Shown: positions 1 through 13,854 of the stretch, one piece after another
How the letters are laid out: every line of letters starts with the position of its first letter
How positions within the stretch are numbered: position 1 is the stretch's first letter
IMG/VR virus record: IMGVR_UViG_2585427748_000003
From: a virus
Taxonomy: Duplodnaviria; Heunggongvirae; Uroviricota; Caudoviricetes
Strand: one strand, 5' to 3'
DNA length: 13,854 bases
Notes under the pieces: model-generated
What the model was told of the DNA's origin: nothing
What the model saw: the letters and a program-made list of their open reading frames with translations, nothing else
The model's database searches: none
Position numbers and translations under genes: made by a program

Positions 1-747
1 GACTGGCTGAAGAAAGAGATACAGCGCGTATACGATGAAAATCACAAGGTATACGGTGTGCGTAAAGTCTGGCGTCAGTTGTTACGGGAAGGTATCAGAG
101 TGGCCAGATGCACTGTGGCACGTCTCATGGCGGTTATGGGACTTGCCGGTGTTCTCCGGGGTAAAAAGGTCCGTACGACCATCAGCCGGAAAGCCGTTGC
201 CGCAGGCGACCGCGTAAACCGTCAGTTCGTGGCAGAACGACCTGACCAGCTGTGGGTGGCTGATTTTACTTACGTCAGCACATGGCAGGGCTTCGTCTAT
301 GTGGCGTTCATCATTGATGTGTTTGCCGGATACATTGTGGGGTGGCGGGTCTCATCGTCCATGGAGACGACATTCGTGCTGGATGCACTGGAGCAGGCGT
401 TATGGGCCCGTCGACCGTCCGGCACGGTCCATCACAGTGATAAAGGTTCTCAGTATGTATCGCTGGCCTACACACAGCGGCTTAAGGAAGCCGGATTACT
501 GGCATCAACAGGAAGTACAGGCGACTCGTATGACAACGCGATGGCGGAGAGCATCAATGGTCTTTACAAAGCGGAGGTAATACACCGTAAGAGCTGGAAA
601 AACCGTGCAGAAGTGGAACTGGCCACACTCACGTGGGTGGACTGGTATAACAATCGACGATTGCTGGAAAGGCTGGGCCATACTCCTCCGGCAGAAGCAG
701 AAAAAGCTTATTATGCTTCCATCGGAAACGATGATCTGGCAGCCTGA
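1..747 (+). CDS. IS3-family transposase OrfB (DDE integrase core), 5'-partial at window edge
   Basis: Frame 1 translates from base 1 as DWLKKEIQRVYDENHKVYGVRKVWRQLLREG... (the track's ORF 58-747 is the same frame from an internal GTG). DDE-type signatures are present: WVADFTYV, HHSDKGSQY, ESINGLYKAE. Confidence 0.85.
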   Translation, partial: DWLKKEIQRVYDENHKVYGVRKVWRQLLREGIRVARCTVARLMAVMGLAGVLRGKKVRTTISRKAVAAGDRVNRQFVAERPDQLWVADFTYVSTWQGFVYVAFIIDVFAGYIVGWRVSSSMETTFVLDALEQALWARRPSGTVHHSDKGSQYVSLAYTQRLKEAGLLASTGSTGDSYDNAMAESINGLYKAEVIHRKSWKNRAEVELATLTWVDWYNNRRLLERLGHTPPAEAEKAYYASIGNDDLAA

Positions 748-789
748 GTTCACAGATAAAACACTCTCCAGGAAACCCGGGGCGGTTCA
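1..789 (+). mobile_element. 3' portion of an IS3-family insertion sequence (IS629-like), including the right terminal inverted repeat; continues left of the window
   Basis: Transposase OrfB frame is open from base 1 to TGA at 745-747 and is followed by about 42 bp ending ...CCAGGAAACCCGGGGCGGTTCA at 789. The reverse complement TGAACCGCCCCGGG... matches the terminal repeat I remember for IS629/IS3-group elements. IS629 assignment is from memory; the end position is +/- a few bp. Confidence 0.7.
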
Positions 790-1333
790 CTTCCGGTAGC
801 GCGTCCGCCACCTGATTGCGGACCGCCCACCAGGATAATTCAGCCAGCGATAATTCCCGTTCCTGCGAGCCATTCATTGCATGGCGTATGACGTCAATCA
901 TCCATGCAGACAGGTTTTGGTGAGCAAGTTGCCCGAGTGATTCGGAGGTCTGGTCGCGCAGCTGGTTGTCGCAGTGCCAGCACAACACCATTGCGCCGGT
1001 ACCATAACGGTGAATGACGGTTTCACTGTGGTGATAATCGCCGTGTGGCCACTGGCAGGATTTAACATGGCGCAGTAACCAGTCAGACAATGCGCCAGCG
1101 CCACCAGCAGCACGAATCACTCGTTCGTCGCTGAAAAATGGCAGTAATGATTTATCCTCCGCCAGCGGCTGGCGAACGGCAGGAACGACCCCGGACGACA
1201 GATTACGCATGCTTTTCGGTTCCGGCTCCACCAGTACCCGGGTATTGTGGAATACCGGCATGGATTCACGGCCCGGCTTAACGATCACCAGCCCGAGTTC
1301 CGGTACCAGAACAGGTCGAAGTAATACCCGCAC
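790..1333 (-). pseudogene. Hypothetical phage protein, 3' end interrupted by the IS insertion (native coding part only)
   Basis: Minus-strand ORF from GTG at 1333 with GGAGG just upstream; protein-like composition (..CQWPHGDYHHSETVIHRYG..LCWHCD..). The frame runs uninterrupted across the predicted IS end at 789 into IS sequence, so the native C-terminus is missing. Family not recognised. Confidence 0.45.
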
Positions 1334-1334
1334 G

Positions 1335-1613
1335 TTACCTCCAGATGCGTTGCTGGAATGTGCGGGACGGACGCGGTGGGCGTTCAGAGTAAGGAAGCCT
1401 GACGGAGATTATCCAGTGACGATAATCGAGGCTGAGGGCTTTCTTAATCTCGTATCCGTGTCTGCGGTAGCACTGAATTAGCCATTCAGCTTGTTCTTCA
1501 GTACATGGGGGATGCTGGTACCAATCAGATTTGAATGTGCGGGAACGCCGCCCGTGCCTGCTGGCAAAGACAGCTGAATTATCAGAATTGTGTGATTTGG
1601 TATTGTGCGCCAT
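1335..1613 (-). CDS. Hypothetical protein (possibly the frameshifted 5' part of the downstream disrupted gene)
   Basis: Minus-strand ORF; the longest version (start 1694) would begin inside the terminator hairpin, so the internal ATG at 1613 is preferred. Weak SD; arginine/proline-rich C-terminal tail looks like out-of-frame translation. Confidence 0.3.
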   Translation of the reverse strand: MAHNTKSHNSDNSAVFASRHGRRSRTFKSDWYQHPPCTEEQAEWLIQCYRRHGYEIKKALSLDYRHWIISVRLPYSERPPRPSRTFQQRIWR

Positions 1614-1692
1614 CGTCTTTCTCTGCTGGCGCAGCAGGTGCCAGTTGTTCAGGCTGACGTGCGAATTGTAAACCTGAATGCCAAGAAAAAAC

Positions 1693-1714
1693 AAAACCCG
1701 CCGAAGCGGGTTTT
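1693..1714. terminator. Intrinsic terminator hairpin (CCCGC-CGAA-GCGGG) with T-runs on both strands; bidirectional
   Basis: AAAACCCGCCGAAGCGGGTTTTGTC on plus; minus strand reads hairpin + TTTTGTTTTTTCTTGG. Copy 1 of a 23-bp exact repeat (1690-1712). Confidence 0.6.
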
Positions 1715-2021
1715 GTCAGTACTGAATATCAAGCTGCGTGCTTGCCACTACAACTGCAAAGTGGGATCGGGAAAGGCTTCCCTTTTTTCGCGTGGCGCAT
1801 TACACCATCTACACACACAGAGTAGCGAAAAATGATCTCACATGGACAGCCACATTTGCGACAGGTACCCATTGCCATGATTTCGTTTTCCCTGCTCACC
1901 TGTGAATCCACACAGGTTGCACTTTGTTGGGAGAACCACTACACTTCGCTTGTCTACAAAAAGTGTTGTGATTGGATTATCTCCATACACTACGGAATGT
2001 GTTAGCGCACTTTCCGTCCCT

Positions 2022-2047
2022 AAAAGCCCTGTTAGCGCAGGGCTTTT
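2022..2047 (-). terminator. Hairpin overlapping the stop codon of the ImmA-like gene (AAAAGCCCTG-ttagcg-CAGGGCTTTT); putative terminator
   Basis: 10-bp stem including A/T pairs, 6-nt loop, short T-run on both strands. Confidence 0.45.
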
Positions 2048-2522
2048 ACATATAAAAATCGAACGACATCTGTTGTGTTCTCACGCCAATTGTTTCCAGT
2101 ACGATATCCGCAAATGTATCTGCCTGCCATTCTGCATCCTCAATACGAGTAGGTTCTTTAACTGAAAAGTGTAAAACTGCTTTGTGTCCAAGAAGCAAAT
2201 GACCTAGCTCGTGGAAGATAACAGCAAGTGCATGCTCTTCCCCAAGGCAAGCATTCACATATATTTTATTGGGAACCGTAATTGTTAGAGAAGCGGGGTC
2301 ACAATGTCCGATAGTTAGATCATACGTCAGAGCCTCCCACTCTTTGTCGGTCCTGACGTCAAGAGTAACCCCATAAATTGACAGGCTTTCAAAGAACATA
2401 TCATAACGCTTTCTTTTGCGCTTTGAGGCTGTAAGACCAATAGCATTACAGAAGTTTATAGCTCTGTAGGCTATTTCTTCTTCTTGCATCGGTGACACCC
2501 TGTTACCTCTCATTTGATACAT
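2046..2522 (-). CDS. ImmA/IrrE-family (COG2856-like) zinc metallopeptidase
   Basis: 158-aa ORF with HEXXH motif (HELGHLLLGH); start ATG lies 2 nt after the stop of the upstream XRE gene, with GAGGGG SD inside that gene's 3' end (translational coupling). Confidence 0.8.
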   Translation of the reverse strand: MYQMRGNRVSPMQEEEIAYRAINFCNAIGLTASKRKRKRYDMFFESLSIYGVTLDVRTDKEWEALTYDLTIGHCDPASLTITVPNKIYVNACLGEEHALAVIFHELGHLLLGHKAVLHFSVKEPTRIEDAEWQADTFADIVLETIGVRTQQMSFDFYM

Positions 2523-2524
2523 AA

Positions 2525-2884
2525 TTACCCCTCATTGTTATTAATCTTTTGCAATAAATCTGCAAAACTCTTTAGCTGTTCCGGCGTAAACTGCGACTTA
2601 GCGAATCCCGCTACAAGCATTTTCTGTTGCTGAGACAAACCGTTTACTGGAACTGAGTCATTCGCAACTGCCGCTAGCTCCTGTAACCCTTCAATTTCTA
2701 CACCTTTGGCCTTGAAGTAAGAATCAATCTTCTTAACCCACTTCAGAGGTATTTTTTTGCTACCAGTTTCTAAACCGCTAAGAAACGCTGGCGTAGTGCC
2801 CAGTTCTTGAGACATAGTCAGAAGAGTACTGTCAGTATCGATCCTCGCTTTTCTAACGGCCTTACCGAATTCAGTGAGTGCCAT
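2525..2884 (-). CDS. XRE-family helix-turn-helix transcriptional regulator (ImmR-like partner)
   Basis: 119-aa ORF; N-terminal region fits the Cro/C1-type HTH pattern (..STLLTMSQELGTTPAFLSGLETG..). GAGGA SD 8 nt upstream of the ATG at 2884. Confidence 0.8.
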   Translation of the reverse strand: MALTEFGKAVRKARIDTDSTLLTMSQELGTTPAFLSGLETGSKKIPLKWVKKIDSYFKAKGVEIEGLQELAAVANDSVPVNGLSQQQKMLVAGFAKSQFTPEQLKSFADLLQKINNNEG

Positions 2885-3029
2885 GATTTTATCCTCAATT
2901 TGTTGATTTAGCAGACTTGCCTAACGCAAGCCTGATGGGCGCTTAAATTCTAATTCCTAAAATTTACCATATACGAAAGCAAAGTAAACCTTTTTAGTTA
3001 AAAAAATCTCCTTTAAGGGAATTTTTTTC

Positions 3030-3060
3030 ACAAAAAGAACAAAACCCGCCGAAGCGGGTT
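3030..3060 (-). terminator. Intrinsic terminator for leftward (minus-strand) transcription from the small-gene/hok operon
   Basis: Minus strand reads AACCCGC-TTCG-GCGGGTT followed by TTTTGTTCTTTTTGTG. Copy 2 of the 23-bp exact repeat (3038-3060). Confidence 0.6.
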
Positions 3061-3128
3061 AAGTGCGGGTGCGTTGAGGATGCCTGACACATCAGAGGTG
3101 GCGAGGGATTTCTCCCCCGCCAGGTCTC

Positions 3129-3284
3129 TTACTCCTCAGGTTCGTAAGCTGTGAAGACAGCGACCTCCGTCTGGCCGGTTCGGATTCGTACCTCGCAGAG
3201 GTCTTTCCTCGTTACCAGTGCCGTCACAATGACGGTTAAACAGATGACGATCAGGGCGATTAGCATCGCCTTTTGCTGCTTCAT
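3129..3284 (-). CDS. hok: Hok/Gef-family type I toxin (small membrane peptide, 51 aa)
   Basis: Translation MKQQKAMLIALIVICLTVIVTALVTRKDLCEVRIRTGQTEVAVFTAYEPEE has the Hok/Gef hallmark (hydrophobic helix followed by conserved ..RKxLCEVxIRxGxxEVAxFxAYE..). AAGGAG SD 9 nt upstream. An in-frame upstream ATG at 3341 gives the track's 70-aa frame; whether that is a mok-like reading frame I cannot tell. Confidence 0.8.
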   Translation of the reverse strand: MKQQKAMLIALIVICLTVIVTALVTRKDLCEVRIRTGQTEVAVFTAYEPEE

Positions 3285-3329
3285 AGCCTGCTTCTCCTTG
3301 CCTTTCGGCACGTAAGAGGCTAACCTACG

Positions 3330-3400
3330 TGTGTAGAGCATAGATATGGCCTCAGATTAATGTTAAGCGTCTTGCCGGACGCGTAATGTTAACTGGGGCT
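3330..3400 (+). ncRNA. sok: Predicted Sok-like antisense RNA opposite the hok leader/upstream start region (approximate)
   Basis: By analogy with hok/sok loci only. Candidate plus-strand promoter TTGCCT (3298-3303), 17-bp spacer, TAACCT (3321-3326). No clear terminator found; boundaries are guesses. Confidence 0.2.
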
Positions 3401-3575
3401 TTTCTCTATCTGCCTTTTGGTGTTCATGCCTGAGACAGATAGCCTCAAGCACCCGCTGCAATTCTACTTAACTCTCCTTTTCCCGCAAACCGTTTTTATC
3501 CCCAGCGGCAAATCGAATACACCACCAGCGCCACCGCCATCGCAATTCCTACCGTTGTTAATGCTTCAGGCCAGG

Positions 3576-3920
3576 TCATCGTAAAATATCCTCCACGCTT
3601 ATCAGTCCGTTCCGCTCCAGATAACTCATCGCCTTATCCGGTAATTTGCAGTCTGGCTTCGCTTTCCTCAGTTGCCAGGTTAACTGCTTTACCAGCATGG
3701 TTAACTCATCGACCAGACGCTGATATCCCACTGGTTTGTATTCATGCAATTTACCGGCTGGCTCTGCTGCCAGCGATACCAGTGCGATTTCCAGAACAGC
3801 AATATCCATCTTATATGTGCGGATGATGTCATGGTCGATTGTGCCCGGTATGCACAGTCTCTGTGCTTCAATAGTCTCCTCTGCGTGAGCTATTAACTGC
3901 TCTCTGGTAAAAGTCGTCAT
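3576..3920 (-). CDS. Hypothetical small phage protein (114 aa)
   Basis: ORF with AAGGGG SD; its ATG overlaps the stop of the upstream 55-aa ORF (ATGA). N-terminus [15 protein letters not shown].. resembles that of the 55-aa ORF. Confidence 0.6.
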
Positions 3921-4084
3921 GCCGTAGCCCCTTCTTGATATTTTTCAAACCAGAACACAACCGGCTCTGCTTCCAGCGATGCCAGCGCAATCCGTGCCAG
4001 TTCCATTTGTTCACCACGGGTAAGCCCGTTTTCAAGCGGGTTTTTAATGAACAATTCAATACGTTCTTTGGTAATAGTGGTCAT
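3917..4084 (-). CDS. Hypothetical small protein (55 aa), below the ORF-track length cutoff; short paralog of the N-terminal part of the 114-aa protein
   Basis: Hand translation [55 protein letters not shown]; strong AAGGAG SD 7 nt upstream of the ATG at 4084; stop overlaps the next start (ATGA). Confidence 0.6.
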
Positions 4085-4094
4085 GTGTTACTCC

Positions 4095-4358
4095 TTAACC
4101 CGCAGTGCTTTCAACTGATGAGGGGAACAAAATCTTTTCATCAAACCCTGCATTCATATCATGAACAGCAACACACCAATCCATCGACGAACGATTATCA
4201 AGAGCCTCCATGATTTCATCCATGCGGCGTAGGTCATACAGGTAAATGCTTTTATCGCCAATGGTGTAAAAGCCAATTTTTTTCGGTGATGGACAGCGAT
4301 CAAGAACTTCCTGTAATTCGTTCAACCATGCCCGTTCTTTTTTTGTCAAAGTTGCCAT
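4095..4358 (-). CDS. Hypothetical small protein (87 aa)
   Basis: Internal ATG at 4358 (MATLTKKERAWLNELQ..) preferred over the track's longer frame because an AAGGA SD sits 9 nt upstream and it abuts the stop of the upstream gene. Confidence 0.55.
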   Translation of the reverse strand: MATLTKKERAWLNELQEVLDRCPSPKKIGFYTIGDKSIYLYDLRRMDEIMEALDNRSSMDWCVAVHDMNAGFDEKILFPSSVESTAG

Positions 4359-4359
4359 A

Positions 4360-4578
4360 TCAGTTTTCCTTATACGGATTAATTTTATTGTGCAGTGTGT
4401 TGAACGACGCCCATACAACGTCGGTATACAATTCAGTAACTGGCTCAATTATTTTCCCGATTGCCCAGACAAAAATTAGAGGGGATATCGGTATCATCAA
4501 TACGATAAACAGAATGAGAAACAAAAATTCTGTCGCTCTACTTTTTTGCGGATATTCTTTTCTGAATAATGTAGTCAT
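4360..4578 (-). CDS. Small membrane protein (72 aa, one predicted transmembrane helix)
   Basis: Hydrophobic stretch FLFLILFIVLMIPISPLIFVWAIG; preceded by a GGGAGG - hairpin - AUG arrangement. Confidence 0.55.
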   Translation of the reverse strand: MTTLFRKEYPQKSRATEFLFLILFIVLMIPISPLIFVWAIGKIIEPVTELYTDVVWASFNTLHNKINPYKEN

Positions 4579-4610
4579 TTCTTACCGCCCTTTCGGGCGG
4601 CCTCCCGACA

Positions 4611-4823
4611 TTAATCGTTGTGGTAACTCATGGCTTCATTTGCAGCATCAACCGGATCAACTTCCCACCAGCAATAATTTGGTGCGTTTCCTTCAGGTGT
4701 CCACGGTTCTAATTCATTTTTTGCCACATTCTCGTCGCCAGTAATTTTAAAAATCTGTTCAGAGAATTTTTTCACCCACTCGTTATATTTTTCAGTGTTA
4801 ATAATTTTCTGTGTATTTGACAT
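4611..4823 (-). CDS. Hypothetical small protein (70 aa)
   Basis: Strong GGAGGT SD 7 nt upstream of the ATG at 4823; protein-like composition. Confidence 0.65.
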   Translation of the reverse strand: MSNTQKIINTEKYNEWVKKFSEQIFKITGDENVAKNELEPWTPEGNAPNYCWWEVDPVDAANEAMSYHND

Positions 4824-4928
4824 AGATATACCTCCAGTTAAGGATTAAATTTTATTTACAGTGCTGAACTTAATTATTCAGATTTGGATTATGCTTTCTC
4901 TTCACGAAGTTCCGATTGTTAATTTGGC

Positions 4929-5351
4929 TCACAACAGCACCTTCTGAAAATTACCCTGATAAAACGACAATATGCGCTGCATAACTTCGCTCTTCCGGCA
5001 CTCGCGACAGATTATGTTCTGACGCCTGTCGTAGCGACGTATTTCTCCGTCAGGTAATGACCAGATAAGGTCCGGATCAACCGCAGATGGTTTCTTCAGC
5101 TTTGCCCTTGAGAGCTTTTTACGGGCATTTTGCCAGTCCTTACGCGCCTGTTCAGACGGGAATAACCCGTAACCAGAGTTGTATACATCGCCACTGGCAA
5201 CCAGCTCTCTGGCCAGAACGCTCATCAGATATCTTGTTGCCCCAGTTTTAGTTTCCAGTTGTCGTAACGTCTCGCGCCCACTCTGGCGTACGAGTTCAAC
5301 AACCTGCCCTTTAATTTTTTCCCGCTCTTCTTGTGTAAAAACTTTTGCCAC
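4929..5351 (-). CDS. Hypothetical protein (140 aa), possibly DNA-binding
   Basis: GTG start with AGGAGGG SD 4 nt upstream; basic protein with a helix-turn-helix-like stretch. Family not recognised. Confidence 0.55.
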   Translation of the reverse strand: MAKVFTQEEREKIKGQVVELVRQSGRETLRQLETKTGATRYLMSVLARELVASGDVYNSGYGLFPSEQARKDWQNARKKLSRAKLKKPSAVDPDLIWSLPDGEIRRYDRRQNIICRECRKSEVMQRILSFYQGNFQKVLL

Positions 5352-5391
5352 AAGCCCTCCTGAAAATTACCTCATGACCAGAAATTAACAC

Positions 5392-6354
5392 TTACCCCCT
5401 GAAGCCCGGCGGAATTTCAGTGTCCGGTTCAGAAATGTGATTCACGCAACGCTGCGCAGGCGAACGCCCCAGGCGGATAACCAGTTCATCCCATTTTTCC
5501 CGGAGTTTTGCCGGACTCATGATGTTTTTTACCCAGAACGAATCCCGCTGGAGACGCCCAAACATTTCACAAATTTGTCTGTGAGTTCTGCCATCCAGCA
5601 TCCGCATTGTGCGAACGTCATTGGCCCATGCTGTCCAGTTGGGTTCTTTCGGTCTAGTGATCTCGCCATCATCGCTGGCCGCCTGCTCGTAAAGACTCAC
5701 GATTCGTCCCCAGATCCACTGTGCGCACACCAAATCTTCCTGACTTCCCCACTGGCGTTTTTTCGCACTGAACACAACCGCGTCAGGGTGTCGGGTTAAA
5801 AAATCCTGTTCAGCCGTCTGCGGGTCCGGTTGCGAAGCGTCCGGACAAGAAGATCTTTTATCTGACGGATCAGGTTTTAATACTGACGGATCGGGGTTAA
5901 TCATCGCCCCCCTAATCGGCAGTTTTTTATCAACAGTTGATCCATCAAAATTTGACGGGTCAACCGTTGAGGGGTCAATATTTGACGGGTCAACTGTTAA
6001 CGGGTCATTTTTTGCCGGGCTAATTTTTCTTTTCGGTTTATATGACTCACGCGCCGCCGCCGCAGCTGCTTCGAGTTTTTCCACATTAAGCCGATAGATA
6101 TTGCTTACATTACGCCCACCGACCTTACGCTCTTCCTTCGTCAGCCAGCCCTCTTTCGCCAGTTCTGCAATAGCCGATTTCACTGTGGATTCACTTCTTG
6201 CACCGATCTGACGCCGGATAGTTTCAATGGCAGGCCATGACACGCCCTCGTCATTGCTGTAGTCTGCAAGACGGGCCATAACCGCCACCCTGGATAAGAT
6301 CATGCCGGTGAAGGCGCACCCTTCCCAGACAAGACCATGAAGCTTGCTGCTCAT
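5392..6354 (-). CDS. Putative replication initiation / replisome-organiser protein (N-terminal HTH domain, repeat linker, C-terminal domain)
   Basis: Position directly after the ydaS/ydaT-like genes in the rightward-equivalent operon; N-terminus resembles initiator-type HTH domains; linker made of pentapeptide repeats (TVDPS/NIDPS) encoded by iteron-like DNA repeats. Start placed at ATG 6354 (GGGGG SD) rather than the track's GTG at 6369. Function inferred from architecture and synteny. Confidence 0.55.
   Translation of the reverse strand: MSSKLHGLVWEGCAFTGMILSRVAVMARLADYSNDEGVSWPAIETIRRQIGARSESTVKSAIAELAKEGWLTKEERKVGGRNVSNIYRLNVEKLEAAAAAARESYKPKRKISPAKNDPLTVDPSNIDPSTVDPSNFDGSTVDKKLPIRGAMINPDPSVLKPDPSDKRSSCPDASQPDPQTAEQDFLTRHPDAVVFSAKKRQWGSQEDLVCAQWIWGRIVSLYEQAASDDGEITRPKEPNWTAWANDVRTMRMLDGRTHRQICEMFGRLQRDSFWVKNIMSPAKLREKWDELVIRLGRSPAQRCVNHISEPDTEIPPGFRG
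5953..6012. repeat. Four tandem 15-bp iteron-like repeats (TGACGGGTCAA-type, each an imperfect palindrome) inside the replication gene; two related copies at 5863-5872 and 5884-5893
   Basis: Units begin at 5953, 5968, 5983 and 5998 with exact 15-bp periodicity; an AT-rich stretch (about 5921-5952) lies immediately downstream in the gene's transcription direction. Confidence 0.55.
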
Positions 6355-6376
6355 AAAACCCCCGAACACCGTGCTT

Positions 6377-6802
6377 TTAGTGCATCACCACAGCATTCCC
6401 TGCCGGGCCGCCGCGATTCATCTGGTCATACAAAACAACCGCTGACGCAACAAAATCATCGACATCCTTCCCCAGCCGATCCCTCCGTTCGACGATCTCA
6501 CGGTAATATTCAGAACTGTGGCTGCGCATACGGGCCACCAGCAAAGGCGGCATCGCCTTTTCGATCGCCGGTAACAGAGCCTGCATTTTTTCAACAGCAT
6601 CAGGGGTGTCTTTATCCAGCCAACGGAAAATTTTCTGGGTATTACGGGCCAGGGCTTCCGGATGGCTGTCGTCGTACAGTTCAGGGAACGTCATCCCCAG
6701 TTCGAAATAAGTCCGGGCTATTTCAGCTGCAGGAACTTTCTCACCATCAGGGTATGCCCAGGCATTCATCGCCATGCGGATGTGCTCATGTTTGATTTTC
6801 AT
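6377..6802 (-). CDS. ydaT: YdaT-like protein (Rac-type prophage, toxic partner of YdaS under RacR control)
   Basis: 141-aa ORF starting MKIKHEHI..; start overlaps the 3' end of the ydaS-like gene by 17 nt; synteny with racR/ydaS. Assignment from remembered similarity to K-12 Rac, not a search. Confidence 0.65.
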   Translation of the reverse strand: MKIKHEHIRMAMNAWAYPDGEKVPAAEIARTYFELGMTFPELYDDSHPEALARNTQKIFRWLDKDTPDAVEKMQALLPAIEKAMPPLLVARMRSHSSEYYREIVERRDRLGKDVDDFVASAVVLYDQMNRGGPAGNAVVMH

Positions 6803-7109
6803 GAATCATTTGCCTCTTGATGCTTCGGGTATGATCGTTTTCGTCATTTGGTTGCTTCATCGACATATTCTGCGAATAACATGACGAGCGTCGTAAGTAT
6901 GTCCAATCAACATCAGGACGAAGTTCTTCACACAGGACACCACCTTTTGTTGCTCGTTCAATCGCAGGACATCTCTCAGCAGGTAACTGACGTACACCTT
7001 TGATCCATTGATTTACGCTTGGAGGAGATACACCTAAAAGCCTAGCCATTGCTGATTGCCCACCGACAACAGCACAAGCTCGTTTGAATGAATAGTTATC
7101 TTTTTTCAT
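6786..7109 (-). CDS. ydaS: YdaS-like Cro-type HTH protein (first gene of the pR-like operon)
   Basis: Preferred start ATG at 7109 (MKKDNYSFKRACAVVGGQSAMARLLGVSPPSVNQWIKG..) with GGAG SD; the track's longer frame begins at a GTG at 7130. Divergent from the racR-like gene. Confidence 0.7.
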   Translation of the reverse strand: MKKDNYSFKRACAVVGGQSAMARLLGVSPPSVNQWIKGVRQLPAERCPAIERATKGGVLCEELRPDVDWTYLRRSSCYSQNMSMKQPNDENDHTRSIKRQMIHENQT

Positions 7110-7136
7110 CGAATGAACTCCAAAAAACACGCAACA

Positions 7137-7166
7137 ATATTAGGCTTAGCCTAATGAAATTGTCAA
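7137..7166 (-). promoter_or_regulatory. pR-like sigma-70 promoter for the ydaS/ydaT/replication operon
   Basis: Minus strand: -35 TTGACA (plus 7161-7166), 18-bp spacer, -10 TAATAT (plus 7137-7142). Operator A overlaps the spacer/-10 and operator B abuts the -35. Confidence 0.6.
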
Positions 7167-7204
7167 TAGGCTATGCCTAATACATCGAGAGTAGGGATTG
7201 CCTA
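7141..7204. promoter_or_regulatory. OR-like operator cluster: three 13-bp palindromes TAGGC-N3-GCCTA
   Basis: Sites at 7141-7153 (TAGGCttaGCCTA), 7167-7179 (TAGGCtatGCCTA) and 7192-7204 (TAGGGattGCCTA), spaced 25-26 bp centre to centre, in the racR/ydaS divergent intergenic region. Confidence 0.65.
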
Positions 7205-7233
7205 ACGCGATGCGCATAGGAGACTATTAAGCA

Positions 7234-7710
7234 ATGCTTAGTGGTAAAGACTTAGGCCGAGCGATAGAGCAGGCCATTAACAAAAAAATTGCATCAGGAG
7301 CCGTCAAATCAAAGGCGGAAATCGCACGTCATTTCAAAGTCCAACCACCATCAATCCATGACTGGATTAAGAAAGGTTCGATAAGTAAAGACAAACTTCC
7401 AGAACTATGGCGTTTCTTTTCTGATGTGGTTGGTCCAGAGCATTGGGGGCTTAACGAATACCCCATACCAACCCCATCCACTTCAGATACAAAAAGTGAA
7501 CTTTTAGACATAAACAGCCTTTATCAAGCCGCCTCTGATGAAAAAAGAGCAATTGTGGCTTTCATCTTATCTGGAAATGCTACGGAGCCTAGTTGGGTTG
7601 ATCATGACGTTCGCGCCTACATTGCCGCAATGGAAATGAAGGTAGCTAACTATCTGAAAAATCAAGAATCAAAACGGAAAAGCCAGAACATCACCAAGAC
7701 AGGAACTTAA
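7234..7710 (+). CDS. racR: RacR-like prophage repressor (158 aa)
   Basis: ORF MLSGKDLGRAIEQAINKKIASGAVKSKAEIARHFKVQPPSIHDWIKKG.. with AGGAG SD 11 nt upstream; flanked on both sides by the same palindromic operator family; divergent from the ydaS-like gene. Assignment from remembered similarity to K-12 RacR. Confidence 0.8.
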   Translation: MLSGKDLGRAIEQAINKKIASGAVKSKAEIARHFKVQPPSIHDWIKKGSISKDKLPELWRFFSDVVGPEHWGLNEYPIPTPSTSDTKSELLDINSLYQAASDEKRAIVAFILSGNATEPSWVDHDVRAYIAAMEMKVANYLKNQESKRKSQNITKTGT

Positions 7711-7725
7711 ACTTATATGGTCCGA

Positions 7726-7745
7726 CGGGAAATTCCTAGTTCCCG
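7726..7745 (+). terminator. Weak hairpin downstream of the racR-like gene (CGGGAA-N8-TTCCCG); possible terminator
   Basis: 6-bp stem, 8-nt loop, followed by TTAGTTAACT; U-tract is poor. Confidence 0.25.
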
Positions 7746-7786
7746 TTAGTTAACTCCTACTACCTCTCCCACAAACCATCACCTAT

Positions 7787-7843
7787 TAGGTTGCGCCCAA
7801 ATTATTAGGCATAGCCTATTGACAAGTAATTAGGCATTTCCTA
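7787..7843. promoter_or_regulatory. OL-like operator cluster: three further TAGGC-N3-GCCTA-type sites
   Basis: Sites at 7806-7818 (TAGGCataGCCTA), 7831-7843 (TAGGCattTCCTA) and a degenerate one at 7787-7799 (TAGGTtgcGCCCA); they overlap the pL-like promoter. Confidence 0.6.
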
Positions 7844-7847
7844 TAGT
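7819..7847 (+). promoter_or_regulatory. pL-like sigma-70 promoter driving the operon that ends in xis-int
   Basis: -35 TTGACA (7819-7824), 17-bp spacer, -10 TATAGT (7842-7847). The 12-mer GCCTATTGACAA is shared with the pR-like promoter on the other strand. Confidence 0.7.
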
Positions 7848-8028
7848 TTTCCCATACCAACCCATCCCGTCCCACACAATACAGGGCAATACCTCGAGTT
7901 ACCAGGCAGTGGTCAGGGGTTAAGTAGCCAGCCCGAGGCGTAAGAACATGACGGCAGGGTTCAACTTTAATAACTATGCAGCAGGTTTTTGTTCCGCTAC
8001 CCCGGCGTTAAGGGGAAATGAGGTCAGC

Positions 8029-8181
8029 ATGGATACTATCGAGCTTGGCAACAACGAATCTCTGGTATGCGGCGTGTTTCCCAACCAGGACGGCACGTTT
8101 ACCGCGATGACATATACCAGAAGCAAAACGTTTAAAACTGAAGCTGGCGCACGTCGCTGGTTAACCAGAAACACTGACTGA
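8029..8181 (+). CDS. ydaF: YdaF-like small protein (50 aa)
   Basis: MDTIELGNNESLVCGVFPNQDGTFTAMTYTRSKTFKTEAGARRWLTRNTD with GAGG SD 5 nt upstream; first gene after pL. A longer in-frame start at 7948 is possible. Name from remembered similarity to K-12 Rac ydaF. Confidence 0.5.
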   Translation: MDTIELGNNESLVCGVFPNQDGTFTAMTYTRSKTFKTEAGARRWLTRNTD

Positions 8182-8513
8182 TGAGGTTGACGATGGAATT
8201 TAAAGATTTACCAGTCCCATTCCAGGAAATGGCATCGAATGTGGTTCGCTCTCAACTGGCGACTCTTGACCTGAGTACCGTAGAAAAAGAAACCATCGAC
8301 AATATATCCGGTAACGTACGCCGAGCCTTTATCGGGCTGTACGAAGAGAAGCAGCTCTCTGATAACCAGGATTTACATGAAAAATACTTCCTGGATCTAA
8401 TGGACATCATTGATAAGGGGTTTGGCTTGTTAATGAAAAAGAAAGGGATTCGAATAGAACCCCTTGAAAATTACTTTGCAACAAAAAGCATTAATTCTTT
8501 TGATTCAAAATAA
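8181..8513 (+). CDS. Hypothetical acidic protein (110 aa; 106 aa if started at ATG 8193)
   Basis: Start overlaps the ydaF-like stop (TGATG); GAGG SD before the second ATG; AT-rich codon usage unlike the flanking genes. Confidence 0.5.
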   Translation: MRLTMEFKDLPVPFQEMASNVVRSQLATLDLSTVEKETIDNISGNVRRAFIGLYEEKQLSDNQDLHEKYFLDLMDIIDKGFGLLMKKKGIRIEPLENYFATKSINSFDSK

Positions 8514-8766
8514 GAGAATTAATTACAGACTTAACATGCTCTTTCTCATGATTGAAGCTCTCATGATTGAAAGTGCCGGGTTGAAGCGAGTCGATATAAT
8601 CAACAAGACTCTGTCGTACGACTTCATTTTTATCCATAACAGATGCAAGAAATGAAATTGCTAAAAGAGTTATATCACTACGCGCCGCAGCATGTTGCAA
8701 TGCTTTATCAAAATTATTAATCTGGCGTATCAGGGAGTTAATGATTTCATCATTTTCAGTCGACAT
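8491..8766 (-). CDS. Hypothetical protein (91 aa), convergent with and overlapping the 110-aa gene by 23 bp
   Basis: ATG at 8766 (MSTENDEIINSLIRQ..) with strong AGGAGG SD 6 nt upstream. The track's 162-aa version starts at a TTG and has an arginine-rich N-terminus that looks non-coding. Confidence 0.5.
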   Translation of the reverse strand: MSTENDEIINSLIRQINNFDKALQHAAARSDITLLAISFLASVMDKNEVVRQSLVDYIDSLQPGTFNHESFNHEKEHVKSVINSLILNQKN

Positions 8767-9039
8767 TTCACCCTCCTGAGGGTTGGTGATTAAGGAGTTC
8801 TCCACGGGTGAGGTGGAGTGCGTGCGCCGGACACGGGTGAGCATCCGGCACTGACAGTTTACTGAAAGGATATTTCCCTGAAAAGTCAGACCATAACGCG
8901 AAAGCGCACGGCGAGGTAGCTGGTTCATAGATAGCCTGTCGTTAAATTTTCGTCGACCGTGCGCTTCCGGTTGTGGCAATCCGCGAAATGGCGCGGCGGT
9001 AAGTATGGCGGGGTTATTCCTTCCCCCGTTGAGGACACC

Positions 9040-9076
9040 GGGTTGTCAGGTTGACCATACGCTTAAGTGACAACCC
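9040..9076. repeat. Inverted repeat GGGTTGTCA - 19 nt - TGACAACCC in the non-coding stretch of the pL operon
   Basis: 9-bp perfect arms at 9040-9048 and 9068-9076; no adjacent T-run on either strand, so not a canonical terminator. Confidence 0.4.
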
Positions 9077-9328
9077 CGCTGCAACGCCCTCTGTTATCAA
9101 TTTTCTGGTGACGTTTGGCGGTATCAGTTTTACTCCGTGACTGCTCTGCCGCCCTTTTTAAAGTGAATTTTGTGATGTGGTGAATGCGGCTGAGCGCACG
9201 CGGAACAGTTAAAACCAAAAACAGTGTTATGGGTGGATTCTCTGTATCCGGCGTTAATTGTTAACTGGTTAACGTCACCTGGAGGCACCAGGCACCGCAT
9301 CACAAAATTCATTGTTGAGGACGCGATA

Positions 9329-9517
9329 ATGGAAACGTTATTACCAAACGTTAATACGTCTGAAGGTTGTTTTGAAATTGGTGTCAATATCAGTAACCCT
9401 GTATTTACTGAAGATGCCATTAACAAGAGAAAACACGAACGGGAGCTATTAAATAAAATATGCATTCTTTCAATGCTGGCCCGTTTACGTCCGATACAAA
9501 AAGGATGCTGGCAATGA
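9329..9517 (+). CDS. Hypothetical small protein (62 aa)
   Basis: METLLPNVNTSEGCFEIGVNISNPVF..; GAGGA SD 8 nt upstream; its stop overlaps the next start (ATGA). Confidence 0.5.
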   Translation: METLLPNVNTSEGCFEIGVNISNPVFTEDAINKRKHERELLNKICILSMLARLRPIQKGCWQ

Positions 9518-9705
9518 ATACAGCATTTGCACTTGTTCTGACAGTTTTTCTTGTTTCCGGAGAGCCAGTTGATATTGCAGTCAGTGTTCACAGGACAATG
9601 CAGGAGTGTGTGACTGCAGCAACCGAACAGAAAATTCCCGGTAACTGTTACCCGGTCGATAAAGTTATTCACCAGGATAATAACGAAATCCCGGCAGGTC
9701 TTTAA
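9514..9705 (+). CDS. Small exported or membrane-anchored protein (63 aa)
   Basis: MNTAFALVLTVFLVSGEPVD.. has a signal-peptide-like hydrophobic N-terminus; AAGGA SD 8 nt upstream of ATG 9514. Confidence 0.55.
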   Translation: MNTAFALVLTVFLVSGEPVDIAVSVHRTMQECVTAATEQKIPGNCYPVDKVIHQDNNEIPAGL

Positions 9706-9797
9706 AACAGTTCCGTAATAAATATCCGGTTTCATTCTTATATGCCAGCAATGGCAGGGATTTGTTCACCCTTAAATCTGTAATGAGGTAAAACAAA

Positions 9798-12212
9798 ATG
9801 AGTAAAGTCTTTATTTGCGCCGCCATTCCGGACGAACAGGCAATAAAGGAAGAAGGTGCCGTCGCTGTAGCCACTGCCATTGAAGCCGGTGATGAACGTC
9901 GCGCCCGCGCAAAATTTCACTGGCAATTCCTGGAACATTATCCGGCTGCTCAGGACTGCGCTTATAAATTTCTTGTCTGCGAGGATAAACCCGGTATACC
10001 CCGCCCTGCCCTCGATTCCTGGGATGCTGAATATATGCAGGAAAACCGCTGGGATGAGGAGTCTGCTTCCTTTGTCCCGGTTGAGACTGAATCCGATCCG
10101 ATGAACGTCACTTTTGACAAGCTGGCCCCTGAAGTACAGAACGCTGTCATGGTTAAGTTCGACACATGTGAAAACATCACCGTTGATATGGTTATTAGCG
10201 CACAGGAATTGTTGCAGGAAGACATGGCAACATTCGACGGACATATCGTTGAAGCGTTGATGAAAATGCCAGATGTTAACGCCATGTATCCGGAGCTTAA
10301 GCTGCATGCCATCGGGTGGGTTAAGCATAAATGTAAGCCTGGTGCCAAATGGCCCGAAATTCAGGCAGAGATGCGCATCTGGAAAAAACGTCGCGAAGGT
10401 GAACGCAAGGAAACCGGAAAATACACGTCTGTTGTTGATCTCGCCCGCGCCAGAGTCAATCAACAGCACACTGAAAATTCAACAGGAAAAATCAGCCTGG
10501 TCATTGCTGCCATTCATCGCGAATACAAGCAGACATGGAAAACACTGGATGACGAACTGGCCTACGCTCTCTGGCCTGGTGATGTGGATGCCGGAAACAT
10601 TGACGGCAGCATCCATCGCTGGGCAAAAAATGAAGTTATCGACAACGACCGCGAAGACTGGAAGCGTATCTCGGCATCAATGCGCAAACAGCCTGATGCC
10701 CTTCGCTACGACCGCCAGACTATTTTTGGCCTTGTCCGTGAACGTCCGATCGACATTCACAAAGACCCTGTGGCACTGAACAAATACATTACTGAATACC
10801 TGACTACAAAGGGCGTGTTTGAAGATGAAGGAAGAAATCAGAGCGCAACTGATACTCTCTCGTCGCCAGTACCAGAAACTGATGCAGTGGAAACGGCAAT
10901 TCCGGACAACGAAAAAACCGAATGCAAAGTGGAAGTCGAACCATCTGTAGAGCGTGAGGGGCCGTTCTACTTCCTCTTCACCGACAAGGATGGCGAAAAA
11001 TACGGTCGCGCAAACAAACTTTCTGGTCTGGATAAGGCACTGGCTGCCGGGGCTACTGAAATCACGAAAGAAGAATATTTCGCCCACAAAAACGGTACAT
11101 ACTCAGGTTCACAACAAAATACTGGTGCATCTGACACGACCGCACAACCAGGGCCGGTAAAAGTTACCGCTGACGAAGTAAACAAAATTATGCAGGCAGC
11201 CAATATCAGCCAGCCTGACGCCGATAAGTTGCTTGCTGCCTCTCGCGGAGAATTTGTTGCAGGGATTAGCGACCCGAATGATCCGAAATGGGTTAAGGGG
11301 ATCCAGACCCGCGATTCTGTAAACCAGAACCAGCATGAATCGGAACGGAACTACCAAAAAGCGGAACAAAACAGCCCAAATGCGTTACAAAACGAGCCAG
11401 AAACGAAACAGCCTGAACCAGTGGCGCAACAGGAAGTGGAAAAAGTCTGCACCGCCTGCGGTCAGACCGGCGGCGGCAATTGCCCTGATTGTGGCGCGGT
11501 GATGGGCGACGCAACATACCAGGAAACATTCGATGAAGAGTATCAGGTTGAAGTTCAGGAAGATGATCCGGAGGAAATGGAAGGCGCTGAACATCCACAC
11601 AAGGAGAACACTGGCGGCAATCAGCATCACGATAGCGATAATGAAACTGGCGAGACGGCAAATCACTCAATTAAGGTGAACAGTCATCACGTAATCACAT
11701 CCACCAGCAGGACGTGTGACCATCTAATGATAGACCTTGAAACCATGGGAAAAAATCCTGATGCCCCGATCATCTCAATAGGTGCAATATTTTTCGATCC
11801 GCAAACCGGAGATATGGGACCGGAATTTAGTAAGACTATCGATCTGGAAACTGCTGGCGGAGTCATTGATCGGGACACCATTAAATGGTGGCTTAAGCAA
11901 TCACGCGAAGCGCAATCTGCCATTATGACCGATGAAATCCCGTTAGATGATGCACTGTTACAATTGCGGGAATTTATCGACGAAAACTCCGGTGAATTTT
12001 TTGTTCAGGTCTGGGGAAATGGAGCCAACTTCGACAACACGATTTTGCGCCGTTCATACGAACGGCAGGGGATCCCCTGCCCGTGGCGTTACTACAACGA
12101 TCGCGATGTACGCACAATCGTTGAGCTGGGGAAAGCCATAGACTTCGATGCCAGAACGGCTATTCCATTCGAAGGTGAGCGCCATAATGCACTTGATGAC
12201 GCCCGTTACTAG
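9798..12212 (+). CDS. RecE/exodeoxyribonuclease VIII-like protein with a C-terminal DnaQ-like DEDDh 3'-5' exonuclease domain (about residues 644-804); ends at an in-frame TAG
   Basis: 804-aa ORF, GAGG SD 9 nt upstream, placed immediately upstream of xis-int as recE/exo is in lambdoid prophages. C-terminal motifs LMIDLETMG (Exo I), VWGNGANFDNT (Exo II), HNALDDARY (Exo III); Cys4 zinc-ribbon-like CTACGQTGGGNCPDCG in the linker. The RecE-like assignment of the N-terminal/linker region is from memory. Confidence 0.8.
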   Translation: MSKVFICAAIPDEQAIKEEGAVAVATAIEAGDERRARAKFHWQFLEHYPAAQDCAYKFLVCEDKPGIPRPALDSWDAEYMQENRWDEESASFVPVETESDPMNVTFDKLAPEVQNAVMVKFDTCENITVDMVISAQELLQEDMATFDGHIVEALMKMPDVNAMYPELKLHAIGWVKHKCKPGAKWPEIQAEMRIWKKRREGERKETGKYTSVVDLARARVNQQHTENSTGKISLVIAAIHREYKQTWKTLDDELAYALWPGDVDAGNIDGSIHRWAKNEVIDNDREDWKRISASMRKQPDALRYDRQTIFGLVRERPIDIHKDPVALNKYITEYLTTKGVFEDEGRNQSATDTLSSPVPETDAVETAIPDNEKTECKVEVEPSVEREGPFYFLFTDKDGEKYGRANKLSGLDKALAAGATEITKEEYFAHKNGTYSGSQQNTGASDTTAQPGPVKVTADEVNKIMQAANISQPDADKLLAASRGEFVAGISDPNDPKWVKGIQTRDSVNQNQHESERNYQKAEQNSPNALQNEPETKQPEPVAQQEVEKVCTACGQTGGGNCPDCGAVMGDATYQETFDEEYQVEVQEDDPEEMEGAEHPHKENTGGNQHHDSDNETGETANHSIKVNSHHVITSTSRTCDHLMIDLETMGKNPDAPIISIGAIFFDPQTGDMGPEFSKTIDLETAGGVIDRDTIKWWLKQSREAQSAIMTDEIPLDDALLQLREFIDENSGEFFVQVWGNGANFDNTILRRSYERQGIPCPWRYYNDRDVRTIVELGKAIDFDARTAIPFEGERHNALDDARY

Positions 12213-12333
12213 GCAAAATACGTTTCAGTTATCTGGCAAAAACTGATCCCGAGTCAGGCTGATTTTTAATGTTCAACCCCGGTCGTTGCCCACCAGCTAT
12301 AGTGGCGGCGACCATGATTAGCGAACGACGCCC

Positions 12334-12582
12334 ATGGCAAGACTTATTCTGCTCACTGAGTGGGCAAAAGAGGAATTCAGTGAACCGGTCCCTACTCCGG
12401 GCACGTTAAGTAAATACGCTAAAGCCGGAATGATATTTCCTCTCCCCAAAAAAGTTGGAAGACGCTGGCGAGTGGATCCGCAAGCTCGCTTTGTCGGAAT
12501 GGTAAACAAGCCGGAGGTGATCGCCACAGATCACCCTGCTTTGAAGAGGATACTGGAAGATGGCGCGCCCGCGAAAATATAA
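12334..12582 (+). CDS. xis: Excisionase-like protein (lambdoid prophage Xis family)
   Basis: 82-aa basic protein directly upstream of int, overlapping it by 23 bp, as is usual for xis-int pairs; no convincing SD. Confidence 0.6.
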   Translation: MARLILLTEWAKEEFSEPVPTPGTLSKYAKAGMIFPLPKKVGRRWRVDPQARFVGMVNKPEVIATDHPALKRILEDGAPAKI

Positions 12583-13690
12583 AACCGATGTTCCGGGATT
12601 ATCTCCGTATTTTGACAAAAGAAATAACAAAGTTTACTGGCGTTACAGGCATCCCATAACAGGCAAAAATCACGGTCTCGGCAGTATTGACCAGAAACTG
12701 GCGGAAACCATTGCAGCAGAAGCGAACAGCCGTCTTGCCAGACAACAAATGGAGCAAATGCTCAGTCTGCAGGAGAAAATTATTAATGATACCGGCGGTT
12801 CATCAACCGTTTCCATTTTTCTGAATAATTACAGAAAAATTCAACAGGAAAGATATGAAAACGGAGAAATCAAACTCAACACGCTGAAACAGAAAGCGGC
12901 CCCTCTCAGGGTTTTTGATGAACGTTTTGGCACCAGACCGTTAGATGCCATAACCGTAAAGGATGTGGTATCGGTGCTGGAAGAGTACAAGTCCAGAGGA
13001 CATAACAGAATGGGACAAATTTTCAGGAAGGTACTGATCGATGTTTTCCGGGAGGCTCAGCAAACGGGCGATGCCCCGCCAGGCTTTAATCCTGCAGAAT
13101 CGGCAAAAAAACCACAGGTGCGGATATCAAGACAGCGACTGACTTTTGATGAGTGGACGATGATTTATAACGCAGCGGAAAAGGATGGTTACTTTTTACA
13201 GCGCGGTATGCTGCTGGCACTGATGACAGGCCAGCGCCTTTCAGATATTTGCAAAATGCAATTTTCGGATATCCGGGATGGTTATCTTCATGTCGAACAG
13301 CAAAAAACAGGAACCCGGATTGCCATCCCTCTGGCTCTGCGTTGCGATAAATTAAATCTCACCCTGGATGATGTGGTGTCATCCTGTCGCGATTGCGTTC
13401 TTAGTCCGTGGCTATTGCACCATCATCACGCGAAAGGGACAGCTAAGCGCGGCGGGATGGTTAAGCCAGCAACGTTAACCGTTGCATTTAAAAAAGCGCG
13501 GGATTCTGTGGATTACAACTGGCGTGCTAATGGCACCCCACCCTCTTTCCATGAGCAGAGATCTTTATCAGAGCGATTGTTCAGAGAGCAGGGAATTGAT
13601 ACCCAAATTTTGCTGGGTCATTCGAATCAAAAAATGACCGATATTTACAACGATGCACGCGGCAAGGAGTGGAAAAAACTGGTCATTTGA
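12560..13690 (+). CDS. int: Lambda-family tyrosine integrase
   Basis: 376-aa ORF with lambda Int-like architecture and catalytic-region blocks (..LALMTGQRLSDICKMQFSDIRDGYLHVEQQKTGTRIAIP.., ..PPSFHEQRSLSERLF.., ..LLGHSNQKMTDIYNDARGKEWKKLVI); GAGGA SD. Confidence 0.9.
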   Translation: MARPRKYKTDVPGLSPYFDKRNNKVYWRYRHPITGKNHGLGSIDQKLAETIAAEANSRLARQQMEQMLSLQEKIINDTGGSSTVSIFLNNYRKIQQERYENGEIKLNTLKQKAAPLRVFDERFGTRPLDAITVKDVVSVLEEYKSRGHNRMGQIFRKVLIDVFREAQQTGDAPPGFNPAESAKKPQVRISRQRLTFDEWTMIYNAAEKDGYFLQRGMLLALMTGQRLSDICKMQFSDIRDGYLHVEQQKTGTRIAIPLALRCDKLNLTLDDVVSSCRDCVLSPWLLHHHHAKGTAKRGGMVKPATLTVAFKKARDSVDYNWRANGTPPSFHEQRSLSERLFREQGIDTQILLGHSNQKMTDIYNDARGKEWKKLVI

Positions 13691-13696
13691 TGACCA

Positions 13697-13731
13697 GTTT
13701 TGCAGAGGAGTTTTGCAGAGATTTTGCAGAG
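13697..13731. repeat. Three tandem copies of a 10-bp core TTTTGCAGAG between the int stop and the ompW stop; candidate Int arm-type or accessory binding sites
   Basis: Cores at 13698-13707, 13711-13720 and 13722-13731 (periods 13 and 11 bp). Confidence 0.55.
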
Positions 13732-13735
13732 AAAA

Positions 13736-13854
13736 TTAAAAGCGGTACCCGGCAGAGAACATAAACACCCACGGATCCAGTCGTACCGAGTCTTTCACGG
13801 TATTAACACCAGATTTATACTTAGCCGTGGTATCGATATCCATGTACCACACTG
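13736..13854 (-). CDS. ompW: 3' end of an ompW-like outer-membrane protein gene (last about 38 codons; continues right of the window)
   Basis: Minus-strand translation ..VWYMDIDTTAKYKSGVNTVKDSVRLDPWVFMFSAGYRF* ends in the aromatic C-terminus typical of beta-barrel OMPs and matches my memory of the OmpW C-terminus; the middle segment differs from the E. coli K-12 sequence as I recall it. Confidence 0.65.
   Translation of the reverse strand, partial: VWYMDIDTTAKYKSGVNTVKDSVRLDPWVFMFSAGYRF

Follow-up and report, generated by a model that had tools for sequence, protein, structure and literature searches.

What does a gene of 51 codons on the minus strand of a tailed-phage sequence, encoding a small membrane toxin, represent: a bare toxin gene at the end of a small-gene operon, a decayed relic, or one part of a larger regulated unit? 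The earlier note on this DNA had read it as a toxin gene of the Hok family, with a long leader and perhaps an antisense RNA of the Sok type. Having followed this up across the whole of the 13,854-nucleotide stretch (hereafter ‘the window’), we conclude that the locus is almost certainly a type I hok/mok/sok toxin-antitoxin cassette, complete in its parts and of the HokD/HokW subtype, which a Rac-like lambdoid prophage of E. coli carries in its early-right (nin) region as an autonomous insert. The cassette as a whole spans approximately 3038..3489, and the positions of its elements, together with the short motifs that define them, are collected in Table 1.

The toxin itself is readily recognised. 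The 51-residue product (MKQQKAMLIALIVICLTVIVTALVTRKDLCEVRIRTGQTEVAVFTAYEPEE) carries an N-terminal hydrophobic helix, LIALIVICLTVIVTALV, followed by TRKDLCEV, and the family core (L/I)(V/T)RK(D/S)LCE to which the latter corresponds is present in all of the 40-odd relatives that were retrieved. Pfam HOK_GEF (PF01848) matches over its full length (profile positions 1-42 of 42; 82.9 bits against a gathering cut-off of 22 bits; E 1.2e-23), PHROG 251, ‘MokW-like host killing’, also matches the product (E 2.8e-33), and RefSeq HokD, WP_000813254.1 (‘type I toxin-antitoxin system toxin HokD’), is 100% identical to it; the assignment to the Hok/Gef type, and the expectation that the peptide would pass a family profile search, are both borne out. 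At the level of DNA, 2990..3600 of the window is 100% identical to sequence in several complete E. coli chromosomes, in which the gene is annotated as HokD. Two NCBIfam models fell below threshold on the 51-residue peptide: NF007279 (Hok family toxin), with 48.5 bits against a cut-off of 73, and the HokA equivalog model, with 40.2 bits against 89. The former is a subfamily HMM that leaves out the HokD/W branch, and RefSeq still names the identical protein HokD.

To place the surrounding elements, 53 hok loci were retrieved from species-representative genomes and the 16 with intact leaders, from Escherichia, Kluyvera, Pseudocitrobacter, Citrobacter, Pantoea and Photorhabdus, were aligned. The upstream in-frame start, which gives a frame of 70 codons, is the homologue of mok, much as the earlier note had described it without the name: it places 19 extra residues (MLYTRRLASYVPKGKEKQA) ahead of hok, and the two genes share frame and stop, as do the annotated mokW/hokW of phage 933W and mokC/hokC of K-12. 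The mok ATG is kept in 15 of the 16 aligned loci, and the GAGG ahead of it is likewise the mok Shine-Dalgarno sequence of plasmid R1 (PMC9841398). With a shared frame and stop in all three of these loci, and a good, invariant ribosome-binding site at the mok start, one might suppose that the 70-residue Mok is the main toxic protein and that the 51-residue Hok is a minor product. We regard this as extremely unlikely, as against it stands a 1-base insertion (GGTCAAGG versus GG-CAAGG) in close relatives, which shifts mok out of frame and leaves the rest of the cassette in place; the out-of-frame arrangement is seen, for example, in Rac 442/2, where mok and hok have different stops, and in mokB/hokB of K-12. 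Moreover, no part of the locus varies more than the Mok extension. A functional long toxin was rejected on the grounds that the frame of mok relative to hok varies among close relatives and, given that both frame and extension vary, what is conserved is the act of translating mok rather than the Mok peptide.

The Rfam scan that the earlier note had proposed returned a positive result, with RF01794 (‘sok’) matching 3454..3279 on the minus strand over the full model (positions 1-157 of 157; 117.1 bits against a gathering score of 59 bits; E 1.2e-26). The match lies on the hok-sense strand and ends at the hok start codon, which means that the model covers the leader of the hok mRNA with the Sok target in it, and does not by itself show a Sok gene. 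By homology, the leader runs from G3454 to 3285, a length of 170 nt and not the roughly 230 nt first suggested; the span initially drawn around the locus, 3129..3420, stops 34 nt short of the mRNA 5' end, leaving out tac, and also excludes the hok promoter and, on the other side, the 3' untranslated region with fbi and the terminator.

Support for a promoter immediately upstream of G3454 comes from comparison. A TAnnnT hexamer is found 6-7 nt before GGG(T/C)GCTTG in loci from Escherichia, Kluyvera, Photorhabdus, Pantoea and Citrobacter, the upstream DNA of which is otherwise unalignable. Both this promoter and that of Sok went unlisted in a generic sigma-70 scan of 2850..3700; in the case of hok, the reason is that its -35 matches the consensus at only 3 of 6 positions. 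The sole match that the scan did return (3366..3337, minus strand) falls within the leader and has no support from homologues, and was discarded. Both of the predicted promoters are weak by consensus, and their credibility is comparative, drawn from homology. At the other end of the transcript, the intrinsic terminator expected downstream of hok is indeed there (3060..3043, minus strand) and is the only one found in 2850..3700. Just upstream of fbi sits the G+C-rich 3' stem-loop, the helix of which is kept over the 16 loci (85.6% paired); by analogy with R1 (PMC9841398), this would be the expected protector of the 3' end of the processed mRNA.

Table 1. Elements of the hok/mok/sok cassette, with positions in the window; promoters and RNAs are predictions
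Feature	Position	Strand	Description
hok promoter	3461..3488	-	-35 TTGCGG (3488..3483), 16-nt spacer, -10 TAGAAT (3466..3461), 6 nt to G3454
Full-length hok mRNA	3038..3454	-	About 417 nt; 5' end set by position 1 of the Rfam model; 3' end approximate, in the T-run past the terminator
tac (GGGUGCUUGAGG)	3443..3454	-	5' end of the mRNA; pairs with fbi in the minimum-energy fold
ucb (GCCCCAG)	3393..3399	-	Anti-Shine-Dalgarno for mok; pairs with 3349..3355 in the full-length fold
mok Shine-Dalgarno (GAGG)	3350..3353	-	8 nt before the mok ATG (3341); invariant in 16/16 loci
mok frame	3129..3341	-	70 codons, in frame with hok; from the list of open reading frames
dcb (GCCUC)	3316..3320	-	Alternative partner of the mok Shine-Dalgarno in the open form; the Rfam consensus pairs GAGGC with GCCUC; columns invariant
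hok Shine-Dalgarno (AGGAG)	3294..3298	-	9 nt before the hok ATG; near-invariant across 16 loci
hok (hokD-type) toxin gene	3129..3284	-	51 codons plus stop (stop 3131..3129; ATG 3284); from profiles and HokD identity
3' stem-loop (GGCGGGGGAG-AAAU-CUCCCUCGCC region)	3099..3122	-	G+C-rich; 10-bp helix in every fold
fbi (CCUCAACGCACCC)	3067..3079	-	Fold-back inhibitory element, complementary to tac
Intrinsic terminator of hok mRNA	3036..3060	-	AACCCGC-UUCG-GCGGGUU plus U-run; from the terminator scan (hairpin 3060..3043)
Sok promoter	3298..3326	+	-35 TTGCCT (3298..3303), 17-nt spacer, -10 TAACCT (3321..3326)
Predicted Sok antisense RNA	3333..3403	+	71 nt; coordinates transferred by alignment from the annotated sokW misc_RNA of NC_000924

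On the opposite strand, a promoter-like element had been reported inside the hok coding region. The element is present, and on the plus strand as described; its location, however, is not within hok but upstream of the hok ATG, in the segment read only as mok, where it overlaps the hok Shine-Dalgarno sequence. It matches the promoter consensus at 7 of 12 positions and, from -35 through -10, is identical to the region that serves sokW in phage 933W/Sp5, so that the suggestion that it could drive a Sok-like antisense RNA gains from both its position and its likeness to a known promoter. The TTG of the -35 hexamer, and A2 and T6 of the -10, are invariant in the 16 loci, in columns that are shared with dcb, the mok codons and the hok Shine-Dalgarno sequence. 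For the Sp5 copy, sokW RNA has been detected by Northern blotting, and antitoxin activity, with the protection against HokW, was lost when the -10 of sokW carried point mutations (PMC8621323).

The predicted Sok RNA starts 7 nt past TAACCT and ends in a U-run after a hairpin, and it overlaps the start of mok by 9 nt, as sokC does that of mokC in K-12. It is predicted to fold into a single-stranded 5' tail of 15 nt, a long hairpin and a terminal UUUU (-28.6 kcal/mol, z = -5.4), with none of 200 shuffled sequences being as stable. At the level of sequence, then, the locus has what would be expected of a convergent, cis-encoded antisense Sok with its own promoter, tail and terminator hairpin. Part of the Sok hairpin is a 16-nt palindrome with direct TTAACATTA repeats on either side; the idea that it might be a recent insertion was rejected because the palindrome is also found in Kluyvera and other genera, with compensatory changes. 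As a separate observation, variability among near-identical copies of the cassette is highest in the Sok 5' tail and its target (pi 0.33 versus 0.09; Fisher p 8e-5).

The sense transcript is predicted to be highly structured (-173.1 kcal/mol for the full-length mRNA, z = -6.9 versus shuffles). In both the minimum-energy and the centroid folds, tac (3454..3443) pairs with fbi (3067..3079) over 12 bp and the mok Shine-Dalgarno sequence pairs with ucb. Within the first 40 nt, the minimum-energy fold has tac paired with its own downstream flank, a metastable hairpin, and in 5' fragments of 60-110 nt a tac-ucb stem is the minimum-energy fold; the Rfam consensus structure likewise has ucb paired with tac. 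Applied to the 16 aligned loci, the fold of the window has 86.5% of cells paired, versus 38-46% when the partners are slid, and 30 pairs that change on both sides, versus 8-17 in the slid controls. For the tac-fbi helix, 93.7% of cells are paired and 4 of the 12 pairs are changed on both sides, as exemplified by the replacement of U:A with C:G in Photorhabdus and Pantoea.

Saying this, the ‘switch’ from a closed to an open form is not recovered by folding. With the mRNA truncated at its 3' side (ends 3098-3075), the plain minimum-energy fold keeps the mok Shine-Dalgarno sequence paired and shows no change to the open tac-ucb form; when the truncated RNA is constrained to the open form (tac-ucb plus the Shine-Dalgarno sequence with dcb), it lies 2.3-4.6 kcal/mol above the minimum. 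The columns that take part in the alternative pairings of the Shine-Dalgarno sequence, ucb and dcb are invariant across the 16 loci, and covariation therefore cannot decide between the closed and open forms. In our models, the pairing potential for all three conformations of R1 (PMC9841398) appears to be present, while thermodynamic prediction alone fails to reproduce the switch between them.

The closest studied relative is hokW-mokW-sokW of phage 933W (NC_000924) and Sakai prophage Sp5, which has 93.5% DNA identity to the window over promoter, leader, mok, hok and fbi. The 933W record annotates mokW, hokW and, on the opposite strand, a 71-nt sokW misc_RNA, whereas here Sok is predicted at the homologous position. 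Common to both are an in-frame mok of 70 codons, a long Sok hairpin with a 16-nt palindromic tip and, upstream, the tail of a small hydrophobic open reading frame. They differ at several positions in the Sok 5' tail and first mok codons, at a few C-terminal residues of the toxin, and in the 3' terminator of the cassette. In addition, the 933W record has hokW towards its right end, following Ea22-like genes, whereas the window copy lies in the nin region; as these are different parts of the phage genome, the role of hokW may not transfer. For hokW-sokW the following has been measured: HokW localises to the inner membrane and is toxic, and is counteracted by sokW, which has its own promoter (Takada et al. 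2021, PMC8621323); upon treatment with mitomycin C, sokW RNA is gone while hokW mRNA stays; the appearance of HokW-FLAG is RecA-dependent and comes about an hour ahead of endolysin; and deletion of the hokW-sokW locus halves phage release (all PMC8621323).

Comparison with better-known members of the family serves to place the window copy. The toxin of K-12 hokD (relF), which lies behind relBE in the cryptic prophage Qin, is identical in protein sequence to the Hok of the window, both copies lie in a lambdoid prophage upstream of rem/ydfU/Q, and the DNA is near-identical from the hok Shine-Dalgarno sequence (~3298) through fbi and the terminator. Upstream of that Shine-Dalgarno sequence, however, the K-12 locus consists of the end of relE, and is without tac, ucb, the mok start, the Sok -10 and the Sok RNA. 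The leaderless, relE-fused arrangement of K-12 hokD is not found in the window, where the full leader is present; as judged by alignment, K-12 hokD is a truncated copy and the window holds the intact form, with an organisation of the hokW type. K-12 hokD is said to have arisen by rearrangement. Plasmid R1 hok/sok (parB) has the same set of elements, namely tac/fbi, ucb/dcb, a mok with a GAGG Shine-Dalgarno sequence and a 3' stem-loop, and its Sok, like that predicted for the window, is convergent, with a 5' tail and a terminator hairpin (Rfam model; PMC9841398). In sequence, the two are further apart: toxins of the HokW type are only ~44% identical to R1 Hok (PMC8621323), DNA similarity between the window and plasmid hok loci is limited to the segment of the mok start, Sok promoter and hok Shine-Dalgarno, the Sok hairpin of the window has a 16-nt extension relative to that of R1, and the carrier is a prophage as opposed to a plasmid. 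The chromosomal hokC (gef)/mokC/sokC locus is nearer in its toxin (~82% identical), and has mok in frame and the same tac sequence; loci of this type differ in being without the 16-nt hairpin extension, in having CACTCT as the Sok -10, and in lying at a fixed site in the core genome near nhaA, with IS186 adjoining the K-12 locus.

These relatives also raise the question of whether the cassette could be an inactive relic that, like the chromosomal hok loci of K-12, no longer kills, and that has no other role and simply hitch-hikes in prophages. K-12 hokD has lost leader, mok and sok, similar relE-hok fusions occur elsewhere, another E. coli copy (L009) has a degenerate 5' end, and the hok and Sok promoters are, as noted, weak by consensus; furthermore, hokA, hokB and hokC have been reported as unable to mediate post-segregational killing, in work cited in bioRxiv 10.1101/2025.08.07.668861. 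Nonetheless, we find this very unlikely for the window copy. All of the elements known to be needed in R1 are present and pair correctly, with compensatory changes keeping the helices across genera; the toxin is identical to HokD, the expression of which is toxic (bioRxiv 10.1101/2025.08.07.668861); the Sok promoter region has the same sequence as the functional one of sokW; and hokW-sokW, at 93.5% identity, is itself functional (PMC8621323). The breadth with which the intact form has been kept, described below, likewise argues against decay.

Turning to the surroundings of the cassette, 11.4 kb of the window (2448..13854) shows 99.6% identity to a prophage in strain E7476; that prophage carries integrase, excisionase, exonuclease, dicB, racR, ydaS/ydaT-like, replication, small nin-type, hokD and lysis genes, and adjoins ompW. 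The element in which the cassette resides is an E. coli lambdoid prophage, Rac-like and adjoining ompW, and the description of the locus as prophage cargo was correct. The DicF RNA is found by Rfam at 9103..9154 of the window. The nin region in which this copy is placed has the replication genes on one side and Q on the other, and the same placement, before rem/ydfU/rusA/Q, is seen in Rac 442/2, PPompW and vB_EcoM-606R7. Taking an intact leader to be at least 80% of 3285..3460, such a leader is present in 4214 of 5426 complete E. coli genomes (~78%), with a median of 2 and a maximum of 8 places per genome. The cassette also occurs in 110 phage records, comprising Stx phages, Rac-type and ompW-integrating prophages and P1-like phages, and on some plasmids.

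That the cassette sits at the end of a small-gene operon was part of the original description and, with genes from 7130 down to hok all on the minus strand, it does follow the small genes on the same strand. In a scan of 2850..3700, no terminator was predicted between the upstream early-right open reading frames and the hok start, which makes read-through from the small genes possible; and hok is co-oriented with the gene directly upstream in 6 of the 7 phage contexts examined. It could be argued from this that hok is nothing other than the last cistron of the early-right operon, expressed by read-through in the manner of K-12 relBE-hokD. We think this improbable, given that the -10 is kept at a fixed distance from a conserved mRNA 5' end despite unrelated upstream DNA, and that the conserved tac must be at or near a free 5' end if it is to act as it does in R1. 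The same boundaries, from -10 to terminator, also recur across phage backgrounds, with homology to Rac 442/2 starting at the -10, and in Sp5 the hokW mRNA is present before induction and does not rise afterwards (PMC8621323). Read-through may add to the cassette's own transcription; it would not replace it. The cassette is, rather, an autonomous insert or item of prophage cargo, with its own conserved -10 and terminator, that lies past the small genes without being merely their last cistron.

Set apart from that question is the observation that the cassette is co-oriented with an antiterminated early phage operon and has no terminator in front of it, which also holds in most of the phage contexts examined. 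For 933W, co-orientation would hold after excision, with the early-left transcript crossing attP.

Taking the complete, autonomous cassette as our preferred reading, we can outline how it might operate, by homology with R1 hok/sok and hokW-sokW. A weak constitutive promoter would give rise to a stable mRNA of ~417 nt, which, when newly made, would be inert, with tac paired to fbi and the mok ribosome-binding site held by ucb. Slow trimming of the 3' end would then remove fbi, such that tac could move to ucb and the mok site would open, and ribosomes on mok would bring translation to the overlapping hok frame. For as long as it is made, the convergent 71-nt Sok, the RNA with the stronger turnover, would pair with the mok start region, leading to a block in translation and cleavage of the duplex. 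Should Sok synthesis stop, be it through loss of the prophage, a general shut-off of transcription or prophage induction, the pool of stable mRNA would be translated, and the 51-residue Hok would enter the inner membrane and bring about its collapse. For the window locus we infer the transcripts, their 3' processing, the coupling of mok to hok, the toxicity and the biological role by analogy with these relatives.

As to that role, post-segregational killing and defence against other phages are the textbook roles of plasmid hok/sok, and the earlier note had put forward one or the other for this copy. The sole experimental work on a near-identical prophage copy, the 93.5%-identical hokW-sokW, points to a different role, namely earlier lysis and ~2-fold more phage on induction (PMC8621323), and this is most likely the role here too; the cassette may also serve to retain the prophage or to abort infection by other phages. 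In the literature consulted (bioRxiv 10.1101/2025.08.07.668861; PMC8621323), neither post-segregational killing nor anti-phage defence is demonstrated for chromosomal or prophage hok copies. PADLOC contains no model that matches Hok, so that a label of ‘defence system’ finds no backing in that database.

The hok/sok family has been under study since the 1980s, and the locus described here is already known: it is an ordinary, complete copy in a form that is very common in E. coli. In substance, the earlier note had read it correctly. In 933W this cassette carries the annotation mokW/hokW/sokW, and experiments have been done on the copy in prophage Sp5 (PMC8621323). Its practical value lies in annotation: RefSeq marks only the 51-residue hokD at the locus and leaves mok, Sok and the mRNA elements unmarked, and an annotator can be misled by an Rfam ‘sok’ match that falls on the hok-sense strand. 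In addition, the window shows in intact form a locus that the much-cited K-12 hokD/relF represents only as a truncated remnant.

Only two points are mildly new, namely the variability of the Sok tail and its target, and the fact that the cassette runs in the same direction as antiterminated early transcription, a possible reason why Sok is lost on induction. Combining them, we speculate that read-through from the early operon occludes the Sok promoter on induction and that diversification of the Sok tail avoids cross-silencing among co-resident prophage copies; we offer this joint reading tentatively, and hold it to be unlikely. If true, occlusion by read-through would explain the RecA-dependent disappearance of sokW RNA, and would time the production of Hok to lytic growth.

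The tip of the predicted Sok hairpin carries a 16-nt palindrome, GCGTCCGGCAAGACGC, with direct TTAACATTA repeats on both sides, which lengthens the Sok/target hairpin past the Rfam consensus. This extension is found, with compensatory changes, in the hokD/W-type, Kluyvera and 'Enterobacteriaceae G50' loci; among the aligned loci, those of hokC type and those from Photorhabdus, Pantoea and Citrobacter are without it. Sok therefore comes in two structural classes, one ~71 nt long and the other ~59 nt.

Across the nine close hokD/W-type loci, the 5' tail of Sok varies more than any other 15-nt segment in the entire mRNA, with a mean pairwise difference of 0.33 vs 0.09 overall; differences occur in 11 of its 16 columns, compared with 78 of the remaining 374 (Fisher p 8e-5). 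Near-invariant in the same nine loci are the Sok hairpin and the Shine-Dalgarno sequences of both mok and hok. We suggest that the variability of the tail may reflect diversified antisense recognition between copies within one genome.

The match to the Rfam 'sok antitoxin' model (RF01794), at 3454..3279 on the minus strand, runs in the sense orientation of the hok mRNA, as judged against the annotated sokW of phage 933W and sokC of K-12, and the model itself ends at the hok start codon; an automated annotation that relied on this model would therefore give 'sok' the wrong strand and the wrong extent. A fusion like that of K-12, where the hok leader has given way to the tail end of relE, is seen also in Kluyvera sp. 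CHPC 1.2972 (locus L031) and in other E. coli (L010, E. coli ECDA1023), and so the relBE-hokD arrangement is not peculiar to K-12.

Features of the hok/mok/sok cassette and its surroundings
Feature	Position	Strand	Basis or remark
234-aa ORF and preceding 119-aa ORF	629..1694	-	PHROG 96 'HNH endonuclease' (234-aa ORF); PHROG 1212 (119-aa ORF)
Gene pair immediately downstream of hok terminator	2046..2884	-	4-nt overlap
hok Tyr47 codon	3143..3146	-	UAC then G, within UACGAA motif
Sok 5' tail	3333..3348		Also first mok codons
Palindrome at Sok hairpin tip	3367..3382		16 nt
Unannotated hydrophobic ORF	3496..3579	-	27 codons
DicF small RNA, full-length	9103..9154	+	Rfam RF00039, 76.7 bits vs 48

Upstream of the cassette, the 27-codon ORF has its own ATG, which overlaps the stop of a 114-aa ORF (ATGA), and in 933W its C-terminal half is kept immediately upstream of hokW; a PHROG search with this ORF gave no match, and its product may be a small nin-region membrane protein. 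On the other side, the gene pair encodes a helix-turn-helix protein of 119 aa together with an M78 (ImmA/IrrE-like) metallopeptidase of 158 aa (Pfam PF06114, E 2.4e-5; PHROG 87 'metallo-protease'); PADLOC returned weak capH/capP-like matches for the pair. Strain E7476, host to a matching prophage, has IS1 in the position of the M78 peptidase and an annotated dicB downstream of DicF, and in phage Tritos an ImmA/IrrE-HTH gene follows hokD, two genes downstream. The 234-aa HNH ORF shares ~85% DNA identity with the ydfU region of K-12 Qin and, with the ORF ahead of it, represents the rem/ydfU/rusA/Q surroundings usual downstream of hok.

Finally, the UACGAA motif around the Tyr47 codon of hok shows no variation across the 16 aligned hok loci. 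It provides the context in which TadA-type A-to-I editing is reported to recode Tyr to Cys in the hokB, hokC, hokD and hokE mRNAs (bioRxiv 10.1101/2025.08.07.668861); were the Tyr47 codon to be edited here, HokD would gain a second periplasmic cysteine.

Follow-up and report, generated by a model that had tools for sequence, protein, structure and literature searches.

Seven small accessory genes, probably early-lytic, form a mosaic block in a Rac-type lambdoid prophage of E. coli

The nin region of phage lambda (ren-ninB...ninI, from P to Q) is a run of small, overlapping and dispensable-looking genes with replication genes upstream and late-regulation genes downstream. Its first member, Ren, is known for allowing the phage to escape exclusion by Rex (RexAB), and to our knowledge the mechanism by which it does so is still without an explanation decades after its discovery. 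Classical morons, by comparison, are lysogen-expressed units equipped with a promoter and a terminator of their own. Accessory regions enriched in phage counter-defence genes have been described as hypervariable with conserved flanks (bioRxiv 10.1101/2023.04.06.535777). The leftward operon holds the exo-xis or ea region (lambda ea22, ea8.5 and orf60a/61/63/73; the ea genes of P22), a dense set of non-essential small early genes with mosaic boundaries, and the int-exo region as a whole affects both lysogenisation and induction (PMC3824215, PMC10789677, PMC7093339).

The locus described here lies in a 13,854-nucleotide stretch of DNA (the window) and resembles each of these systems in part. In our reading it is probably a mosaic set of seven small accessory genes that a Rac-type lambdoid prophage expresses early in lytic growth. 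The block is real but ordinary, in that its first gene is a relative of Ren and the others belong to catalogued, uncharacterised phage families. It shares with the exo-xis region the dense packing of small early genes and the mosaic boundaries, but its place is behind the replication genes of the rightward operon instead of in the leftward one. As in the nin region, the genes are small, overlapping and dispensable-looking, with replication genes upstream and late-regulation genes (here DUF968/RusA/Q) downstream, although the recombination and junction-resolving genes (DUF968, RusA) stand farther downstream, past hokD. Like phage accessory regions and morons, the block occupies a variable cargo slot with conserved bounding genes; unlike classical morons, it has no promoter and terminator of its own that a consensus scan could find. 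The features referred to below are these, from upstream to downstream:

7137-7166, minus strand: pR-like promoter, TTGACA-18-TAATAT, from the consensus scan; faces the divergent racR
5392-6369, minus strand: replication-initiator-like gene (HTH_36, weak DnaD_N, by Pfam), directly upstream of g1
4929-5351, minus strand: g1, 140 aa, GTG start, basic (pI 9.95)
4824-4928, minus strand: AT-rich g1-g2 spacer, 105 nt; the proximal ~60 nt are a g2-linked leader and the distal part is g1-linked
4611-4823, minus strand: g2, 70 aa, acidic (pI 4.5), soluble
4584-4601, minus strand: GC-rich hairpin, CCGCCC-GAAA-GGGCGG, -15.5 kcal/mol, between a GGGAGG and the g3 start codon
4360-4578, minus strand: g3, 72 aa, with a single hydrophobic helix near residues 17-40
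4095-4358, minus strand: g4, 87 aa counted from ATG, acidic
3917-4084, minus strand: g5, 55 aa
3576-3920, minus strand: g6, 114 aa
3496-3579, minus strand: g7, 27 codons, one transmembrane helix, GGAGGA 9 nt upstream, not annotated by PGAP
3129-3454, minus strand: hokD toxin gene with sok/mok region (Pfam HOK_GEF; Rfam sok, 117 bits at 3279-3454)
3043-3060, minus strand: terminator-like hairpin past hokD, from the terminator scan

A preliminary description of this DNA had pointed to a cassette of six small genes at 3576-5351. All six open reading frames are present on the minus strand with the coordinates and lengths listed above, and PGAP calls the same six coding sequences in an E. coli chromosome that matches at 100% identity; the count itself has to be raised, since a seventh frame, g7 (3496-3579), belongs to the block. 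The spacers, read from the sequence, are 40 nt between the replication gene and g1, 105 nt between g1 and g2, 32 nt between g2 and g3, 1 nt between g3 and g4 and 10 nt between g4 and g5, with a 4-nt ATGA overlap between g5 and g6. The several overlapping stop and start codons that had been proposed thus reduce to one true overlap among the six genes, though the g3/g4 and g4/g5 junctions are close enough for coupling. Strong Shine-Dalgarno sequences had also been proposed, and SD-like sites (AGGAGG, GGAGG, AAGGA, AAGGAG, GAAGGGG) do precede all of the block genes, the one for g3 being a GGGAGG that lies 22 nt upstream, beyond the hairpin. Translation would be coupled from g3 through g4, g5 and g6 to g7 by way of these short or overlapping junctions.

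That the frames are genuine is better argued from conservation than from their extent. The six span 91.7% of one strand, a value equalled in 0 of 1000 Markov shuffles, but this is a weak test, as the shuffles average 47% and reach 91.4%. Each of the six proteins has a full-length PHROG match (E 1e-19 to 1e-51), which is the stronger evidence, and each is identical to an already catalogued E. coli protein; five occur on at least 1000 contigs each, the exact g1 sequence on 265. Synonymous changes exceed non-synonymous ones in g1 (32:16) and g4 (6:1), a pattern indicative of purifying selection on both, while g2 (8:9) and g3 (10:8, or 4:11 against the Stx phage ArgO145) are less constrained. NCBIfam returned no match for any of the seven proteins, a PDB sequence search with g1, g2, g4 and g6 gave nothing below E 0.18, and in the literature on DUF977, DUF4014, LygF and the six WP accessions we found no functional study. 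The name LygF is traceable to Salmonella genome notes only.

The host element is a Rac-type lambdoid prophage of E. coli. Loci 100% identical to this one in E. coli chromosomes adjoin ompW and run in the order int, xis, exonuclease, dicB/DicF, racR, ydaS-like, ydaT, replication gene, block, hokD, HTH/ImmA, DUF968, RusA, Q; the placement of the block between a replication gene (HTH_36/DnaD_N-like) and hokD, part of the original account, is borne out by Pfam. An IS3-family transposase stands at the left end of the window, and the prophage may be defective. A consensus promoter scan, from which weak or non-sigma-70 promoters could escape, brought up nothing ahead of the seven genes, the g1-g2 spacer included. 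The terminator scan gave no convincing terminator inside the block, the only terminator-like sites on the minus strand being that at 3060-3043, after hok, and a weak 5-bp stem within g5. Because the block lies on the same strand as, and downstream of, the ydaS-like, ydaT and replication genes, with no internal promoter or terminator found, it would most likely be silent in the lysogen, under RacR, and be transcribed by read-through after induction, the probable source being the pR-like promoter at 7137-7166. Strand, spacing and consensus scans are what make co-transcription from pR the most likely arrangement.

With respect to g1, the Pfam family DUF977 matches along its whole length (E 1.5e-31, profile positions 1-134 of 134), and phrog_142, labelled "Ren-like exclusion protein", matches at E 2.8e-47 over positions 1-114 of 116. 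Lambda Ren falls in the same phrog_142 (E 1.6e-41), whereas the DUF977 profile does not match it. PHROG files this family under "moron, auxiliary metabolic gene and host takeover". The protein can be divided into a modelled winged-helix N-domain (residues 1-85), a basic linker of low confidence and a conserved C-terminal helix motif in common with Ren, which reads NIICRECRKSEVMQRILSFY in g1 and NLVFKECRQSAAMKRVLAVY in Ren; the model comes from a shallow alignment, and its C-terminal third is of low confidence. Among the relatives listed by a homologue search all are at least 89% identical to g1. Weak MarR/Crp-type HTH matches in Ren stand alongside the winged-helix model of g1, and both genes lie right after the replication genes of the rightward early operon, an order seen also in six related prophages or phages. 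The two proteins nonetheless differ, Ren having 96 residues against the 140 of g1 with its extra basic linker, and their pairwise similarity is confined to the C-terminal motif.

We therefore regard g1 as matching lambda Ren in position as well as in sequence, a link that one PHROG profile and a motif of ~25 residues point to. It would be expected to act with the replication module, by binding nucleic acid or a partner protein; alternatively, by analogy with Ren, it would protect the phage from Rex-type exclusion. The immunity region of this prophage, unlike that of lambda, is of the RacR type and lacks rexAB beside the repressor, so that a role for g1 in escape from Rex is not obviously needed.

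The g2 product matches phrog_4659 (E 4.8e-51); a word-based search finds full-length relatives only at ~84% identity or more, and an exhaustive HMMER search of 1.8 billion representatives adds two genuine distant relatives only, at ~46% identity; by these searches g2 is a near-orphan, apparently limited to Escherichia and Shigella. The product of g3 belongs to DUF4014 (E 3.7e-26, full length, positions 1-72 of 72; phrog_1832, E 2.1e-45) and is a predicted single-pass membrane protein, its hydrophobic stretch EFLFLILFIVLMIPISPLIFVWAIG covering residues 17-40, in agreement with the one transmembrane helix originally assigned to the 72-codon frame. Two other genomes carry the gene with an annotated frameshift, and its substitutions relative to ArgO145 (4 synonymous, 11 non-synonymous) look near-neutral. 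Folding and cross-locus comparison indicate that the hairpin in its leader stays with g3 also at loci that have another gene upstream. As a canonical terminator this hairpin was rejected, no T-run following the stem.

An alpha/beta protein of phrog_1714 is encoded by g4. In its family RCPSP is invariant, and the motifs GFYTIGD and FPSxVESTAG are conserved. The family occurs in Enterobacterales alone, across which the 87-aa length and the motifs are kept, and the confident model of g4 has no fold match among solved structures (PDB40).

Both g5 and g6 begin with an N-terminal module, "MTTITKER…", that is common to DUF551/EaA-type proteins (consensus MT(T/S)IT(K/R)E...). BLASTP of g6 against g5 gives E 1e-5 across this module, which also aligns with the DUF551 protein P0079, the "Ea22" protein of phage 689R5 and a 53-aa protein of the related locus L007. 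Nucleotides 1-125 of g5 are 99% identical to the starts of DUF551 genes in loci L008 and L009, and nucleotides 110-168 align at 91.5% identity with the 3' terminus of the HNH gene gp11 of ArgO145. From these alignments g5 is evidently a recombination chimera, in which a DUF551/EaA-type N-module is joined to the final 16 residues encoded by an HNH-endonuclease gene, and it may be only a tolerated recombination scar. It has no module other than the N-module, matches phrog_3323, phrog_60 and phrog_660, and database sources call it "Eaa protein". For its part, g6 matches phrog_660 (E 8.2e-43) in two stretches, the N-module and a C-terminal module, without the middle part. The C-terminal DUF551 domain gives no Pfam match in g5 or g6, P0079 matching at E 5e-20. 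Identification of either protein with Ea22 was considered and rejected: with the Pfam cut-off relaxed to E 10 the Ead_Ea22 profile (PF13935) still finds nothing in g5 or g6, the BLASTP comparisons with lambda Ea22 stay at E 0.45 and 1.3, and lambda Ea22 sits in phrog_250 and phrog_368 as opposed to phrog_3323, 60 and 660. The names "Ea22" and "EaA" in some phage records are accordingly loose.

The start codon of g7 overlaps the stop codon of g6 (ATGA), and the homology of ArgO145 to the window stops directly past the g7 stop codon. A diverged 27-codon copy, MNWPEAFAITGVAMAIAFLVYVICRWG, sits after the DUF551 gene in L009; length and ends are kept at 70% DNA identity. Full-length tblastn matches occur in 91 phage records at 55-96% identity, many of them Stx phages, and in phage 689R5 the gene is frameshifted. 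The peptide clusters with 185-aa DUF551 proteins, to which no similarity is seen, and a relationship to DUF551 was dismissed as a clustering artefact.

In about 8 of 12 distinct contexts g4 is followed by an N-module gene. One may propose that g4 and the downstream N-module proteins (g5, g6) form an unrecognised phage effector pair aimed at a host function or an immune system, with g4 binding or regulating proteins that have a common N-terminal adaptor and swappable C-terminal domains (DUF551, HNH, others); g7, the conserved membrane peptide of 27 aa whose translation would be coupled to that of the final array gene, might belong to this unit as well. That g4 always has such a gene after it does not hold, for the arrangement, a lead at this stage, fails in Leclercia and Pectobacterium. 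The proposal of an effector pair seems to us quite doubtful.

The earlier suggestion that this is an exchangeable accessory position is well supported by gene content among relatives, where DUF977 and hokD bracket at least six differing cargo sets. Phage 689R5 has ten small genes in this slot, and strain fS58a a single 495-aa Sll1717-family P-loop ATPase; elsewhere it is filled by DUF4406, an RseB-like gene and DUF551 genes, by DUF7167 and other small ORFs, or by methyltransferases, KilA-N and QueH. The slot between DUF977 and hokD is exchangeable. Of 5426 complete E. coli genomes, 24 have at least 80% of the exact six-gene block and 4303 have parts of it. The break points differ from one relative to the next: 689R5 has exactly 3576-4362 in common with the window (g6, g5, g4), other phages match only g1 with its 3' spacer, and STEC genomes match the whole block minus the N-terminal part of g1. 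Within the g1-g2 spacer the division between g2-linked and g1-linked parts emerges from alignment of the upstream regions in L002, L005 and L007-L009 and from phage matches that cover positions 4831-5350 of the window together with g1. Relatives of g2, g3, the tail of g5, g6 and g7 occur in the int-exo region of the Stx phage ArgO145, and as for g4, its relatives in prophages of Edwardsiella and Serratia lie between recT and int, those in Klebsiella after the replication genes. These comparisons show at least three independently exchangeable modules, g1, g2-g3 and g4-g7, of which the latter two are drawn from the pool of small genes found in the int/xis-exo (ea) region of Stx phages and other enterobacterial prophages.

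The preliminary description held that none of the genes carries an assignable motif. This does not stand for g1 (DUF977, phrog_142) and g3 (DUF4014), nor for g5 and g6, which belong to a modular N-terminal family. It is thus only partly true, g2 being a near-orphan and the model of g4 having no solved-fold match. Homology to NinB, NinG or RusA, the other prospect raised, was not found: the block was rejected as a set of NinB-NinI/RusA relatives, there being no tblastn match in lambda (nothing below E 0.09 for the seven proteins against 27.5-44.5 kb) and no Pfam match. Against the K-12 Rac prophage, too, tblastn gave nothing significant.

As to function, each product would most likely act alone, as a small early-lytic modulator of host or phage physiology. 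The preliminary description had favoured host takeover, anti-defence or exclusion, a suggestion that gains no direct support here: no PADLOC-DB defence model matches any of the seven at an E cut-off of 0.01, and the scans brought up neither a promoter nor a convincing terminator within the block that would turn its genes into lysogen-expressed morons. A cassette for anti-defence or host takeover, in which the acidic g2 and g4 or the membrane proteins g3 and g7 would inhibit host immunity or function during early lytic growth, is a possible reading, if an unlikely one. It draws on the hypervariability of the slot between conserved flanks, on the small size and acidity of g2 and g4 together with the confident but unmatched model of the latter, and on the record of Ren in Rex escape; small acidic proteins are, however, common in phages whatever their function, and none of the proteins has homology to a characterised anti-defence protein or a relative of solved structure. 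Somewhat further from our preferred reading, and rather unlikely, is a set of modulators of lysis-lysogeny or induction of the kind represented by the exo-xis genes of lambda and Phi24B (orf60a, orf61, orf63, orf73, ea22). The relatives of g2, g3 and g5-g7 in the ArgO145 int-exo region, and those of g4 in Edwardsiella and Serratia, speak for it; but homologues of g2-g7 are absent from lambda and Phi24B, so that the published exo-xis experiments do not cover the block and are not transferable to its genes, and g5 and g6 fall outside the Pfam and PHROG families of lambda Ea22.

That the block is largely evolutionary debris, made up of scars left by recombination and of the decaying leftovers of a defective prophage, now without function, we consider improbable. 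Here one may cite the chimeric g5, the g6 that lacks the middle of its family profile, the frameshifts of g3 in two genomes and its near-neutral divergence from ArgO145, the frameshift of g7 in 689R5 and the IS3-family transposase. Yet all seven frames are intact in this prophage, each with an SD-like site, and the same genes recur in phage genome records, Stx-converting phages included; g1 and g4 are under purifying selection, the latter with its length and motifs held across Enterobacterales, and g7 retains its length and ends. On the strength of the g3 frameshifts and near-neutral changes, the g7 frameshift and the g5 chimera, some members may still be dispensable or decaying. Very improbable, finally, is prophage defence or superinfection-exclusion cargo that is expressed in the lysogen and protects the host. 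The lone large ATPase in the fS58a slot, unlike small early genes and with a putative defence role, would fit such cargo, as would the adjoining hokD and HTH/ImmA pair and the PHROG category of phrog_142; the genes of the block, by contrast, are packed in the same orientation within a repressed early operon, with no PADLOC match for the seven proteins and no internal consensus promoter or flanking terminator.

Read as a mosaic array of early-lytic accessory genes, the block is one more of the small-gene arrays of the sort that every lambdoid phage carries. Its slot is nonetheless a well-delimited test bed, with clear bounds in the Ren-like gene and hokD and with many natural alternative cargoes. 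Its individual members include a longer relative of Ren in g1, a highly conserved protein whose model has no solved-fold match in g4, and in g7 a conserved 27-aa membrane peptide missed by standard annotation. Were any of them to inhibit host defence or to control the induction of Stx-type prophages, this would bear on the biology of prophages in pathogenic E. coli.

All six small genes that the preliminary description had placed between a replication gene and the hok toxin gene are present, with exactly the lengths it gave and every one on the minus strand, and the location itself is correct. Numbered here in transcription order (g1-g6), and together with one further ORF (g7), they form what we call the block.

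Genes of the block, in transcription order
4929-5351, minus strand: g1, 140 aa, GTG start
4611-4823, minus strand: g2, 70 aa
4360-4578, minus strand: g3, 72 aa
4095-4358, minus strand: g4, 87 aa counted from the ATG
3917-4084, minus strand: g5, 55 aa
3576-3920, minus strand: g6, 114 aa
3496-3579, minus strand: g7, 27 codons, with its ATG at 3579 overlapping the g6 stop (ATGA) and GGAGGA 9 nt upstream

Complete E. coli chromosomes carry a 100% identical stretch in which PGAP annotates the same six CDS. The six ORFs fill 91.7% of one strand, a coverage reached in 0 of 1000 Markov shuffles; with a shuffle maximum of 91.4% this is a weak test, so the main support for their reality is conservation. 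Each of the six proteins has a full-length PHROG family match (E 1e-19 to 1e-51), and the exact sequences recur in at least 1000 contigs each for g2-g6 and in 265 for g1. Codon substitutions are biased toward synonymous over non-synonymous changes in g1 (32:16) and g4 (6:1), and more weakly so in g2 (8:9) and g3 (10:8, and 4:11 against the Stx phage ArgO145). The spacers measure 40 nt from the replication gene to g1, then 105 (g1-g2), 32 (g2-g3), 1 (g3-g4), and 10 nt (g4-g5), with a 4-nt ATGA overlap at the g5/g6 junction. Of the tight packing and coupling proposed for the six, g3-g6 are spaced closely enough for translational coupling, true overlap being confined to the g5/g6 pair; the SD-like sequences are found upstream of every gene.

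The product of g7 is a peptide with a single hydrophobic helix, left unannotated by PGAP in the identical E. coli locus. By tblastn, 91 phage records, including those of 933W-type and Sakai Stx phages, have full-length matches (55-96% identity), labelled hypothetical protein in some. A copy in strain EPSSH018 has diverged to 70% DNA identity yet is of the same length and preserves both ends (MNWPEAFAITGVAMAIAFLVYVICRWG); it too is ATGA-coupled, there to a DUF551 gene. Homology between the window and ArgO145 runs through g7 and ends directly after its stop codon, downstream of which a toxin-antitoxin pair stands in place of hok. Phage vB_EcoS-689R5 (689R5) has a g7 frameshifted by a 1-nt deletion. 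We conclude that g7 belongs to the block.

The window is a Rac-type lambdoid prophage. Read from right to left, the integrase, excisionase, 804-aa exonuclease, dicB with DicF RNA, racR, ydaS-like cro gene, and ydaT are followed by the replication-initiator-like gene (HTH_36, weak DnaD_N), the block, hokD with its sok region, an HTH/ImmA pair, and DUF968, after which RusA and Q come next in the identical reference locus. The racR gene lies on the strand opposite to the genes after it.

Regulatory features and candidate signals
9103-9154, plus strand: DicF sRNA, adjoining dicB (Rfam, 76.7 bits)
7166-7137, minus strand: pR-like promoter, TTGACA-18-TAATAT
4703-4674, minus strand: 9-of-12 promoter-like match within g2
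3366-3337, minus strand: 9-of-12 promoter-like match in the hok/sok region
3279-3454, minus strand: sok region of the hok locus (Rfam, 117 bits)
3060-3043, minus strand: hairpin with T-run 3' of hok (terminator scan)

Between the pR-like promoter and the hairpin behind hok (7137 to 3060), a minus-strand scan returned just the two 9-of-12 matches, neither of them upstream of any block gene, and a single weak 5-bp terminator-like stem, within g5. On the simplest reading, the block would belong to the early rightward operon that RacR represses, with expression only after induction. Beyond hokD (2046-2884, minus strand) lie an HTH protein of 119 aa and then an ImmA/IrrE-type metallopeptidase of 158 aa (HEXXH; Pfam Peptidase_M78), both of which PADLOC matches weakly to CapH/CapP-like and RmrA models. 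An IS3-family transposase ORF (58-747, plus strand), at the left edge of the window, overlaps an ORF (629-1333, minus strand) that occupies the position of DUF968 in the identical E. coli reference locus, which has no IS there; this copy of the prophage is probably disrupted at that point.

The statement that no gene carries an assignable motif does not hold: g1 belongs to the DUF977/Ren family, g3 is a DUF4014 protein, and g5 and g6 share an N-terminal module. The g1 product matches Pfam DUF977 (E 1.5e-31) and phrog_142, "Ren-like exclusion protein" (E 2.8e-47), the PHROG to which lambda Ren also belongs (E 1.6e-41), and Ren is likewise encoded directly after the replication genes. Compared pairwise, the two proteins have only a C-terminal motif in common (BLASTP E 5e-6, hhalign E 2.5e-5). 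From this shared PHROG, position, and motif, g1 is placed in the Ren family as one of greater length than Ren itself. Its AlphaFold model, based on a shallow alignment, has good confidence over residues 1-85 and poor confidence after them. Ren enables lambda to escape Rex exclusion; g1, like Ren, probably works together with the replication module or shields the phage from an exclusion system. A 177-aa protein found in 32 contigs combines DUF977 and Hok/Gef domains, which suggests that in some prophages a Ren-like gene abuts hok, or is called fused with it, without cargo.

The exchangeability proposed for this location is borne out by the interval between the DUF977 gene and hokD, whose cargo in other strains is very different.

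Cargo between the DUF977 gene and hokD in other strains and phages
689R5: ten small genes
Another arrangement: DUF4406, an RseB-like gene, and DUF551 genes
Another arrangement: DUF7167 and other small ORFs
E. coli fS58a (locus L026, 1929-3416): a single gene for a 495-aa Sll1717-family P-loop ATPase
Another arrangement: methyltransferases, KilA-N, and QueH

The fS58a ATPase could be prophage defence cargo. The block itself divides into modules at gene boundaries: 689R5 shares exactly 3576-4362 (g6, g5, and g4) at 99%, many phages have just g1 and its 3' spacer in common with the window, and STEC chromosomes share everything up to mid-g1. Of 5426 complete E. coli genomes, just 24 have the exact six-gene arrangement (at least 80% coverage), and 4303 contain parts of it. 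In ArgO145 the int-exo region contains relatives of g2, g3, g6, and g7; g4 relatives are located in the recT-int interval in prophages of Edwardsiella and Serratia, but follow the replication genes in Klebsiella. Because the same genes thus occur in the other early operon too, the g2-g7 modules are drawn from a shared pool of "ea"-type small genes able to occupy either.

Modularity extends into g5 and g6, whose shared N-terminal module starts MTTITKER and also heads DUF551 and "EaA"-labelled proteins. The first 125 nt of g5 are 99% identical to the starts of DUF551 genes (comparison loci L008 and L009, ~4342-4491), and nt 110-168, the final 59 nt, correspond to the 3' terminus of the HNH-endonuclease gene of ArgO145 (L002, 5439-5804), both genes encoding the same 16 C-terminal residues. 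Judged by these matches g5 is a chimera, and the 16 nt over which they overlap (nt 110-125), close to the sequence coding for SLEAEP, point to recombination inside the conserved module. The g6 product joins the module to the C-terminal module of phrog_660, without the middle part of that family. Membership in the lambda Ea22 family was considered and rejected for both.

The g2 product is an acidic near-orphan with relatives in Escherichia and Shigella only (at least ~84% identity); when 1.8 billion representatives were searched exhaustively with HMMER, just two genuine distant relatives were gained. A single-pass membrane protein, g3 corresponds to Pfam DUF4014, which is not mentioned in the literature searched, and phrog_1832. 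Its start is preceded at 22 nt by GGGAGG, with a stable GNRA-loop hairpin between (CCGCCC-GAAA-GGGCGG, -15.5 kcal/mol; GGGAGG and hairpin at 4584-4606, minus strand), and this leader, which may be a hairpin-bridged ribosome-binding site, is kept whole with g3 in ArgO145 despite a different upstream gene, the stem there showing pairing-preserving changes (C to U giving G-U; G-U to A-U). The g3 homologues of O157:H7 strain NE1127 (L007, 3941-4158) and strain SD134209 (L008, 4767-4984) carry a frameshift annotation, and in both strains the neighbouring g4 is 100% identical to that of the window.

The g4 family (phrog_1714; ~135 sequence clusters, all Enterobacterales) conserves its 87-aa length, an invariant RCPSP, and the highly conserved GFYTIGD and FPSxVESTAG. 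In about 8 of 12 distinct contexts (E. coli, Edwardsiella, Serratia, Klebsiella, Raoultella) a gene with the g5/g6 N-terminal module follows 9-12 nt downstream, the upstream gene being variable; it is absent in the Leclercia and Pectobacterium contexts. This adjacency could reflect a functional pair or inherited synteny. A g4 with 98-99% protein identity to the window copy, together with its neighbours, also occurs on contigs (L016, L017, L024) assigned to MAGs of Segatella copri and Collinsella sp.; this is almost certainly mis-binned Enterobacteriaceae prophage DNA.

The account we find best supported is that the block would be an array of accessory genes of the early lytic phase, each independent of the others, that rides on the replication operon, with small acidic soluble proteins (g2, g4), tiny membrane proteins (g3, g7), and proteins with the shared N-terminal module (g5, g6). 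That it is instead an anti-defence or host-takeover cassette is possible, if on the unlikely side; g1 has its Ren kinship, NCBIfam and PADLOC gave zero matches for all seven proteins, a PDB sequence search with g1, g2, g4, and g6 gave nothing below E 0.18, and the specific anti-defence role suggested in the preliminary description is unsupported. A set of lysis-lysogeny modulators seems rather unlikely. The published lambda and Phi24B exo-xis experiments are not transferable, since homologues of these genes are absent from both phages; no block protein resembles any lambda exo-xis or Nin protein, the latter in line with the preliminary description.

We consider it improbable that the block is evolutionary debris; one of g5 and g6 may be just a recombination scar, and g1 and g4 show synonymous bias. 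Defence cargo expressed in the lysogen, for which the fS58a gene offers a candidate at the same location, is more doubtful still; the block genes would be expressed only after induction.

As an array of accessory genes, the block is a further instance of a well-known phage feature, its proteins already catalogued and uncharacterised, and g1 is the sole member linked to known biology.

What the first reader, a model, noticed from the sequence alone, without database searches (positions are those of the whole stretch)
3576..4084. Unannotated 55-aa ORF that is a short paralog of the adjacent 114-aa protein
Below the track's cutoff, an ORF at 3917-4084 has an excellent AAGGAG SD and a stop overlapping the next start. 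Its product ([12 protein letters not shown]...[18 protein letters not shown]...) parallels the first half of the downstream protein ([12 protein letters not shown]...[21 protein letters not shown]...). A tandem duplication with truncation suggests a diversifying small-protein family.
Basis: seen in the sequence. Interest (0 to 1): 0.45.

Follow-up and report, generated by a model that had tools for sequence, protein, structure and literature searches.

The report
Short EaA-type module gene beside paralog
The 55-codon gene is real and does share a small two-helix domain with its 114-codon neighbour, but the pair was assembled by the ordinary module shuffling of lambda-like prophage accessory genes (the P22 EaA family), not by a local duplication.

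Summary
On the minus strand, a 55-aa ORF (3917-4084) has an AAGGAG ribosome-binding site. Its stop overlaps the start (ATGA) of the 114-aa gene (3576-3920). The two proteins are significantly similar (BLASTP E=1e-5; 0 of 5000 shuffles reach the score). It is not unannotated everywhere: RefSeq lists it as WP_000207997.1.

Residues 1-41 of the short protein are the N-terminal module of the P22 EaA / HK620 HkaE family. That module is 86-98% identical in many longer Salmonella and E. coli phage proteins, but only about 33% identical to the neighbour. Its 14-residue tail is identical to the end of an HNH endonuclease gene that precedes the 114-aa gene in other prophages. The 114-aa protein is itself mosaic: a different class of the same module joined to a C-terminal module that also ends many longer proteins.

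AlphaFold predicts the module as a helical hairpin, with no informative structural match. Module classes differ in the middle and share their ends down to the DNA. A natural 101-aa allele is an exact recombinant between the two motif copies (203-bp deletion).

This is a known kind of phage mosaicism. Function remains unknown, and interest is low to moderate.

The parts
3917..4084 (-). 55-aa ORF ([12 protein letters not shown]...EGATA), a real gene made of the EaA-type N-module plus a short tail
   Evidence: ORF list. Annotated as WP_000207997.1 in an identical E. coli prophage. Intact in 23 IMG/VR loci. The whole 55+114 pair is present in 324 of 5426 complete E. coli genomes.
4091..4096 (-). 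Shine-Dalgarno AAGGAG of the 55-aa ORF, overlapping the TAA stop (4095-4097) of the upstream 87-aa gene
   Evidence: Read directly from the sequence.
3962..4084 (-). Class-A N-module (codons 1-41); predicted helical hairpin (helices 6-14 and 23-38)
   Evidence: 86-98% identical to the N-termini of P22 EaA, HK620 HkaE and DUF551/DUF550 proteins. Homology to other loci stops 122-130 nt after the ATG. AF2 pLDDT is 83-91 over this part. Variant codons among 30 alleles: 32 synonymous, 15 non-synonymous.
3962..3991 (-). Junction motif copy 1: ATT GCG CTG GCA TCG CTG GAA GCA GAG CCG ([10 protein letters not shown])
   Evidence: Conserved at the DNA level, synonymous sites included, across 6 module classes. 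It is the crossover site in P0151 and at the class-A/tail joint.
3917..3961 (-). Tail [14 protein letters not shown] plus stop; carries the ribosome-binding region and the ATGA start overlap of the 114-aa gene
   Evidence: DNA identical from GTTGTGTTCTGG onward to the 3' end of the ArgO145 gp11 HNH endonuclease gene. The same tail follows other N-module classes (P0110, P0120) and precedes a class-E gene in L021. Predicted disordered, pLDDT 52-62.
3576..3920 (-). 114-aa gene (WP_000206826.1), a two-module protein
3759..3920 (-). Class-B N-module of the 114-aa protein (codons 1-54); predicted longer helical hairpin (helices 6-26 and 30-51)
   Evidence: AF2 pLDDT is 82-95. The same module is fused to DUF551 or other C-termini in P0182, P0184 and P0186.
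3759..3788 (-). Junction motif copy 2: ATC GCA CTG GTA TCG CTG GCA GCA GAG CCA ([10 protein letters not shown])
3579..3734 (-). C-module (about codons 63-114: ...[43 protein letters not shown])
   Evidence: Matches the C-terminal ends of phrog_660, 924, 8171 and 30109. Found at the C-terminus of 160-199-aa proteins. Predicted helices 63-87, 95-103 and 109-113. The only weak PDB sequence hits are designed coiled coils.
4095..4358 (-). Upstream 87-aa gene (phrog_1714), same operon; travels with the short gene in many loci
   Evidence: In many loci homology to the window continues 283-300 nt upstream of the 55-aa ATG. The 87-aa gene also precedes P0151.

Best explanation
The 55-aa ORF is a genuine short gene in the accessory, nin-like region of a Rac/Qin-type lambdoid prophage of E. 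coli. It consists of the N-terminal module of the P22 EaA / HK620 HkaE family joined to a 14-residue unstructured tail. That module is a ~40-residue helical hairpin ending in [10 protein letters not shown]. The tail is really the upstream flank of the 114-aa gene: it holds that gene's ribosome-binding region and the ATGA start overlap.

The 114-aa protein carries a divergent class of the same hairpin, fused through a disordered linker to a widely shared helical C-module. So the two genes are paralogous at the level of one module.

The arrangement was built by recombination between different phages, not by local duplication. The exchanges occurred at short conserved junction sequences: the gene start ATGACCACTWTTACC and the motif TCGCTGGAAGCAGAGCCGGT. 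Because the motif now occurs twice in direct orientation 203 bp apart, the pair is itself recombinogenic. A natural allele (P0151, 101 aa) is the exact crossover product.

Shown here: the module boundaries, the mosaic relationships, the crossover product, and purifying selection on the module.

Inferred: (i) the exchanges were made by homology-driven recombination that tolerates short or diverged homology, as shown experimentally for lambdoid phages (PMC3945230). (ii) The hairpin is a protein-protein interaction or oligomerisation domain that carries variable C-terminal domains. (iii) The short ORF's most secure role is to deliver ribosomes to the coupled 114-aa start. Any activity of the free hairpin, such as pairing with hairpin-bearing paralogues, is speculative.
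For: Real similarity.

Identity of the N-module: the first 41-44 residues are 86-98% identical to P22 EaA, HK620 HkaE and DUF551/DUF550 proteins, after which the sequences diverge completely.

Sharp DNA boundaries: in 80 viral loci, homology ends 122-130 nt after the ATG. Upstream it ends within 6-19 nt of the ATG or continues past 283 nt. E. coli genome matches break at window ~3958-3971.

Tail: identical to the end of the ArgO145 HNH gene, which precedes a 99%-identical 114-aa gene with the same ATGA overlap. The HNH-tail junction is present in 385 of 5426 E. coli genomes and the 55+114 pair in 324.

The 114-aa protein is mosaic: its conserved C-part is combined with at least 6 N-module classes. 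Its own N-module occurs on DUF551 proteins, and its C-module occurs on 160-199-aa proteins.

Crossover product: the P0151 gene is 100% identical to the 55-aa gene over nt 1-112 and 100% identical to the 114-aa gene thereafter. The switch lies inside the shared ATCGCTGG. The context is the same (87-aa gene, then the 101-aa gene, then hok), with 250/250 identical bases downstream.

Protein-level selection: 32 synonymous versus 15 non-synonymous variant codons in 30 class-A alleles.

Fold: hairpins with pLDDT 82-95 in both models, with disordered linker and tail.

Family size and position: 2270 representative clusters, with matches almost always starting at residue 1. Of 111 representatives, 34 carry DUF551, 1 carries the dATP/dGTP pyrophosphohydrolase domain, and the rest have no Pfam domain.

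Operon packing: no promoter-like or terminator-like signal above chance between the genes.
Against: No experiment or expression data bear on the 55-aa product, so function is inferred from a generic fold. Foldseek against the PDB gives nothing below E=0.6.

The class-A/tail joint shares only ~8-13 nt of identity. It could therefore reflect microhomology-mediated (illegitimate) joining rather than homologous recombination.

The direction of the P0151 event is inferred, not shown: deletion of the pair versus P0151 as a parent.

DNA conservation of the motif across classes could partly reflect codon preference (CTG) and shared ancestry.

The purifying-selection signal comes mostly from long family members, not from the 55-aa gene itself, whose alleles are nearly identical.
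Confidence: 0.75

Rival explanations
1. One reading: the short ORF arose in place by tandem duplication of the 114-aa gene, or of its 5' half, followed by truncation. The pair would then be a locally diversifying small-protein family.
For: The genes are adjacent, on the same strand, and share a significant N-terminal similarity. Several phages carry 2-3 module-bearing genes within 4 kb.
Against: Identity between the two is only ~33%, while each has 86-100% identical copies of its module in other gene contexts. DNA similarity is limited to the two conserved ends. The tail derives from the flank shared with an HNH gene, not from the 114-aa gene. Other prophages have the 114-aa gene without the 55-aa ORF.
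Confidence: 0.05
2. The 55-aa ORF is a non-functional stub: a truncated EaA gene left by a recombination accident. It persists only because the event is recent and because its reading frame feeds ribosomes to the 114-aa gene.
For: The joint sits on very short homology. The tail is predicted disordered. The effector domains seen in long family members are missing. Another phage record annotates a 'Truncated P22 EaA protein'. The 55-aa alleles are nearly identical, so intactness says little about selection.
Against: The same tail is found on at least two other N-module classes as intact 54-61-aa ORFs (P0110, P0120). The HNH gene's last 35 residues look like a diverged helix 2 plus tail, suggesting an old short-ORF lineage. 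The SD is strong, and the ORF is intact in 324 E. coli genomes.
Confidence: 0.3
3. The 55-aa protein is a functional minimal family member. As a free hairpin, it pairs with the hairpins of longer paralogues (such as the 114-aa protein) and modulates their assembly or activity.
For: Both carry the same predicted hairpin with a conserved base. The two genes are translationally coupled and so co-expressed. Short module-plus-tail ORFs recur with different module classes. The module is under purifying selection.
Against: There is no interaction, structure or expression evidence. The classes differ strongly in the hairpin body and length (41 versus 54 residues), which argues against specific heteropairing. 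Many prophages have the 114-aa gene with an HNH gene instead.
Confidence: 0.2
4. The resemblance is chance or compositional: two small helical, Ala/Leu/Glu-rich proteins.
For: The proteins are short, and the identities cluster in two small patches.
Against: 0 of 5000 shuffles reach the score. Both hit the same four PHROG profiles. A natural recombinant joins them exactly at the shared motif.
Confidence: 0.01

Closest known systems
P22 EaA / HK620 HkaE ('Eaa protein') family of early-region accessory proteins of P22-like and lambdoid phages; function unknown
   Same: The first 41-44 residues are 86-93% identical to P22 EaA and HK620 HkaE. Both hit the same PHROG profiles. The location is also shared: the dispensable early region of a temperate enterobacterial phage.
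   Different: P22 EaA is 317 aa (PMC4837284 table). Long members usually continue through further shared blocks (PLYAAPPAPVVP, GWNACRAAML) into DUF551. The 55-aa protein stops 14 residues after the first module.
Lambda/Stx-phage Ea22 proteins: a mosaic of a shared N-terminal segment and coiled coil with swappable C-terminal domains, including DUF551 (PMC10834534)
   Same: The design principle is the same: a conserved helical N-terminal part carries interchangeable C-terminal domains, with DUF551 among the partners. Ea22 is oligomeric, which is the basis for the oligomerisation inference here.
   Different: There is no sequence membership. Neither protein, nor any of 111 family representatives, matches Pfam Ead_Ea22 PF13935. 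The genes here lie between the replication genes and hok/Q, not between exo and xis.
Mosaic formation in lambdoid phages by homology-driven recombination tolerant of divergence (De Paepe et al. 2014, PMC3945230)
   Same: Exchanged blocks are bordered by short conserved sequences, and a recombinant (P0151) has its crossover inside the shared motif.
   Different: The homologies here are very short (8-20 nt) and lie inside coding sequence at domain boundaries. No recombination assay was done.
ArgO145 gp11-type phage HNH endonuclease
   Same: The last 14 residues and the last ~45 nt are identical. The ATGA coupling to the 114-aa gene is the same.
   Different: The 55-aa protein has no HNH domain. 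Only the C-terminal ~35 residues of the HNH protein resemble it, corresponding to helix 2 plus tail.

Membership tests
P22 EaA / HK620 HkaE family (PHROG 3323 / 60 / 660) | N-terminal module MTTITKE...[13 protein letters not shown], detectable by profile or BLAST | tested here: met
   55 aa: phrog_3323 E=1.3e-19, phrog_60 E=4.3e-18; 86% identity to P22 EaA over aa 1-44 and 93% to HK620 HkaE. 114 aa: phrog_660 E=8e-43, phrog_60 E=1.5e-7, phrog_3323 E=7e-4.
P22 EaA / HK620 HkaE family (PHROG 3323 / 60 / 660) | Full-length architecture: N-module followed by further shared blocks and usually a C-terminal domain such as DUF551 | tested here: not met
   The 55-aa protein ends 14 residues after the module. 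The 114-aa protein has a different, helical C-module and no Pfam domain.
P22 EaA / HK620 HkaE family (PHROG 3323 / 60 / 660) | Encoded in the accessory early region of a temperate enterobacterial phage or prophage | tested here: met
   The window carries an integrase, YdaS/YdaT, DUF977 and hokD. An identical region lies in E. coli prophages between DUF977 and hokD/Q.
Pfam Ead_Ea22 (PF13935) | Match to the Pfam model | tested here: not met
   No Pfam hit for either protein at E<=1. 0 of 111 family representatives match PF13935.
Pfam DUF551 (PF04448) / dATP-dGTP pyrophosphohydrolase (PF04447) | Match to the Pfam model | tested here: not met
   No hit in the 55-aa or 114-aa proteins. 34 of 111 relatives carry DUF551 and 1 carries PF04447, downstream of the N-module.
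Local tandem duplicate (in-situ paralog pair) | The two copies are each other's closest relatives, with similarity running along the duplicated DNA | tested here: not met
   Searches show closer relatives elsewhere. Searches show DNA similarity only at the two conserved ends.
HNH endonuclease (phrog_2118) | HNH catalytic domain | tested here: not met
   Only residues 31-54 match the extreme C-terminus of the profile (positions 252-275 of 301, E=2e-3). The shared part is the tail.
Known anti-phage defence proteins (PADLOC-DB) | Match to any PADLOC model | tested here: not met
   No hit for the 55-aa, 114-aa or 87-aa proteins at E<=0.01.
Oligomerising helical-hairpin / coiled-coil N-domain (functional analogy with Ea22) | Self-association of the hairpin | not testable with these tools
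   Only monomer predictions were available. This needs multimer modelling or SEC-MALS / two-hybrid assays.

The most novel reading that the evidence does not exclude
The EaA-type N-module may be a cassette-like, diversity-bearing helical hairpin. The base of the hairpin is formed by the first ~8 and last ~10 residues and is conserved down to synonymous sites. It would serve both as a structural socket and as recombination handles. The body of the hairpin exists in many unrelated classes of different length. Phages would swap these classes, and keep free-standing short forms such as the 55-aa protein, to vary or mask an interaction surface in a conflict with host or rival-phage systems. The tandem 55/114 pair would then be an active switch that can collapse to a single 101-aa gene carrying the other hairpin class.
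Probability: 0.1. Interest if true: 0.6.

Novelty: new member of a known kind. Interest (0 to 1): 0.25.

Why it matters
It matters little as a discovery. The gene is already in RefSeq, one phage record calls it an EaA protein, and mosaicism of lambdoid accessory genes is textbook knowledge.

It is useful as a clean worked example in three ways. First, it maps a small, Pfam-less N-terminal domain that heads more than two thousand protein clusters of enterobacterial prophages. Second, it shows domain-boundary motifs of 8-20 nt acting as exchange points. Third, it provides a natural before-and-after pair (55+114 versus the 101-aa fusion) that could be used to measure short-homology recombination in prophages.

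It also warns annotators. Adjacent 'paralogous' small ORFs in prophage accessory regions are usually products of module shuffling, not local duplications.

Tried and rejected
- **Family libraries.** Pfam, NCBIfam and PADLOC scans of the 55-aa and 114-aa proteins gave no hits.
- **Foldseek.** The 114-aa model against the PDB returned only generic helical hairpins, best E=0.67.
- **PDB sequence search.** The profile search returned only weak hits to designed coiled coils on the C-module helix.
- **Third paralogue.** I tested whether the upstream 87-aa protein, which also starts MATLTKKE, is a third paralogue. It is not significant: 1094 of 5000 shuffles reach its score against the 55-aa protein, and 327 of 5000 against the 114-aa protein.
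- **Counting the P0151 junction.** I tried an 80-nt junction query against E. coli genomes. The tool joins the two halves across the 203-bp gap, so the 337 'full-coverage' records are mostly the tandem arrangement. Only the 18 records at >=99% identity are candidate true fusions, which is a soft number.
- **Programmed frameshift.** I considered a programmed frameshift fusing the two ORFs, because 137-168-aa fusion proteins exist in Logan/ENA assemblies (P0121, P0122, P0144). They differ from one another by small indels and occur on 1-2 contigs each. I read them as assembly errors or rare mutants.
- **Terminator-like hairpin.** A hairpin inside the motif (3960-3977) is not above chance: 4 found against 2.7 expected.
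- **Literature.** Searches found no functional study of EaA.

Full report
**1. The observation.** The two ORFs exist as described, but on the minus strand: 55 aa at 3917-4084 and 114 aa at 3576-3920.
- The short ORF has AAGGAG at 4091-4096, six bases before its ATG. This site overlaps the TAA stop of an upstream 87-aa gene.
- Its TGA overlaps the ATG of the 114-aa gene as ATGA.
- No promoter-like or terminator-like site above chance separates the genes, so they read as one tightly packed minus-strand operon.
- BLASTP of the two products gives 18/54 identities, E=1e-5.
- The Smith-Waterman score is 56, against a shuffled mean of 23.2 (sd 4.0). None of 5000 shuffles reaches it. Without the first eight residues, 2 of 5000 do.
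- Both proteins hit the same PHROG profiles with their N-terminal parts: phrog_3323, 60, 660 and 5117.

The similarity is therefore real. In an identical E. coli prophage, RefSeq lists both genes as hypothetical proteins: WP_000207997.1 and WP_000206826.1. One phage record labels the short one 'EaA protein'.

**2. Context.** The window is a Rac/Qin-like lambdoid prophage of E. coli. It carries:
- an integrase, an 804-aa protein with a C-terminal exonuclease domain, and YdaS/YdaT-type regulators;
- a replication-region HTH protein and a DUF977 protein;
- then a run of small genes: 70 aa, DUF4014, 87 aa, 55 aa and 114 aa;
- then hokD.

**3. What the 55-aa gene is made of.**

*N-module.* Database homologues show that residues 1-41/42 ([42 protein letters not shown]) recur at 86-98% identity as the N-terminus of many longer proteins. 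These come from Salmonella, E. coli, Enterobacter and Yersinia phages. They are named Eaa/EaA, DUF551- or DUF550-containing, or hypothetical. Directly after ...LEAEPV they diverge completely. tblastn against phage records shows 86% identity to P22 EaA over aa 1-44 and 93% to HK620 HkaE.

*DNA boundaries.* In 80 viral loci, ungapped homology to the window ends 122-130 nt after the ATG. Upstream it ends within 6-19 nt of the ATG or continues for more than 283 nt into the 87-aa gene. Megablast of 3576-4084 against 5426 complete E. coli genomes shows the same break, at window ~3958-3971:
- 324 genomes have the whole pair;
- others match only the 114-aa gene plus the tail, annotated 'HNH endonuclease';
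- others match only the N-module, inside DUF551, DUF550 or pyrophosphohydrolase genes.

*Tail.* The tail [15 protein letters not shown] and its DNA from GTTGTGTTCTGG to the ATGA are identical to the end of the ArgO145 gp11 HNH endonuclease gene. In ArgO145 that gene precedes a 99%-identical 114-aa gene with the same overlap. That HNH-tail junction occurs in 385 E. coli genomes. The same tail also:
- closes short ORFs that carry other N-module classes (P0110, 54 aa; P0120, 61 aa);
- precedes a class-E module gene in L021.

The last 35 residues of the HNH protein resemble helix 2 plus tail at 57% identity. This suggests the HNH gene once invaded such a short ORF.

**4. The 114-aa gene is also mosaic.**
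- Its C-part ([24 protein letters not shown]...[28 protein letters not shown]) is nearly invariant among 101-140-aa relatives.
- The N-module in front of it comes in at least six unrelated classes. All begin M-T-T-x-T-K-E and end IALASLxAEP.
- The window's own class-B module occurs fused to DUF551 or to other C-termini (P0182, P0184, P0186).
- The C-module ends many 160-199-aa proteins (phrog_660/924/8171/30109).

**5. Not a local duplication.** Each module has much closer relatives elsewhere than next door. DNA similarity between the two genes is limited to ATGAC(C/G)ACT(A/T)TTACC and a 20-nt stretch: ATCGCTGG(A/C)AGCAGAGCC(G/A)G. Across nine representatives of six module classes, the motif codons CTG GCA TCG CTG GAA GCA GAG CC are almost invariant even at synonymous sites, while the module bodies are unalignable. 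Within class A, the same codons do vary synonymously. I read this as the motif being repeatedly shared by recombination. Non-independence of the classes is a caveat.

**6. A natural recombinant.**
- P0151 (101 aa) is encoded in the same context: 87-aa gene, then the 101-aa gene, then hok.
- Its DNA is 100% identical to the 55-aa gene over nt 1-112 and 100% identical to the 114-aa gene from there to the stop.
- The switch lies inside the shared ATCGCTGG.
- Downstream, 250/250 bases are identical; upstream, 278/300.
- It differs from the window by a 203-bp deletion between the two motif copies.

Deletion of the tandem arrangement is the simplest direction, but that direction is inferred. The same 87-aa/101-aa cassette also sits next to an integrase among Ead_Ea22 genes in L086.

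**7. Family size and partners.** A profile of N- plus C-modules hits 2270 representatives of 50%-identity clusters at E<=1e-3, and 389 at E<=1e-10. Matches nearly always start at residue 1, in proteins of 55-442 aa. Of 111 representatives, 34 carry DUF551, 1 carries the dATP/dGTP pyrophosphohydrolase domain, none carries Ead_Ea22, and 76 have no Pfam domain.

Copy number was counted in the 80 viral loci:
- 23 carry the 55+114 pair, and 7 of these have a third module-bearing ORF within 4 kb;
- of the other 57, 6 have two such ORFs, 48 have one, and 3 have none by my regex.

**8. Structure and selection.**
- The 114-aa AF2 model has mean pLDDT 75.8. It shows a confident hairpin (helices 6-26 and 30-51, pLDDT 82-95), a disordered linker at 52-62, then helices 63-87, 95-103 and 109-113.
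- The 55-aa model has mean pLDDT 79.1. It shows a shorter hairpin (helices 6-14 and 23-38, pLDDT 83-91) and a disordered tail.
- In both models the conserved start and the conserved motif lie together at the open end of the hairpin, and the variable part forms its body. This is read from the secondary-structure maps, so it is inference.
- Foldseek against the PDB finds nothing below E=0.6. A PDB sequence search finds only designed coiled coils on the C-module helix. PADLOC finds nothing.
- Among 30 DNA alleles of the class-A module, 32 variant codons are synonymous and 15 non-synonymous. The module is therefore under purifying selection as a protein, though mostly inside long family members.

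**9. How it most likely works.**

*Origin (confidence about 0.75-0.8).*
- First, a class-A EaA-type gene recombined with the flank of the 114-aa gene at ...GAGCCGGTTGTG..., producing the 55-aa ORF.
- Second, the resulting direct motif repeats can recombine and collapse the pair to the 101-aa form.
- Homology-driven exchange that tolerates divergence has been shown experimentally for lambdoid phages and their Rad52-like recombinases (PMC3945230). Whether it acts on homologies this short was not tested here.

*Function (confidence about 0.3).*
- The hairpin is probably an interaction or oligomerisation domain that carries variable C-terminal domains.
- This is by analogy with the mosaic, tetrameric Ea22 proteins, whose conserved N-terminal/coiled-coil part carries swappable C-terminal domains including DUF551 (PMC10834534).
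- The analogy is functional only. Membership in Pfam Ead_Ea22 was tested and not met.
- The most secure role of the 55-aa ORF is translational coupling to the 114-aa gene through the ATGA overlap. This is an inference from the anatomy.

**10. Verdict.** Interest is low to moderate.

Noticed in passing
window 4095-4358 (-): The upstream 87-aa gene (phrog_1714) starts MATLTKKER, resembling the M-T-T-x-T-K-E start of the module genes. P0137 (120 aa) is a 114-aa homologue with MATLTKEER prefixed to FTKEQLIAH. Overall similarity of the 87-aa protein to the 55-aa and 114-aa proteins is not significant. Gene starts may be a further exchange point.
   Followed up: partly
L003 2423-2788 (-) (ArgO145 gp11) and L021 ~480-905: The HNH endonuclease gene that replaces the 55-aa ORF in 385 E. 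coli genomes ends in a diverged copy of hairpin helix 2 plus the identical tail: [28 protein letters not shown]. It looks as if a mobile HNH gene inserted into a short module ORF.
   Followed up: partly
L086 2727-3306: The same cassette (87-aa gene plus the 101-aa fused gene) occurs in a different prophage region, just upstream of an integrase and downstream of three Ead_Ea22 genes. So the cassette moves between the nin-like and ea-like regions.
   Followed up: no
window 2046-2884 (-): A gene pair encodes an XRE-type HTH protein (119 aa) and a 158-aa protein with an HExxH motif (HELGHLLLGH). Both give weak PADLOC hits to capH/capP and RmrA-type models. The pair sits next to hokD, where the otherwise identical reference prophage has an IS421 copy.
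   Followed up: no
window 3129-3341 (-): A Hok/Gef type I toxin gene (Pfam E=2.9e-23). The longest ORF is 70 aa, whereas RefSeq annotates a 51-aa HokD from an internal start.
   Followed up: no
window 9798-12212 (+): An 804-aa ORF with a C-terminal Rv2179c-like 3'-5' exonuclease domain lies just upstream of the integrase gene (12560-13690). It is possibly the prophage's recombination exonuclease.
   Followed up: no
proteins P0121, P0122, P0144 (Logan/ENA assemblies): These 137-168-aa products fuse the 55-aa and 114-aa reading frames through small indels near the ATGA overlap or inside the short ORF. They are probably assembly errors or rare mutants, not programmed frameshifting.
   Followed up: partly
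long family members in L027-L083: Beyond the N-module, long EaA-type proteins are chains of further short conserved blocks separated by unrelated segments: PLYAAPPAPVVPEE, GWNACRAAMLQGKGE, and the DUF551 end HWMPLPEPPQE. The whole gene family appears to be built from junction motifs plus cassettes (consensus).
   Followed up: partly

What the first reader, a model, noticed from the sequence alone, without database searches (positions are those of the whole stretch)
5863..6012. Iteron-like 15-bp tandem repeats inside the replication gene: putative origin embedded in coding sequence
Four exact-period 15-bp units (TGACGGGTCAACCGT, TGAGGGGTCAATATT, TGACGGGTCAACTGT, TAACGGGTCATTTTT), each an imperfect palindrome, plus two related copies at 5863 and 5884, lie in the linker of the putative initiator where they encode pentapeptide repeats, and are followed by an AT-rich segment. 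This mirrors the lambda arrangement in which ori iterons sit inside the O gene.
Basis: partly seen in the sequence, partly recalled or inferred. Interest (0 to 1): 0.55.

Follow-up and report, generated by a model that had tools for sequence, protein, structure and literature searches.

The report
Prophage replication origin inside initiator gene
The 15-bp repeats are very probably the binding sites of a prophage replication origin sitting inside the phage's own initiator gene, as in phage lambda, but built with a different DNA-binding domain, tighter repeat spacing and no phage helicase loader.

Summary
The repeats are real: five full 15-bp units plus one partial (5926-6015) and two accessory copies (5862-5871, 5883-5892). 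None of 200-300 shuffles matched them. They lie in a minus-strand gene (5392-6354, 320 aa) of a Qin-like lambdoid E. coli prophage beside ompW. The protein has a winged-helix N-domain (Pfam HTH_36, not lambda's Phage_rep_O), a disordered linker, a C-domain 39% identical to lambda O's, and a tail nearly identical to host DnaT's C-terminus. The repeats fill the linker's coding sequence, at the same gene position as the lambda and phi80 iterons.

About 80 relatives across Enterobacterales carry a 15-bp array (core TCA-N5-TGA) at this spot. The repeat subtype follows the N-domain subtype, not the C-domain. Wobble bases inside the repeats stay fixed while the encoded amino acids change. The mosaic junction falls just after the accessory repeats.

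One detail needs correcting. The AT-rich element conserved across the family lies on the other side of the array (about 5845-5900) and contains conserved GATC sites.

Verdict: a new variant of a known kind, of moderate interest. The DnaT-like tail may be the more novel lead.

The parts
5392..6354 (-). Replication initiator gene (320 aa; RefSeq WP_000095671.1, annotated only as 'helix-turn-helix domain-containing protein')
   Evidence: ORF and translation. PHROG 391 'replication initiation O-like', E 4e-115. PGAP annotation of a copy whose 5700-6400 stretch is 99.9% identical. It sits downstream of the cro-like and YdaT-like genes of the early right operon.
6043..6354 (-). N-terminal winged-helix DNA-binding domain (aa 1-104), the presumed iteron reader
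   Evidence: Pfam HTH_36 over aa 30-76. The AlphaFold2 model shows four helices plus a beta-hairpin wing, pLDDT 75-89. Foldseek matches MarR/ArsR/PadR-type winged helices. The residues that separate the two classes lie in the recognition helix and the wing.
6004..6043 (.).
   Evidence: GC 0.40 with AT skew -0.67. It is among the lowest-GC 36-nt windows of the gene. It is present in class A relatives but absent from class B genes.
5926..6015 (.). Iteron array: one partial and five full 15-bp units, (T/C)CAA-NNN-TTGA-SSSS on the coding strand; core TCA-N5-TGA
   Evidence: Homologues carry 15-bp arrays at the same gene position. Wobble bases are invariant while the amino acids vary.
5883..5892 (.). 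Accessory repeat 1 (CTGACGGATC; coding strand GATCCGTCAG), contains a GATC Dam site
   Evidence: It is conserved in both iteron classes.
5862..5871 (.). Accessory repeat 2 (CTGACGGATC), contains a GATC Dam site
   Evidence: Its Asp codon is GAT, creating GATC, in 65 of 69 homologues, whereas the array units use GAC in 75% of cases.
5845..5900 (.). AT-rich stretch around the accessory repeats; candidate DNA-unwinding element in the lambda-like position (between the iterons and the C-domain coding sequence)
   Evidence: In 66 of 78 homologous genes the lowest-GC 36-nt window of the whole gene falls within about 20 nt of the last accessory repeat. The mean minimum GC is 0.27 against a gene mean of 0.52. 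In the window itself this stretch is about 32% GC (my own count).
5830..5861 (.). Module junction (ATAAAAGATCTTCTTGTCCGGA on the coding strand), where similarity to genes with a different N-domain and iteron set begins
   Evidence: DNA alignment with mEp460_ev081 and the end points of the megablast matches. The sequence resembles the right edge of the lambda and phi80 origins, where the lambda record marks recombination sites.
5455..5811 (-). C-terminal helical domain (aa 182-300), homologous to the lambda O and phi80 gp15 C-domains
   Evidence: BLASTP gives 39% identity, E 6e-26 to lambda O aa 171-277 and 36%, E 4e-26 to phi80 gp15. The model is helical with pLDDT about 70-85.
5395..5457 (-). 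Disordered C-terminal tail AQRCVNHISEPDTEIPPGFRG, nearly identical to the last 21 residues of E. coli DnaT
   Evidence: phmmer against PDB sequences hits DnaT chains 2ru8, 6aep and 9zbt_D at E 2.5e-4 to 5.7e-4, aligned to DnaT 159-179. NCBIfam DnaT model positions 159-179. pLDDT is below 50.
4929..5351 (-). Downstream gene (DUF977) in the position where lambda has P; no helicase loader is encoded here
   Evidence: Pfam DUF977, E 1.5e-31; annotation.

Best explanation
Window 5830-6045 is most likely the replication origin (ori) of a Qin-like lambdoid prophage. It lies inside the coding sequence for the disordered linker of the phage's own initiator.

Proposed mechanism:
1. After induction the initiator is made from the early right operon. 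This is inferred from the gene order; transcription was not measured.
2. Dimers of its N-terminal winged-helix domain bind the five to six contiguous 15-bp units (core TCA-N5-TGA). They probably also bind the two GATCCGTCAG accessory sites. This would form a compact nucleoprotein array comparable to lambda's O-some.
3. That complex destabilises an adjacent AT-rich stretch. The best candidate is the family-conserved one around the accessory repeats (about 5845-5900). The A-rich tract at 6004-6043 is the alternative.
4. The lambda-O-type C-domain and the DnaT-like tail then bring in the host DnaB helicase machinery. No lambda-P-like loader is encoded, so this may go through host DnaC.
5. The conserved GATC sites suggest that Dam methylation or SeqA modulates firing.

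Shown here: the repeats, their conservation, the DNA-level constraint, the link between repeat type and N-domain type, the domain architecture, and the homology to lambda O. Inferred: binding, unwinding, helicase recruitment and origin activity.
For: - **Gene identity and position.** PHROG 391 'replication initiation O-like', E 4e-115. The gene lies in the cro / YdaT / initiator order of a lambdoid prophage. Its C-domain is homologous to lambda O and phi80 gp15. The array lies at gene nt 355-429, against annotated iterons at nt 349-433 in lambda O and nt 365-441 in phi80 gene 15.
- **Structure.** The repeats map to a disordered linker (aa 112-179, pLDDT below 50) between a winged-helix domain and a helical domain.
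- **Conservation.** Apart from two E. coli genes (L082/L085) whose N-domain match stops at residue 79, every full-length gene among 80 genome loci from many Enterobacterales genera has a 15- or 30-bp periodic array right after the N-domain. This holds whichever of several unrelated C-terminal domains follows.
- **Covariation.**
  - The window-type N-domain (MSSKLHGLVWEG) goes with (T/C)CAA-NNN-TTGA-SSSS units.
  - The YVWDG/A type goes with TCAAAATCTGAC-NNN units.
  - A divergent N-domain (L170) goes with TCARAATTTGAR units.
  - A non-homologous N-domain joined to the same C-domain (mEp460_ev081) goes with unrelated 23-bp repeats.
  - The residues that separate the classes sit in the recognition helix and the wing.
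- **DNA-level selection, class B.** In units chosen by peptide only (SKSD, n=112), Ser1 is TCA in 110 of 112, Lys is AAA in 112 of 112, and Ser3 is TCT in 97 of 112. Third positions of the N-domain are only 50% identical between the same genes.
- **DNA-level selection, class A.** Codon 1 encodes S, P, L or A, yet its wobble base is A in 60 of 60 units. Codon 3 encodes I, V, N or F, yet its wobble base is T in 60 of 60. The spacer flips between CCCC and GGGG, which are reverse-complement equivalents in TTGA-N4-TCAA but change the peptide from Asp-Pro to Glu-Gly.
- **Module boundary.** Similarity to genes with another N-domain and repeat set begins directly after the second accessory repeat.
- **No competitor.** This is the only substantial repeat array in the 13.9-kb window.
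- **AT-rich element.** The lowest-GC stretch of the gene lies on the accessory repeats in 66 of 78 homologues.
- **Sole replication gene.** A complete 44-kb lambdoid phage recorded as a circular molecule has an initiator of this type as its only recognisable replication gene.
Against: - There is no experimental evidence for binding, unwinding or origin firing for this family. I found no paper containing these repeat sequences in the searchable library.
- AT-richness in the window itself is modest and spread over three places: 5921-5956, 6008-6043 and about 5847-5882. The unwinding site is therefore not pinned down.
- A 15-bp period puts neighbouring sites on nearly opposite faces of the helix, unlike lambda's roughly two-turn spacing. 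An O-some-like wrapped structure is thus an analogy, not a given.
- Some E. coli homologues have lost most or all array units (P0103, P0106, P0107). The protein can therefore persist without the array, though these may be decaying prophages.
- Unit selection used a consensus, which inflates apparent conservation. avoids this for class B only.
Confidence: 0.8

Rival explanations
1. The repeats are only a low-complexity coding feature. A slippage-generated pentapeptide linker (D-P-S-x-V-like) would be selected, if at all, for protein flexibility, with no role for the DNA sequence.
For: The repeats encode a predicted disordered linker. Copy number varies in-frame between relatives, from 0 to about 11 units, as expected for slippage-prone coding repeats.
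Against: Wobble positions are fixed across genera while the amino acids change. The spacer switches between CCCC and GGGG, which keeps the DNA palindrome but changes the peptide. The repeat type follows the DNA-binding domain type, not the rest of the protein. The position matches the lambda and phi80 iterons.
Confidence: 0.04
2. The repeats are genuine binding sites for the initiator's N-domain, but they serve autoregulation, copy-number control or a transcriptional roadblock. Replication would start elsewhere in the prophage.
For: The same covariation and DNA-level conservation would be expected for any self-binding site. Iterons in plasmids also act in negative control (my own knowledge). 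AT-richness next to the array in the window is weak.
Against: No other repeat array or obvious origin-like element exists in the window, although the window is only part of the prophage. The architecture matches the experimentally defined lambda and phi80 origins in gene position and in the module junction. A conserved lowest-GC element adjoins the sites in 66 of 78 genes.
Confidence: 0.1
3. The repeats are recognised mainly by another factor, such as a host protein (DnaA, SeqA at the GATC sites) or another phage protein. Alternatively they act through DNA secondary structure (cruciform or hairpin) rather than by initiator binding.
For: The array is one long imperfect palindrome, and as single-stranded DNA it folds far better than shuffles (z -4.7, 0 of 200). 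GATC sites are enriched in the linker region (10.6 per kb against 2.7 per kb). One perfect DnaA-box match lies at 6077-6085 and a one-mismatch match at 5927-5935.
Against: DnaA-box-like matches are scattered across the whole window with no cluster here. The hairpin potential follows automatically from alternating inverted half-sites.
Confidence: 0.05

Closest known systems
Phage lambda ori-lambda inside gene O (also Stx phages 933W and P27)
   Same: - The origin lies in the middle of the initiator gene, between the sequences coding for an N-terminal DNA-binding domain and a C-terminal domain.
- It has an array of at least four palindromic initiator sites plus an adjacent AT-rich stretch (PMC7466680).
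- The C-domain is homologous (39% identity).
- Array size varies in-frame between relatives, giving extra iterons and extra residues (PMC7466680).
- The module junction is at the same place.
   Different: - The N-domain is Pfam HTH_36, not Phage_rep_O.
- The units are 15 bp and contiguous, against 18-19-bp iterons spaced 20-24 bp apart.
- The core is TCA-N5-TGA, not TCCCTC-N-GAGGGA.
- No P gene follows; the next gene is DUF977.
- There is a DnaT-like C-terminal tail that lambda O lacks.
- AT-richness is weaker.
- Two GATC-bearing accessory repeats are present.
Phage phi80 gene 15 origin (four annotated gp15-binding sites)
   Same: The sites lie inside the initiator gene at nt 365-441. The C-domain is homologous (36% identity, E 4e-26). 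The sequence at the right edge of the origin is similar: AAAAGATCTTCGTCCGAG in phi80 against AAAAGATCTTCTTGTCCGGA here.
   Different: phi80 gp15 has a Phage_rep_O N-domain. Its sites are spaced 20-21 bp apart and have an unrelated sequence. A P-like gene 14 follows.
SfII / SfIV / mEp460-group / Klebsiella lambdoid phages annotated 'O family' or 'primosomal protein I' (PHROG 391)
   Same: These belong to the same initiator family (56-62% identity). They have 15-bp arrays at the same gene position, the same accessory GATCCGTCAG pair, a GFR(G/S/T) tail, and no loader gene downstream.
   Different: Their iterons are the class B unit TCAAAATCTGAC-NNN rather than (T/C)CAA-NNN-TTGA-SSSS. They lack the upstream A-rich insertion. 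None of the six records I inspected annotates an origin or repeats.
Bacillus phage SPP1 replisome organiser G38P with oriL inside gene 38; DnaD-like replisome organisers (my own knowledge; PHROG and Pfam hints)
   Same: An initiator with an N-terminal winged helix binds repeated boxes located within its own coding sequence. There are weak DnaD_N and 'replisome organizer' profile matches.
   Different: The host clade differs, there is no detectable close homology, and G38P works with a dedicated loader (G39P) and helicase (G40P). I did not test this comparison beyond the profile hints.
Iteron plasmids (pSC101, R6K, RK2, P1 oriR)
   Same: Directly repeated initiator sites sit next to an AT-rich element. 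Winged-helix initiators bind them. P1 oriR shows GATC/Dam dependence (my own knowledge).
   Different: Plasmid iterons are about 17-22 bp, usually intergenic and spaced about two helical turns apart. Rep proteins have a WH1-WH2 architecture. DnaA boxes are typically essential there, but none cluster here.

Membership tests
Lambdoid 'origin inside the O gene' module | The initiator gene lies in the early right operon, downstream of cro/cII-like genes | tested here: met
   Reading along the initiator's (minus) strand, the order is the divergently transcribed cI-like repressor gene, then the cro-like gene, the YdaT-family gene, and the initiator.
Lambdoid 'origin inside the O gene' module | C-terminal domain homologous to the lambda O C-domain | tested here: met
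   BLASTP gives 39% identity over 119 aa, E 6e-26 to lambda O, and 36%, E 4e-26 to phi80 gp15.
Lambdoid 'origin inside the O gene' module | N-terminal domain of the Phage_rep_O family (PF04492) | tested here: not met
   The window protein matches HTH_36 (PF13730) only. Lambda O and phi80 gp15 match Phage_rep_O. There is no significant BLASTP similarity in the N-terminal halves.
Lambdoid 'origin inside the O gene' module | An array of at least four repeated, internally palindromic sites in the middle of the gene | tested here: met
   There are five full units plus one partial at gene nt 340-429. This matches the position of the lambda and phi80 sites.
Lambdoid 'origin inside the O gene' module | Iteron spacing of about two helical turns (20-24 bp) | tested here: not met
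   The period is exactly 15 bp here and in about 80 relatives. Lambda has 20, 24 and 23 bp, and phi80 has 20-21 bp.
Lambdoid 'origin inside the O gene' module | An AT-rich unwinding region directly next to the iterons on the C-terminal side | tested here: inconclusive
   Across the family, the lowest-GC window lies on the accessory repeats in 66 of 78 genes, with a mean GC of 0.27. In the window itself AT-richness is moderate and split over three stretches. Unwinding was not tested.
Lambdoid 'origin inside the O gene' module | A partner helicase-loader gene (lambda P type) immediately downstream | tested here: not met
   The next gene is DUF977. Relatives whose initiator ends in W(E/D)xxL do have a P homologue: 6 of the 7 loci followed by P (the seventh, L011, ends SAGVLP), plus L172.
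Lambdoid 'origin inside the O gene' module | The initiator binds the repeats, and the segment supports initiator-dependent replication | not testable with these tools
   This needs EMSA or footprinting and a plasmid replication assay.
Iteron-plasmid origins (Rep WH1-WH2 type) | Intergenic iterons of about 17-22 bp, clustered DnaA boxes, and a WH1-WH2 Rep protein | tested here: not met
   The repeats are intragenic with a 15-bp period. DnaA-box-like matches do not cluster here. The protein has a single winged helix plus a lambda-O-type C-domain.
Plain coding tandem repeat (no DNA-level function) | Synonymous sites in the repeats drift as freely as elsewhere in the gene, and the repeat sequence is independent of the DNA-binding domain type | tested here: not met
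   Wobble bases are fixed in 110 of 112, 112 of 112 and 60 of 60 cases, against 50% third-position identity in the N-domain. The repeat class follows the N-domain class.

The most novel reading that the evidence does not exclude
This module may be a self-sufficient 'initiator-only' phage replicon. A winged-helix initiator would coat a tightly packed 15-bp iteron array inside its own gene. Instead of using a phage helicase loader, it would carry a copy of the C-terminal tail of the host restart protein DnaT. With that tail it would plug directly into the host helicase-loading machinery, either DnaC-DnaB or the PriA/PriB primosome.

If so, the tail would also show what the so far unassigned C-terminal tail of DnaT does. 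The conserved GATC sites would tie origin firing to Dam methylation.
Probability: 0.3. Interest if true: 0.65.

Novelty: new variant of a known kind. Interest (0 to 1): 0.42.

Why it matters
This prophage module is very common. The 5700-6400 segment is at least 99% identical in 1363 of 5426 complete E. coli genomes, including O104:H4 and O121 strains. RefSeq nevertheless labels the gene only as 'helix-turn-helix domain-containing protein', and none of the phage records I inspected marks an origin.

Defining the origin gives three things. It provides a handle for following or blocking replication of Qin-like prophages. It offers a natural set of matched initiator and iteron specificities for studying how origin recognition evolves under the double constraint of coding and binding. 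It also provides a compact 15-bp array geometry to compare with the lambda O-some.

The DnaT-like tail, which usually comes without a phage loader gene, offers a testable route to how loader-less lambdoid phages recruit DnaB. It may also point to the partner of DnaT's own tail.

Tried and rejected
- **Phased bending.** In the window the central triplets alternate AT-rich and GC-rich with a 30-bp period, which suggested phased bending. I rejected this as a general feature because Edwardsiella relatives show a 45-bp pattern (ATA, CGG, CGG).
- **DnaA boxes.** One perfect and one near match lie near the array, but similar matches are scattered across the window. This is not evidence of DnaA involvement.
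- **GATC cluster within the window alone.** There are 4 sites in 91 bp, but a similar cluster exists at 11768-11868. It became meaningful only through family-wide conservation.
- **Literature.** I found no description of iterons for SfIV-type or Rac/YdaU-type initiators, nor of the repeat strings themselves. The Weigel and Seitz review of phage replication modules is cited by other papers but is not held in the library.
- **Role of the DnaT tail.** The 2026 preprimosome paper and two earlier papers do not assign a function to DnaT residues 159-179.
- **Fold search.** It gave only generic winged-helix regulators at weak E-values and no specific initiator relative.
- **Viral-contig scan with the N-domain.** It returned only loci whose N-domain match is 100% identical. 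This was useful for within-species variation but not for diversity.
- **Natural dv-like plasmid.** The 16-kb circular record pZ1322PEC0161-2 carries the module, but the initiator gene is frameshifted there and the record may be an assembly product. I did not use it as evidence.
- **Tail against loader.** A strict rule that the DnaT tail excludes a loader gene fails, because that same record has both the tail and a DnaC-like gene.
Full report
**Context.** The window is part of a lambdoid prophage of E. coli integrated next to ompW. Window 5700-6400 is 99.9% identical to E. coli O104:H4 strain FDAARGOS_349 and at least 99% identical in 1363 of 5426 complete E. coli genomes. The annotation of that copy gives the layout:
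- integrase, excisionase and exonuclease;
- dicB, plus DicF RNA at window 9103-9154;
- a cI-like repressor gene, transcribed divergently from a cro-like gene, a YdaT-family gene and the gene under study;
- then DUF977, QueH, hokD/sok, DUF968, RusA and an antiterminator.

This makes it a Qin-like lambdoid prophage. The finding lies in its early right operon.

**The observation.**
- Tandem Repeats Finder reports period 15 (5.2 copies) and period 30 over 5930-6028. The repeat finder gives exact 15-bp spacing and a 33-nt inverted repeat centred on 5965.
- The motif TTGACGGGTCAA with up to 2 mismatches occurs 7 times, all within 5937-6008, matched by 0 of 200 shuffles. TGACGGGTCA with up to 1 mismatch occurs 5 times, all in the region, again 0 of 200.
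- The gene's best 75-nt autocorrelation is 0.82, against a maximum of 0.61 in 300 codon-shuffled genes.
- The gene is on the minus strand (5392-6354). On that strand the array reads as one partial and five full units of (T/C)CAA-NNN-TTGA-SSSS (5926-6015), encoding DPLTV DPSNI DPSTV DPSNF DGSTV.
- The two 'related copies' are CTGACGGATC at 5862-5871 and 5883-5892.

**The gene.**
- It matches PHROG 391 'replication initiation O-like' (E 4e-115).
- The only Pfam match above threshold is HTH_36 over aa 30-76.
- An AlphaFold2 model built from a 40-sequence alignment shows a winged helix (aa 1-104, pLDDT 75-89). It also shows a disordered stretch (aa 112-179, pLDDT below 50), a helical C-domain (aa 181-298) and a disordered tail (aa 299-320). 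Foldseek matches for the N-domain are generic MarR/ArsR/PadR winged helices.
- The C-domain is homologous to the C-domain of lambda O (39% identity, E 6e-26) and of phi80 gp15 (36%, E 4e-26). The N-domains are not alike: lambda O and phi80 gp15 are Pfam Phage_rep_O.
- The disordered linker (gene nt 334-537) is encoded by the A-rich tract, the array and the accessory repeats.
- The array (gene nt 355-429) lies at the same place as the annotated iterons of lambda (nt 349-433) and phi80 (nt 365-441).

**Relatives.**
- Phages with the same initiator family have 15-bp arrays at the same gene position, with the related unit TCAAAATCTGAC-NNN. They are SfII, SfIV, several E. coli and Klebsiella phages, LLS and Citrobacter phiNP, at 56-62% identity or lower.
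- A scan of one genome per species returned 80 loci from many Enterobacterales genera. Apart from two E. coli genes whose N-domain match stops at residue 79, every full-length gene has a 15- or 30-bp periodic array directly after the N-domain, whichever C-terminal domain follows.
- Repeat type follows N-domain type:
  - The window-type N-domain (MSSKLHGLVWEG; Erwinia, Mixta, Morganella, Edwardsiella, Salmonella, Citrobacter) has the window-type unit.
  - The YVWDG/A type has the class B unit.
  - A divergent N-domain has TCARAATTTGAR (L170).
  - Phage mEp460_ev081 has a non-homologous N-domain joined to a C-domain whose coding DNA is about 88% identical. It carries unrelated 23-bp repeats.
- Similarity between the window and mEp460-type genes starts at about 5856-5830, directly after the second accessory repeat. 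That stretch (ATAAAAGATCTTCTTGTCCGGA) resembles the right edge of the lambda and phi80 origins, where the lambda record marks recombination sites.
- The N-domain, array and accessory repeats are therefore inherited as one module.
- The residues that separate the two N-domain classes lie in the recognition helix (positions 53-54 and 59-60) and the wing (73, 77-83).

**Selection on the DNA rather than the peptide.**
- For class B, I chose units by peptide alone (SKSD, 112 units from about 59 genes). Ser1 is TCA in 110 of 112, Lys is AAA in 112 of 112, and Ser3 is TCT in 97 of 112. In the same genes, third positions of the N-domain are only 50% identical, and conserved serine columns use several codons.
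- For class A (60 units from 10 genes), codon 1 encodes S, P, L or A, but its wobble base is A in all 60. Codon 3 encodes I, V, N or F, but its wobble base is T in all 60.
- The 4-bp spacer is CCCC 24 times and GGGG 10 times. In the palindrome TTGA-N4-TCAA these are the same site read from either strand, yet they encode Asp-Pro and Glu-Gly.
- These patterns are not expected from a peptide constraint or from recent duplication. They are expected for a protein-binding DNA site.

**The AT-rich element and the GATC sites.**
- Across 78 homologues, the lowest-GC 36-nt window of the whole gene falls on the accessory repeats in 66 cases. The mean minimum GC is 0.27 against 0.52 for the gene.
- That is the lambda orientation: iterons, then the AT-rich stretch, then the C-domain coding sequence.
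- The accessory repeats carry GATC. The window has four GATC sites in 5852-5942.
- Family-wide, GATC density is 10.6 per kb in the linker region against 2.7 per kb elsewhere in the gene.
- The Asp codon of the last accessory repeat is GAT in 65 of 69 genes, although the array units prefer GAC.
- Many relatives encode a Dam-type methylase right after the initiator. A link to Dam or SeqA control is plausible but untested.

**How it probably works.**
- Shown: the architecture, the conservation, the covariation and the DNA-level constraint.
- Inferred:
  - dimers of the winged-helix domain occupy the contiguous 15-bp sites and probably the accessory sites;
  - the complex opens the adjacent AT-rich DNA;
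  - the C-terminal part recruits the host helicase.
- A 15-bp period places neighbouring sites about 154 degrees apart around the helix (my own arithmetic). The complex therefore cannot simply copy lambda's arrangement of sites roughly two helical turns apart. I estimate a 0.8 probability that this is the initiator-binding core of the prophage origin.

**Rivals.**
- A purely coding repeat is contradicted by the wobble and spacer data (probability 0.04).
- Self-binding sites that regulate rather than initiate cannot be excluded without an origin assay (0.1).
- Recognition by another factor or by DNA structure is less likely because the repeat class follows the N-domain class (0.05). The array does fold strongly as single-stranded DNA (z -4.7), and one perfect DnaA box lies nearby.

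**Comparison with what is known.**
- That lambdoid origins sit in the middle of gene O, as iterons plus an AT-rich tract, is textbook knowledge and is restated in PMC7466680. This case works like that and shares the C-domain.
- It fails three features of the lambda type: the N-domain family, the iteron spacing and a P-type partner.
- None of the six phage records of this family annotates an origin. RefSeq names the protein only by its helix-turn-helix. No paper in the searchable library contains the repeat strings.
- I therefore rate it a new variant of a known kind, of moderate interest.

**Side finding.**
- The last 21 residues (AQRCVNHISEPDTEIPPGFRG) are nearly identical to the C-terminal tail of E. 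coli DnaT ([21 protein letters not shown]). This explains the 'primosomal protein I' labels in phage records.
- A GFR end is kept in all seven aligned proteins, even those with a different C-domain type, and five of them end in IPxGFRG.
- Among the genome loci, the seven initiators followed by a lambda-P homologue all lack the GFR tail, and six of them end in W(E/D)xxL. The one ending in TDDDFI is followed by a DnaC/IstB-like ATPase.
- The roughly 40 loci with the GFR tail are followed by methylases, PerC, DUF977 or genes of unknown function.
- One 16-kb circular record has both the tail and a DnaC-like gene, which echoes the host dnaT-dnaC operon.
- The papers I could read do not assign a function to this part of DnaT.
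- The tail may be how these loader-less phages reach the host helicase-loading machinery.

Noticed in passing
window 5395-5457 (minus strand): The initiator's last 21 residues (AQRCVNHISEPDTEIPPGFRG) nearly copy the C-terminal tail of host DnaT (aa 159-179). Across relatives, a GFR tail usually goes with having no helicase-loader gene downstream, while relatives followed by a lambda-P homologue lack it (most end in W(E/D)xxL). One circular record has both the tail and a DnaC-like gene, like the host dnaT-dnaC operon.
   Followed up: partly
window 5852-5942; accessory repeats 5862-5871 and 5883-5892: Four GATC (Dam) sites lie within 91 bp. In homologues the GATC in the last accessory repeat is kept by synonymous codon choice (GAT in 65 of 69). 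The linker region has 10.6 GATC per kb against 2.7 elsewhere in the gene. Many relatives encode a Dam-like methylase right after the initiator.
   Followed up: partly
window 4929-5351 (minus strand): A DUF977 gene sits where lambda has P. In relatives this slot holds Dam, cytosine methylase, MT-A70, PAPS reductase, KilA-N, PerC or lambda-P genes, so it is a highly variable position.
   Followed up: partly
window 9103-9154 (+) and 3279-3454 (-): DicF antisense RNA (76.7 bits) and sok antitoxin RNA (117 bits), the latter beside hokD. With dicB and ydfD, these mark the element as a Qin-like lambdoid prophage.
   Followed up: no
window 13696-13732: Three tandem copies of about 11-13 bp (AGTTTTGCAGAG(G)) lie directly after the integrase gene (12560-13690) and close to the ompW junction. 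They may be integrase arm-type binding sites of the attachment site.
   Followed up: no
window 6077-6085 (+) and 5927-5935 (+): A perfect DnaA-box match (TTTTCCACA) lies 60 bp from the array, and a one-mismatch match (TTATCAACA) lies at its edge. Similar matches are scattered over the whole window, so the significance is doubtful.
   Followed up: no
L174 (NZ_CP148542.1, whole record) and L175 (NZ_CP084811.1): L174 is a 16-kb circular E. coli 'plasmid' made only of the immunity, replication and lysis part of such a prophage. It has the same N-domain and array but a frameshifted initiator gene. L175 is a 44-kb circular 'plasmid' that is a whole lambdoid phage with this initiator type as its only replication gene.
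   Followed up: partly
proteins P0103, P0106, P0107 (E. coli) in alignment A4: Some E. coli homologues have lost nearly all array units while keeping the accessory repeats and both domains. They may be origin-dead cryptic prophages.
   Followed up: no

Follow-up and report, generated by a model that had tools for sequence, protein, structure and literature searches.

The region flanking and including the repressor gene at 7234-7710 of the stretch of DNA analyzed here (13,854 nt; hereafter, the window) is very probably the immunity switch of a Rac-type lambdoid Escherichia coli prophage next to ompW, controlled by a right and a left operator cluster analogous to OR and OL of phage lambda. Its architecture is ordinary and largely known, with one part, the left cluster, that appears undescribed but was to be expected. 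The repressor gene, racR (7234-7710, + strand), encodes a 158-aa CI analogue with an N-terminal helix-turn-helix and a C-terminal domain other than an S24 peptidase; it is annotated as RacR (PGAP) in identical E. coli chromosomes, and its product is 91% identical in amino acid sequence to RacR of E. coli K-12 over all 158 residues. No Pfam family and no C-terminal S24 peptidase domain (Ser-Lys dyad) were found on this protein, and a sequence search retrieved no RacR relative among solved structures. On sequence grounds, we assign the window to RacR (Rac-type) immunity, with a repressor orthologous to that of K-12.

The whole window was scanned for the operator pattern TAGGCNNNGCCTA (TAGGC-N3-GCCTA), with shuffled sequences giving the chance level. 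At one mismatch or fewer, the pattern matched five times (starts at 7141, 7167, 7192, 7806, and 7831) against 0.22 matches expected, a count of five being reached in 0 of 200 shuffles. As a sequence-only reading of this DNA had proposed, these sites form two clusters flanking the repressor gene: all five lie within 7141-7204 (OR) and 7806-7843 (OL) and nowhere else in the window. The same reading had listed six palindromes confined to the region. Five of them stand; the sixth, at 7787, keeps only a conserved half-site, and a site across the racR start codon at 7228 had been overlooked. Allowing two mismatches gave 10 matches against 3.5 expected, the additional ones being 7228-7240, 7787-7799, and three scattered matches occurring at the chance rate. 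The clusters, previously put at about 650 bp apart, are separated center to center by 639 bp (OR2 to OL2) or 690 bp (OR1 to OL1). The 12-mer GCCTATTGACAA, noted earlier as common to both promoters with an operator half-site abutting the -35, was indeed found exactly twice, once on each strand; it proved to be part of a perfect 23-nt inverted repeat, TATTAGGCATAGCCTATTGACAA, at 7160-7182 and 7803-7825, which includes OR2 in one copy and OL2 in the other.

Each cluster lies over a promoter that the earlier reading had called strong, and these two ranked first and second among the 16 sigma-70 promoters predicted in a scan of the whole window, the remaining 14 all scoring 9/12. The second-ranked (10/12 consensus match) is PydaST, the PR analogue (7166-7137, - strand), with a -35 of TTGACA (7166-7161), an 18-bp spacer, and a -10 of TAATAT (7142-7137). 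OR1 (TAGGCTTAGCCTA, 7141-7153; 0 mismatches; ATTAGGC-TTA-GCCTAAT in its 17-bp form) covers part of the spacer and the -10 of PydaST, and OR2 (TAGGCTATGCCTA, 7167-7179; 0 mismatches) directly abuts the -35. Across 53 distinct sequences, each of these two sites varied at 1 of its 10 half-site columns and at all three spacer columns. OR3 (TAGGGATTGCCTA, 7192-7204; 1 mismatch) lies over the racR promoter region and is confined to Escherichia-type loci; the loci of Mixta, Proteus, and the S24 type lack it, with three upstream sites each. OR4 (TAAGCAATGCTTA, 7228-7240; 2 mismatches) spans the racR start codon, a leaderless start; it was invariant in the 53 sequences and is nearer the consensus (TAGGCAATGCTTA) in distant relatives. 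An identical operator, with the racR ATG as its n3 spacer, has been published for K-12 (PMC9638921), and by analogy OR4 is probably an autoregulatory site.

Orthologs of the right cluster exist in the Rac prophage of E. coli K-12, as its racR-ydaS intergenic operators. The palindromic repeats there were shown to bind RacR by EMSA and in vivo (ChIP), with repression of a ydaS reporter (PMC5700373), and a RacR DNase I footprint gave the consensus T/ATAGGC-n3-GCCTAT/A, with ATTAGGC derived as the monomer site (PMC9638921). Inverted repeats of this form between racR and ydaS, including the one across the ATG, are present in the window at 7141, 7167, 7192, and 7228, with OR1 orthologous to the published O1. 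Also present are the divergent ydaS-ydaT operon under TTGACA-18-TAATAT (Pfam YdaS_toxin and YdaT_toxin; promoter scan) and, more generally, a multi-site operator that lies between divergent repressor and cro-like genes and overlaps both promoters. The K-12 ydaS promoter (TTGACA, 18 bp, TAATAT) was defined by a primer extension start and -10 mutagenesis and was reported to be weak in vivo even without RacR (PMC9638921), so a consensus match is no guarantee of promoter output. The two prophages further share four upstream operators, identical at OR3 and OR4 and differing at OR1 and OR2 in the N3 spacer only, as well as the PydaST hexamers and 18-bp spacing, ydaS and ydaT downstream, and the OL1/OL2-promoter module. 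By analogy with the K-12 ortholog, for which binding was shown, RacR of the window would be expected to bind its right-cluster sites. The prophages differ in location, Rac sitting in ttcA whereas that of the window adjoins ompW, and in the left operon, which reads ydaG-ydaF-kilR-racC-recET in K-12 Rac versus DUF1391-DicF-DicB-exonuclease-xis-int here.

The Cro analogue is encoded by the ydaS-like gene (about 6786-7112, - strand; Pfam YdaS_toxin PF15943, 3.9e-30, and P22_Cro, 1e-08; a RefSeq CDS in an identical chromosome), the first of a rightward early operon comprising ydaS, ydaT, and replication genes. In lambda, Cro and CI share operators, which counts toward a reading in which the palindromes, the left ones at least, are mainly targets of YdaS and not of RacR. 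In line with such a reading, repression of the ydaS promoter by YdaS has been reported for K-12 (PMC9638921), and YdaS and PaaR2 footprints overlap in prophage CP-933P (PMC8630535). We nevertheless regard it as improbable: K-12 RacR footprints cover exactly the TAGGC-N3-GCCTA motif, with its ATTAGGC monomer site, and the motif tracks the RacR N-terminal domain across loci. The operators are likely used by both YdaS and RacR, which is compatible with explaining the region as a RacR switch.

The left cluster surrounds the best promoter match in the window (11/12; rank 1 of 16), the PL analogue at 7819-7847 on the + strand, which has a -35 of TTGACA (7819-7824), a 17-bp spacer, a -10 of TATAGT (7842-7847), and a predicted start near 7854. 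OL2 (TAGGCATAGCCTA, 7806-7818; 0 mismatches) directly abuts the -35, and OL1 (TAGGCATTTCCTA, 7831-7843; 1 mismatch) lies in the spacer and overlaps the -10, the pair thus bracketing the -35. At the sequence level, a second cluster of the same operators is therefore present over an outward early promoter beyond the repressor gene. Among 35 distinct Escherichia-type sequences, the OL2 half-sites were invariant and its spacer varied at 2 of 3 columns, while the sole variable half-site column of OL1 was the mismatched position, 7839 (T or A). OL2 was also kept in Mixta, Proteus, a metagenome-assembled genome (MAG), and S24-type relatives, and the OL1-OL2 spacing is 25 bp center to center here and in K-12-type, Mixta, MAG, and Proteus loci. 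The OL1/OL2-promoter module also follows racR in K-12 Rac itself (NC_000913.3, 1,419,630-642 and 1,419,655-667). A possible weak OL3 at 7783-7799 combines a CTATTAGGT half-site with a variable right half (13-bp match at 7787-7799; 2 mismatches, a chance-rate similarity): in the 35 Escherichia-type sequences, its left half (7783-7791) was invariant and its right half varied at 3 of 5 columns, and no counterpart was found in MAG L008, Proteus, or S24-type loci. The 7787 site is a half-site at best.

Conservation of the left module extends well beyond close relatives. In a survey of 85 distinct loci, with site pairs accepted at spacings of 24 to 26 bp, 78, those of Mixta, Proteus, and S24-fused relatives among them, had a two-site promoter module after the repressor gene, in which the first site is followed by TTGACN and the second shares bases with a -10-like hexamer; the viral loci had been chosen by a pattern fitting either module, so co-occurrence is somewhat inflated. 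In Mixta, the MAG, and Proteus, where RacR has 63%, 57%, and 60% amino acid identity, respectively, the module lies 90 to 150 bp after the repressor stop within intergenic DNA that is otherwise unalignable. Its half-site columns were variable at 1 of 20 positions, versus 113 of 263 other noncoding columns (Fisher p = 5.5e-4), and variation clustered in the N3 spacers and between the -35 and OL1; the right cluster showed the same pattern of conserved half-sites and variable spacers. Judged by these substitutions, the left module is under purifying selection, and the comparative evidence for the left cluster as a whole is strong.

These data bear on whether the left cluster could be a nonfunctional remnant, copied recently from the right segment by duplication or gene conversion, as might be suspected because the perfect 23-nt inverted repeat exceeds the length needed for binding and promoter function alone. 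Such an origin is highly improbable. The module is kept in lineages whose left and right copies differ from each other and whose flanks cannot be aligned, its half-sites and hexamers hardly vary, in contrast to the drifting spacers, and phages of other immunity (Tritos, Qin) have an operator-flanked promoter of their own at the same boundary. From sequence comparison, we infer instead that RacR occupies OL1 and OL2 and that the left promoter is active from the predicted start.

Several other interpretations of this interval were rejected. A restriction of the left cluster to RacR proteins lacking S24 had been suggested by the first 12 genome loci, in which apparent absences had flanks of 630 to 1,443 nt; in a DNA pattern scan, the left pair was found in 6 of 6 S24-fused relatives with enough flank, 77 to 1,467 nt past the stop. 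We likewise discarded the idea that the DNA from racR to the left cluster encodes a terminator or structured RNA, as the 8-bp hairpin at 7724-7747 (Escherichia-type folding) had z-scores of -0.7 to +0.5 and is not preserved in Mixta, Proteus, or the MAG, and the interval contained no terminator-like site and no Rfam family. A reading of the palindromes as RNA hairpins was rejected too: their variation included no compensatory changes, and the predicted start is located downstream of OL2.

Downstream of the PL analogue, the predicted leader of the leftward early transcript (7848-8028, + strand) is 92 to 95% identical to phages of other immunity types; its start is C rich and G poor (17 C and 3 G among the 38 nt of 7848-7885), and no Rfam family was found in it. 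Just past the -10, at 7853-7860, the sequence begins to match phages that have other repressors: phage matches start at 7853-7855, and phage Tritos, which has a different CI, is homologous from 7860, with its own palindrome abutting its own -35 at the equivalent place. The first gene of the operon encodes a DUF1391 (YdfA/YdaF-like) protein (8029-8181, + strand; Pfam DUF1391, 9.3e-28; RefSeq annotation) and is followed by the DicF RNA (9103-9154; Rfam DicF, 76.7 bits), dicB (9329-9517), an exonuclease gene, xis, and int.

This left operon, 92 to 96% identical to the dicBF operon of the Qin prophage, is shared with that prophage as homologous ydfA/DUF1391, DicF, dicB, and ydfD. Qin dicBp also resembles the left promoter in its position, just past the gene for a short noncleavable repressor, and in its operators, which are located upstream of the -35 and within the spacer (PMC10448788). 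The Qin repressor, however, is DicA, its operator is TGTTAGNNATNGCTAA-like, and its homology to the window starts only at 7991, within the leader; no Qin homology was found across 6808-7990, and the DicA repressor and DicA-type operators were not present there. A related design is found in CP-933P of E. coli O157:H7 (Jurenas 2021, PMC8630535), also a Rac-like prophage with YdaS, YdaT, and an octameric noncleavable repressor, PaaR2. The hexamers of its second promoter beyond the repressor operon (PL933P-OL) are the same as in its PR; that promoter carries similar operators, and its regulation was shown by reporter assay (PMC8630535). It differs in having another repressor, GTTTAGTAA operator repeats, and a toxin-antitoxin pair cotranscribed with the repressor.

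Expression data from K-12 are consistent with a left promoter under RacR control. ydaG, ydaF, kilR, ydaE, and racC rose 40- to 70-fold after RacR titration or silencing (PMC6765115, PMC11014345), and CRISPRi on racR induced ydaG, kilR, recET, xisR, and intR (2026 bioRxiv). Since silencing of racR should not raise read-out from racR, this left-arm derepression points to a separate promoter downstream of the gene, although it could be partly indirect, via YdaS, YdaT, or prophage excision. The sbcA mutations, which activate recET, were considered as operator-constitutive alleles of the left cluster and dropped, because the toxic kilR lies between the promoter and recE; the listing of sbcA as a synonym of racC and recE also disfavors them.

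The lambda-like layout that the sequence-only reading had drawn from symmetry is thus borne out for the right cluster by the K-12 literature and for the left by comparative data. As in lambda, an operator cluster over an outward early promoter stands on either side of the repressor gene, the operators are 17 bp long and 24 to 26 bp apart, the repressor mRNA is leaderless and the repressor octameric, Cro and CII analogues are encoded on the right, and the left side carries recombination, xis, and int genes. Genes inserted between the repressor gene and OL (morons) are tolerated in some RacR relatives, like rexAB of lambda. Unlike lambda, which has three left sites and 2.4 kb between OR and OL, the window has two strong left sites and a distance of about 0.64 kb, and while lambda Cro represses cI, YdaS reportedly does not repress racR in K-12 (PMC9638921). 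RacR also differs from CI in having no S24 autocleavage domain, so RecA-mediated cleavage cannot be its route of induction. Peptidase_S24 was detected in relatives L011, L013, and L014 (E about 1e-14), which have the same N-terminal domain and operators; one DNA-binding domain and OR/OL layout is thus paired with two unrelated C-terminal domains, S24 autocleaving and RacR-type. These would constitute a natural domain-swap series bearing on what looping and induction need from the oligomerization domain.

In the switch that we propose, RacR dimers would recognize 17-bp operators of the form ATTAGGC-N3-GCCTAAT. Bound at OR1 and OR2, which bracket the PydaST -35, they would exclude RNA polymerase and so silence ydaS, ydaT (the CII analogue), and the replication genes, and occupancy of OR3 and OR4, over the racR promoters and leaderless start, would provide autoregulation. 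The mirror-image module 96 to 137 bp past the racR stop, with OL2 against the -35 and OL1 over the -10, would act on a promoter transcribing DUF1391, DicF, DicB, the exonuclease, xis, and int, and its repression would keep division inhibitors and excision genes off in the lysogen.

Whether the two clusters also act together is a question of what the repressor octamer does. Left and right modules are mirror images with the same 25- to 26-bp pair spacing, and bridging of lambda CI tetramer to tetramer uses that mirror-image paired-operator geometry. RacR, too, has been reported to be octameric by size exclusion (PMC11014345), so a loop of about 640 bp could bring together two dimers on OR1/OR2 and two on OL1/OL2. 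Looping by RacR is plausible by analogy with lambda, and the related PaaR2 is likewise an octamer with OL and OR analogues (PMC8630535). The discoverers of the RacR octamer, by contrast, explained it by one dimer sitting on each of the four intergenic inverted repeats (PMC11014345); the left sites would then repress the left promoter locally, with no bridging, and the octamer would serve only the four right-cluster sites. Distant relatives have only three upstream sites, which we count in favor of this local reading, as we do the OR2-OL2 distances of 614, 623, 629, 639, and 641 bp, and up to 2,603 bp, among the loci compared, in which no helical phasing or distance constraint was found. A conserved OR-OL distance or phasing was accordingly rejected as evidence of looping. 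We give purely local repression nearly an even chance. That a single octamer on OR1/OR2 and OL1/OL2, looping OR to OL, is the native complex of RacR-type prophages we advance tentatively, as having somewhat less than an even chance. If it is, the published octamer would be reinterpreted, and repression of ydaST and of the left operon (with DicB/DicF here and KilR/RecET in K-12) would form one cooperative unit together with racR autoregulation.

The novelty implied by the sequence-only reading does not hold for the right cluster, already published for K-12 Rac; for a RacR left operator or promoter, we found no description in the full-text literature, a search that does not exclude older print literature. 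Recent studies of the RacR switch used only the racR-ydaS intergenic region (Krishnamurthi 2017, PMC5700373; NAR 2022, PMC9638921; NAR 2023, PMC11014345). The gain is the completeness of a model system and not a new principle, a left cluster being expected in the textbook architecture. Its silencing of toxic prophage genes makes RacR essential in E. coli K-12. If RacR acts through the left operator pair as proposed, plasmid constructs without the left cluster may misreport the strength of repression, and the reported octamer would have an alternative reading. The pair would also explain the induction of kilR, recET, xis, and int upon RacR depletion in K-12 and would account for the switching on of DicB and DicF in the prophage of the window.

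Five matches to TAGGCNNNGCCTA with at most one mismatch were found in the 13,854-base window, at 7141, 7167, 7192, 7806, and 7831, a number reached by 0 of 200 dinucleotide-preserving shuffles (mean, 0.22). Allowing two mismatches added two further sites in the same region and three scattered ones, the latter being at chance level (3.5 expected). The two were TAAGCAATGCTTA (7228-7240), with the racR start codon at its centre, and TAGGTTGCGCCCA (7787-7799). The sequence-only reading had proposed six palindromes of one family confined to this region; five stand, while its sixth, at 7787, proved only half conserved, and the site on the racR ATG had been overlooked. Extension by two bases per side gives a 17-bp operator of the form ATTAGGC-N3-GCCTAAT. 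At the 7787 site, CTATTAGGT (7783-7791) was invariant across 35 distinct Escherichia-type sequences and the right half drifted; a half-site occurs at equal offset in Mixta, and no counterpart was present in the downstream regions compared from a Pseudomonadota MAG (L008), Proteus, and the loci whose repressor bears a C-terminal Peptidase_S24 domain. This site is possibly a weak OL3 or a lone half-site. Upstream of racR, Escherichia-type loci have four sites (three whose centres lie at -87, -61, and -36 relative to its start, and the degenerate one at the ATG), versus three, at -60, -35, and 0, in all more distant relatives (loci L007 to L014 compared), in which the ATG site is nearer consensus; OR3 (7192-7204) thus looks like an addition specific to one lineage.

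A whole-window scan returned 16 sigma-70-like sites, overall no excess, and the top two were the promoters that the clusters had been said to overlap: the PL analogue (TTGACA 7819-7824, 17 bp, TATAGT 7842-7847, + strand; 11/12) and the ydaS-ydaT promoter PydaST (TTGACA 7166-7161, 18 bp, TAATAT 7142-7137, - strand; 10/12), the remainder scoring 9/12 each. At both promoters, as had been noted, an operator abuts the -35, on its upstream side; the second operator lies in the spacer, overlapping the -10, at 25 to 26 bp from the first (centre to centre). The 12-mer common to both promoters indeed occurs exactly twice, as part of a larger 23-nt perfect inverted repeat, TATTAGGCATAGCCTATTGACAA, at 7160-7182 and 7803-7825.

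The right cluster is already known: it is the ortholog of the K-12 Rac racR-ydaS intergenic region, which the sequence-only reading rediscovered. Three palindromic repeats were described in that region, RacR binds it in vitro and in vivo, and a ydaS reporter is repressed in a RacR-dependent manner (Krishnamurthi et al. 2017, PMC5700373). DNase I footprints gave a monomer site of ATTAGGC and the consensus T/ATAGGC-n3-GCCTAT/A, with O1 located at the ydaS promoter and O3 at the racR ATG; the transcript from the strongest racR promoter is leaderless, and a single ydaS start maps behind TTGACA, 18 bp, and TAATAT (NAR 2022, PMC9638921). Four inverted repeats were later named, with RacR an octamer by size exclusion (NAR 2023, PMC11014345), and our sequence comparison found the same four upstream sites in K-12. 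Among 53 distinct sequences of the right cluster, 3 of 40 half-site columns were variable, as were 32 of 72 other columns and all six spacer columns of OR1 and OR2. RacR residue 42 (window 7357-7359), in the reported recognition helix (residues 38-47; PMC11014345), is Tyr in K-12 and Proteus, where this prophage and most relatives have His; the operator half-sites are equal in the two groups.

For the left cluster, OL2 (7806) and OL1 (7831), the evidence is comparative. In a protein-based set of 12 loci (one genome per species), a pair of sites lies past the repressor gene in E. coli, E. ruysiae, Mixta (63% identity), a Pseudomonadota MAG (57%), and Proteus (60%), spaced by 25 bp in every one, although the remaining intergenic DNA is unalignable save for a short motif right past the racR stop. 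Across 35 distinct Escherichia-type downstream sequences, a single one of the 20 half-site columns of OL1 and OL2 was variable (7839, already mismatched), against 113/263 other non-coding columns (Fisher p = 5.5e-4); variability was 3/6 in the N3 spacers, 4/6 in the gap between the -35 and OL1, and 1/6 in the -35 itself, a signature matched by that of the right cluster. Scanning viral contigs with TAGGCNNNGCCTATTGAC added 120 loci. A pair, defined by TTGAC(A/T/C/G) directly after the first site and a -10-like hexamer overlapped by the second, was present in 78 of the 85 distinct loci with a recognisable RacR-type N-terminus (all loci pooled), a proportion to be read with the fact that the scan detects either module and so somewhat favours loci carrying both. 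Seven lacked it: four with 630 to 1443 nt of flank, one with 74 nt, one that has 8.5 kb of flank but only one site, and an Aeromonas locus (L014; 1059 nt of flank) in which clear upstream sites are missing too.

In phages with other repressors, homology to the window starts at 7853-7860, a few bases past the -10; in phage Tritos, the DNA before that point holds a palindrome particular to this phage, GTACTAAAAGTAC, directly next to the phage's -35, and Qin has DicA-type operators arranged as in the left promoter here. These alignments make the left position a promoter slot that is conserved while its operators vary with the repressor. Analogous left promoters are PL933P of CP-933P, which carries OL1-3 and was tested by reporter (PMC8630535), and dicBp of Qin, repressed by DicA (PMC10448788); in lambda terms, the left cluster and promoter are the expected counterpart of OL/PL. 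K-12 itself carries the pair TAGGCATAGCCTA-TTGACA-...-TAGGCATTACCTA-TAGT about 100 bp past the racR stop (NC_000913.3 1,419,655-667 and 1,419,630-642, respectively). In the RacR literature available to us, older print possibly differing, there was no mention of these sites or of a promoter at this position, of a left operator, or of RacR looping, and a full-text search gave no match to the shared 12-mer; as far as we found, neither the left cluster nor its promoter has been described for RacR. Published derepression calls for such a promoter: titrating or silencing RacR raises ydaG, ydaF, kilR, ydaE, and racC 40- to 70-fold (PMC6765115, PMC11014345), and CRISPRi on racR induces ydaG, kilR, recE, recT, xisR, and intR (2026 bioRxiv). 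Because silencing racR should not raise read-through out of racR, yet left-arm genes rise, we infer a RacR-sensitive promoter downstream of it.

The lambda-like OR/OL reading is supported, on the right by K-12 orthology and on the left by comparison, with two corrections to the set of sites. Ordinary promoter occlusion is the best-supported mechanism: CI-like RacR would occlude the two promoters and regulate itself at the racR start. A loop joining the clusters is plausible: RacR is reported to be an octamer, the two-dimer modules at the two promoters mirror each other, and lambda and PaaR2 offer precedents. Among relatives, OR2 and OL2 lie 614 to 2603 bp apart and show no phasing, which long loops tolerate and which gives looping no positive support. 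Induction by RecA-stimulated self-cleavage cannot apply, since RacR has no S24 domain (Pfam); the profile search placed the protein of the window in no Pfam family at all. In Achromobacter, Aeromonas, and several viral contigs, the RacR N-terminal domain is fused to a LexA/CI-type Peptidase_S24 domain (225 to 366 aa). Three of these fusions (L011:1501-2598, L013:1501-2586, and L014:1501-2175) are 65 to 78% identical at the N terminus to the first 77 to 79 residues here, and six are in viral contigs (L137, L143, L172, L175, L177, and L197; 350 to 366 aa). Such loci retain TAGGC-N3-GCCTA sites, except the more diverged L014, and the six viral contigs also retain the downstream pair. As the same N-terminal domain and sites occur with S24 in relatives, E. 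coli RacR seems to have exchanged an autocleaving domain for its present C-terminal one, with DNA binding and operators conserved.

Klebsiella-type relatives have a 384-aa ORF between the repressor gene and the left pair (L103:7515-8666, + strand; in L009 the same gene begins after 1977), so that about 1.9 kb separates OR from OL. Pfam assigns its product an HSDR_N nuclease-like domain of type I restriction (2.2e-14), and PADLOC gave no match; since rexAB occupies this position in lambda, the ORF may represent a moron or a gene for defence that the lysogen expresses. The motif CTTA(A/G)(A/G)CTnnTnTGGTC(C/T), across and past the racR stop (7708-7731, + strand; also in L007, L008, L009, and L010), is kept from E. 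coli to Mixta, Klebsiella, and Proteus, where protein C termini and the DNA beyond have diverged; it is non-coding and gave no significant RNA structure on folding. Proteus-type loci have an additional operator-like site after it, TAGGCCTTTCCTA, at +38. The predicted leftward transcript opens with ~40 nt (7848-7885, + strand) that are rich in C and poor in G (17 C and 3 G of 38); only two other stretches of this kind occur on the + strand of the window. The stretch resembles a Rho utilisation site, which would fit with Rac kilR in K-12 reportedly being silenced by Rho. A 13-nt exact direct repeat, CCCATACCAACCC, is shared by the racR linker-coding region (7462-7474) and the start of this leader (7851-7863, + strand); C-rich sequence could give such a match by chance, or recombination at the module boundary could have left it.

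Gene identities, gene order, and Rfam matches identify the window as a lambdoid prophage with Rac-type immunity. The YdaS/Cro-like (6786-7112) and YdaT-like (6377-6802) ORFs, both on the - strand, were assigned by Pfam, and racR (7234-7710, + strand) carries that annotation in several E. coli chromosomes with 100% identity to the window over 6700-8200. In one identical chromosome the annotated order is lysis genes, IS1, hokD/sok, replication genes, ydaT, ydaS, and racR, followed by DUF1391, dicB, DUF1482, exonuclease, xis, int, and ompW. An IS1A element (1695-2392, - strand) adjoins a truncated DUF6645 gene (910-1677, - strand; annotated pseudogene), which makes the prophage defective at least in part. 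The late region holds a hokD/sok type I toxin-antitoxin locus (3129-3454, - strand), with sok (3279-3454, - strand) matched by Rfam at 117 bits and hokD by annotation. The leftward early operon is 92 to 96% identical to the Qin dicBF operon from 7991 onward and encodes the DicF sRNA (9103-9154, + strand; Rfam, 76.7 bits) and dicB (9329-9517, + strand; by annotation). Since the left promoter precedes the operon that holds both, these cell-division inhibitors would here answer to RacR, not DicA.

Follow-up and report, generated by a model that had tools for sequence, protein, structure and literature searches.

A convergent gene pair in the early-left operon of a Rac/Qin-type prophage: an apparent reverse cassette in the sieB position

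What is a small gene likely to be doing when it faces the early-left operon of a lambdoid prophage and overlaps the 3' end of a gene within that operon? The question is raised by a stretch of phage DNA of 13,854 nt (hereafter the window), which represents a Rac/Qin-type lambdoid prophage adjoining ompW. An earlier note, made from the letters of the sequence, had described a 110-aa plus-strand gene and a 91-aa minus-strand gene that converge in an AT-rich segment of a pL operon, and had suggested that they occupy the slot in which lambdoid phages carry superinfection-exclusion genes. Our analysis indicates that both open reading frames (ORFs) are real genes in an accessory slot of the Rac/Qin-type early-left operon. 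The minus gene, a self-contained cassette in the position of sieB, is for that reason a candidate for a new exclusion or control function.

The early-left operon and its convergent genes

The plus gene lies within an operator-controlled early-left operon that comprises racR, ydfA, the plus gene, DicF, dicB, ydfD, an exonuclease gene, xis and int. The repressor of the prophage is of the RacR type (PGAP), and a hok/sok locus is also present. The features that define the operon are the following.

7138..7205, no strand: OR-like operator palindromes of the TTAGGCnTAGCCTA type, between racR and the cro-like ydaS (repeat search)
7803..7847, plus: early-left promoter (pL/dicBp-analogue), TTGACA-17-TATAGT at 7819-7847 (promoter scan, 11/12)
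8029..8181, plus: ydfA/ydaF-type DUF1391 gene, 51 aa (Pfam PF07151, E 9e-28; PGAP)
8891..8977, plus: long conserved stem in the early transcript, 8891-8909 with 8959-8977 (compensatory changes)
9103..9154, plus: DicF sRNA (Rfam RF00039, 76.7 bits)
9329..9517, plus: dicB, cell-division inhibitor (PGAP on the identical locus; translation)
9514-9705, plus: ydfD, following dicB

Two operator copies (7803-7822 and 7828-7844), bearing the same palindromes as the racR/ydaS divergent region, overlap the early-left promoter, where the repeat search also found a 23-nt perfect inverted copy of 7160-7182. The long stem lies where RNase III cuts to give the 190-nt DicF precursor; in L093 its pairs are U.G in the plus sense and C.A on the opposite strand. 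[quoted passage not shown] The Qin dicBF operon (ydfA-ydfB-ydfC-dicF-dicB-ydfD) shares with the window its skeleton, the same DicF, dicB and ydfD, a repressor-controlled promoter upstream of ydfA and the conserved RNase III stem upstream of DicF, but in the window the plus gene and the reverse cassette replace ydfB/ydfC and the repressor is of the RacR type. In related phages the slot is filled by ydfB/ydfC or by other cargo, or is empty, and Qin of K-12 lacks the cassette.

The slot of the window holds two coding regions, the first of them modular.

8193..8351, plus: conserved N-module of the plus gene, residues 1-53, a helical hairpin (invariant block in the alignment; AF2 pLDDT 80-90)
8352..8513, plus: swappable AT-rich C-module of the plus gene, 'Ca', residues 54-106 (alternative C-modules in other loci)
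8491..8766, minus: the minus gene, encoding a 91-aa acidic three-helix protein, a divergent phrog_18692 member (family searches, AF2, dN/dS)

Most of what the earlier note had said of the pair stands. The minus gene starts at ATG 8766, stops at 8491-8493 and carries AGGAGG at 8777-8772, 5 nt before the ATG; it opposes the promoter at 7819-7847, as proposed, and the two coding sequences share the claimed 23 bp (8491-8513). The pair is also the most AT-rich part of its neighbourhood (GC 0.33-0.35): GC is 0.327 in the C-module of the plus gene and 0.348 in the minus gene, against 0.475 for the whole window, with 0.459 in the N-module and 0.549 in the stretch from leader to DicF. Embedding in a pL operon holds in so far as the operon is early-left and repressor-controlled, with an operator-overlapped promoter; it is, however, of the Rac/Qin dicBF type and has no N gene. 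The plus gene exists but is shorter than was claimed. Although an ORF spans 8181-8513, its product is 106 aa and not 110, because MEFKDLP opens 231 of 231 homologues, PGAP also places the start at 8193 and loci with ydfC in place of ydfA ahead of the gene have a different upstream sequence. The start at 8181 was accordingly rejected in favour of ATG 8193, preceded by GAGG at a distance of 6 nt.

For the minus gene, the call of 91 aa is preferable to the PGAP model of 145 aa, which reaches 8928, because the extension consists of structured leader whose DNA is conserved in phages without the gene; readings of 145 or 162 aa were rejected on the same grounds. The minus protein (pI 5.4) has no transmembrane segment, a maximum 19-residue Kyte-Doolittle mean of 1.43 and an all-helical AF2 model (pLDDT 74). 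Its family is small, with 38 clusters among 5.8 billion proteins. Since its direct match to phrog_18692 is weak (E 0.022), we regard it as a divergent branch of that PHROG, with homology secured by way of the 92-aa branch (a full-length BLASTP match at E 1e-5, plus profile searches); seven of ten aligned family members match phrog_18692, the best at E 5e-62. The 91-aa protein is 26-38% identical to the other subfamilies in the family alignment, with the frame preserved throughout, and 28% identical to the E. coli 92-aa form by BLASTP. The plus protein, likewise all-helical in its AF2 model (pLDDT 76), matches phrog_6937 at E 6e-67 over its full length (residues 1-106), and its residues 1-55/66 are common to phrog_1363, 2151 and 9419. 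No function is attached to either phrog_6937 or phrog_18692.

Both genes are under purifying selection. The dN/dS ratio is 0.28 for the minus gene (against a copy diverged by 16%) and 0.26 for the plus gene (against a copy diverged by 7%), and the homologous pair in E. coli and Salmonella gives 0.25 and 0.21, respectively. That one or both ORFs are spurious, the minus ORF being for example a chance frame in AT-rich DNA, has next to no probability and is already largely refuted. Such a reading could draw on the want of a functional annotation of either protein anywhere, on the very small minus family and on the clearly wrong PGAP start of the minus gene, but it is opposed by dN/dS values well below 1 in both genes, by a frame held at 26-38% identity in distant members, by an ideally spaced AGGAGG and a conserved leader and terminator, and by simulation: when the 586-nt region was simulated 5000 times with a first-order Markov model, 0.06% of the runs gave an ATG ORF of at least 91 aa on both strands.

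The reverse cassette and its partner modules

As far as can be read from sequence, the minus gene is a self-contained reverse cassette of leader, ORF and terminator, flanked by a candidate promoter.

8433..8465, minus: intrinsic-terminator-like hairpin (9 bp) and U-run, inside the plus coding sequence (terminator scan)
8767..8851, minus: structured 5' leader of the minus gene, conserved in lambdoid, Salmonella, P2-like and island copies
8856..8884, minus: weak candidate promoter of the minus gene, TTTTCA-17-TAAACT, 8/12 (own scan and alignment)

The leader is predicted to form three helices: H1 (8851-8841/8834-8824), H2 (8818-8813/8805-8800) and H3, in which an anti-SD at 8797-8793 would pair with the SD at 8777-8773. 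Leader cells are paired in 98% of cases, against 31-50% in slid controls. Three pairs show compensatory changes, a covariation that comes from six leader sequences only, and invariant G.U pairs are specific to the minus strand. A 19-nt SD/start context is identical before three different cargo genes, of 91, 92 and 73 aa.

The terminator hairpin begins 26 nt past the minus stop (fold -14 kcal/mol, z -3.4) and lacks a U-run on the plus strand. As a lone match in the window it is not significant (1.7 expected), and its weight comes from recurrence in three other contexts: equivalent hairpins lie 20-33 nt past the stop in L100, L096 and L101, so that four of seven contexts carry one in total, with none found in Cb-type alleles. 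The promoter is a weaker candidate. At the tool threshold, the scan of 8767-9237 returned none for the minus gene, the 8/12 candidate falling below; a -10-like hexamer does occupy the same position in three lineages (TAAGCT in L046 and L093, TGtTATTAT in L100).

On the opposite strand, the final 25 or so codons of Ca overlie the 3' end of the minus gene and its terminator, and the terminator region encodes M-K-K-K-G-x4-P-L. The MKKKG...PL likeness among partner proteins is partly an antisense shadow of the terminator. The overlap of coding sequences is itself probably incidental, the partner ORF simply running across the 3' end of the cassette and the terminator. Its origin by an insertion truncating a 124-aa ancestor was considered and is weakened by the occurrence of the same tail motif in all partner proteins.

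The 91-aa gene is present at full length in 198 of 5426 complete E. coli genomes (about 4%). In 50,697 deposited phage genomes, tblastn found no match to the 91-aa or the 92-aa protein, and most of the copies may for that reason belong to decaying prophages. In lambdoid and P2-like prophages alike the cassette type is always set against the early operon. Among the loci examined, a 133-aa plus form always accompanies the 92-aa gene (34 intact, 6 truncated), a 106/109-aa form accompanies the 91-aa gene (24 loci), and no recombinants between plus forms and minus genes were seen. In 5 loci Ca is instead paired with an unrelated 73-aa gene, whose product shows no BLASTP similarity to the 91/92-aa family, and in 17 it stands without a minus gene. 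The alternative module, Cb, is fused in E. coli but in Salmonella is a stand-alone 71-aa gene, convergent with a 93-aa homologue. P2-like prophages retain a convergent overlap of 41-44 bp, downstream of cox, and among 2040 ORFs the best non-self match of the Ca profile is the C-terminus of the P2-like partner (E 8e-4). A second HMM iteration of the Ca profile recruited neither Cb nor the L096 partner, and BLASTP among the Ca, Cb and P2-like partner modules found no similarity. Because the C-modules are without BLAST-detectable homology, their co-variation with the minus genes may be plain linkage across the 3' overlap. The sole solo copy of a minus-family gene lies in a non-phage island, beside an integrase. 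The early-left slot houses other, unrelated convergent cargo in mEp460 (121 and 66 aa) and L010 (122 and 100 aa). No DicF or other Rfam family was found near the distant cassette loci, whose contigs end close upstream.

The sieB position and candidate functions

Comparison with Rac of K-12 and with lambda bears out the suggestion of a superinfection-exclusion slot, as a matter of position. In Rac K-12, sieB is convergent between the DUF1391 gene ydaF, which it overlaps by 4 bp at the 3' ends, and an sRNA/FtsZ-inhibitor pair (kilS, kilR), exactly the setting found in the window. In lambda, sieB (PF14163) is oriented against pL and lies immediately next to N, on its downstream side, with ral following. 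Like sieB in both, the minus gene lies just downstream of the first early-left genes, faces pL-type transcription and abuts or overlaps a neighbouring early gene at its 3' end. Blocks of sequence, moreover, are common to the leader of the Salmonella 93-aa homologue and that of Rac sieB. SieB is expressed from the prophage and aborts superinfecting relatives, while sparing the phage itself (PMC10883804).

The proteins differ. In a Pfam search at E<=1 the minus protein did not match PF14163 in either the 91-aa or the 162-aa reading; the same search gave 1e-29 for lambda SieB and 1.5e-31 for Rac SieB. SieB is a basic protein of 160-190 aa with hydrophobic N-terminal segments (Kyte-Doolittle maximum 1.73 and pI 9.3 in lambda, against 1.43 and 5.4), unlike the acidic, soluble product of 91 aa, and its escape factor is an in-frame internal product, whereas here it would be a separate convergent gene.

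The earlier remark that neither protein shows a recognisable motif was borne out, and the profile and structure searches that it had called for gave no match to ordinary structural or early phage proteins of known function. Pfam, NCBIfam, PADLOC and PDB sequence searches returned nothing usable for the two proteins or for any alternative partner or cargo; with PADLOC 2.0, the plus protein had no match and the minus protein only BrxA at E 0.014 (12.7 bits), which we regard as noise. Foldseek of the AF2 models against PDB and BFVD found generic helical bundles only, all at E > 0.4. A literature search by RefSeq accession gave no mention, and one on sieB hot-spots or kilS gave nothing specific. 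Because of this lack of a Pfam, NCBIfam, PADLOC, PDB or fold family match, the functions discussed below are ones that we infer for both proteins.

Lambdoid morons are accessory genes transcribed as independent units, ending at a terminator of their own and deviating in base composition. The cassette is like them in being polymorphic for presence among close relatives, AT-rich (GC 0.35 against 0.475) and furnished with a terminator of its own (minus strand only), with translation signals and with interchangeable cargo behind a common leader. It departs from them in that its promoter is an 8/12 candidate, in its antisense placement inside an early operon, where it overlaps a neighbouring coding sequence, and in a conserved structured leader common to P2-like prophages.

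We tentatively favour, at a little short of an even chance, a joint reading in which the pair is an autonomous exclusion-type cassette that early transcription silences, with the partner's C-module as a possible neutraliser. The promoter, expression state, antisense silencing, protein function and partner interaction that we infer for it would combine as follows. In the lysogen, the early promoter would be off and the cassette transcribed alone, from a probable weak promoter near 8884-8856, while the anti-SD of the leader (~85 nt) would gate its translation. On firing of the early promoter, the cassette would be shut down by convergent transcription and by an antisense RNA complementary to it throughout, and the partner protein would be made. 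The minus protein would most likely be an exclusion or abortive-infection-type factor serving the lysogen, and the cognate C-module of the partner might neutralise it, by analogy with SieB and Esc. A broader claim, which we think distinctly unlikely, is that lambdoid and P2-like phages have in common a two-part exclusion system, in which a gated three-helix effector is neutralised by antisense transcription and a cognate C-module so that the resident phage escapes and its competitors do not.

The most serious alternative, on balance unlikely but with an appreciable chance of being right, treats the two genes as independent neighbours: the minus gene would be an ordinary reverse moron, not necessarily defensive, the plus gene would be unrelated, and overlap and co-variation would reflect tight packing that leaves no intergenic space for recombination. 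Ca does occur with the 91-aa gene, with the unrelated 73-aa gene or alone, unrelated convergent cargo occupies the slot in mEp460 and L010, the partner C-modules are not homologous by BLAST, a solo minus-family member exists, and the 4-bp overlap of sieB and ydaF in Rac is without a known functional link. This account sits less well with the pairing of Cb and the 92/93-aa gene from E. coli to Salmonella, whether Cb is fused or free-standing, with the recurrence of a 41-44-bp convergent overlap in P2-like prophages and with the P2-like partner as best non-self match of the Ca profile. A small probability attaches to a cassette that acts as RNA, its antisense transcript (~8435 to 8850) and convergent polymerases damping leaky read-through into the toxic dicF/dicB, with the protein secondary. 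The cassette does lie between the early promoter and DicF/dicB, whose products are both toxic, a subpopulation shows spontaneous firing of dicBp, the early transcript is already processed by RNase III, and conserved structures with covariation occur on both strands, namely the leader and the long stem. Purifying selection on the minus protein (dN/dS 0.25-0.28) and a strong SD with a dedicated anti-SD helix nevertheless point to the protein; the cassette also occurs in P2-like prophages and an island with no DicF detected, on contigs that end close upstream, and Qin of K-12 and many other alleles manage without it.

Some prophage type I toxin-antitoxin loci have convergent transcripts that overlap at their 3' ends, and hok-like toxin mRNAs are translationally silent. 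The pair recalls both, with two small co-varying genes that converge and overlap at their 3' ends and an SD-sequestering leader, and a hok/sok locus is already present in the prophage. A toxin-antitoxin or addiction-type module that stabilises the prophage, one protein being toxic and the other its antidote, is nonetheless very improbable. Where a type I system has a hydrophobic peptide and a non-coding antisense RNA, both partners here are conserved proteins of 90-130 aa, selected as proteins, and neither is a small hydrophobic peptide. As regards type II, the genes are convergent and not co-transcribed, their products have no Pfam or NCBIfam domain, DNA-binding or known toxin or antitoxin domains included, and the all-helical models are without a fold match. 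In the lysogen, the plus gene would be repressed and the minus gene would not, which suits neither orientation of a classical system, and each gene is found without the other.

Implications for prophage biology

Several annotations are affected. RefSeq, at 145 aa, makes the minus gene too long, part of what counts as a 'conserved DicF upstream region' is leader sequence of an opposite-strand gene, and the lysine/glycine/proline motif of the partner proteins is, at least in part, the mirror image of a terminator. Through its sRNA and its small protein the dicBF operon acts on division, metabolism and phage receptors, and the cassette, because it lies inside that operon, could change the operon's behaviour in the numerous strains with this allele. 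If the working model of a silenced exclusion-type cassette is true, the pair would represent a new compact family of prophage cassettes for exclusion or control, each equipped with its own RNA gate and a partner that permits self-escape; about 4% of complete E. coli genomes carry it, and related forms exist in Salmonella and in P2-like prophages.

A repressor-controlled early operon in a Rac/Qin-type prophage

The 1.2 kb surrounding the gene pair is 100% identical to chromosomal prophages in several E. coli strains. In the PGAP annotation of the identical locus, YdaT, a cro-like HTH protein, the RacR repressor, a DUF1391 protein and two hypothetical proteins are followed by DicB, a DUF1482 protein (YdfD), an exonuclease, an excisionase, an integrase and then ompW. 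This gene order, the Rfam matches (DicF at 9103-9154, sok at 3279-3454) and the Pfam confirmation of the flanking genes together identify the window as a Rac/Qin-type lambdoid prophage, with the gene pair in its early-left arm. Two copies of the palindrome TTAGGCnTAGCCTA lie over the early-left promoter (7803-7847) and three more in the divergent region between racR and the cro-like ydaS gene (7138-7205); a 23-nt perfect inverted copy (7160-7182 / 7803-7825) comprises the operator and the -35 hexamer. This is the OL/OR layout of a lambdoid immunity region and places the plus gene in a repressor-controlled early-left operon, bearing out the pL-type setting proposed in the earlier note. The operator-overlapped promoter upstream is:

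7819-7847: early-left promoter, TTGACA-17-TATAGT

[quoted passage not shown]

Elsewhere in the same prophage, a hok/sok type I toxin-antitoxin locus lies at 3129-3454 (-) (Rfam sok, 117 bits; hokD by PGAP in an identical genome). At 2046-2884 (-), a 119-aa gene lacking a Pfam match, whose identical-locus counterpart PGAP names a helix-turn-helix protein, is followed by one for a 158-aa protein with an IrrE/ImmA-type M78 peptidase domain, the two resembling a repressor/antirepressor-protease pair; in strain E7476, whose genome is otherwise identical, IS1 adjoins this site. The 804-aa exonuclease (9798-12212, +) has a C-terminal Rv2179c-like 3'-5' exonuclease domain, not a RecE domain; it stops ~19 codons before the 823-aa form of related loci, and this copy may be truncated. 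Inside the prophage, at the window's left edge, is an rve-family (IS) transposase fragment (58-747, +).

Two convergent genes in a variable slot

Both members of the pair are real genes. The plus-strand ORF reported earlier as 110 aa (8181-8513) is present, but its true start is 8193, with GAGG 6 nt upstream: all homologues begin MEFKDLP, PGAP concurs, and loci with ydfC before the gene have different upstream DNA. The 91-aa minus gene stands as first described, with ATG at 8766, AGGAGG at 8777-8772 and its end at 8491, as do the 23-bp 3' overlap and the AT-richness (GC 0.475 in the window, falling to 0.327 in the C-terminal half of the plus gene and to 0.348 in the minus gene). Minus-strand models of 145 aa (PGAP) or 162 aa (longest ORF) were rejected, since their extensions enter DNA conserved in phages without the gene, where it appears merely as a spurious ORF; the credible start is the 91-aa one with AGGAGG. 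The RefSeq/PGAP 145-aa model (WP_001351093.1, 8491-8928, -) reads its 54 extra N-terminal residues from the structured leader. In simulations at the same composition, both strands have an ORF of 91 aa or longer in 0.06% of trials. Compared with a diverged metagenomic copy, the minus gene has a dN/dS of 0.28 and the plus gene one of 0.26; in the homologous E. coli/Salmonella pair the values are 0.25 and 0.21. Such low values mark both genes as genuinely protein-coding; spurious ORFs are essentially excluded. Of 5426 complete E. coli genomes, 198 carry the 91-aa gene; no copy turned up among 50,697 deposited phage genomes.

Between ydfA and DicF, some related phages carry ydfB and ydfC and others a 118-aa gene and ydfC, while phage mEp460 has a 121-aa plus gene and, converging on it and overlapping it, a gene of 66 aa (L004 1703-2237). 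The variable block ends on the right exactly at the minus-gene start codon and on the left within the plus gene, after residue ~53; a 19-nt SD/start context is identical across three different minus genes. Unrelated minus-strand cargo in overlapping convergent pairs in this slot consists of genes of 66 aa (mEp460), 100 aa (L010 2501-3095) and 73 aa (L005 2501-3086), none with a family assignment; the 73-aa gene shares its leader and SD with the 91-aa gene.

The plus protein (phrog_6937, E 6e-67) is modelled as helical (pLDDT 76) with a disordered tail across the overlap, and its N-module (residues 1-53) is common to several PHROGs that diverge downstream. Pairing was recorded at 89 loci with this module, from IMG/VR and other sources.

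Plus-gene forms and their minus-strand partners
133 aa; intact 92-aa minus gene; 34 loci
133 aa; truncated 92-aa minus gene; 6 loci
106/109 aa; 91-aa minus gene; 24 loci
124 aa; unrelated 73-aa minus gene; 5 loci
124 aa; no minus-strand partner; 17 loci

In the loci examined, each C-module (the remainder of the plus protein) occurs solely with its own minus gene (133 with 92 aa, 106/109 with 91 aa), and no recombinants between C-modules and minus genes were seen there.

Leader and terminator of the reverse cassette

The reverse cassette carries a structured leader, a terminator and translation signals of its own. Some 230 nt upstream of the minus gene are conserved between the window and one P2-like prophage; for the ~85 nt nearest the gene, conservation extends to a second P2-like prophage and an island. 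The predicted helices, all on the minus-gene sense strand, are:

8851-8841 / 8834-8824 (-): H1, invariant U.G and G.U pairs
8818-8813 / 8805-8800 (-): H2, compensatory changes in two pairs
8797-8793 / 8777-8773 (-): H3, anti-SD with SD, one compensatory AU/UA swap

In this register 98% of cells pair; sliding it lowers the share to 31-50%. The wobble pairs would be mismatches on the opposite strand, which assigns the structured RNA to the minus gene; the support, from an alignment of six sequences, is good but not conclusive. In three lineages a -10-like hexamer (TAAACT, TAAGCT, TGtTATTAT) precedes H1 by 5-7 nt, and a weak candidate promoter (8/12) is suggested at 8884-8856. Farther upstream, compensatory changes mark a long stem (8891-8909/8959-8977), whose pairing in Salmonella is better on the early-operon strand and whose position coincides with the reported RNase III cut in the DicF precursor; the region appears to be read usefully both ways. 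The stem is also kept in L100, a P2-like prophage contig in whose available sequence DicF was not seen.

At the other end of the cassette lies:

8433-8465 (-): terminator-like hairpin, 9 bp plus U-run, 26 nt past the minus stop

The hairpin folds at -14 kcal/mol (z -3.4), and the plus strand lacks a U-run after it. Counterparts lie 20-33 nt past the stop in both P2-like prophages and one lambdoid contig; at a roughly estimated ~3% per context, recurrence in four of seven contexts would hardly be expected by chance. The element is placed within the coding sequence of the partner, the convergent plus-strand gene, where the U-run supplies Lys codons and the GC stem Gly/Pro codons, which accounts for the shared partner motif M-K-K-K-G-x4-P-L. 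In the partners of the window and of L100 and L096, both P2-like, M-K-(K/M)-K-G-x4-P-L is the antisense image of the cassette terminator, and this protein 'conservation' is imposed by the opposite-strand RNA element.

The sieB slot and a proposed role of the cassette

The 91-aa and 92-aa proteins, 28% identical over their full length (E 1e-5), are homologues and belong to a small family (phrog_18692, function unknown; 38 clusters in 5.8 billion proteins, 20 representatives in 1.8 billion). The minus protein is acidic, without a membrane segment, and its AF2 model is a three-helix fold (pLDDT 74). The family recurs across phage types, with distant members in a Rac-like prophage of Salmonella (93 aa), in two lambdoid contigs, in two P2-like prophages and in an integrase island, and in every phage case its gene adjoins the immunity region, opposed to the early operon. 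In the lambdoid metagenomic contigs, uncalled 55-58-aa ORFs (L095 488-664, -; L101 739-906, -) sharing the motif EASIL(D/E)YLxxEIxxTQ(L/I)S overlap the 3' end of the minus-family gene; that of L101 would come first after a pL-like promoter.

Rac of K-12 has the order racR, ydaG, ydaF (DUF1391), convergent sieB (overlapping ydaF by 4 bp), the sRNA KilS and the FtsZ inhibitor KilR, the same skeleton as in the window, with KilS/KilR there and DicF/DicB here. In lambda, sieB (PF14163) abuts the N stop codon, opposed to pL, and the leader of the Salmonella 93-aa gene has sequence blocks in common with that of Rac sieB. The cassette occupies the Rac sieB place, so that the suggestion of a superinfection-exclusion slot holds by position. 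The minus protein as SieB itself was rejected, having no PF14163 match and different physicochemistry. In the Salmonella prophage (L093 2700-2790), a sequence like the KilS region of K-12 Rac, detected by no Rfam model, stands where DicF would be, and its terminator and the blocks beside it can be aligned to the stretch that precedes Rac sieB.

We infer, tentatively and at a little less than an even chance, that the prophage expresses the cassette product as an exclusion-type or abortive-infection-type factor under translational gating. Early convergent transcription would turn the cassette off, and a cognate neutralising module in the partner possibly joins in switching the factor off. The main rival, that the two genes are unrelated neighbours, we judge rather unlikely. 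In its favour, the plus gene's own C-module, Ca (residues 54-106), occurs also with an unrelated gene or no minus gene, the C-modules lack BLAST homology to one another, and the 3' overlap gives recombination no room, so that linkage alone could yield the pairing pattern. On the side of a functional link stand that pairing and several further observations: Cb, the C-module of the 133-aa form, is in Salmonella a separate gene of 71 aa that converges on the 93-aa homologue; convergent overlaps (41-44 bp) occur again in the P2-like prophages; a Ca profile run against 2040 ORFs has as its best non-self match the C-terminus of the P2-like partner (E 8e-4), taking in residues beyond the terminator shadow; and the one solo minus-family copy sits in an island without a lytic cycle to protect. 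An RNA-level role, with the cassette damping dicF/dicB leakage, seems improbable, and a toxin-antitoxin reading slightly more so.

Reverse-oriented prophage accessory genes within the early-left operon are a kind already known, to which this cassette belongs.

Follow-up and report, generated by a model that had tools for sequence, protein, structure and literature searches.

Positions 8767 to 9328 of the window (the whole 13,854-nt stretch of viral DNA analyzed here) very probably belong to the early-left (dicBp/PL-like) operon of a lambdoid prophage and represent its non-coding dicF segment, a judgment that applies jointly to the identity of dicF, the scheme of its processing, and the placement of a structured RNA domain, block A, upstream of it. 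The inverted repeat that a sequence-only reading of this DNA had singled out (GGGTTGTCA / TGACAACCC at 9040-9048 / 9068-9076, with 19 nt between the arms) is present but should not be equated with DicF or with a mapped RNase III site: in the 190-nt precursor of DicF, it forms helix P3 of a conserved domain. The locus is already known as the dicF region. Since it has been under study since 1989, the flagged finding by itself adds nothing new, and the flagged stretch is an ordinary one with a modestly interesting RNA domain inside it.

The prophage is of the PPompW type, is integrated beside ompW, and is apparently intact; the same arrangement occurs in plaque-forming phages, e.g., mEp460 and PPompW. 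From window position ~8783 to the start of dicB, alignment showed ~98.6% identity to E. coli K-12 (NC_000913.3) with a single 1-nt indel. Matches to K-12 span window positions 8781-9600 (query 382-1201), and 4744 of 5426 complete E. coli genomes match some part of 8400-9600. Pfam matches to DicB, DUF1482, and DUF1391 confirmed the synteny, with DUF1391 and racR upstream, where immunity genes of the RacR/DicA type are located, and the dicB start 175 nt past DicF. The sequence-only reading had postulated a long structured leader in the pL operon; this untranslated stretch is the dicF region, and its end at 9328 was placed exactly, as the dicB ATG lies at 9329. A polycistronic mRNA passing through the region would continue into dicB, a ydfD-like gene, an exonuclease gene, xis, and int (Table 1).

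Like the dicBF operon of the K-12 Qin prophage (ydfABC-dicF-dicB-ydfDE), the locus carries an identical DicF, dicB and a ydfD-like gene at the same downstream positions, and an upstream DUF1391 (ydfA-like) gene with a DicA/RacR-type repressor. It differs from Qin in being part of an apparently intact PPompW-type element with RacR-type immunity, in a few point changes, and in an indel of 1 nt within the P2 hairpin. In place of ydfB and ydfC it has a 106-aa gene and, on the opposite strand, a 91-aa gene, so that DicF here is not a "3' UTR of ydfC". The 91-aa gene has a Shine-Dalgarno sequence, AGGAGGG (complement of 8771-8777), 4 nt ahead of its ATG, and matched no Pfam or PHROG family; K-12 homology begins only at ~8781. 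This gene lies on the minus strand within a plus-strand operon, and the earlier reading was silent as to its strand.

Table 1. Features of the dicF region and its borders, in window coordinates.
Feature	Position	Strand	Basis or detail
91-aa gene, left boundary of the region	8491..8766	-	ORF; position taken by ydfC in K-12
Long untranslated dicF region of a dicBF-type (PL-like) operon	8781..9328	+	Homologous to the K-12 Qin ydfC-dicB spacer
Two small hairpins	8800..8849	+	CTCCAC-GGGTGAG-GTGGAG (8800-8818) and GCCGGA-CACGGGTGAGCA-TCCGGC (8826-8849); read from sequence
P-III, long imperfect helix of ~25 bp	8892..8975	+	8892-8916/8951-8975 with a 34-nt apical insert; inferred RNase III site
Block A, 116-nt structured RNA domain, 5' body of the 190-nt pre-DicF	8970..9085	+	Covariation, folding, covariance model
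P0	8970-8977/9078-9085	+	Block A helix
P1	8981-8985/8992-8996	+	Block A helix
P2a	8998-9000/9037-9039	+	Block A helix
P2	9009-9013/9024-9028	+	Block A helix; C/U-rich loop
P3	9040-9048/9068-9076 (9040..9076)	+	Flagged inverted repeat (I6); 19-nt conserved loop GGUUGACCAUACGCUUAAG
P3b	9049-9051/9061-9063	+	Block A helix
Candidate pseudoknot	9003-9008/9055-9060	+	GUAUGG/CCAUAC; block A
A/U-rich linker ending at the RNase E site	9086..9101	+	Cut between 9101 and 9102, after AUCAAU and before UUUCUGG
DicF sRNA, 53 nt by K-12 annotation	9102..9154	+	Rfam RF00039; identity to b1574
Block C, STnc100-like multi-branched structure	9156..9320	+	Closed by a ~27-bp helix (9156-9183/9292-9320); core 9164-9182/9293-9311
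dicB, 62 aa, first gene past the untranslated region	9329..9517	+	Pfam DicB PF05358, E 9.9e-37; PGAP annotation in E. coli E7476

An Rfam scan, which the sequence-only reading had proposed, found DicF (RF00039) at 9103-9154 on the plus strand over the whole model (1-52/52), scoring 76.7 bits (E 7.8e-16) where the gathering score is 48. Positions 9102-9154 are 100% identical to K-12 DicF (b1574), seed regions included. The suspicion of an unannotated ncRNA was therefore right as to the ncRNA and wrong as to its novelty, since this RNA, which that reading did not recognize, is an annotated ncRNA in NC_000913.3. In the Rfam structure line, pairs 9117-9123/9147-9153 and 9125-9128/9140-9143 form the terminator hairpin (9117-9153), which is followed by a U-tract at 9155-9159 (TTTTT). 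A simple terminator scan missed this terminator because its loop exceeds 8 nt.

[quoted passage not shown] The 53-nt DicF species depends on RNase E (PMC10448788; PMC5069750), and the 190-nt species depends on RNase III, as mapped by primer extension, with no internal promoter found (PMC10448788). The 3' ends of DicF lie at the terminator and at the end of a 72-nt RNase III product (PMC5069750; PMC9438474). The 5' end of K-12 DicF (b1574; position 2383 of locus L003) maps to window position 9102, at the end of a linker that is variable or absent in other cassette types. Generation by RNase E (5' end) and by RNase III or termination, binding of Hfq, and repression of ftsZ are assumed to carry over from the K-12 copy (PMC10448788; PMC5069750).

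Two dyads larger than the flagged one, both unmentioned in the earlier reading, lie close by. The first, of 13 nt (I3; 8899-8911/8957-8969), is the core of helix P-III, which has a duplex energy between -25 and -37 kcal/mol in every lambdoid variant and whose strands covary between types (GCGAAAGCGCACGG/CCGUGCGCUUCCG vs. GAUGAGGGCAUU/AAGUGCUCUCAGC, and also AGGUAAGAGCAUUCC/GGAGUGCUCUUUCC). We infer that cleavage of P-III generates the 5' end of the 190-nt species at ~8965-8970. A boxA/nut-like "UGCUCUCUUCG" just upstream of block A in type-2 phages was rejected as such, for it is the 3' strand of this RNase III helix and covaries with its 5' partner. The second dyad, of 19 nt (I1), is the core of block C. 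Folding of 9156-9345 gave -69.4 kcal/mol (z -5.78), with 0 of 200 shuffles as good, and the 3' strand of the element runs into the dicB Shine-Dalgarno sequence GAGGA (9317-9321). The block C helix would be the RNase III site that yields the 72-nt DicF 3' end (~9173). For both helices, the window positions of the cuts, including the 190-nt end, were deduced from product lengths and not from primary data.

Block C is also found alone, in Rac-SA53, D6, and P7. It resembles the STnc100/PasD family, in that 9152-9361 aligns to the full 206-nt STnc100 model (RF02076, 1-206), has a long closing helix, and shares the conserved motifs GGUGAAUGCGG...CACC(U/G)GGAGGCACC(A/C)GGCACC; P1 carries a similar element upstream of tciA. 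However, the score of 38.7 bits (E 7.7e-7) is below the gathering score of 47, and we regard the element as related without filing it as a member. This prophage sRNA family has been discussed elsewhere (bioRxiv 10.64898/2026.05.13.724894); the Pas sRNAs are described from the late (Q, lysis, TerB) region, whereas the element here is a dicB leader and RNase III substrate in the early-left operon.

The sequence-only reading had also proposed covariance analysis across homologous prophages, and covariation supports the modeled block A fold, P3 included: four to five helices with a candidate pseudoknot. For block A, the minimum free energy (MFE) structure, the centroid, and the comparative model are the same, and RNAalifold independently recovered P1, P2, P2a, P3, and P3b. 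In an alignment (A5) that was fitted to the model, from homologues gathered with patterns fixing two conserved segments, so that apparent conservation and pairing are inflated, 96.7% of the pairs were formed vs. 29-54% when the model was slid. Ten pairs were altered on both sides (0 of 500 shuffles), the number of independent compensatory events being small because most sequences are closely related. The P2 stem occurs in at least six different sequences. P3 shows compensatory changes in 5 of its 9 pairs, with variants in Izhakiella (GGGUAACCA/UGGUUACCC), P1-like (GAGUUGCCA/UGGCAACUC), and Citrobacter (GGAUUGUCA/UGGCAAUCC) copies and G-U wobble pairs in Erwinia and Salmonella phage copies. A covariance model of block A, R1, matched 38 loci; P0 is imperfect in P1/P7 and P1 is missing in one phage (L129).

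Folding energy does not set the domain apart. Neither block A (z -0.80) nor the 190-nt RNA (z -1.9) folded better than shuffled sequences, and among the z-scores for block A, the 190-nt RNA, the upstream 200 nt, and block C, only that of block C was significant. In dinucleotide-preserving shuffles of 8767-9328 (n = 300), perfect inverted repeats with arms of 9 bp or more and loops of 3-30 nt arose in 4.3%, so that, taken alone, the inverted repeat is only marginally above chance. The significance of the dyad comes from conservation and covariation, not from repeat statistics.

Copies of block A are present in lambdoid prophages from several genera of Enterobacterales, as well as in the ban leader of P1/P7. 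In P1/P7, Stx2c-type phages, Citrobacter, Trabulsiella, Erwinia, and Izhakiella it is kept as a discrete block, at 77-90% identity, beside unrelated flanks. A variable hairpin-terminator cassette always lies 3' of it; at least 10 different cassettes were found linked to block A, DicF being one type, and block A is more conserved than DicF itself. The P1/P7 ban-operon leader, annotated as a "dicF-like region" (misc_feature, NC_005856 68791-68892), contains a block A homologue of 77-82% identity (97-99 bits with R1) in which P1, P2, P3, and the pseudoknot are preserved through compensatory changes and an intrinsic terminator comes next. In contrast to the lambdoid copies, it contains no DicF by Rfam even at E 0.1, its P0 is of another, imperfect sequence, and tRNA genes and ban, not dicB, lie downstream; it also lacks the RNase III helix, because the domain begins ~25 nt past the Pban promoters. 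At E <= 1, Rfam yielded no family for block A in 8700-9400; five divergent loci likewise gave none. The searchable literature gave no description of block A, although an older account of similarity upstream of dicF may exist, and the P1 annotation suggests that the upstream similarity had been noticed.

A tRNA- or tmRNA-like identity was rejected. Block A has the topology of a four-way junction, with junctions and loops that do not resemble those of tRNA; ARAGORN detected no gene either in the window or at 9 related loci, and Rfam gave no tRNA match in 8700-9400. T-arm-like hairpins (GGTTCAATTCC) upstream in the Erwinia, Izhakiella, and Salmonella phage copies were likewise negative by ARAGORN and Rfam.

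The distribution of block A points, at not quite an even chance in our judgment, to an undescribed RNA family (~116 nt, with a four-way junction and a pseudoknot) that would serve as a conserved chassis for interchangeable hairpin-terminator sRNA cassettes of Enterobacterales phages, released by RNase III in lambdoid elements or by a nearby upstream promoter in P1/P7. DicF would then be merely the best-known cassette. As to its role in the present operon, we tentatively favor, a little more cautiously still, block A as a folding and processing scaffold (a 5' cap) of pre-DicF. In the proposed processing scheme, P-III would form first and be cut by RNase III, leaving an RNA of ~190 nt. This cut would liberate GUUGUG (8970-8975), previously held in P-III, to pair within 9078-9085, closing block A by a switch to P0. 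Most transcription would end at the DicF terminator, and RNase E would cleave the exposed A/U linker at 9101/9102 to give the 53-nt, Hfq-dependent DicF, which represses ftsZ, xylR, pykA, and manX. Read-through RNA would instead form the ~27-bp helix of block C, whose cleavage by RNase III would produce the 72-nt DicF and separate the dicB mRNA.

RNase E-processed sRNAs derived from 3' UTRs or from within operons, such as the adaptor-guided GlmZ-RapZ system, offer a general analogy to this scheme: a structured body lies upstream, RNase E cuts a single-stranded A/U linker, and the product keeps a terminator hairpin. Here, however, it is RNase III that would free the upstream body, whose sequence is much better conserved than that of the sRNA cassettes, and we know of no adaptor protein for DicF; the resemblance would be functional only.

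That block A, including the dyad, might instead be a cis-acting sensor or attenuator (riboswitch-like, protein-binding, or RNAP-modifying), setting termination at DicF vs. read-through into dicB-exo-xis-int, strikes us as unlikely. It does have the look of an aptamer joined to an expression platform: a conserved, pseudoknotted, multi-helix domain with an intrinsic terminator within 10-70 nt in every homologue, placed within early operons in need of read-through, either in the leader or farther inside, and, in P1/P7, ~25 nt past the Pban start and before the tRNAs and ban. Moreover, the J1/2 segment "GGCGGUA" (8995-9001) repeats the 5' arm of the terminator, and the unconstrained MFE structure of the 190-nt RNA (-69.9 kcal/mol, vs. 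-66.4 for the comparative model with the pseudoknot excluded) is another fold, in which J1/2 pairs with the 3' arm. Although present in the window MFE, this complementarity is not conserved in P1/P7, and anti-terminator pairing was set aside as the main reading and kept as a rival. An Rfam riboswitch match is absent, and we know of no ligand or factor for block A. The put RNAs of HK022, cis-acting antiterminator RNAs of two stem-loops in the PL/PR leaders, are comparable as structured RNAs in lambdoid early operons, upstream of terminators, in phages without an obvious N protein. However, they share no sequence or structure similarity with block A and lack the four-way junction and pseudoknot proposed for it; a search of HK022 22-34 kb with R1, filters off, gave a best score of only 8.8 bits (E 0.29), and a put-like antiterminator was rejected. 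Published data, furthermore, show that termination at the DicF terminator is efficient, with a longer transcript visible only upon inactivation of RNase E (PMC10448788).

Improbable to a similar degree is a trans-acting or protein-sequestering role, in which the 190-nt species or a ~137-nt 5' fragment would be active, either through a second seed (the C/U-rich, anti-Shine-Dalgarno-like P2 loop) or as a GlmZ-RapZ-like decoy or adaptor module. Covariation in the P2 stem, together with a UCCU/CUCC motif that its loop retains in nearly every variant, and the greater conservation of block A than of the 3' cassettes after it would fit such a role, but the Citrobacter loop lacks the motif (UUACGCUUU) and the conservation is explained equally by a role in cis. 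We know of no targets or partners of block A and of no report of a stable 5' fragment, which also counts against this reading. [quoted passage not shown] Two possible pairing partners of the P2 loop, the adjacent GAGGA and the Shine-Dalgarno sequence of dicB, were rejected because the pairing is not conserved, and the GTTGAGGAC repeat (9028/9314) is at chance level.

Most copies of block A are >95% identical and its thermodynamic z-score is not significant, as would be expected of a hitch-hiking spacer with no function of its own, conserved through the recent recombinational spread of prophage modules. We nevertheless consider this very unlikely, since block A persists as a discrete block at 77-90% identity beside unrelated flanks in several phages and genera, its boundaries coincide with helix P0, and its helices show compensatory changes while loops and junctions are invariant.

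The sequence-only reading had also raised a regulator-binding site. That a phage or host protein binds the dyad and the other repeats as DNA, at an operator or recombination site, is scarcely credible, even though the dyad is a perfect 9-bp palindrome-like element in a phage regulatory region and such repeats are rare in shuffles. Its arms are 19 nt apart with a loop that is itself conserved, and they tolerate compensatory changes and G-U pairs, as fits a helix in plus-strand RNA; such wobbles, which would be A-C mismatches on the other strand, maintain pairing in P0, P3, and P3b. The site also has no promoter close to it and is ~1 kb into a transcription unit. The 10-bp direct repeat reported by that reading (CACGGGTGAG at 8803-8812 and 8832-8841) exists and is the rarer of the two by chance (0.7% of the same shuffles had a direct repeat of 10 nt or longer within 60 nt). 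It sits in the loops of both hairpins at 8800-8849, loops that vary among relatives (GGATAAGAA), in which the first hairpin is replaced; relatives L007 and L119 have lost the 29 nt between the repeat copies, and folding of 8775-8975 was no better than that of shuffles (z -0.94). With variable loops and a tolerated deletion between the copies, a functional role for the repeat was rejected, and repeat and hairpins are probably dispensable.

We give almost no weight to the region coding for small proteins, whether a 31-aa ORF (8959-9054) that matches phrog_8854 (E 6e-19) or the 145-aa minus-strand CDS (8491-8928; WP_001351093.1) to which PGAP lengthens the 91-aa gene, despite the hypothetical proteins annotated here by PGAP and in several phage records. 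No frame remains open on either strand across the 38 homologues, the frames are broken in most of them, length differences of 1, 2, and 4 nt (not multiples of three) fall within the ORFs, and the window has stops in all three minus frames. K-12 has a 1-nt indel within the 31-aa ORF, which has no ribosome-binding site, and the 91-aa start has a strong Shine-Dalgarno sequence, while the 145-aa start enters DNA common to K-12, where the gene is absent. The sequence-only reading's view that the stretch lacks convincing coding capacity thus holds: no plus-strand ORF with a ribosome-binding site occurs from 8767 to dicB, and the conserved small-protein gene that would have spoken against that view was not found among these homologues.

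Returning to block A as a conserved RNA domain of pre-DicF, the 137 nt ahead of DicF in the 190-nt precursor, so far treated as spacer, fold as a discrete domain. If the domain is indeed a chassis for exchangeable cassettes, it would be a module dedicated to the biogenesis or regulation of a whole family of phage sRNAs, with possible roles in guiding RNase E, in binding Hfq or an adaptor, or in sensing a signal that sets termination vs. read-through. Should block A control processing or termination, it could explain how the output of DicF and DicB is set after relief of repression and why EHEC strains retain several copies of dicF, and it would define a family of phage sRNAs missed by current Rfam models.

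An Rfam scan with curated thresholds placed DicF (RF00039) at 9103-9154 (+), with 76.7 bits against a gathering threshold of 48 over the full model, inside the ~560 bp (8767-9328) that the sequence-only reading had found to lack convincing coding capacity. The ORF layout was as that reading had described it, with the next plus-strand gene beginning at 9329, and the gene next after the DicF region is dicB (Pfam DicB, E 9.9e-37). Downstream of dicB lie a DUF1482 ydfD-like gene and an exonuclease gene, and upstream of the region is a DUF1391 ydfA-like gene. From ~8781 to dicB, identity to the ydfC-dicB spacer of K-12 Qin is about 98.6%, and window 9102-9154 is 100% identical to K-12 DicF (b1574). 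Because of the Rfam match, the dicB synteny, and the identity to K-12 Qin, the ~560 bp is the "long untranslated region containing dicF" of the dicBF operon (PMC5069750), and as such the flagged region was already known. The general interpretation offered earlier (a structured leader, a regulator-binding site, an antitermination or processing element, or an unannotated ncRNA) was broadly of the right kind, although DicF itself was not recognised.

In E. coli E7476, a prophage adjoining ompW, with RacR-type immunity, xis, and int, is essentially identical to the window. Further matches are the PPompW phages and mEp460, a phage that forms plaques. Of 5426 complete E. coli genomes, 4744 match some part of 8400-9600, at up to 10 places per genome. 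The exonuclease ORF (9798-12212), whose C-terminus carries an Rv2179c-like 3'-5' exonuclease domain, stops at a TAG (12210-12212) where E. coli E7476 has CAG; the PGAP-annotated protein is 19 residues longer. Elsewhere, a hok/sok type I toxin-antitoxin module occupies 3129-3454 (-), with Rfam sok (RF01794, 117 bits) at 3279-3454 (-) and a hokD-like ORF (MKQQKAMLIALIVICLTVIVTALVTRKDLCEVRIRTGQTEVAVFTAYEPEE) within 3129-3341 (-).

The minus-strand 91-aa gene (8491-8766) has a strong Shine-Dalgarno sequence and is extended by PGAP to 145 aa (8491-8928), and a 31-aa ORF at 8959-9054 matches phrog_8854. Neither the 145-aa CDS nor the 31-aa ORF is credible as a gene: no reading frame runs uninterrupted through the 38 homologues, homologue lengths differ by 1, 2, or 4 nt, and a 1-nt indel separates K-12 from the window within the 31-aa ORF. 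Both look like calls made on conserved non-coding DNA. Since the extra 54 codons of the PGAP call run into DNA about 98% identical to the non-coding K-12 spacer, the long start is probably an over-extension. The 91-aa gene itself has no Pfam or PHROG family and sits in a plus-strand PL-like operon at the K-12 ydfC position; a consensus scan found no promoter for it.

DicF is derived from a polycistronic transcript initiated at dicBp, with no internal promoter found; the 5' end of its 190-nt species is generated by RNase III and that of its 53-nt species by RNase E, and its 3' end is formed either at a Rho-independent terminator or, in a 72-nt species, by RNase III (PMC10448788, PMC5069750, PMC9438474). 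We took the enzyme dependencies from this literature and infer the cut positions in the window. Counted back from the 3' end, the 190-nt species would begin at about 8965-8970, in the putative RNase III helix P-III, which was found in every lambdoid homologue (-25 to -37 kcal/mol) and whose strands covary between sequence types. The 72-nt 3' end would fall at about 9173, in the 5' strand of the helix closing block C, the structured segment 3' of DicF. The block C fold has z = -5.78 (0 of 200 shuffles equally stable), and the 3' strand of its closing helix extends to the dicB Shine-Dalgarno sequence. Block C aligned, below threshold (38.7 bits vs 47, E 7.7e-7), with the Rfam STnc100 model in its full length; STnc100 is a member of a prophage RNA family for which a link to PasD was recently described (bioRxiv 10.64898/2026.05.13.724894). 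Phage P1 (L004 2842-2961) has a sub-threshold STnc100-like element (33.4 bits) upstream of tciA (terB-like) that resembles block C (GGUGAAUGCGGCU.AGCGCACGCGG ... CACC.GGA.GCACC.GGCACCGCA). The sole promoter-like match near the region, at 9237-9264 (-) (TTAACA-16-GAGAAT), belongs to a class whose count is at chance level; transcription from it, were it active, would run toward the 91-aa gene, antisense to block A, DicF, and block C.

Structural features of the dicF untranslated region (window positions)
Feature	5' strand or span	3' strand	Description
Small hairpins	8800-8818; 8826-8849		direct repeat in loops
P-III	8892-8916	8951-8975	~25-bp imperfect helix; 3' strand contains inferred 190-nt 5' end
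P0	8970-8977	9078-9085	closing helix of block A
P1	8981-8985	8992-8996	hairpin
P2a	8998-9000	9037-9039	3-bp helix
P2	9009-9013	9024-9028	hairpin, C/U-rich loop
P3	9040-9048	9068-9076	dyad of the sequence-only reading
P3b	9049-9051	9061-9063	P3 extension
Candidate pseudoknot	9003-9008	9055-9060	GUAUGG with CCAUAC in P3 loop
Block C	9156-9320		multi-branched structure closed by ~27-bp helix

Block A is a 116-nt RNA domain (8970-9085) upstream of DicF. Its GUUGUG (8970-8975) pairs either with CAUAAC (8892-8897), forming the base of P-III, or with 9080-9085 in P0, and the two pairings are mutually exclusive. Cleavage of P-III by RNase III would remove the upstream partner and allow P0 to close block A, a putative processing-coupled rearrangement, and the 190-nt species would then comprise block A, a 16-nt A/U linker, and DicF. 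Phages P1 and P7, in contrast, lack P-III; their Pban promoters lie about 25 nt before the domain and would generate a comparable 5' end in another way. An Hfq-enriched interval lies upstream of dicF (PMC4152368), which agrees with block A RNA being made and bound in vivo.

For isolated block A, the MFE structure, the centroid, and the comparative model coincide, and RNAalifold on 18 diverse sequences independently gave helices P1, P2, P2a, P3, and P3b and part of P0. The folding z-score of the domain, -0.8, is not significant. With search patterns that fixed two conserved segments and many sequences being close relatives, 95.3% of cells pair in the MAFFT alignment of homologues (A4), against 33-57% with slid partners, and 7 pairs are changed on both sides; in the model-fitted alignment (A5), which leans towards the model, 96.7% pair against 29-54%, and 10 pairs are changed on both sides, including 5 of the 9 P3 pairs, a level reached in 0 of 500 shuffles. 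Compensatory changes in P3 occur in Izhakiella (GGGUAACCA/UGGUUACCC) and in phage P1-like elements (GAGUUGCCA/UGGCAACUC), the pseudoknot reads GCAUGG/CCAUGC in phage P1, a U-A pair of P2a becomes C-G in phage P7, and P2 occurs with at least six different stem sequences, its loop keeping a UCCU/CUCC-like tract.

Both repeats described previously were present. The inverted repeat GGGTTGTCA-19 nt-TGACAACCC is neither DicF nor the mapped RNase III site; it is helix P3 of block A. By itself the dyad is only marginally unusual, since 4.3% of 300 dinucleotide-preserving shuffles of 8767-9328 contain a perfect inverted repeat of the same size. Larger dyads absent from the earlier description span 19 nt (9164-9182/9293-9311) and 13 nt (8899-8911/8957-8969). 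The direct repeat CACGGGTGAG (8803-8812 and 8832-8841) has an equal within 60 nt in 0.7% of the same shuffles; the hairpins that hold it have variable loops among relatives, where the first hairpin is itself replaced. Two homologous loci (L007 and L119) lack exactly 29 nt between the CACGGGTGAG copies (equivalent of window 8803-8841), which looks like a recombination or slippage deletion between direct repeats. Folding of the left part (8781-8890) was no better than that of shuffles, and we assign it no function.

BLAST against phage genomes showed the region to be mosaic. Window ~8970-9093 alone recurs in several phages: identity is about 89% in Stx2c-converting phages, Ayreon, cdtI, and 2H10, about 84% in Salmonella phage F1055, and 77-82% in the ban-operon leader of phages P1 and P7, where the copy overlaps a GenBank feature named "dicF-like region". 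Rfam DicF was not found in the P1, Stx2c-phage, and Ayreon copies, even at E 0.1, and gave no match in five divergent genome loci. Pattern scans recovered at least 120 IMG/VR contigs and, with one genome per species, copies in Escherichia, Shigella, Citrobacter, Trabulsiella, Erwinia, and Izhakiella, together with near-identical copies in a few MAGs of unrelated assigned taxa and two chance matches. In all copies a short cassette ending in an intrinsic terminator comes after the conserved block, and it is of varying type: canonical DicF and at least nine others were seen. Non-canonical hairpin-terminator cassettes lie 3' of block A in L005 (1987-2180), L144, L033, L085, L103, L007, L022, and L027 (Stx2c/Ayreon/cdtI example, UUUGGCGGUACCAG...CUGGUACCGCUCUUUUU), and may be phage sRNAs, differing in seed, that have so far gone unrecognised. 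In longer cassettes (Salmonella phage F1055-like, Erwinia, Izhakiella, Trabulsiella; L047 1354-1440, L150 ~4660-4764, L151 ~2500-2604, L135 ~4238-4343), a Shine-Dalgarno sequence and an AUG lie within the terminator hairpin, e.g., AGGAGAGCGAAGAUAAUGUUCUACCGUGGUACCGCCUUUUUU, which suggests that termination is coupled to translation initiation of a downstream small ORF. In L150, L151, and L047, two hairpins with canonical tRNA T-arm-like sequences (GCAGG-UUCAAUU-CCUGC and GUCCG-UUCAAUU-CGGAC) sit in the insert at the apex of the RNase III helix, ~60-120 nt 5' of block A; ARAGORN and Rfam found no tRNA or tmRNA at this place.

As to its role, we tentatively favour block A as a folding and processing scaffold that caps the pre-DicF 5' end and exposes the linker to RNase E. 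It is unlikely that block A is instead an attenuator or sensor setting termination versus read-through into dicB-exo-xis-int, even with a terminator ending every cassette, and just as unlikely that it acts as an independent trans-acting or protein-binding RNA through the anti-SD-like loop of P2. Absence of function is more doubtful again; the folding z-score of the block is not significant (-0.8), and its pairs change on both sides. A DNA site at the dyad is very improbable, because the G-U pairs frequent in P0, P3, and P3b put the structure on plus-strand RNA and not on DNA, and a coding region, despite the phrog_8854 match, is equally so. Block A is not a tRNA (ARAGORN), matches no Rfam family, and is not put-like (block A covariance model against HK022).

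Block A was absent from Rfam 15 and from the searchable literature, older primary papers being outside reach, and the phage P1 "dicF-like region" annotation indicates that sequence similarity, at least, had been noticed earlier. As a domain, block A is discrete and modular, shows covariation, is shared between this locus and phages P1 and P7, and is coupled to many cassette types. The chances are nearly even that it represents an undescribed RNA family, a conserved chassis for interchangeable sRNA cassettes of which DicF would be one.

Follow-up and report, generated by a model that had tools for sequence, protein, structure and literature searches.

Lambdoid phages and prophages of Escherichia coli carry a gene annotated as 'exonuclease' that lies after dicB/ydfD or kil and before xis/int. 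Full-length representatives include TRITO_27 of phage Tritos, VUF53858.1 of phage Evi and WP_053883947.1 of E. coli strain SCPM-O-B-12142, in all of which the annotated CDS is 2,472 nucleotides long (823 amino acids). The full-length ortholog is often mislabelled as exodeoxyribonuclease VIII. We analysed a 13,854-nucleotide stretch of DNA (IMG/VR record IMGVR_UViG_2585427748_000003, hereafter the window) that contains the same gene, with the same domain layout and in the same genomic place. Codon 805 is CAG in the full-length orthologs, which terminate at a TAA 57 nucleotides further on, whereas the window's copy stops at codon 805.

The C-terminal domain encoded by this gene resembles the DEDDh (DnaQ-like) enzymes, for which T4 DexA (8kel) is the closest solved structure, followed by RNase T and oligoribonuclease/REXO2. 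The window's copy has the Exo I, Exo II and Exo III residues in common with these enzymes, but most of the Exo III helix is absent (profile positions 169-177). In addition, small DEDDh enzymes stand alone, whereas this domain is found at the end of a protein with ~640 N-terminal residues. In the literature on Rv2179c, ydfE, PPompW and DexA, we found neither a function for the prophage protein nor C-terminal truncations in the family.

A second point of comparison is mutational. In lacI, the spontaneous amber hotspots correspond to CCAGG sites whose second C has changed to T (Coulondre and Miller 1978, reviewed in PMC12606429), and T:G mismatches in CTWGG/CCWGG contexts are the normal substrate of Vsr very-short-patch repair (PMC2715241). 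The same C-to-T change at the second C of CCAGG, converting CAG to TAG, distinguishes the window. However, the lacI hotspots belong to a laboratory mutation spectrum, whereas the window represents a single natural prophage allele in wild isolates, where methylation of the site is presumed from its sequence.

Gene content and reading frame

The window matches E. coli chromosomes, where it covers the int-proximal portion of a lambdoid prophage that resembles Rac/Qin and is integrated at ompW. Among the annotated genes are racR, a ydaT-type gene, HTH genes, hokD, dicB, a DUF1482 gene (ydfD), 'exonuclease', an excisionase and an integrase; along the element the order runs racR, DicF, dicB, ydfD, exonuclease, xis, int. 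Features that bear on the exonuclease gene, together with two RNAs of the element, are listed in Table 1.

Table 1. Features of the exonuclease gene and its surroundings (window coordinates)
Feature	Position	Strand	Description or basis
sok	3279-3454	-	Rfam
DicF	9103-9154		Rfam
Truncated exonuclease gene	9798..12212	+	YdfE_N and YdfE_C regions, linker, C-terminal Rv2179c-like DEDDh domain; 804 aa
Rv2179c-like (PF16473) DEDDh 3'-5' exonuclease footprint	11721..12236	+	Read-through aa 642-813; 9 profile positions lie beyond the amber
Exo I, Asp646-x-Glu648 (MIDLET)	11733..11741	+	Asp invariant, Glu at least 90% conserved in the homolog alignment
Exo II aspartate, Asp746 (NGANFDN)	12033..12035	+	Invariant alignment column
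Exo III, His796-x4-Asp801	12183..12200	+	H and D invariant; start of the last helix
CTAGG, destroyed Dcm site	12209..12213	+	Ancestral CCAGG; orthologs read TTACCAGGCA
Premature amber TAG, in place of Gln805 (CAG)	12210..12212	+	Sequence, translation, ortholog DNA
Orphaned 18 codons, AKYVSVIWQKLIPSQADF	12213..12266	+	Remainder of the last helix (aa 806-816) plus a short variable tail; now untranslated
Ancestral TAA of the 823-aa gene	12267..12269	+	CDS end in phages Tritos and Evi and in strain SCPM-O-B-12142

In annotation of identical DNA, RefSeq labels the 804-amino-acid product 'exonuclease' (WP_001575619.1) and attaches no truncation flag. The Pfam families recorded for this product are YdfE_N, YdfE_C and Rv2179c-like. 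The first two names derive from ydfE in the Qin prophage of K-12, a gene that is itself a remnant.

According to the ORF list and its translation, the plus-strand ORF at 9798-12212 comprises 804 codons and its product ends in HNALDDARY, directly followed by TAG. The surrounding DNA reads GAG CGC CAT AAT GCA CTT GAT GAC GCC CGT TAC TAG GCA AAA TAC. When the frame is translated from 9798 to 12272, HNALDDARY is followed by a stop, by AKYVSVIWQKLIPSQADF and by a second stop, such that 18 sense codons (12213-12266) lie between the amber and the TAA at 12267-12269. An earlier, sequence-only reading of this DNA had described an amber codon just after Exo III in a frame that stays open to this TAA, and translation confirms both its coordinates and its reading. 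Full-length orthologs are 823 rather than 804 amino acids long, with 19 more residues (Gln plus 18). Because ~42% of random 18-codon stretches lack any stop, an open frame of this length could easily arise by chance, and the case for truncation rests on homology.

Domain assignment and predicted structure

A Pfam scan matched the real ORF to the Rv2179c-like family (PF16473) with 209.9 bits over amino acids 642-804, corresponding to profile positions 2-168 of 177. The read-through translation scored 226.6 bits over amino acids 642-813 and covered profile positions 2-177 of 177; both scores exceed the curated cut-off of 27 bits. All five catalytic residues (D646, E648, D746, H796 and D801) are encoded upstream of the amber, which falls three residues past Asp801. 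Judged by profile match and catalytic residues, the 804-amino-acid ORF is a member of the DEDDh/Rv2179c-like family that is incomplete at its C-terminal helix. It does not contain the full PF16473 domain, since profile positions 169-177 are absent and the protein ends at amino acid 804.

A score of 209.9 bits and a complete set of catalytic residues in the truncated ORF make some residual function possible.

Structural features of the domain were taken from an AlphaFold2 model of P0002, a natural full-length domain that is 97% identical to the window's, built with a 38-sequence alignment (pTM 0.78). The last helix of this model spans residues 188-206 (19 residues), which correspond to amino acids 798-816 in the window's protein, and mean pLDDT is 94 for the block 191-200 and 83 for 201-210. 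In the model, His796 is positioned directly before the last helix and Asp801 lies in its first turn. The sequence-only reading had proposed that a helix continues after Exo III, and the P0002 model agrees, with a helix that extends to the equivalent of amino acid 816. When the model was compared with solved structures using Foldseek, the probability was 1.00 for T4 DexA (8kel, E = 1.7e-10), RNase T and Orn, and Orn/REXO2 was matched. A search of solved structures by sequence returned T4 DexA alone, in an alignment that ended short of the C-terminal helix. Based on the model, the 97%-identical full-length ortholog adopts a DnaQ-like fold. Projected onto this model, the amber leaves 7 residues of the 19-residue last helix in place and removes 12, including a conserved V-x-x-I-W-x-x-L face.

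Conservation of the lost segment

In DNA alignments, codon 805 and its two neighbors are TAC CAG GCA in phages Tritos and Evi, strain SCPM-O-B-12142 and the Stx2_14040 PPompW prophage, compared with TAC TAG GCA in the window. The 54 nucleotides 3' of codon 805 are nearly identical between the window and the aligned orthologs, and the annotated 823-amino-acid CDSs of Tritos, Evi and SCPM-O-B-12142 end at the position of the window's TAA. These comparisons correspond to an alignment proposed in the sequence-only reading, in which orthologs with a sense codon such as CAG and a shared downstream TAA would favor truncation, and orthologs that consistently stop at the same TAG would argue against it. 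The orthologs follow the former pattern, and none was found to end at this TAG.

Protein alignments of 19 and 38 homologs show that Gln805 is invariant down to ~56% identity. The homologs include stand-alone proteins of ~190 amino acids from Salmonella, Klebsiella, Citrobacter and Enterobacter. The eleven residues that follow Gln805 (AKYVSAIWQKL) are nearly invariant as well. The mean majority fraction is 0.94 for residues 805-816 versus 0.75 for the remainder of the domain, and this segment ranks 6th in conservation among 170 twelve-residue windows.

Origin of the amber codon

Base 12210 of the window is a T that occupies the position of the inner cytosine in an ancestral CCAGG, which is the cytosine methylated by Dcm; the orthologs and the sister strain have CCAGG. 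It is almost certain that the TAG arose by a C-to-T change at this position, as a recent nonsense mutation of CAG. The first of two alternatives raised in the sequence-only reading was that a CAG codon had recently mutated to TAG in a prophage gene undergoing decay, and this is supported by the orthologs, by the invariant Gln, by the single-base difference from the sister strain and by other decay in the element.

The sequence context, together with established mutagenesis genetics, suggests that deamination of Dcm-generated 5-methylcytosine is quite likely to have been the route. We envision an ancestral gene of 823 codons in which the CAG at codon 805 formed part of a CCAGG Dcm site. Deamination of 5-methylcytosine at 12210 would have produced a T:G mismatch that was missed by very-short-patch repair and was then fixed as CTAGG, yielding TAG. 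The gene could acquire 309 different single-base nonsense changes, and Dcm 5-methylcytosine deaminations, the observed one included, account for only 3/309 of these and 3/74 of the transitions. None of the other SNPs among the close prophages falls in a Dcm site. Also, despite the hotspot context, the TAG mutation did not recur beyond one lineage among 5,426 complete E. coli genomes and IMG/VR. Recurrence in other lineages, had it been seen, would have strengthened the hotspot argument.

Age and distribution of the allele

Over 13,065 nucleotides, the window differs from the prophages of strains JKHS016, AST198 and SCPM-O-B-12142 by 2, 3 and 5 SNPs, respectively. The T versus C at 12210 is one of the five SNPs relative to SCPM-O-B-12142, and is the sole difference within the 2,472-nucleotide gene. 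A 63-nucleotide probe carrying TAG has exact matches in only two of 5,426 complete E. coli genomes (JKHS016 and AST198), whereas the corresponding CAG probe matches 3,229 records exactly. We also used a 34-nucleotide probe from a stretch whose sequence does not vary even in the Evi allele (77% identical). The TAG version again detected only JKHS016 and AST198 among the complete genomes and had 0 matches in IMG/VR viral contigs, compared with at least 120 IMG/VR viral contigs for the CAG version.

The exact 804-amino-acid protein is encoded on at least 24 public contigs, all adjoining xis/int/ompW, in assemblies whose accessions range from GCA_000352045 to GCA_043569085. We read nine TAG loci at the DNA level (two complete genomes and seven contigs), and all nine have TAG; among them the gene is identical or differs by one synonymous SNP. 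Together, these sequence comparisons indicate that the TAG allele is genuine and arose once, very recently, and that it is now fixed in one clone or lineage.

The occurrence of this allele across many assemblies, from which it has not been purged, is also compatible with a tolerated or useful truncation.

Consequences of the truncation and alternative explanations

Several observations expected of a pseudogene are combined in this gene: its ORF is disrupted relative to intact orthologs, a conserved segment is removed, and the same element carries further lesions. Translation would now end three residues past Asp801, with the loss of 12 highly conserved and largely hydrophobic helix residues. 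The nuclease domain is predicted to misfold or to be far less active, with Exo III possibly mispositioned, while the N-terminal part (~640 residues) would be untouched. Given the structural model, nuclease function has probably been lost in the 804-amino-acid protein.

A different possibility is that the truncation is tolerated or even adaptive, such that the 804-amino-acid protein keeps residual nuclease activity or a nuclease-independent, YdfE-type role of its N-terminal part, and the allele is maintained rather than drifting. Every DEDDh catalytic residue precedes the stop, the 804-codon ORF is otherwise intact, with no difference from the full-length sister allele, and the number of public contigs with the allele (at least 24) is consistent with maintenance. 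However, few parts of the domain are as conserved as the lost segment, with its invariant Gln and majority fraction of 0.94, and the truncation is found in no other lineage of the 5,426 genomes or of IMG/VR. Moreover, the 0-1 synonymous SNPs within the TAG lineage fit recent clonal hitch-hiking and give no sign of selection. We therefore consider a tolerated or adaptive truncation unlikely.

Another variant of partial function is that the amber allele is a hypomorph, which either yields traces of the wild-type 823-amino-acid protein through Gln misinsertion or serves a nuclease-independent, YdfE-type N-terminal role. In E. coli, Gln is often inserted when UAG is misread by a near-cognate tRNA. 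In the misinsertion case, the lineage would produce chiefly the 804-amino-acid form with its crippled nuclease, beside a little active enzyme. We assign this variant a very low probability, but, if it is correct, it would explain the persistence of the allele in an often-sampled clone.

The second alternative in the sequence-only reading was that the amber is a site of suppression or read-through. If TAG were decoded, whether by a suppressor tRNA or through leaky or programmed read-through, the full-length 823-amino-acid protein would be made, perhaps beside the short form. The 18 downstream codons are intact and in frame; in fact, those at 12213-12266 are still identical to coding sequence in intact orthologs. 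Gln misinsertion at UAG would restore the wild-type residue, and a trace of wild-type protein is therefore plausible. On the other hand, the stop is not conserved, since every ortholog examined has a sense codon here, which is CAG outside the TAG lineage, and the mutation is young enough to account for the intact tail. As no ortholog has this stop, a programmed read-through signal was excluded, which leaves only basal misreading.

Searches for decoding components in the window and in the AST198 glnX-glnV cluster were also negative. No tRNA genes were found within the window. RNA folding of 12205-12300 gave -14.6 kcal/mol (z = +0.91), and 168 of 200 shuffled sequences fold at least as well; a scan of 11900-12700 revealed neither a promoter nor a terminator. 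Direct reading of the AST198 tRNA cluster (glnX-glnV) revealed two tRNA-Gln(CTG) and two tRNA-Gln(TTG) genes. Both glnV-type genes (glnV/glnX) thus have the normal CTG anticodon, and AST198 does not carry supE. The supE44 allele of glnV is present exactly in 155 genomes; the 60 matches listed are apparently mostly K-12-type laboratory strains, and neither JKHS016 nor AST198 is among these 60 of the 155. Pyrrolysine decoding of UAG is, to our knowledge, not a mechanism of E. coli. With an unconserved stop, no tRNA in the window, no downstream RNA structure and no supE in AST198, the proposal of a suppression or read-through site found no support, and we judge it highly improbable.

A sequencing or assembly error, for which nothing speaks beyond the prior expectation that single-base errors happen, was rejected as having a negligible chance of being correct, because independent assemblies share the T at 12210 (two independent complete genomes and seven draft contigs from different projects) and the exact 804-amino-acid product recurs on at least 24 contigs.

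Other decay in the prophage

Additional lesions are present in this element and its relatives. An IS3-family transposase ORF at positions 1-789 of the window interrupts a DUF968 gene; the three closest genomes lack this insertion. In AST198, ydfD has an amber of its own, from a CAG-to-TAG change, and in one assembly an IS1 is inserted in the 3' end of int. The exonuclease gene itself has decayed elsewhere: the Stx2_14040 PPompW copy is also disrupted, but by a 4-bp deletion that causes a frameshift. One protein (P0048) is an internally deleted product of the same gene, and deleted or fused variants are also found in databases. Other decayed copies reflect a frameshift, deletion or IS, whereas the window's copy reflects a single nonsense substitution near its 3' end.

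In K-12, lysogens keep the equivalent dicB operon repressed. If dicB-type repression applies here too, the mutation would be costless to the host and could persist by clonal descent.

Conclusions

The window very probably contains a young loss-of-function allele of a gene in the prophage early region, which originated by a recent amber mutation at a Dcm hotspot. The feature is ordinary prophage gene decay of an already known kind, and reveals no new decoding mechanism. For annotation, the 804-amino-acid product is better treated as a probable pseudogene or a C-terminally truncated allele. The locus is a tidy natural case of the textbook Dcm 5-methylcytosine amber hotspot, only a few SNPs from its intact ancestor, and it adds to the picture of stepwise decay in ompW-integrated lambdoid prophages.

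Damaged copies of the exonuclease gene

The exonuclease gene seems to be lost frequently in resident prophages. Other copies of it are damaged in differing ways. In PPompW, the prophage of Stx2_14040, the gene (locus L002, 1203-3670) is frameshifted through a 4-bp deletion. Among database variants of the product, P0048 has lost an internal segment, so that its N-terminal ~63 residues are fused directly with the nuclease domain, and P0049 extends beyond the usual stop. The YdfE-type regions are joined to the exonuclease domain by an acidic linker of low complexity, which contains a CxxC-x9-CxxC motif (CTACGQTGGGNCPDCG). No Pfam family covers this motif, which may form a small zinc ribbon.

Features of the window bearing on prophage content and decay
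Feature	Window position	Strand	Remarks
IS3-family transposase fragment	1-789 (ORF 58-747)	+	Pfam rve, rve_3, HTH_21
hokD/sok toxin-antitoxin pair	3129-3454	-	sok match 117 bits; intact
DicF sRNA	9103-9154	+	upstream of dicB; 76.7 bits; intact
ydfD	9514-9705		AST198 (L007) change at 9601
CxxC-x9-CxxC motif	11448-11495		aa 551-566 of exonuclease protein
46-codon ORF	12269-12409	+	runs into xis; ATG overlaps ancestral TAA

Differences among close prophages

At the left end of the window, an IS3-family fragment breaks a DUF968 gene, whose uninterrupted span, judged from the closest genomes, is 287-1333 on the minus strand. This insertion is absent from all three of the closest complete genomes, so the window derives from another prophage copy that is a little more decayed. 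Two bases, T at 5898 and C at 6471, are also specific to the window in this comparison, as all three genomes have C and A, respectively, at these positions; they fall within an HTH-domain gene and a ydaT-type gene. The hokD/sok pair and DicF are intact, and the prophage carries a dicBF early operon of the Qin/Rac type.

The AST198 prophage (L007) has its own C-to-T change in ydfD, which converts CAG to TAG and is labelled 'internal stop' in RefSeq. Its context, TGCAGG, is not a Dcm site. This TAG is a second, independent amber mutation within the same prophage lineage.

An ORF overlapping the ancestral stop

The ancestral TAA of the exonuclease gene shares bases with the ATG (TAATG, 12267-12271) of a 46-codon ORF that no annotation covers. 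TAATGTTCAAC is kept even in the 77%-identical allele of phage Evi, and beyond it the sequences diverge. Were translation of the ORF coupled to that of the exonuclease gene, the amber codon upstream would break the coupling.

Follow-up and report, generated by a model that had tools for sequence, protein, structure and literature searches.

Three tandem repeats between int and ompW as candidate arm-type integrase sites at the junction of a PPompW-type prophage

Results

Gene content of the right end of the window

The window (the whole 13,854-nt stretch of viral DNA analysed) closes with two overlapping phage genes on the plus strand, followed by three short direct repeats and by the 3′ end of an ompW gene on the minus strand. 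The features considered here, in window coordinates, are as follows.

12334..12582, plus strand: excisionase gene xis, overlapping the start of int
12560..13690, plus strand: tyrosine integrase gene int, 376 aa
13675..13701, unstranded: perfect 12-bp inverted repeat (AAAACTGGTCAT ttg ATGACCAGTTTT) from a repeat search, spanning the int stop codon
13698..13707, plus strand: repeat copy 1, nearest int, TTTTGCAGAG, candidate P′ arm-type Int site
13711..13720, plus strand: repeat copy 2, TTTTGCAGAG, candidate P′ arm-type Int site
13722..13731, plus strand: repeat copy 3, nearest ompW, TTTTGCAGAG, candidate P′ arm-type Int site
13736..13826, minus strand: phage-borne 3′ end of ompW, last 30 codons plus stop, from the attL/attR/attB alignment; C-terminal stretch ...DPWVFMFSAGYRF
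13827..13854, unstranded: att core, a 28-bp block identical in attL, attR and attB, reading CAGTGTGGTACATGGATATCGATACCAC in ompW orientation

The excisionase gene was recognized by a Pfam Exc match (PF07825, E = 2.1e-07) and is annotated as an excisionase in NC_009801.1. The integrase, whose TGA stop codon is at 13688-13690, carries an N-terminal lambda-type arm-binding domain (Arm-DNA-bind_1, PF09003, residues 2-71, E = 8.5e-22) and a catalytic domain (Phage_integrase, PF00589, E = 4.1e-17). Its identity is 50% with phage 21 Int and with IntE of e14, and 36% with lambda Int. The catalytic residues of lambda Int are R, K, HxxR, H and Y, and the motifs TGQR, KTG, HEQR (HxxR), LLGH and DIY (C-terminal Y) are aligned between the two proteins.

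Translation of the minus strand from 13852 to a stop codon at 13736-13738 gives VWYMDIDTTAKYKSGVNTVKDSVRLDPWVFMFSAGYRF, the OmpW-like C-terminus that the first-pass annotation had described next to the int stop. In the source genome the complete open reading frame encodes a full-length protein of 212 aa, and its match to the Pfam OmpW profile is complete (1-195 of 195, E = 8.9e-81). Both annotation and Pfam thus identify the fragment as ompW, leaving no room for the concern that it might come from another outer membrane protein gene. The suspicion that its middle residues depart from those of K-12 was also correct: seven positions differ (TTAKYKSGVNTVKDSV here vs TTANYKLGGAQQHDSV in K-12), all of them between two conserved C-terminal stretches.

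The att core and its source locus

The last 455 bases of the window are 100% identical to Escherichia coli E24377A (NC_009801.1), in which a full-length ompW converges with a gene annotated as an 'Arm DNA-binding domain' integrase, followed by an excisionase gene and a lambdoid prophage. A pseudogene annotated 'OmpW family, missing N-terminus' lies next to yciE, ~30.6 kb from the int-side ompW. As the first-pass annotation had advised, both ends of the prophage (attL and attR) were compared with an uninterrupted ompW, in a three-way alignment with the empty K-12 locus (attB). K-12 attB corresponds to attL on the left and to attR on the right of one 28-bp block. Since this block alone is identical across the three sequences, strand exchange must fall inside 13827-13854, and 13691-13826 is therefore phage DNA, i.e. 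the P′ arm. Recombination takes place inside this 28-bp core, within ompW codons. Read directly from the sequence, the core holds the inverted hexamers GTGGTA and TACCAC with 12 bp between them.

At the far end of the prophage, attR carries the identical core together with the original ompW 3′ end and its terminator, and the OmpW C-terminus on the int side must accordingly have been supplied by the phage. The segment 13736-13826 differs both from K-12 and from the displaced attR copy, which likewise indicates that it arrived with the phage. Because the P′ arm replaces the last 30 codons, a full-length 212-aa OmpW is still encoded. With an intact int-side ORF, a displaced 3′ fragment and an empty allele made up of the two outer junction halves, the insertion is of the 3′-end-replacing type known from icd, e14 and phage 21. 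Integration into the 3′ end of ompW with a phage-supplied replacement C-terminus, first proposed from the window alone, is thus borne out at both prophage ends. A search of 5426 complete E. coli genomes recovered the int-ompW junction in 1729.

The right edge of the window, 13854, is the outer limit of the core, and the host part of ompW lies beyond it; that the window stops exactly at the core edge suggests that it was cut at a predicted prophage boundary. Elsewhere in the window, Rfam matches were obtained for DicF sRNA (9103-9154, plus strand, 76.7 bits) and sok antitoxin RNA (3279-3454, minus strand, 117.1 bits), and dicB and hokD are annotated in the same prophage regions of the source genome; all four are ordinary cargo of Qin/Rac-like lambdoid prophages. 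An Rfam search of 13691-13854 returned no known RNA family. In E24377A the prophage has a truncated major capsid gene (positions 26402-26845 of the retrieved stretch), a partial portal gene and several other pseudogenes. It is probably defective, as are the PPompW elements described in PMC8112680, and since its capsid and portal genes are partial, its att sites may be out of use in E24377A.

Relationship to the PPompW prophages

Prophages at this locus have been described as the PPompW elements of STEC and EPEC (Nakamura et al. 2021, PLoS Pathog 17:e1009073, PMC8112680; GenBank LC567818-LC567841), and further papers from a full-text search mention ompW in connection with prophage integration sites. 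The element studied here occupies the same site in ompW, its Int is 98% identical at the protein level, DNA identity across int and the junction is 96.6%, and it shares the three repeats and the hairpin; by integrase and att site it belongs to this family. In the PPompW records, a 121-bp 'duplication due to insertion' is annotated at either end, in the same place as here. In PMC8112680 the whole of this imperfect duplication is taken as the att sequence and the term 'arm-type' is not used; identity between attL and attR is limited to the 28-bp block. The E24377A element differs from the PPompW prophages in being shorter (~30.6 kb vs ~44 kb), in its P-arm flank, which has no homology beyond −135, and in one residue of the phage-borne OmpW loop (N in E24377A vs T). 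A match to phage P-EibA was considered as a second ompW-carrying phage and set aside; its ompW-type sequence lies near the end of a partial prophage record and is read as a probable host remnant at attR.

The tandem repeats travel with the integrase

Between the int and ompW stop codons, three tandem cores had been reported by the first-pass annotation, and all three were located at the positions given above. The first begins 8 nt past the int stop and the start-to-start spacings are 13 and 11 nt. In the entire 13.85-kb window, TTTTGCAGAG occurs exactly three times and allowing one mismatch adds just one match; three exact 10-mers in 34 bp, with a single extra one-mismatch match in 13.85 kb, are not attributable to chance.

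An uninterrupted ompW followed by the same repeats would make them host sequence. In K-12, the empty ompW is instead followed by unrelated sequence with a hairpin of its own (GACCCCGTAATATACGGGGTC), and for every sampled genome that lacks the integrase the match begins at query position 173-175, just past the third repeat, so that none of them has the repeats. Judged from these alignments, the repeats are phage sequence. Their bases are conserved from one E. coli PPompW element to another, and the bases of the spacers vary. The junction of E. coli MDP9-27 has two of the three repeats owing to an 11-bp deletion (positions 439-461 of the retrieved stretch), and also carries a long-loop ompW cassette.

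Three integrases 65-69% identical to that of the window, from Kluyvera, Raoultella and another Enterobacteriaceae genome, are each followed directly by three copies of TTTTGCAGRR at the 13/11 spacing; the triple lies beside the 3′ end of ompW in two of these and beside an unrelated 74-aa ORF in the other. A scan of viral contigs found 59 with the triple next to int, although the scan pattern imposed both the triple and its spacing and so cannot show how often the spacing varies. Wherever such contigs extend far enough upstream, the triple closely follows the end of an int ORF. On its downstream side there are at least six contexts, including ompW, an icd 3′ end (Pfam Iso_dh), a full-length ushA-like 5′-nucleotidase gene, a porin gene, the 74-aa ORF and several without assignment. 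The repeats therefore appear to travel with int and not with ompW, being co-inherited whatever the target site.

A less favourable account would make the repeats host sequence or a functionless product of replication slippage, with the outer membrane protein fragment unrelated to the phage junction. Short tandem repeats can indeed arise by slippage, and one strain has lost a copy; yet the repeats are missing from K-12 attB and the sampled integrase-free genomes, the ORF is a full-length OmpW, and repeat number, spacing and sequence are conserved at several unrelated sites beside integrases with N-terminal domains as little as 47% identical. The chance that this account is correct appears negligible.

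Identity of the N-terminal domain to that of the window Int is 47-66% in the phages that use the motif, vs 46-51% in phage 21 and e14, and since this does not separate the two groups, co-variation of protein and site is a weak test. A few residues of the domain correlate with the motif (PGLS vs PNLY, and HGLG vs HSLG or HALG).

Two further arrangements were seen among the elements carrying the motif. In 11 viral contigs with the TTTTGCAGRR triple, the neighbouring porin gene stops at position 176 of 337 of the Pfam Porin_1 profile, and this subgroup appears to interrupt its target gene midway instead of rebuilding it. In Escherichia albertii NBRC 107761 (positions 2638-3042 of the retrieved stretch), a PPompW-type int is followed by the hairpin, the repeats and a phage-borne ompW end that continues in frame into another ORF, the break falling at the core edge (...ATARDWVRQLP followed directly by VWYMDID...). 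The fused ORF looks like rlmC (23S rRNA methyltransferase) and not like ompW, and the case resembles a secondary-site insertion disrupting this rlmC-like gene.

A hairpin across the int stop codon

The perfect inverted repeat at the end of int has arms at 13675-13686 and 13690-13701, flanked by an A-run upstream and a T-run downstream, and so forms a hairpin followed by a U-run on both strands. Its predicted folding energy is −15.7 kcal/mol on the plus strand (z = −3.4) and −17 kcal/mol on the minus strand (z = −5.0). When the A/U-run pairs are discounted, a stem of 8 bp is left, followed by UUUU (plus strand) or UUUUUU (minus strand). In DG343-1 both bases of one pair have changed, C-G to T-A, and the stem persists; it likewise persists despite other changes in the relatives with 65%-identical Int. 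A consensus terminator scan of 13300-13854 made no call, the hairpin included, probably as a result of the T-run pairing within the stem. From its structure and position, the hairpin is a probable bidirectional intrinsic terminator, serving int on the plus strand and the rebuilt ompW on the minus strand.

It had been suggested that the repeats could be either arm-type Int sites or a substitute for a transcription terminator, and the second of these was weighed here as a replacement terminator for ompW or int formed by the repeats themselves, in place of protein-binding sites. Their location between two convergent stop codons does call for a terminator, the host ompW/yciE hairpin has been displaced to attR, and the TTTT of the first repeat doubles as the tail of the adjacent hairpin. 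These last four T's are, however, the whole of the overlap between the two elements. The repeats are direct and have no dyad symmetry, and a fold of the ompW-sense RNA leaves them essentially unpaired while the neighbouring 12-bp hairpin forms. The same triple occurs in other gene contexts and in more distant phages that have no hairpin at the int stop, and the phage 21 record annotates a terminator and three sites as separate features. A terminator made of the repeats is thus extremely improbable; it is the hairpin that fits this role, and the arm-type reading that agrees with the relatives, with the presence of the motif on both arms and with the layout of phage 21 and e14.

Layout of both arms compared with phage 21, e14 and lambda

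The closest parallels to the arrangement at ompW were found in two elements with a different target gene, icd.

Element; target gene; P′ motif (host-gene orientation); spacing (nt); P-arm copy
This prophage; ompW; CTCTGCAAAA; 11, 13; −130
e14; icd; TTATCAAAA; 11, 13; −127
Phage 21; icd; TTCCCCAAAA; 12, 13; −128

Each has a copy of the host-gene 3′ end, then three tandem sites ending in CAAAA before the int stop; the P arm has one copy, at about −128, with an IHF-like site after it, and attR retains the displaced 3′ part of the host gene as a pseudogene. Phage 21 was compared through the annotation of its GenBank record, OL657228, and through sequence; this record labels 'attP 3 subsites' (P1P2P3, consensus YYTTCCCCAAAA), placed between the icd-like copy and the stop codon of int. 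In phage 21 the terminator separates the gene copy from the sites, whereas in the ompW element the hairpin is on the far side of the sites, across the int stop. In e14 of K-12, three copies of TTATCAAAA follow just after the rebuilt icd and a terminator (positions 1444-1476 of the retrieved stretch) and a fourth lies 127 bp before icdC (positions 16287-16295); unlike here, int is not adjacent to the junction. The primary study of the phage 21 and e14 arm sites is reportedly that of Wang, Yang and Campbell, from about 1997.

The P arm of the ompW element was read at the far prophage end in E24377A and in an O145 PPompW prophage. Both have one further copy of the motif (TTTTGCAGAA or TTTTGCAGGA) in the same orientation at −130 to −121 from the core, matching TTTTGCAGRR at 10 of 10 positions in two independent prophages. 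Homology between the two P arms starts exactly at this copy, and farther out they are unrelated. The copy is followed by an IHF-like site, which as a consensus match is exact in O145 (AATCAATCAGTTA, against the consensus WATCAANNNNTTR) and has one mismatch in E24377A (AATCAGGCAGTTA). Taking the P-arm site, core, ompW 3′ copy and three P′ sites together, the functional attP would extend over ~300 bp.

Similarities with lambda extend from the integrase, with its arm-binding domain and aligned catalytic residues, to the positions of the sites. Three tandem sites abut the int stop in lambda as well, as read from the lambda sequence against the arm-site consensus. Measured from the core centre, lambda P1 occupies about −148 to −129 and the P-arm copy here −144 to −135. 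At +110 to +142, the P′ sites are farther from the core than in lambda because the arm also carries 91 nt of ompW. Lambda differs in having an unrelated arm motif, in having two P-arm sites vs the one recognizable here, and in integrating between gal and bio, where no coding sequence is supplied.

Binding of the repeats by another phage or host protein, such as excisionase, a CII-like activator acting on TTGC repeats or some other regulator, was also considered. TTGC is present in every copy, lambda CII recognizes TTGC-N6-TTGC (consensus quoted in the phage 21 record), and direct repeats at roughly helical spacing would suit many DNA-binding proteins. In the present repeats, however, the TTGC spacings are N7 and N9, and they are conserved as such; CII-type sites were rejected on this ground. 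The sites of phage 21 (TTCCCCAAAA) and e14 (TTATCAAAA) occupy the same position and are without TTGC, and those of phage 21 are labelled attP subsites. A single matching copy at the outer edge of the P arm is what bridging by Int predicts. The Xis sites of lambda, moreover, are in the P arm and not in the int-side arm. A protein other than Int is thus a very unlikely occupant of the repeats.

Since the layout is homologous to that of phage 21, e14 and lambda despite the different motif, the repeats are most likely the arm-type Int sites P′1-P′3; we infer this assignment from position, conservation and homology. The system combines what characterizes a heterobivalent integrase, namely N-terminal arm-binding and catalytic domains, arm repeats on both arms, a shared core and sites co-inherited with int. 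Taken together, these data make it very probable that 13691-13854 is the integrase-side junction (attL) of a ~30.6-kb PPompW-type lambdoid prophage in the 3′ part of ompW, with the repeats as its P′1-P′3 arm-type sites. A literature full-text search with the motif in both orientations returned unrelated papers only, among the matches listed.

A variable segment in the phage-borne ompW end

Mean nucleotide identity among E. coli PPompW elements was not uniform along the junction.

Segment; mean nucleotide identity
int 3′ end (300 nt); 94%
Hairpin and repeats; 96%
C-terminal stretch segment (...DPWVFMFSAGYRF); 91%
Core; 99%
Loop-coding segment (~51 nt between the conserved stretches); 74% (minimum 59%)

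The phage-borne loop occurs in at least five protein variants, one of which has five extra residues through a 5-codon insertion. Host ompW copies look uniform in the sample, with the exception of E. coli G749 (positions 705-1358 of the retrieved stretch), which has a prophage-free 217-aa ompW allele with a longer, divergent loop (…TEVKYKSNGAVLPAGRYSDNVRL…). This allele is directly beside trpA, and yciE, yciF and yciG are therefore missing. In E. coli KCJ3K291 (positions 703-1453 of the retrieved stretch), a 3′ remnant of ompW is all that is left of the gene next to yciE, abutting an IS5-like element, ISKpn26; the strain apparently has a disrupted ompW.

Given the known eight-stranded barrel, the exchanged stretch is presumably the last extracellular loop of OmpW. 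Colicin S4 uses OmpW as its receptor, and there are phages that depend on OmpW (PMC2649078, PMC10132071). The insertion might then amount to a surface conversion, in which a hypervariable phage cassette replaces the OmpW loop and alters sensitivity to colicin S4 and to OmpW-dependent phages; we consider this unlikely. Alternatively, the phage cassettes may merely sample the natural diversity of ompW alleles; a natural long-loop host allele does exist in G749. The G749 host loop resembles the long phage-borne cassette, which hints at exchange between phage cassettes and host alleles. Were surface conversion to hold, a phage-edited OmpW would be present in roughly one in three complete E. coli genomes.

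Discussion

The prophage family and the textbook mechanism by which it integrates are already known. The new details are the 28-bp exchange block, the TTTTGCAGRR motif across target genes, the hairpin at the int stop and the hypervariable loop cassette. In the proposed mechanism, the adjacent Int would dock on the P′1-P′3 repeats through its N-terminal arm-binding domain. Together with the P-arm copy and the IHF-like site, the repeats would allow Int, within integrative and excisive complexes, to connect the arms with the core in the manner of lambda, phage 21 and e14. The hairpin would replace the host terminator left behind at attR and end the transcripts of both int and the rebuilt ompW.

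These findings leave the current understanding of site-specific recombination unchanged, and their main value is for annotation. The true boundary of the prophage is fixed, and the region of exchange is narrowed to 28 bp within the 121-bp imperfect duplication. In about a third of complete E. coli genomes, the gene annotated as ompW is a host-phage chimera. Three copies of TTTTGCAGRR at 13/11 spacing right after int provide a signature for the integrase-side end of this enterobacterial prophage group, whatever the target gene. The group also illustrates the modular evolution of integrases, with the same arm sites accompanying different core specificities (ompW, icd, ushA-like and porin).
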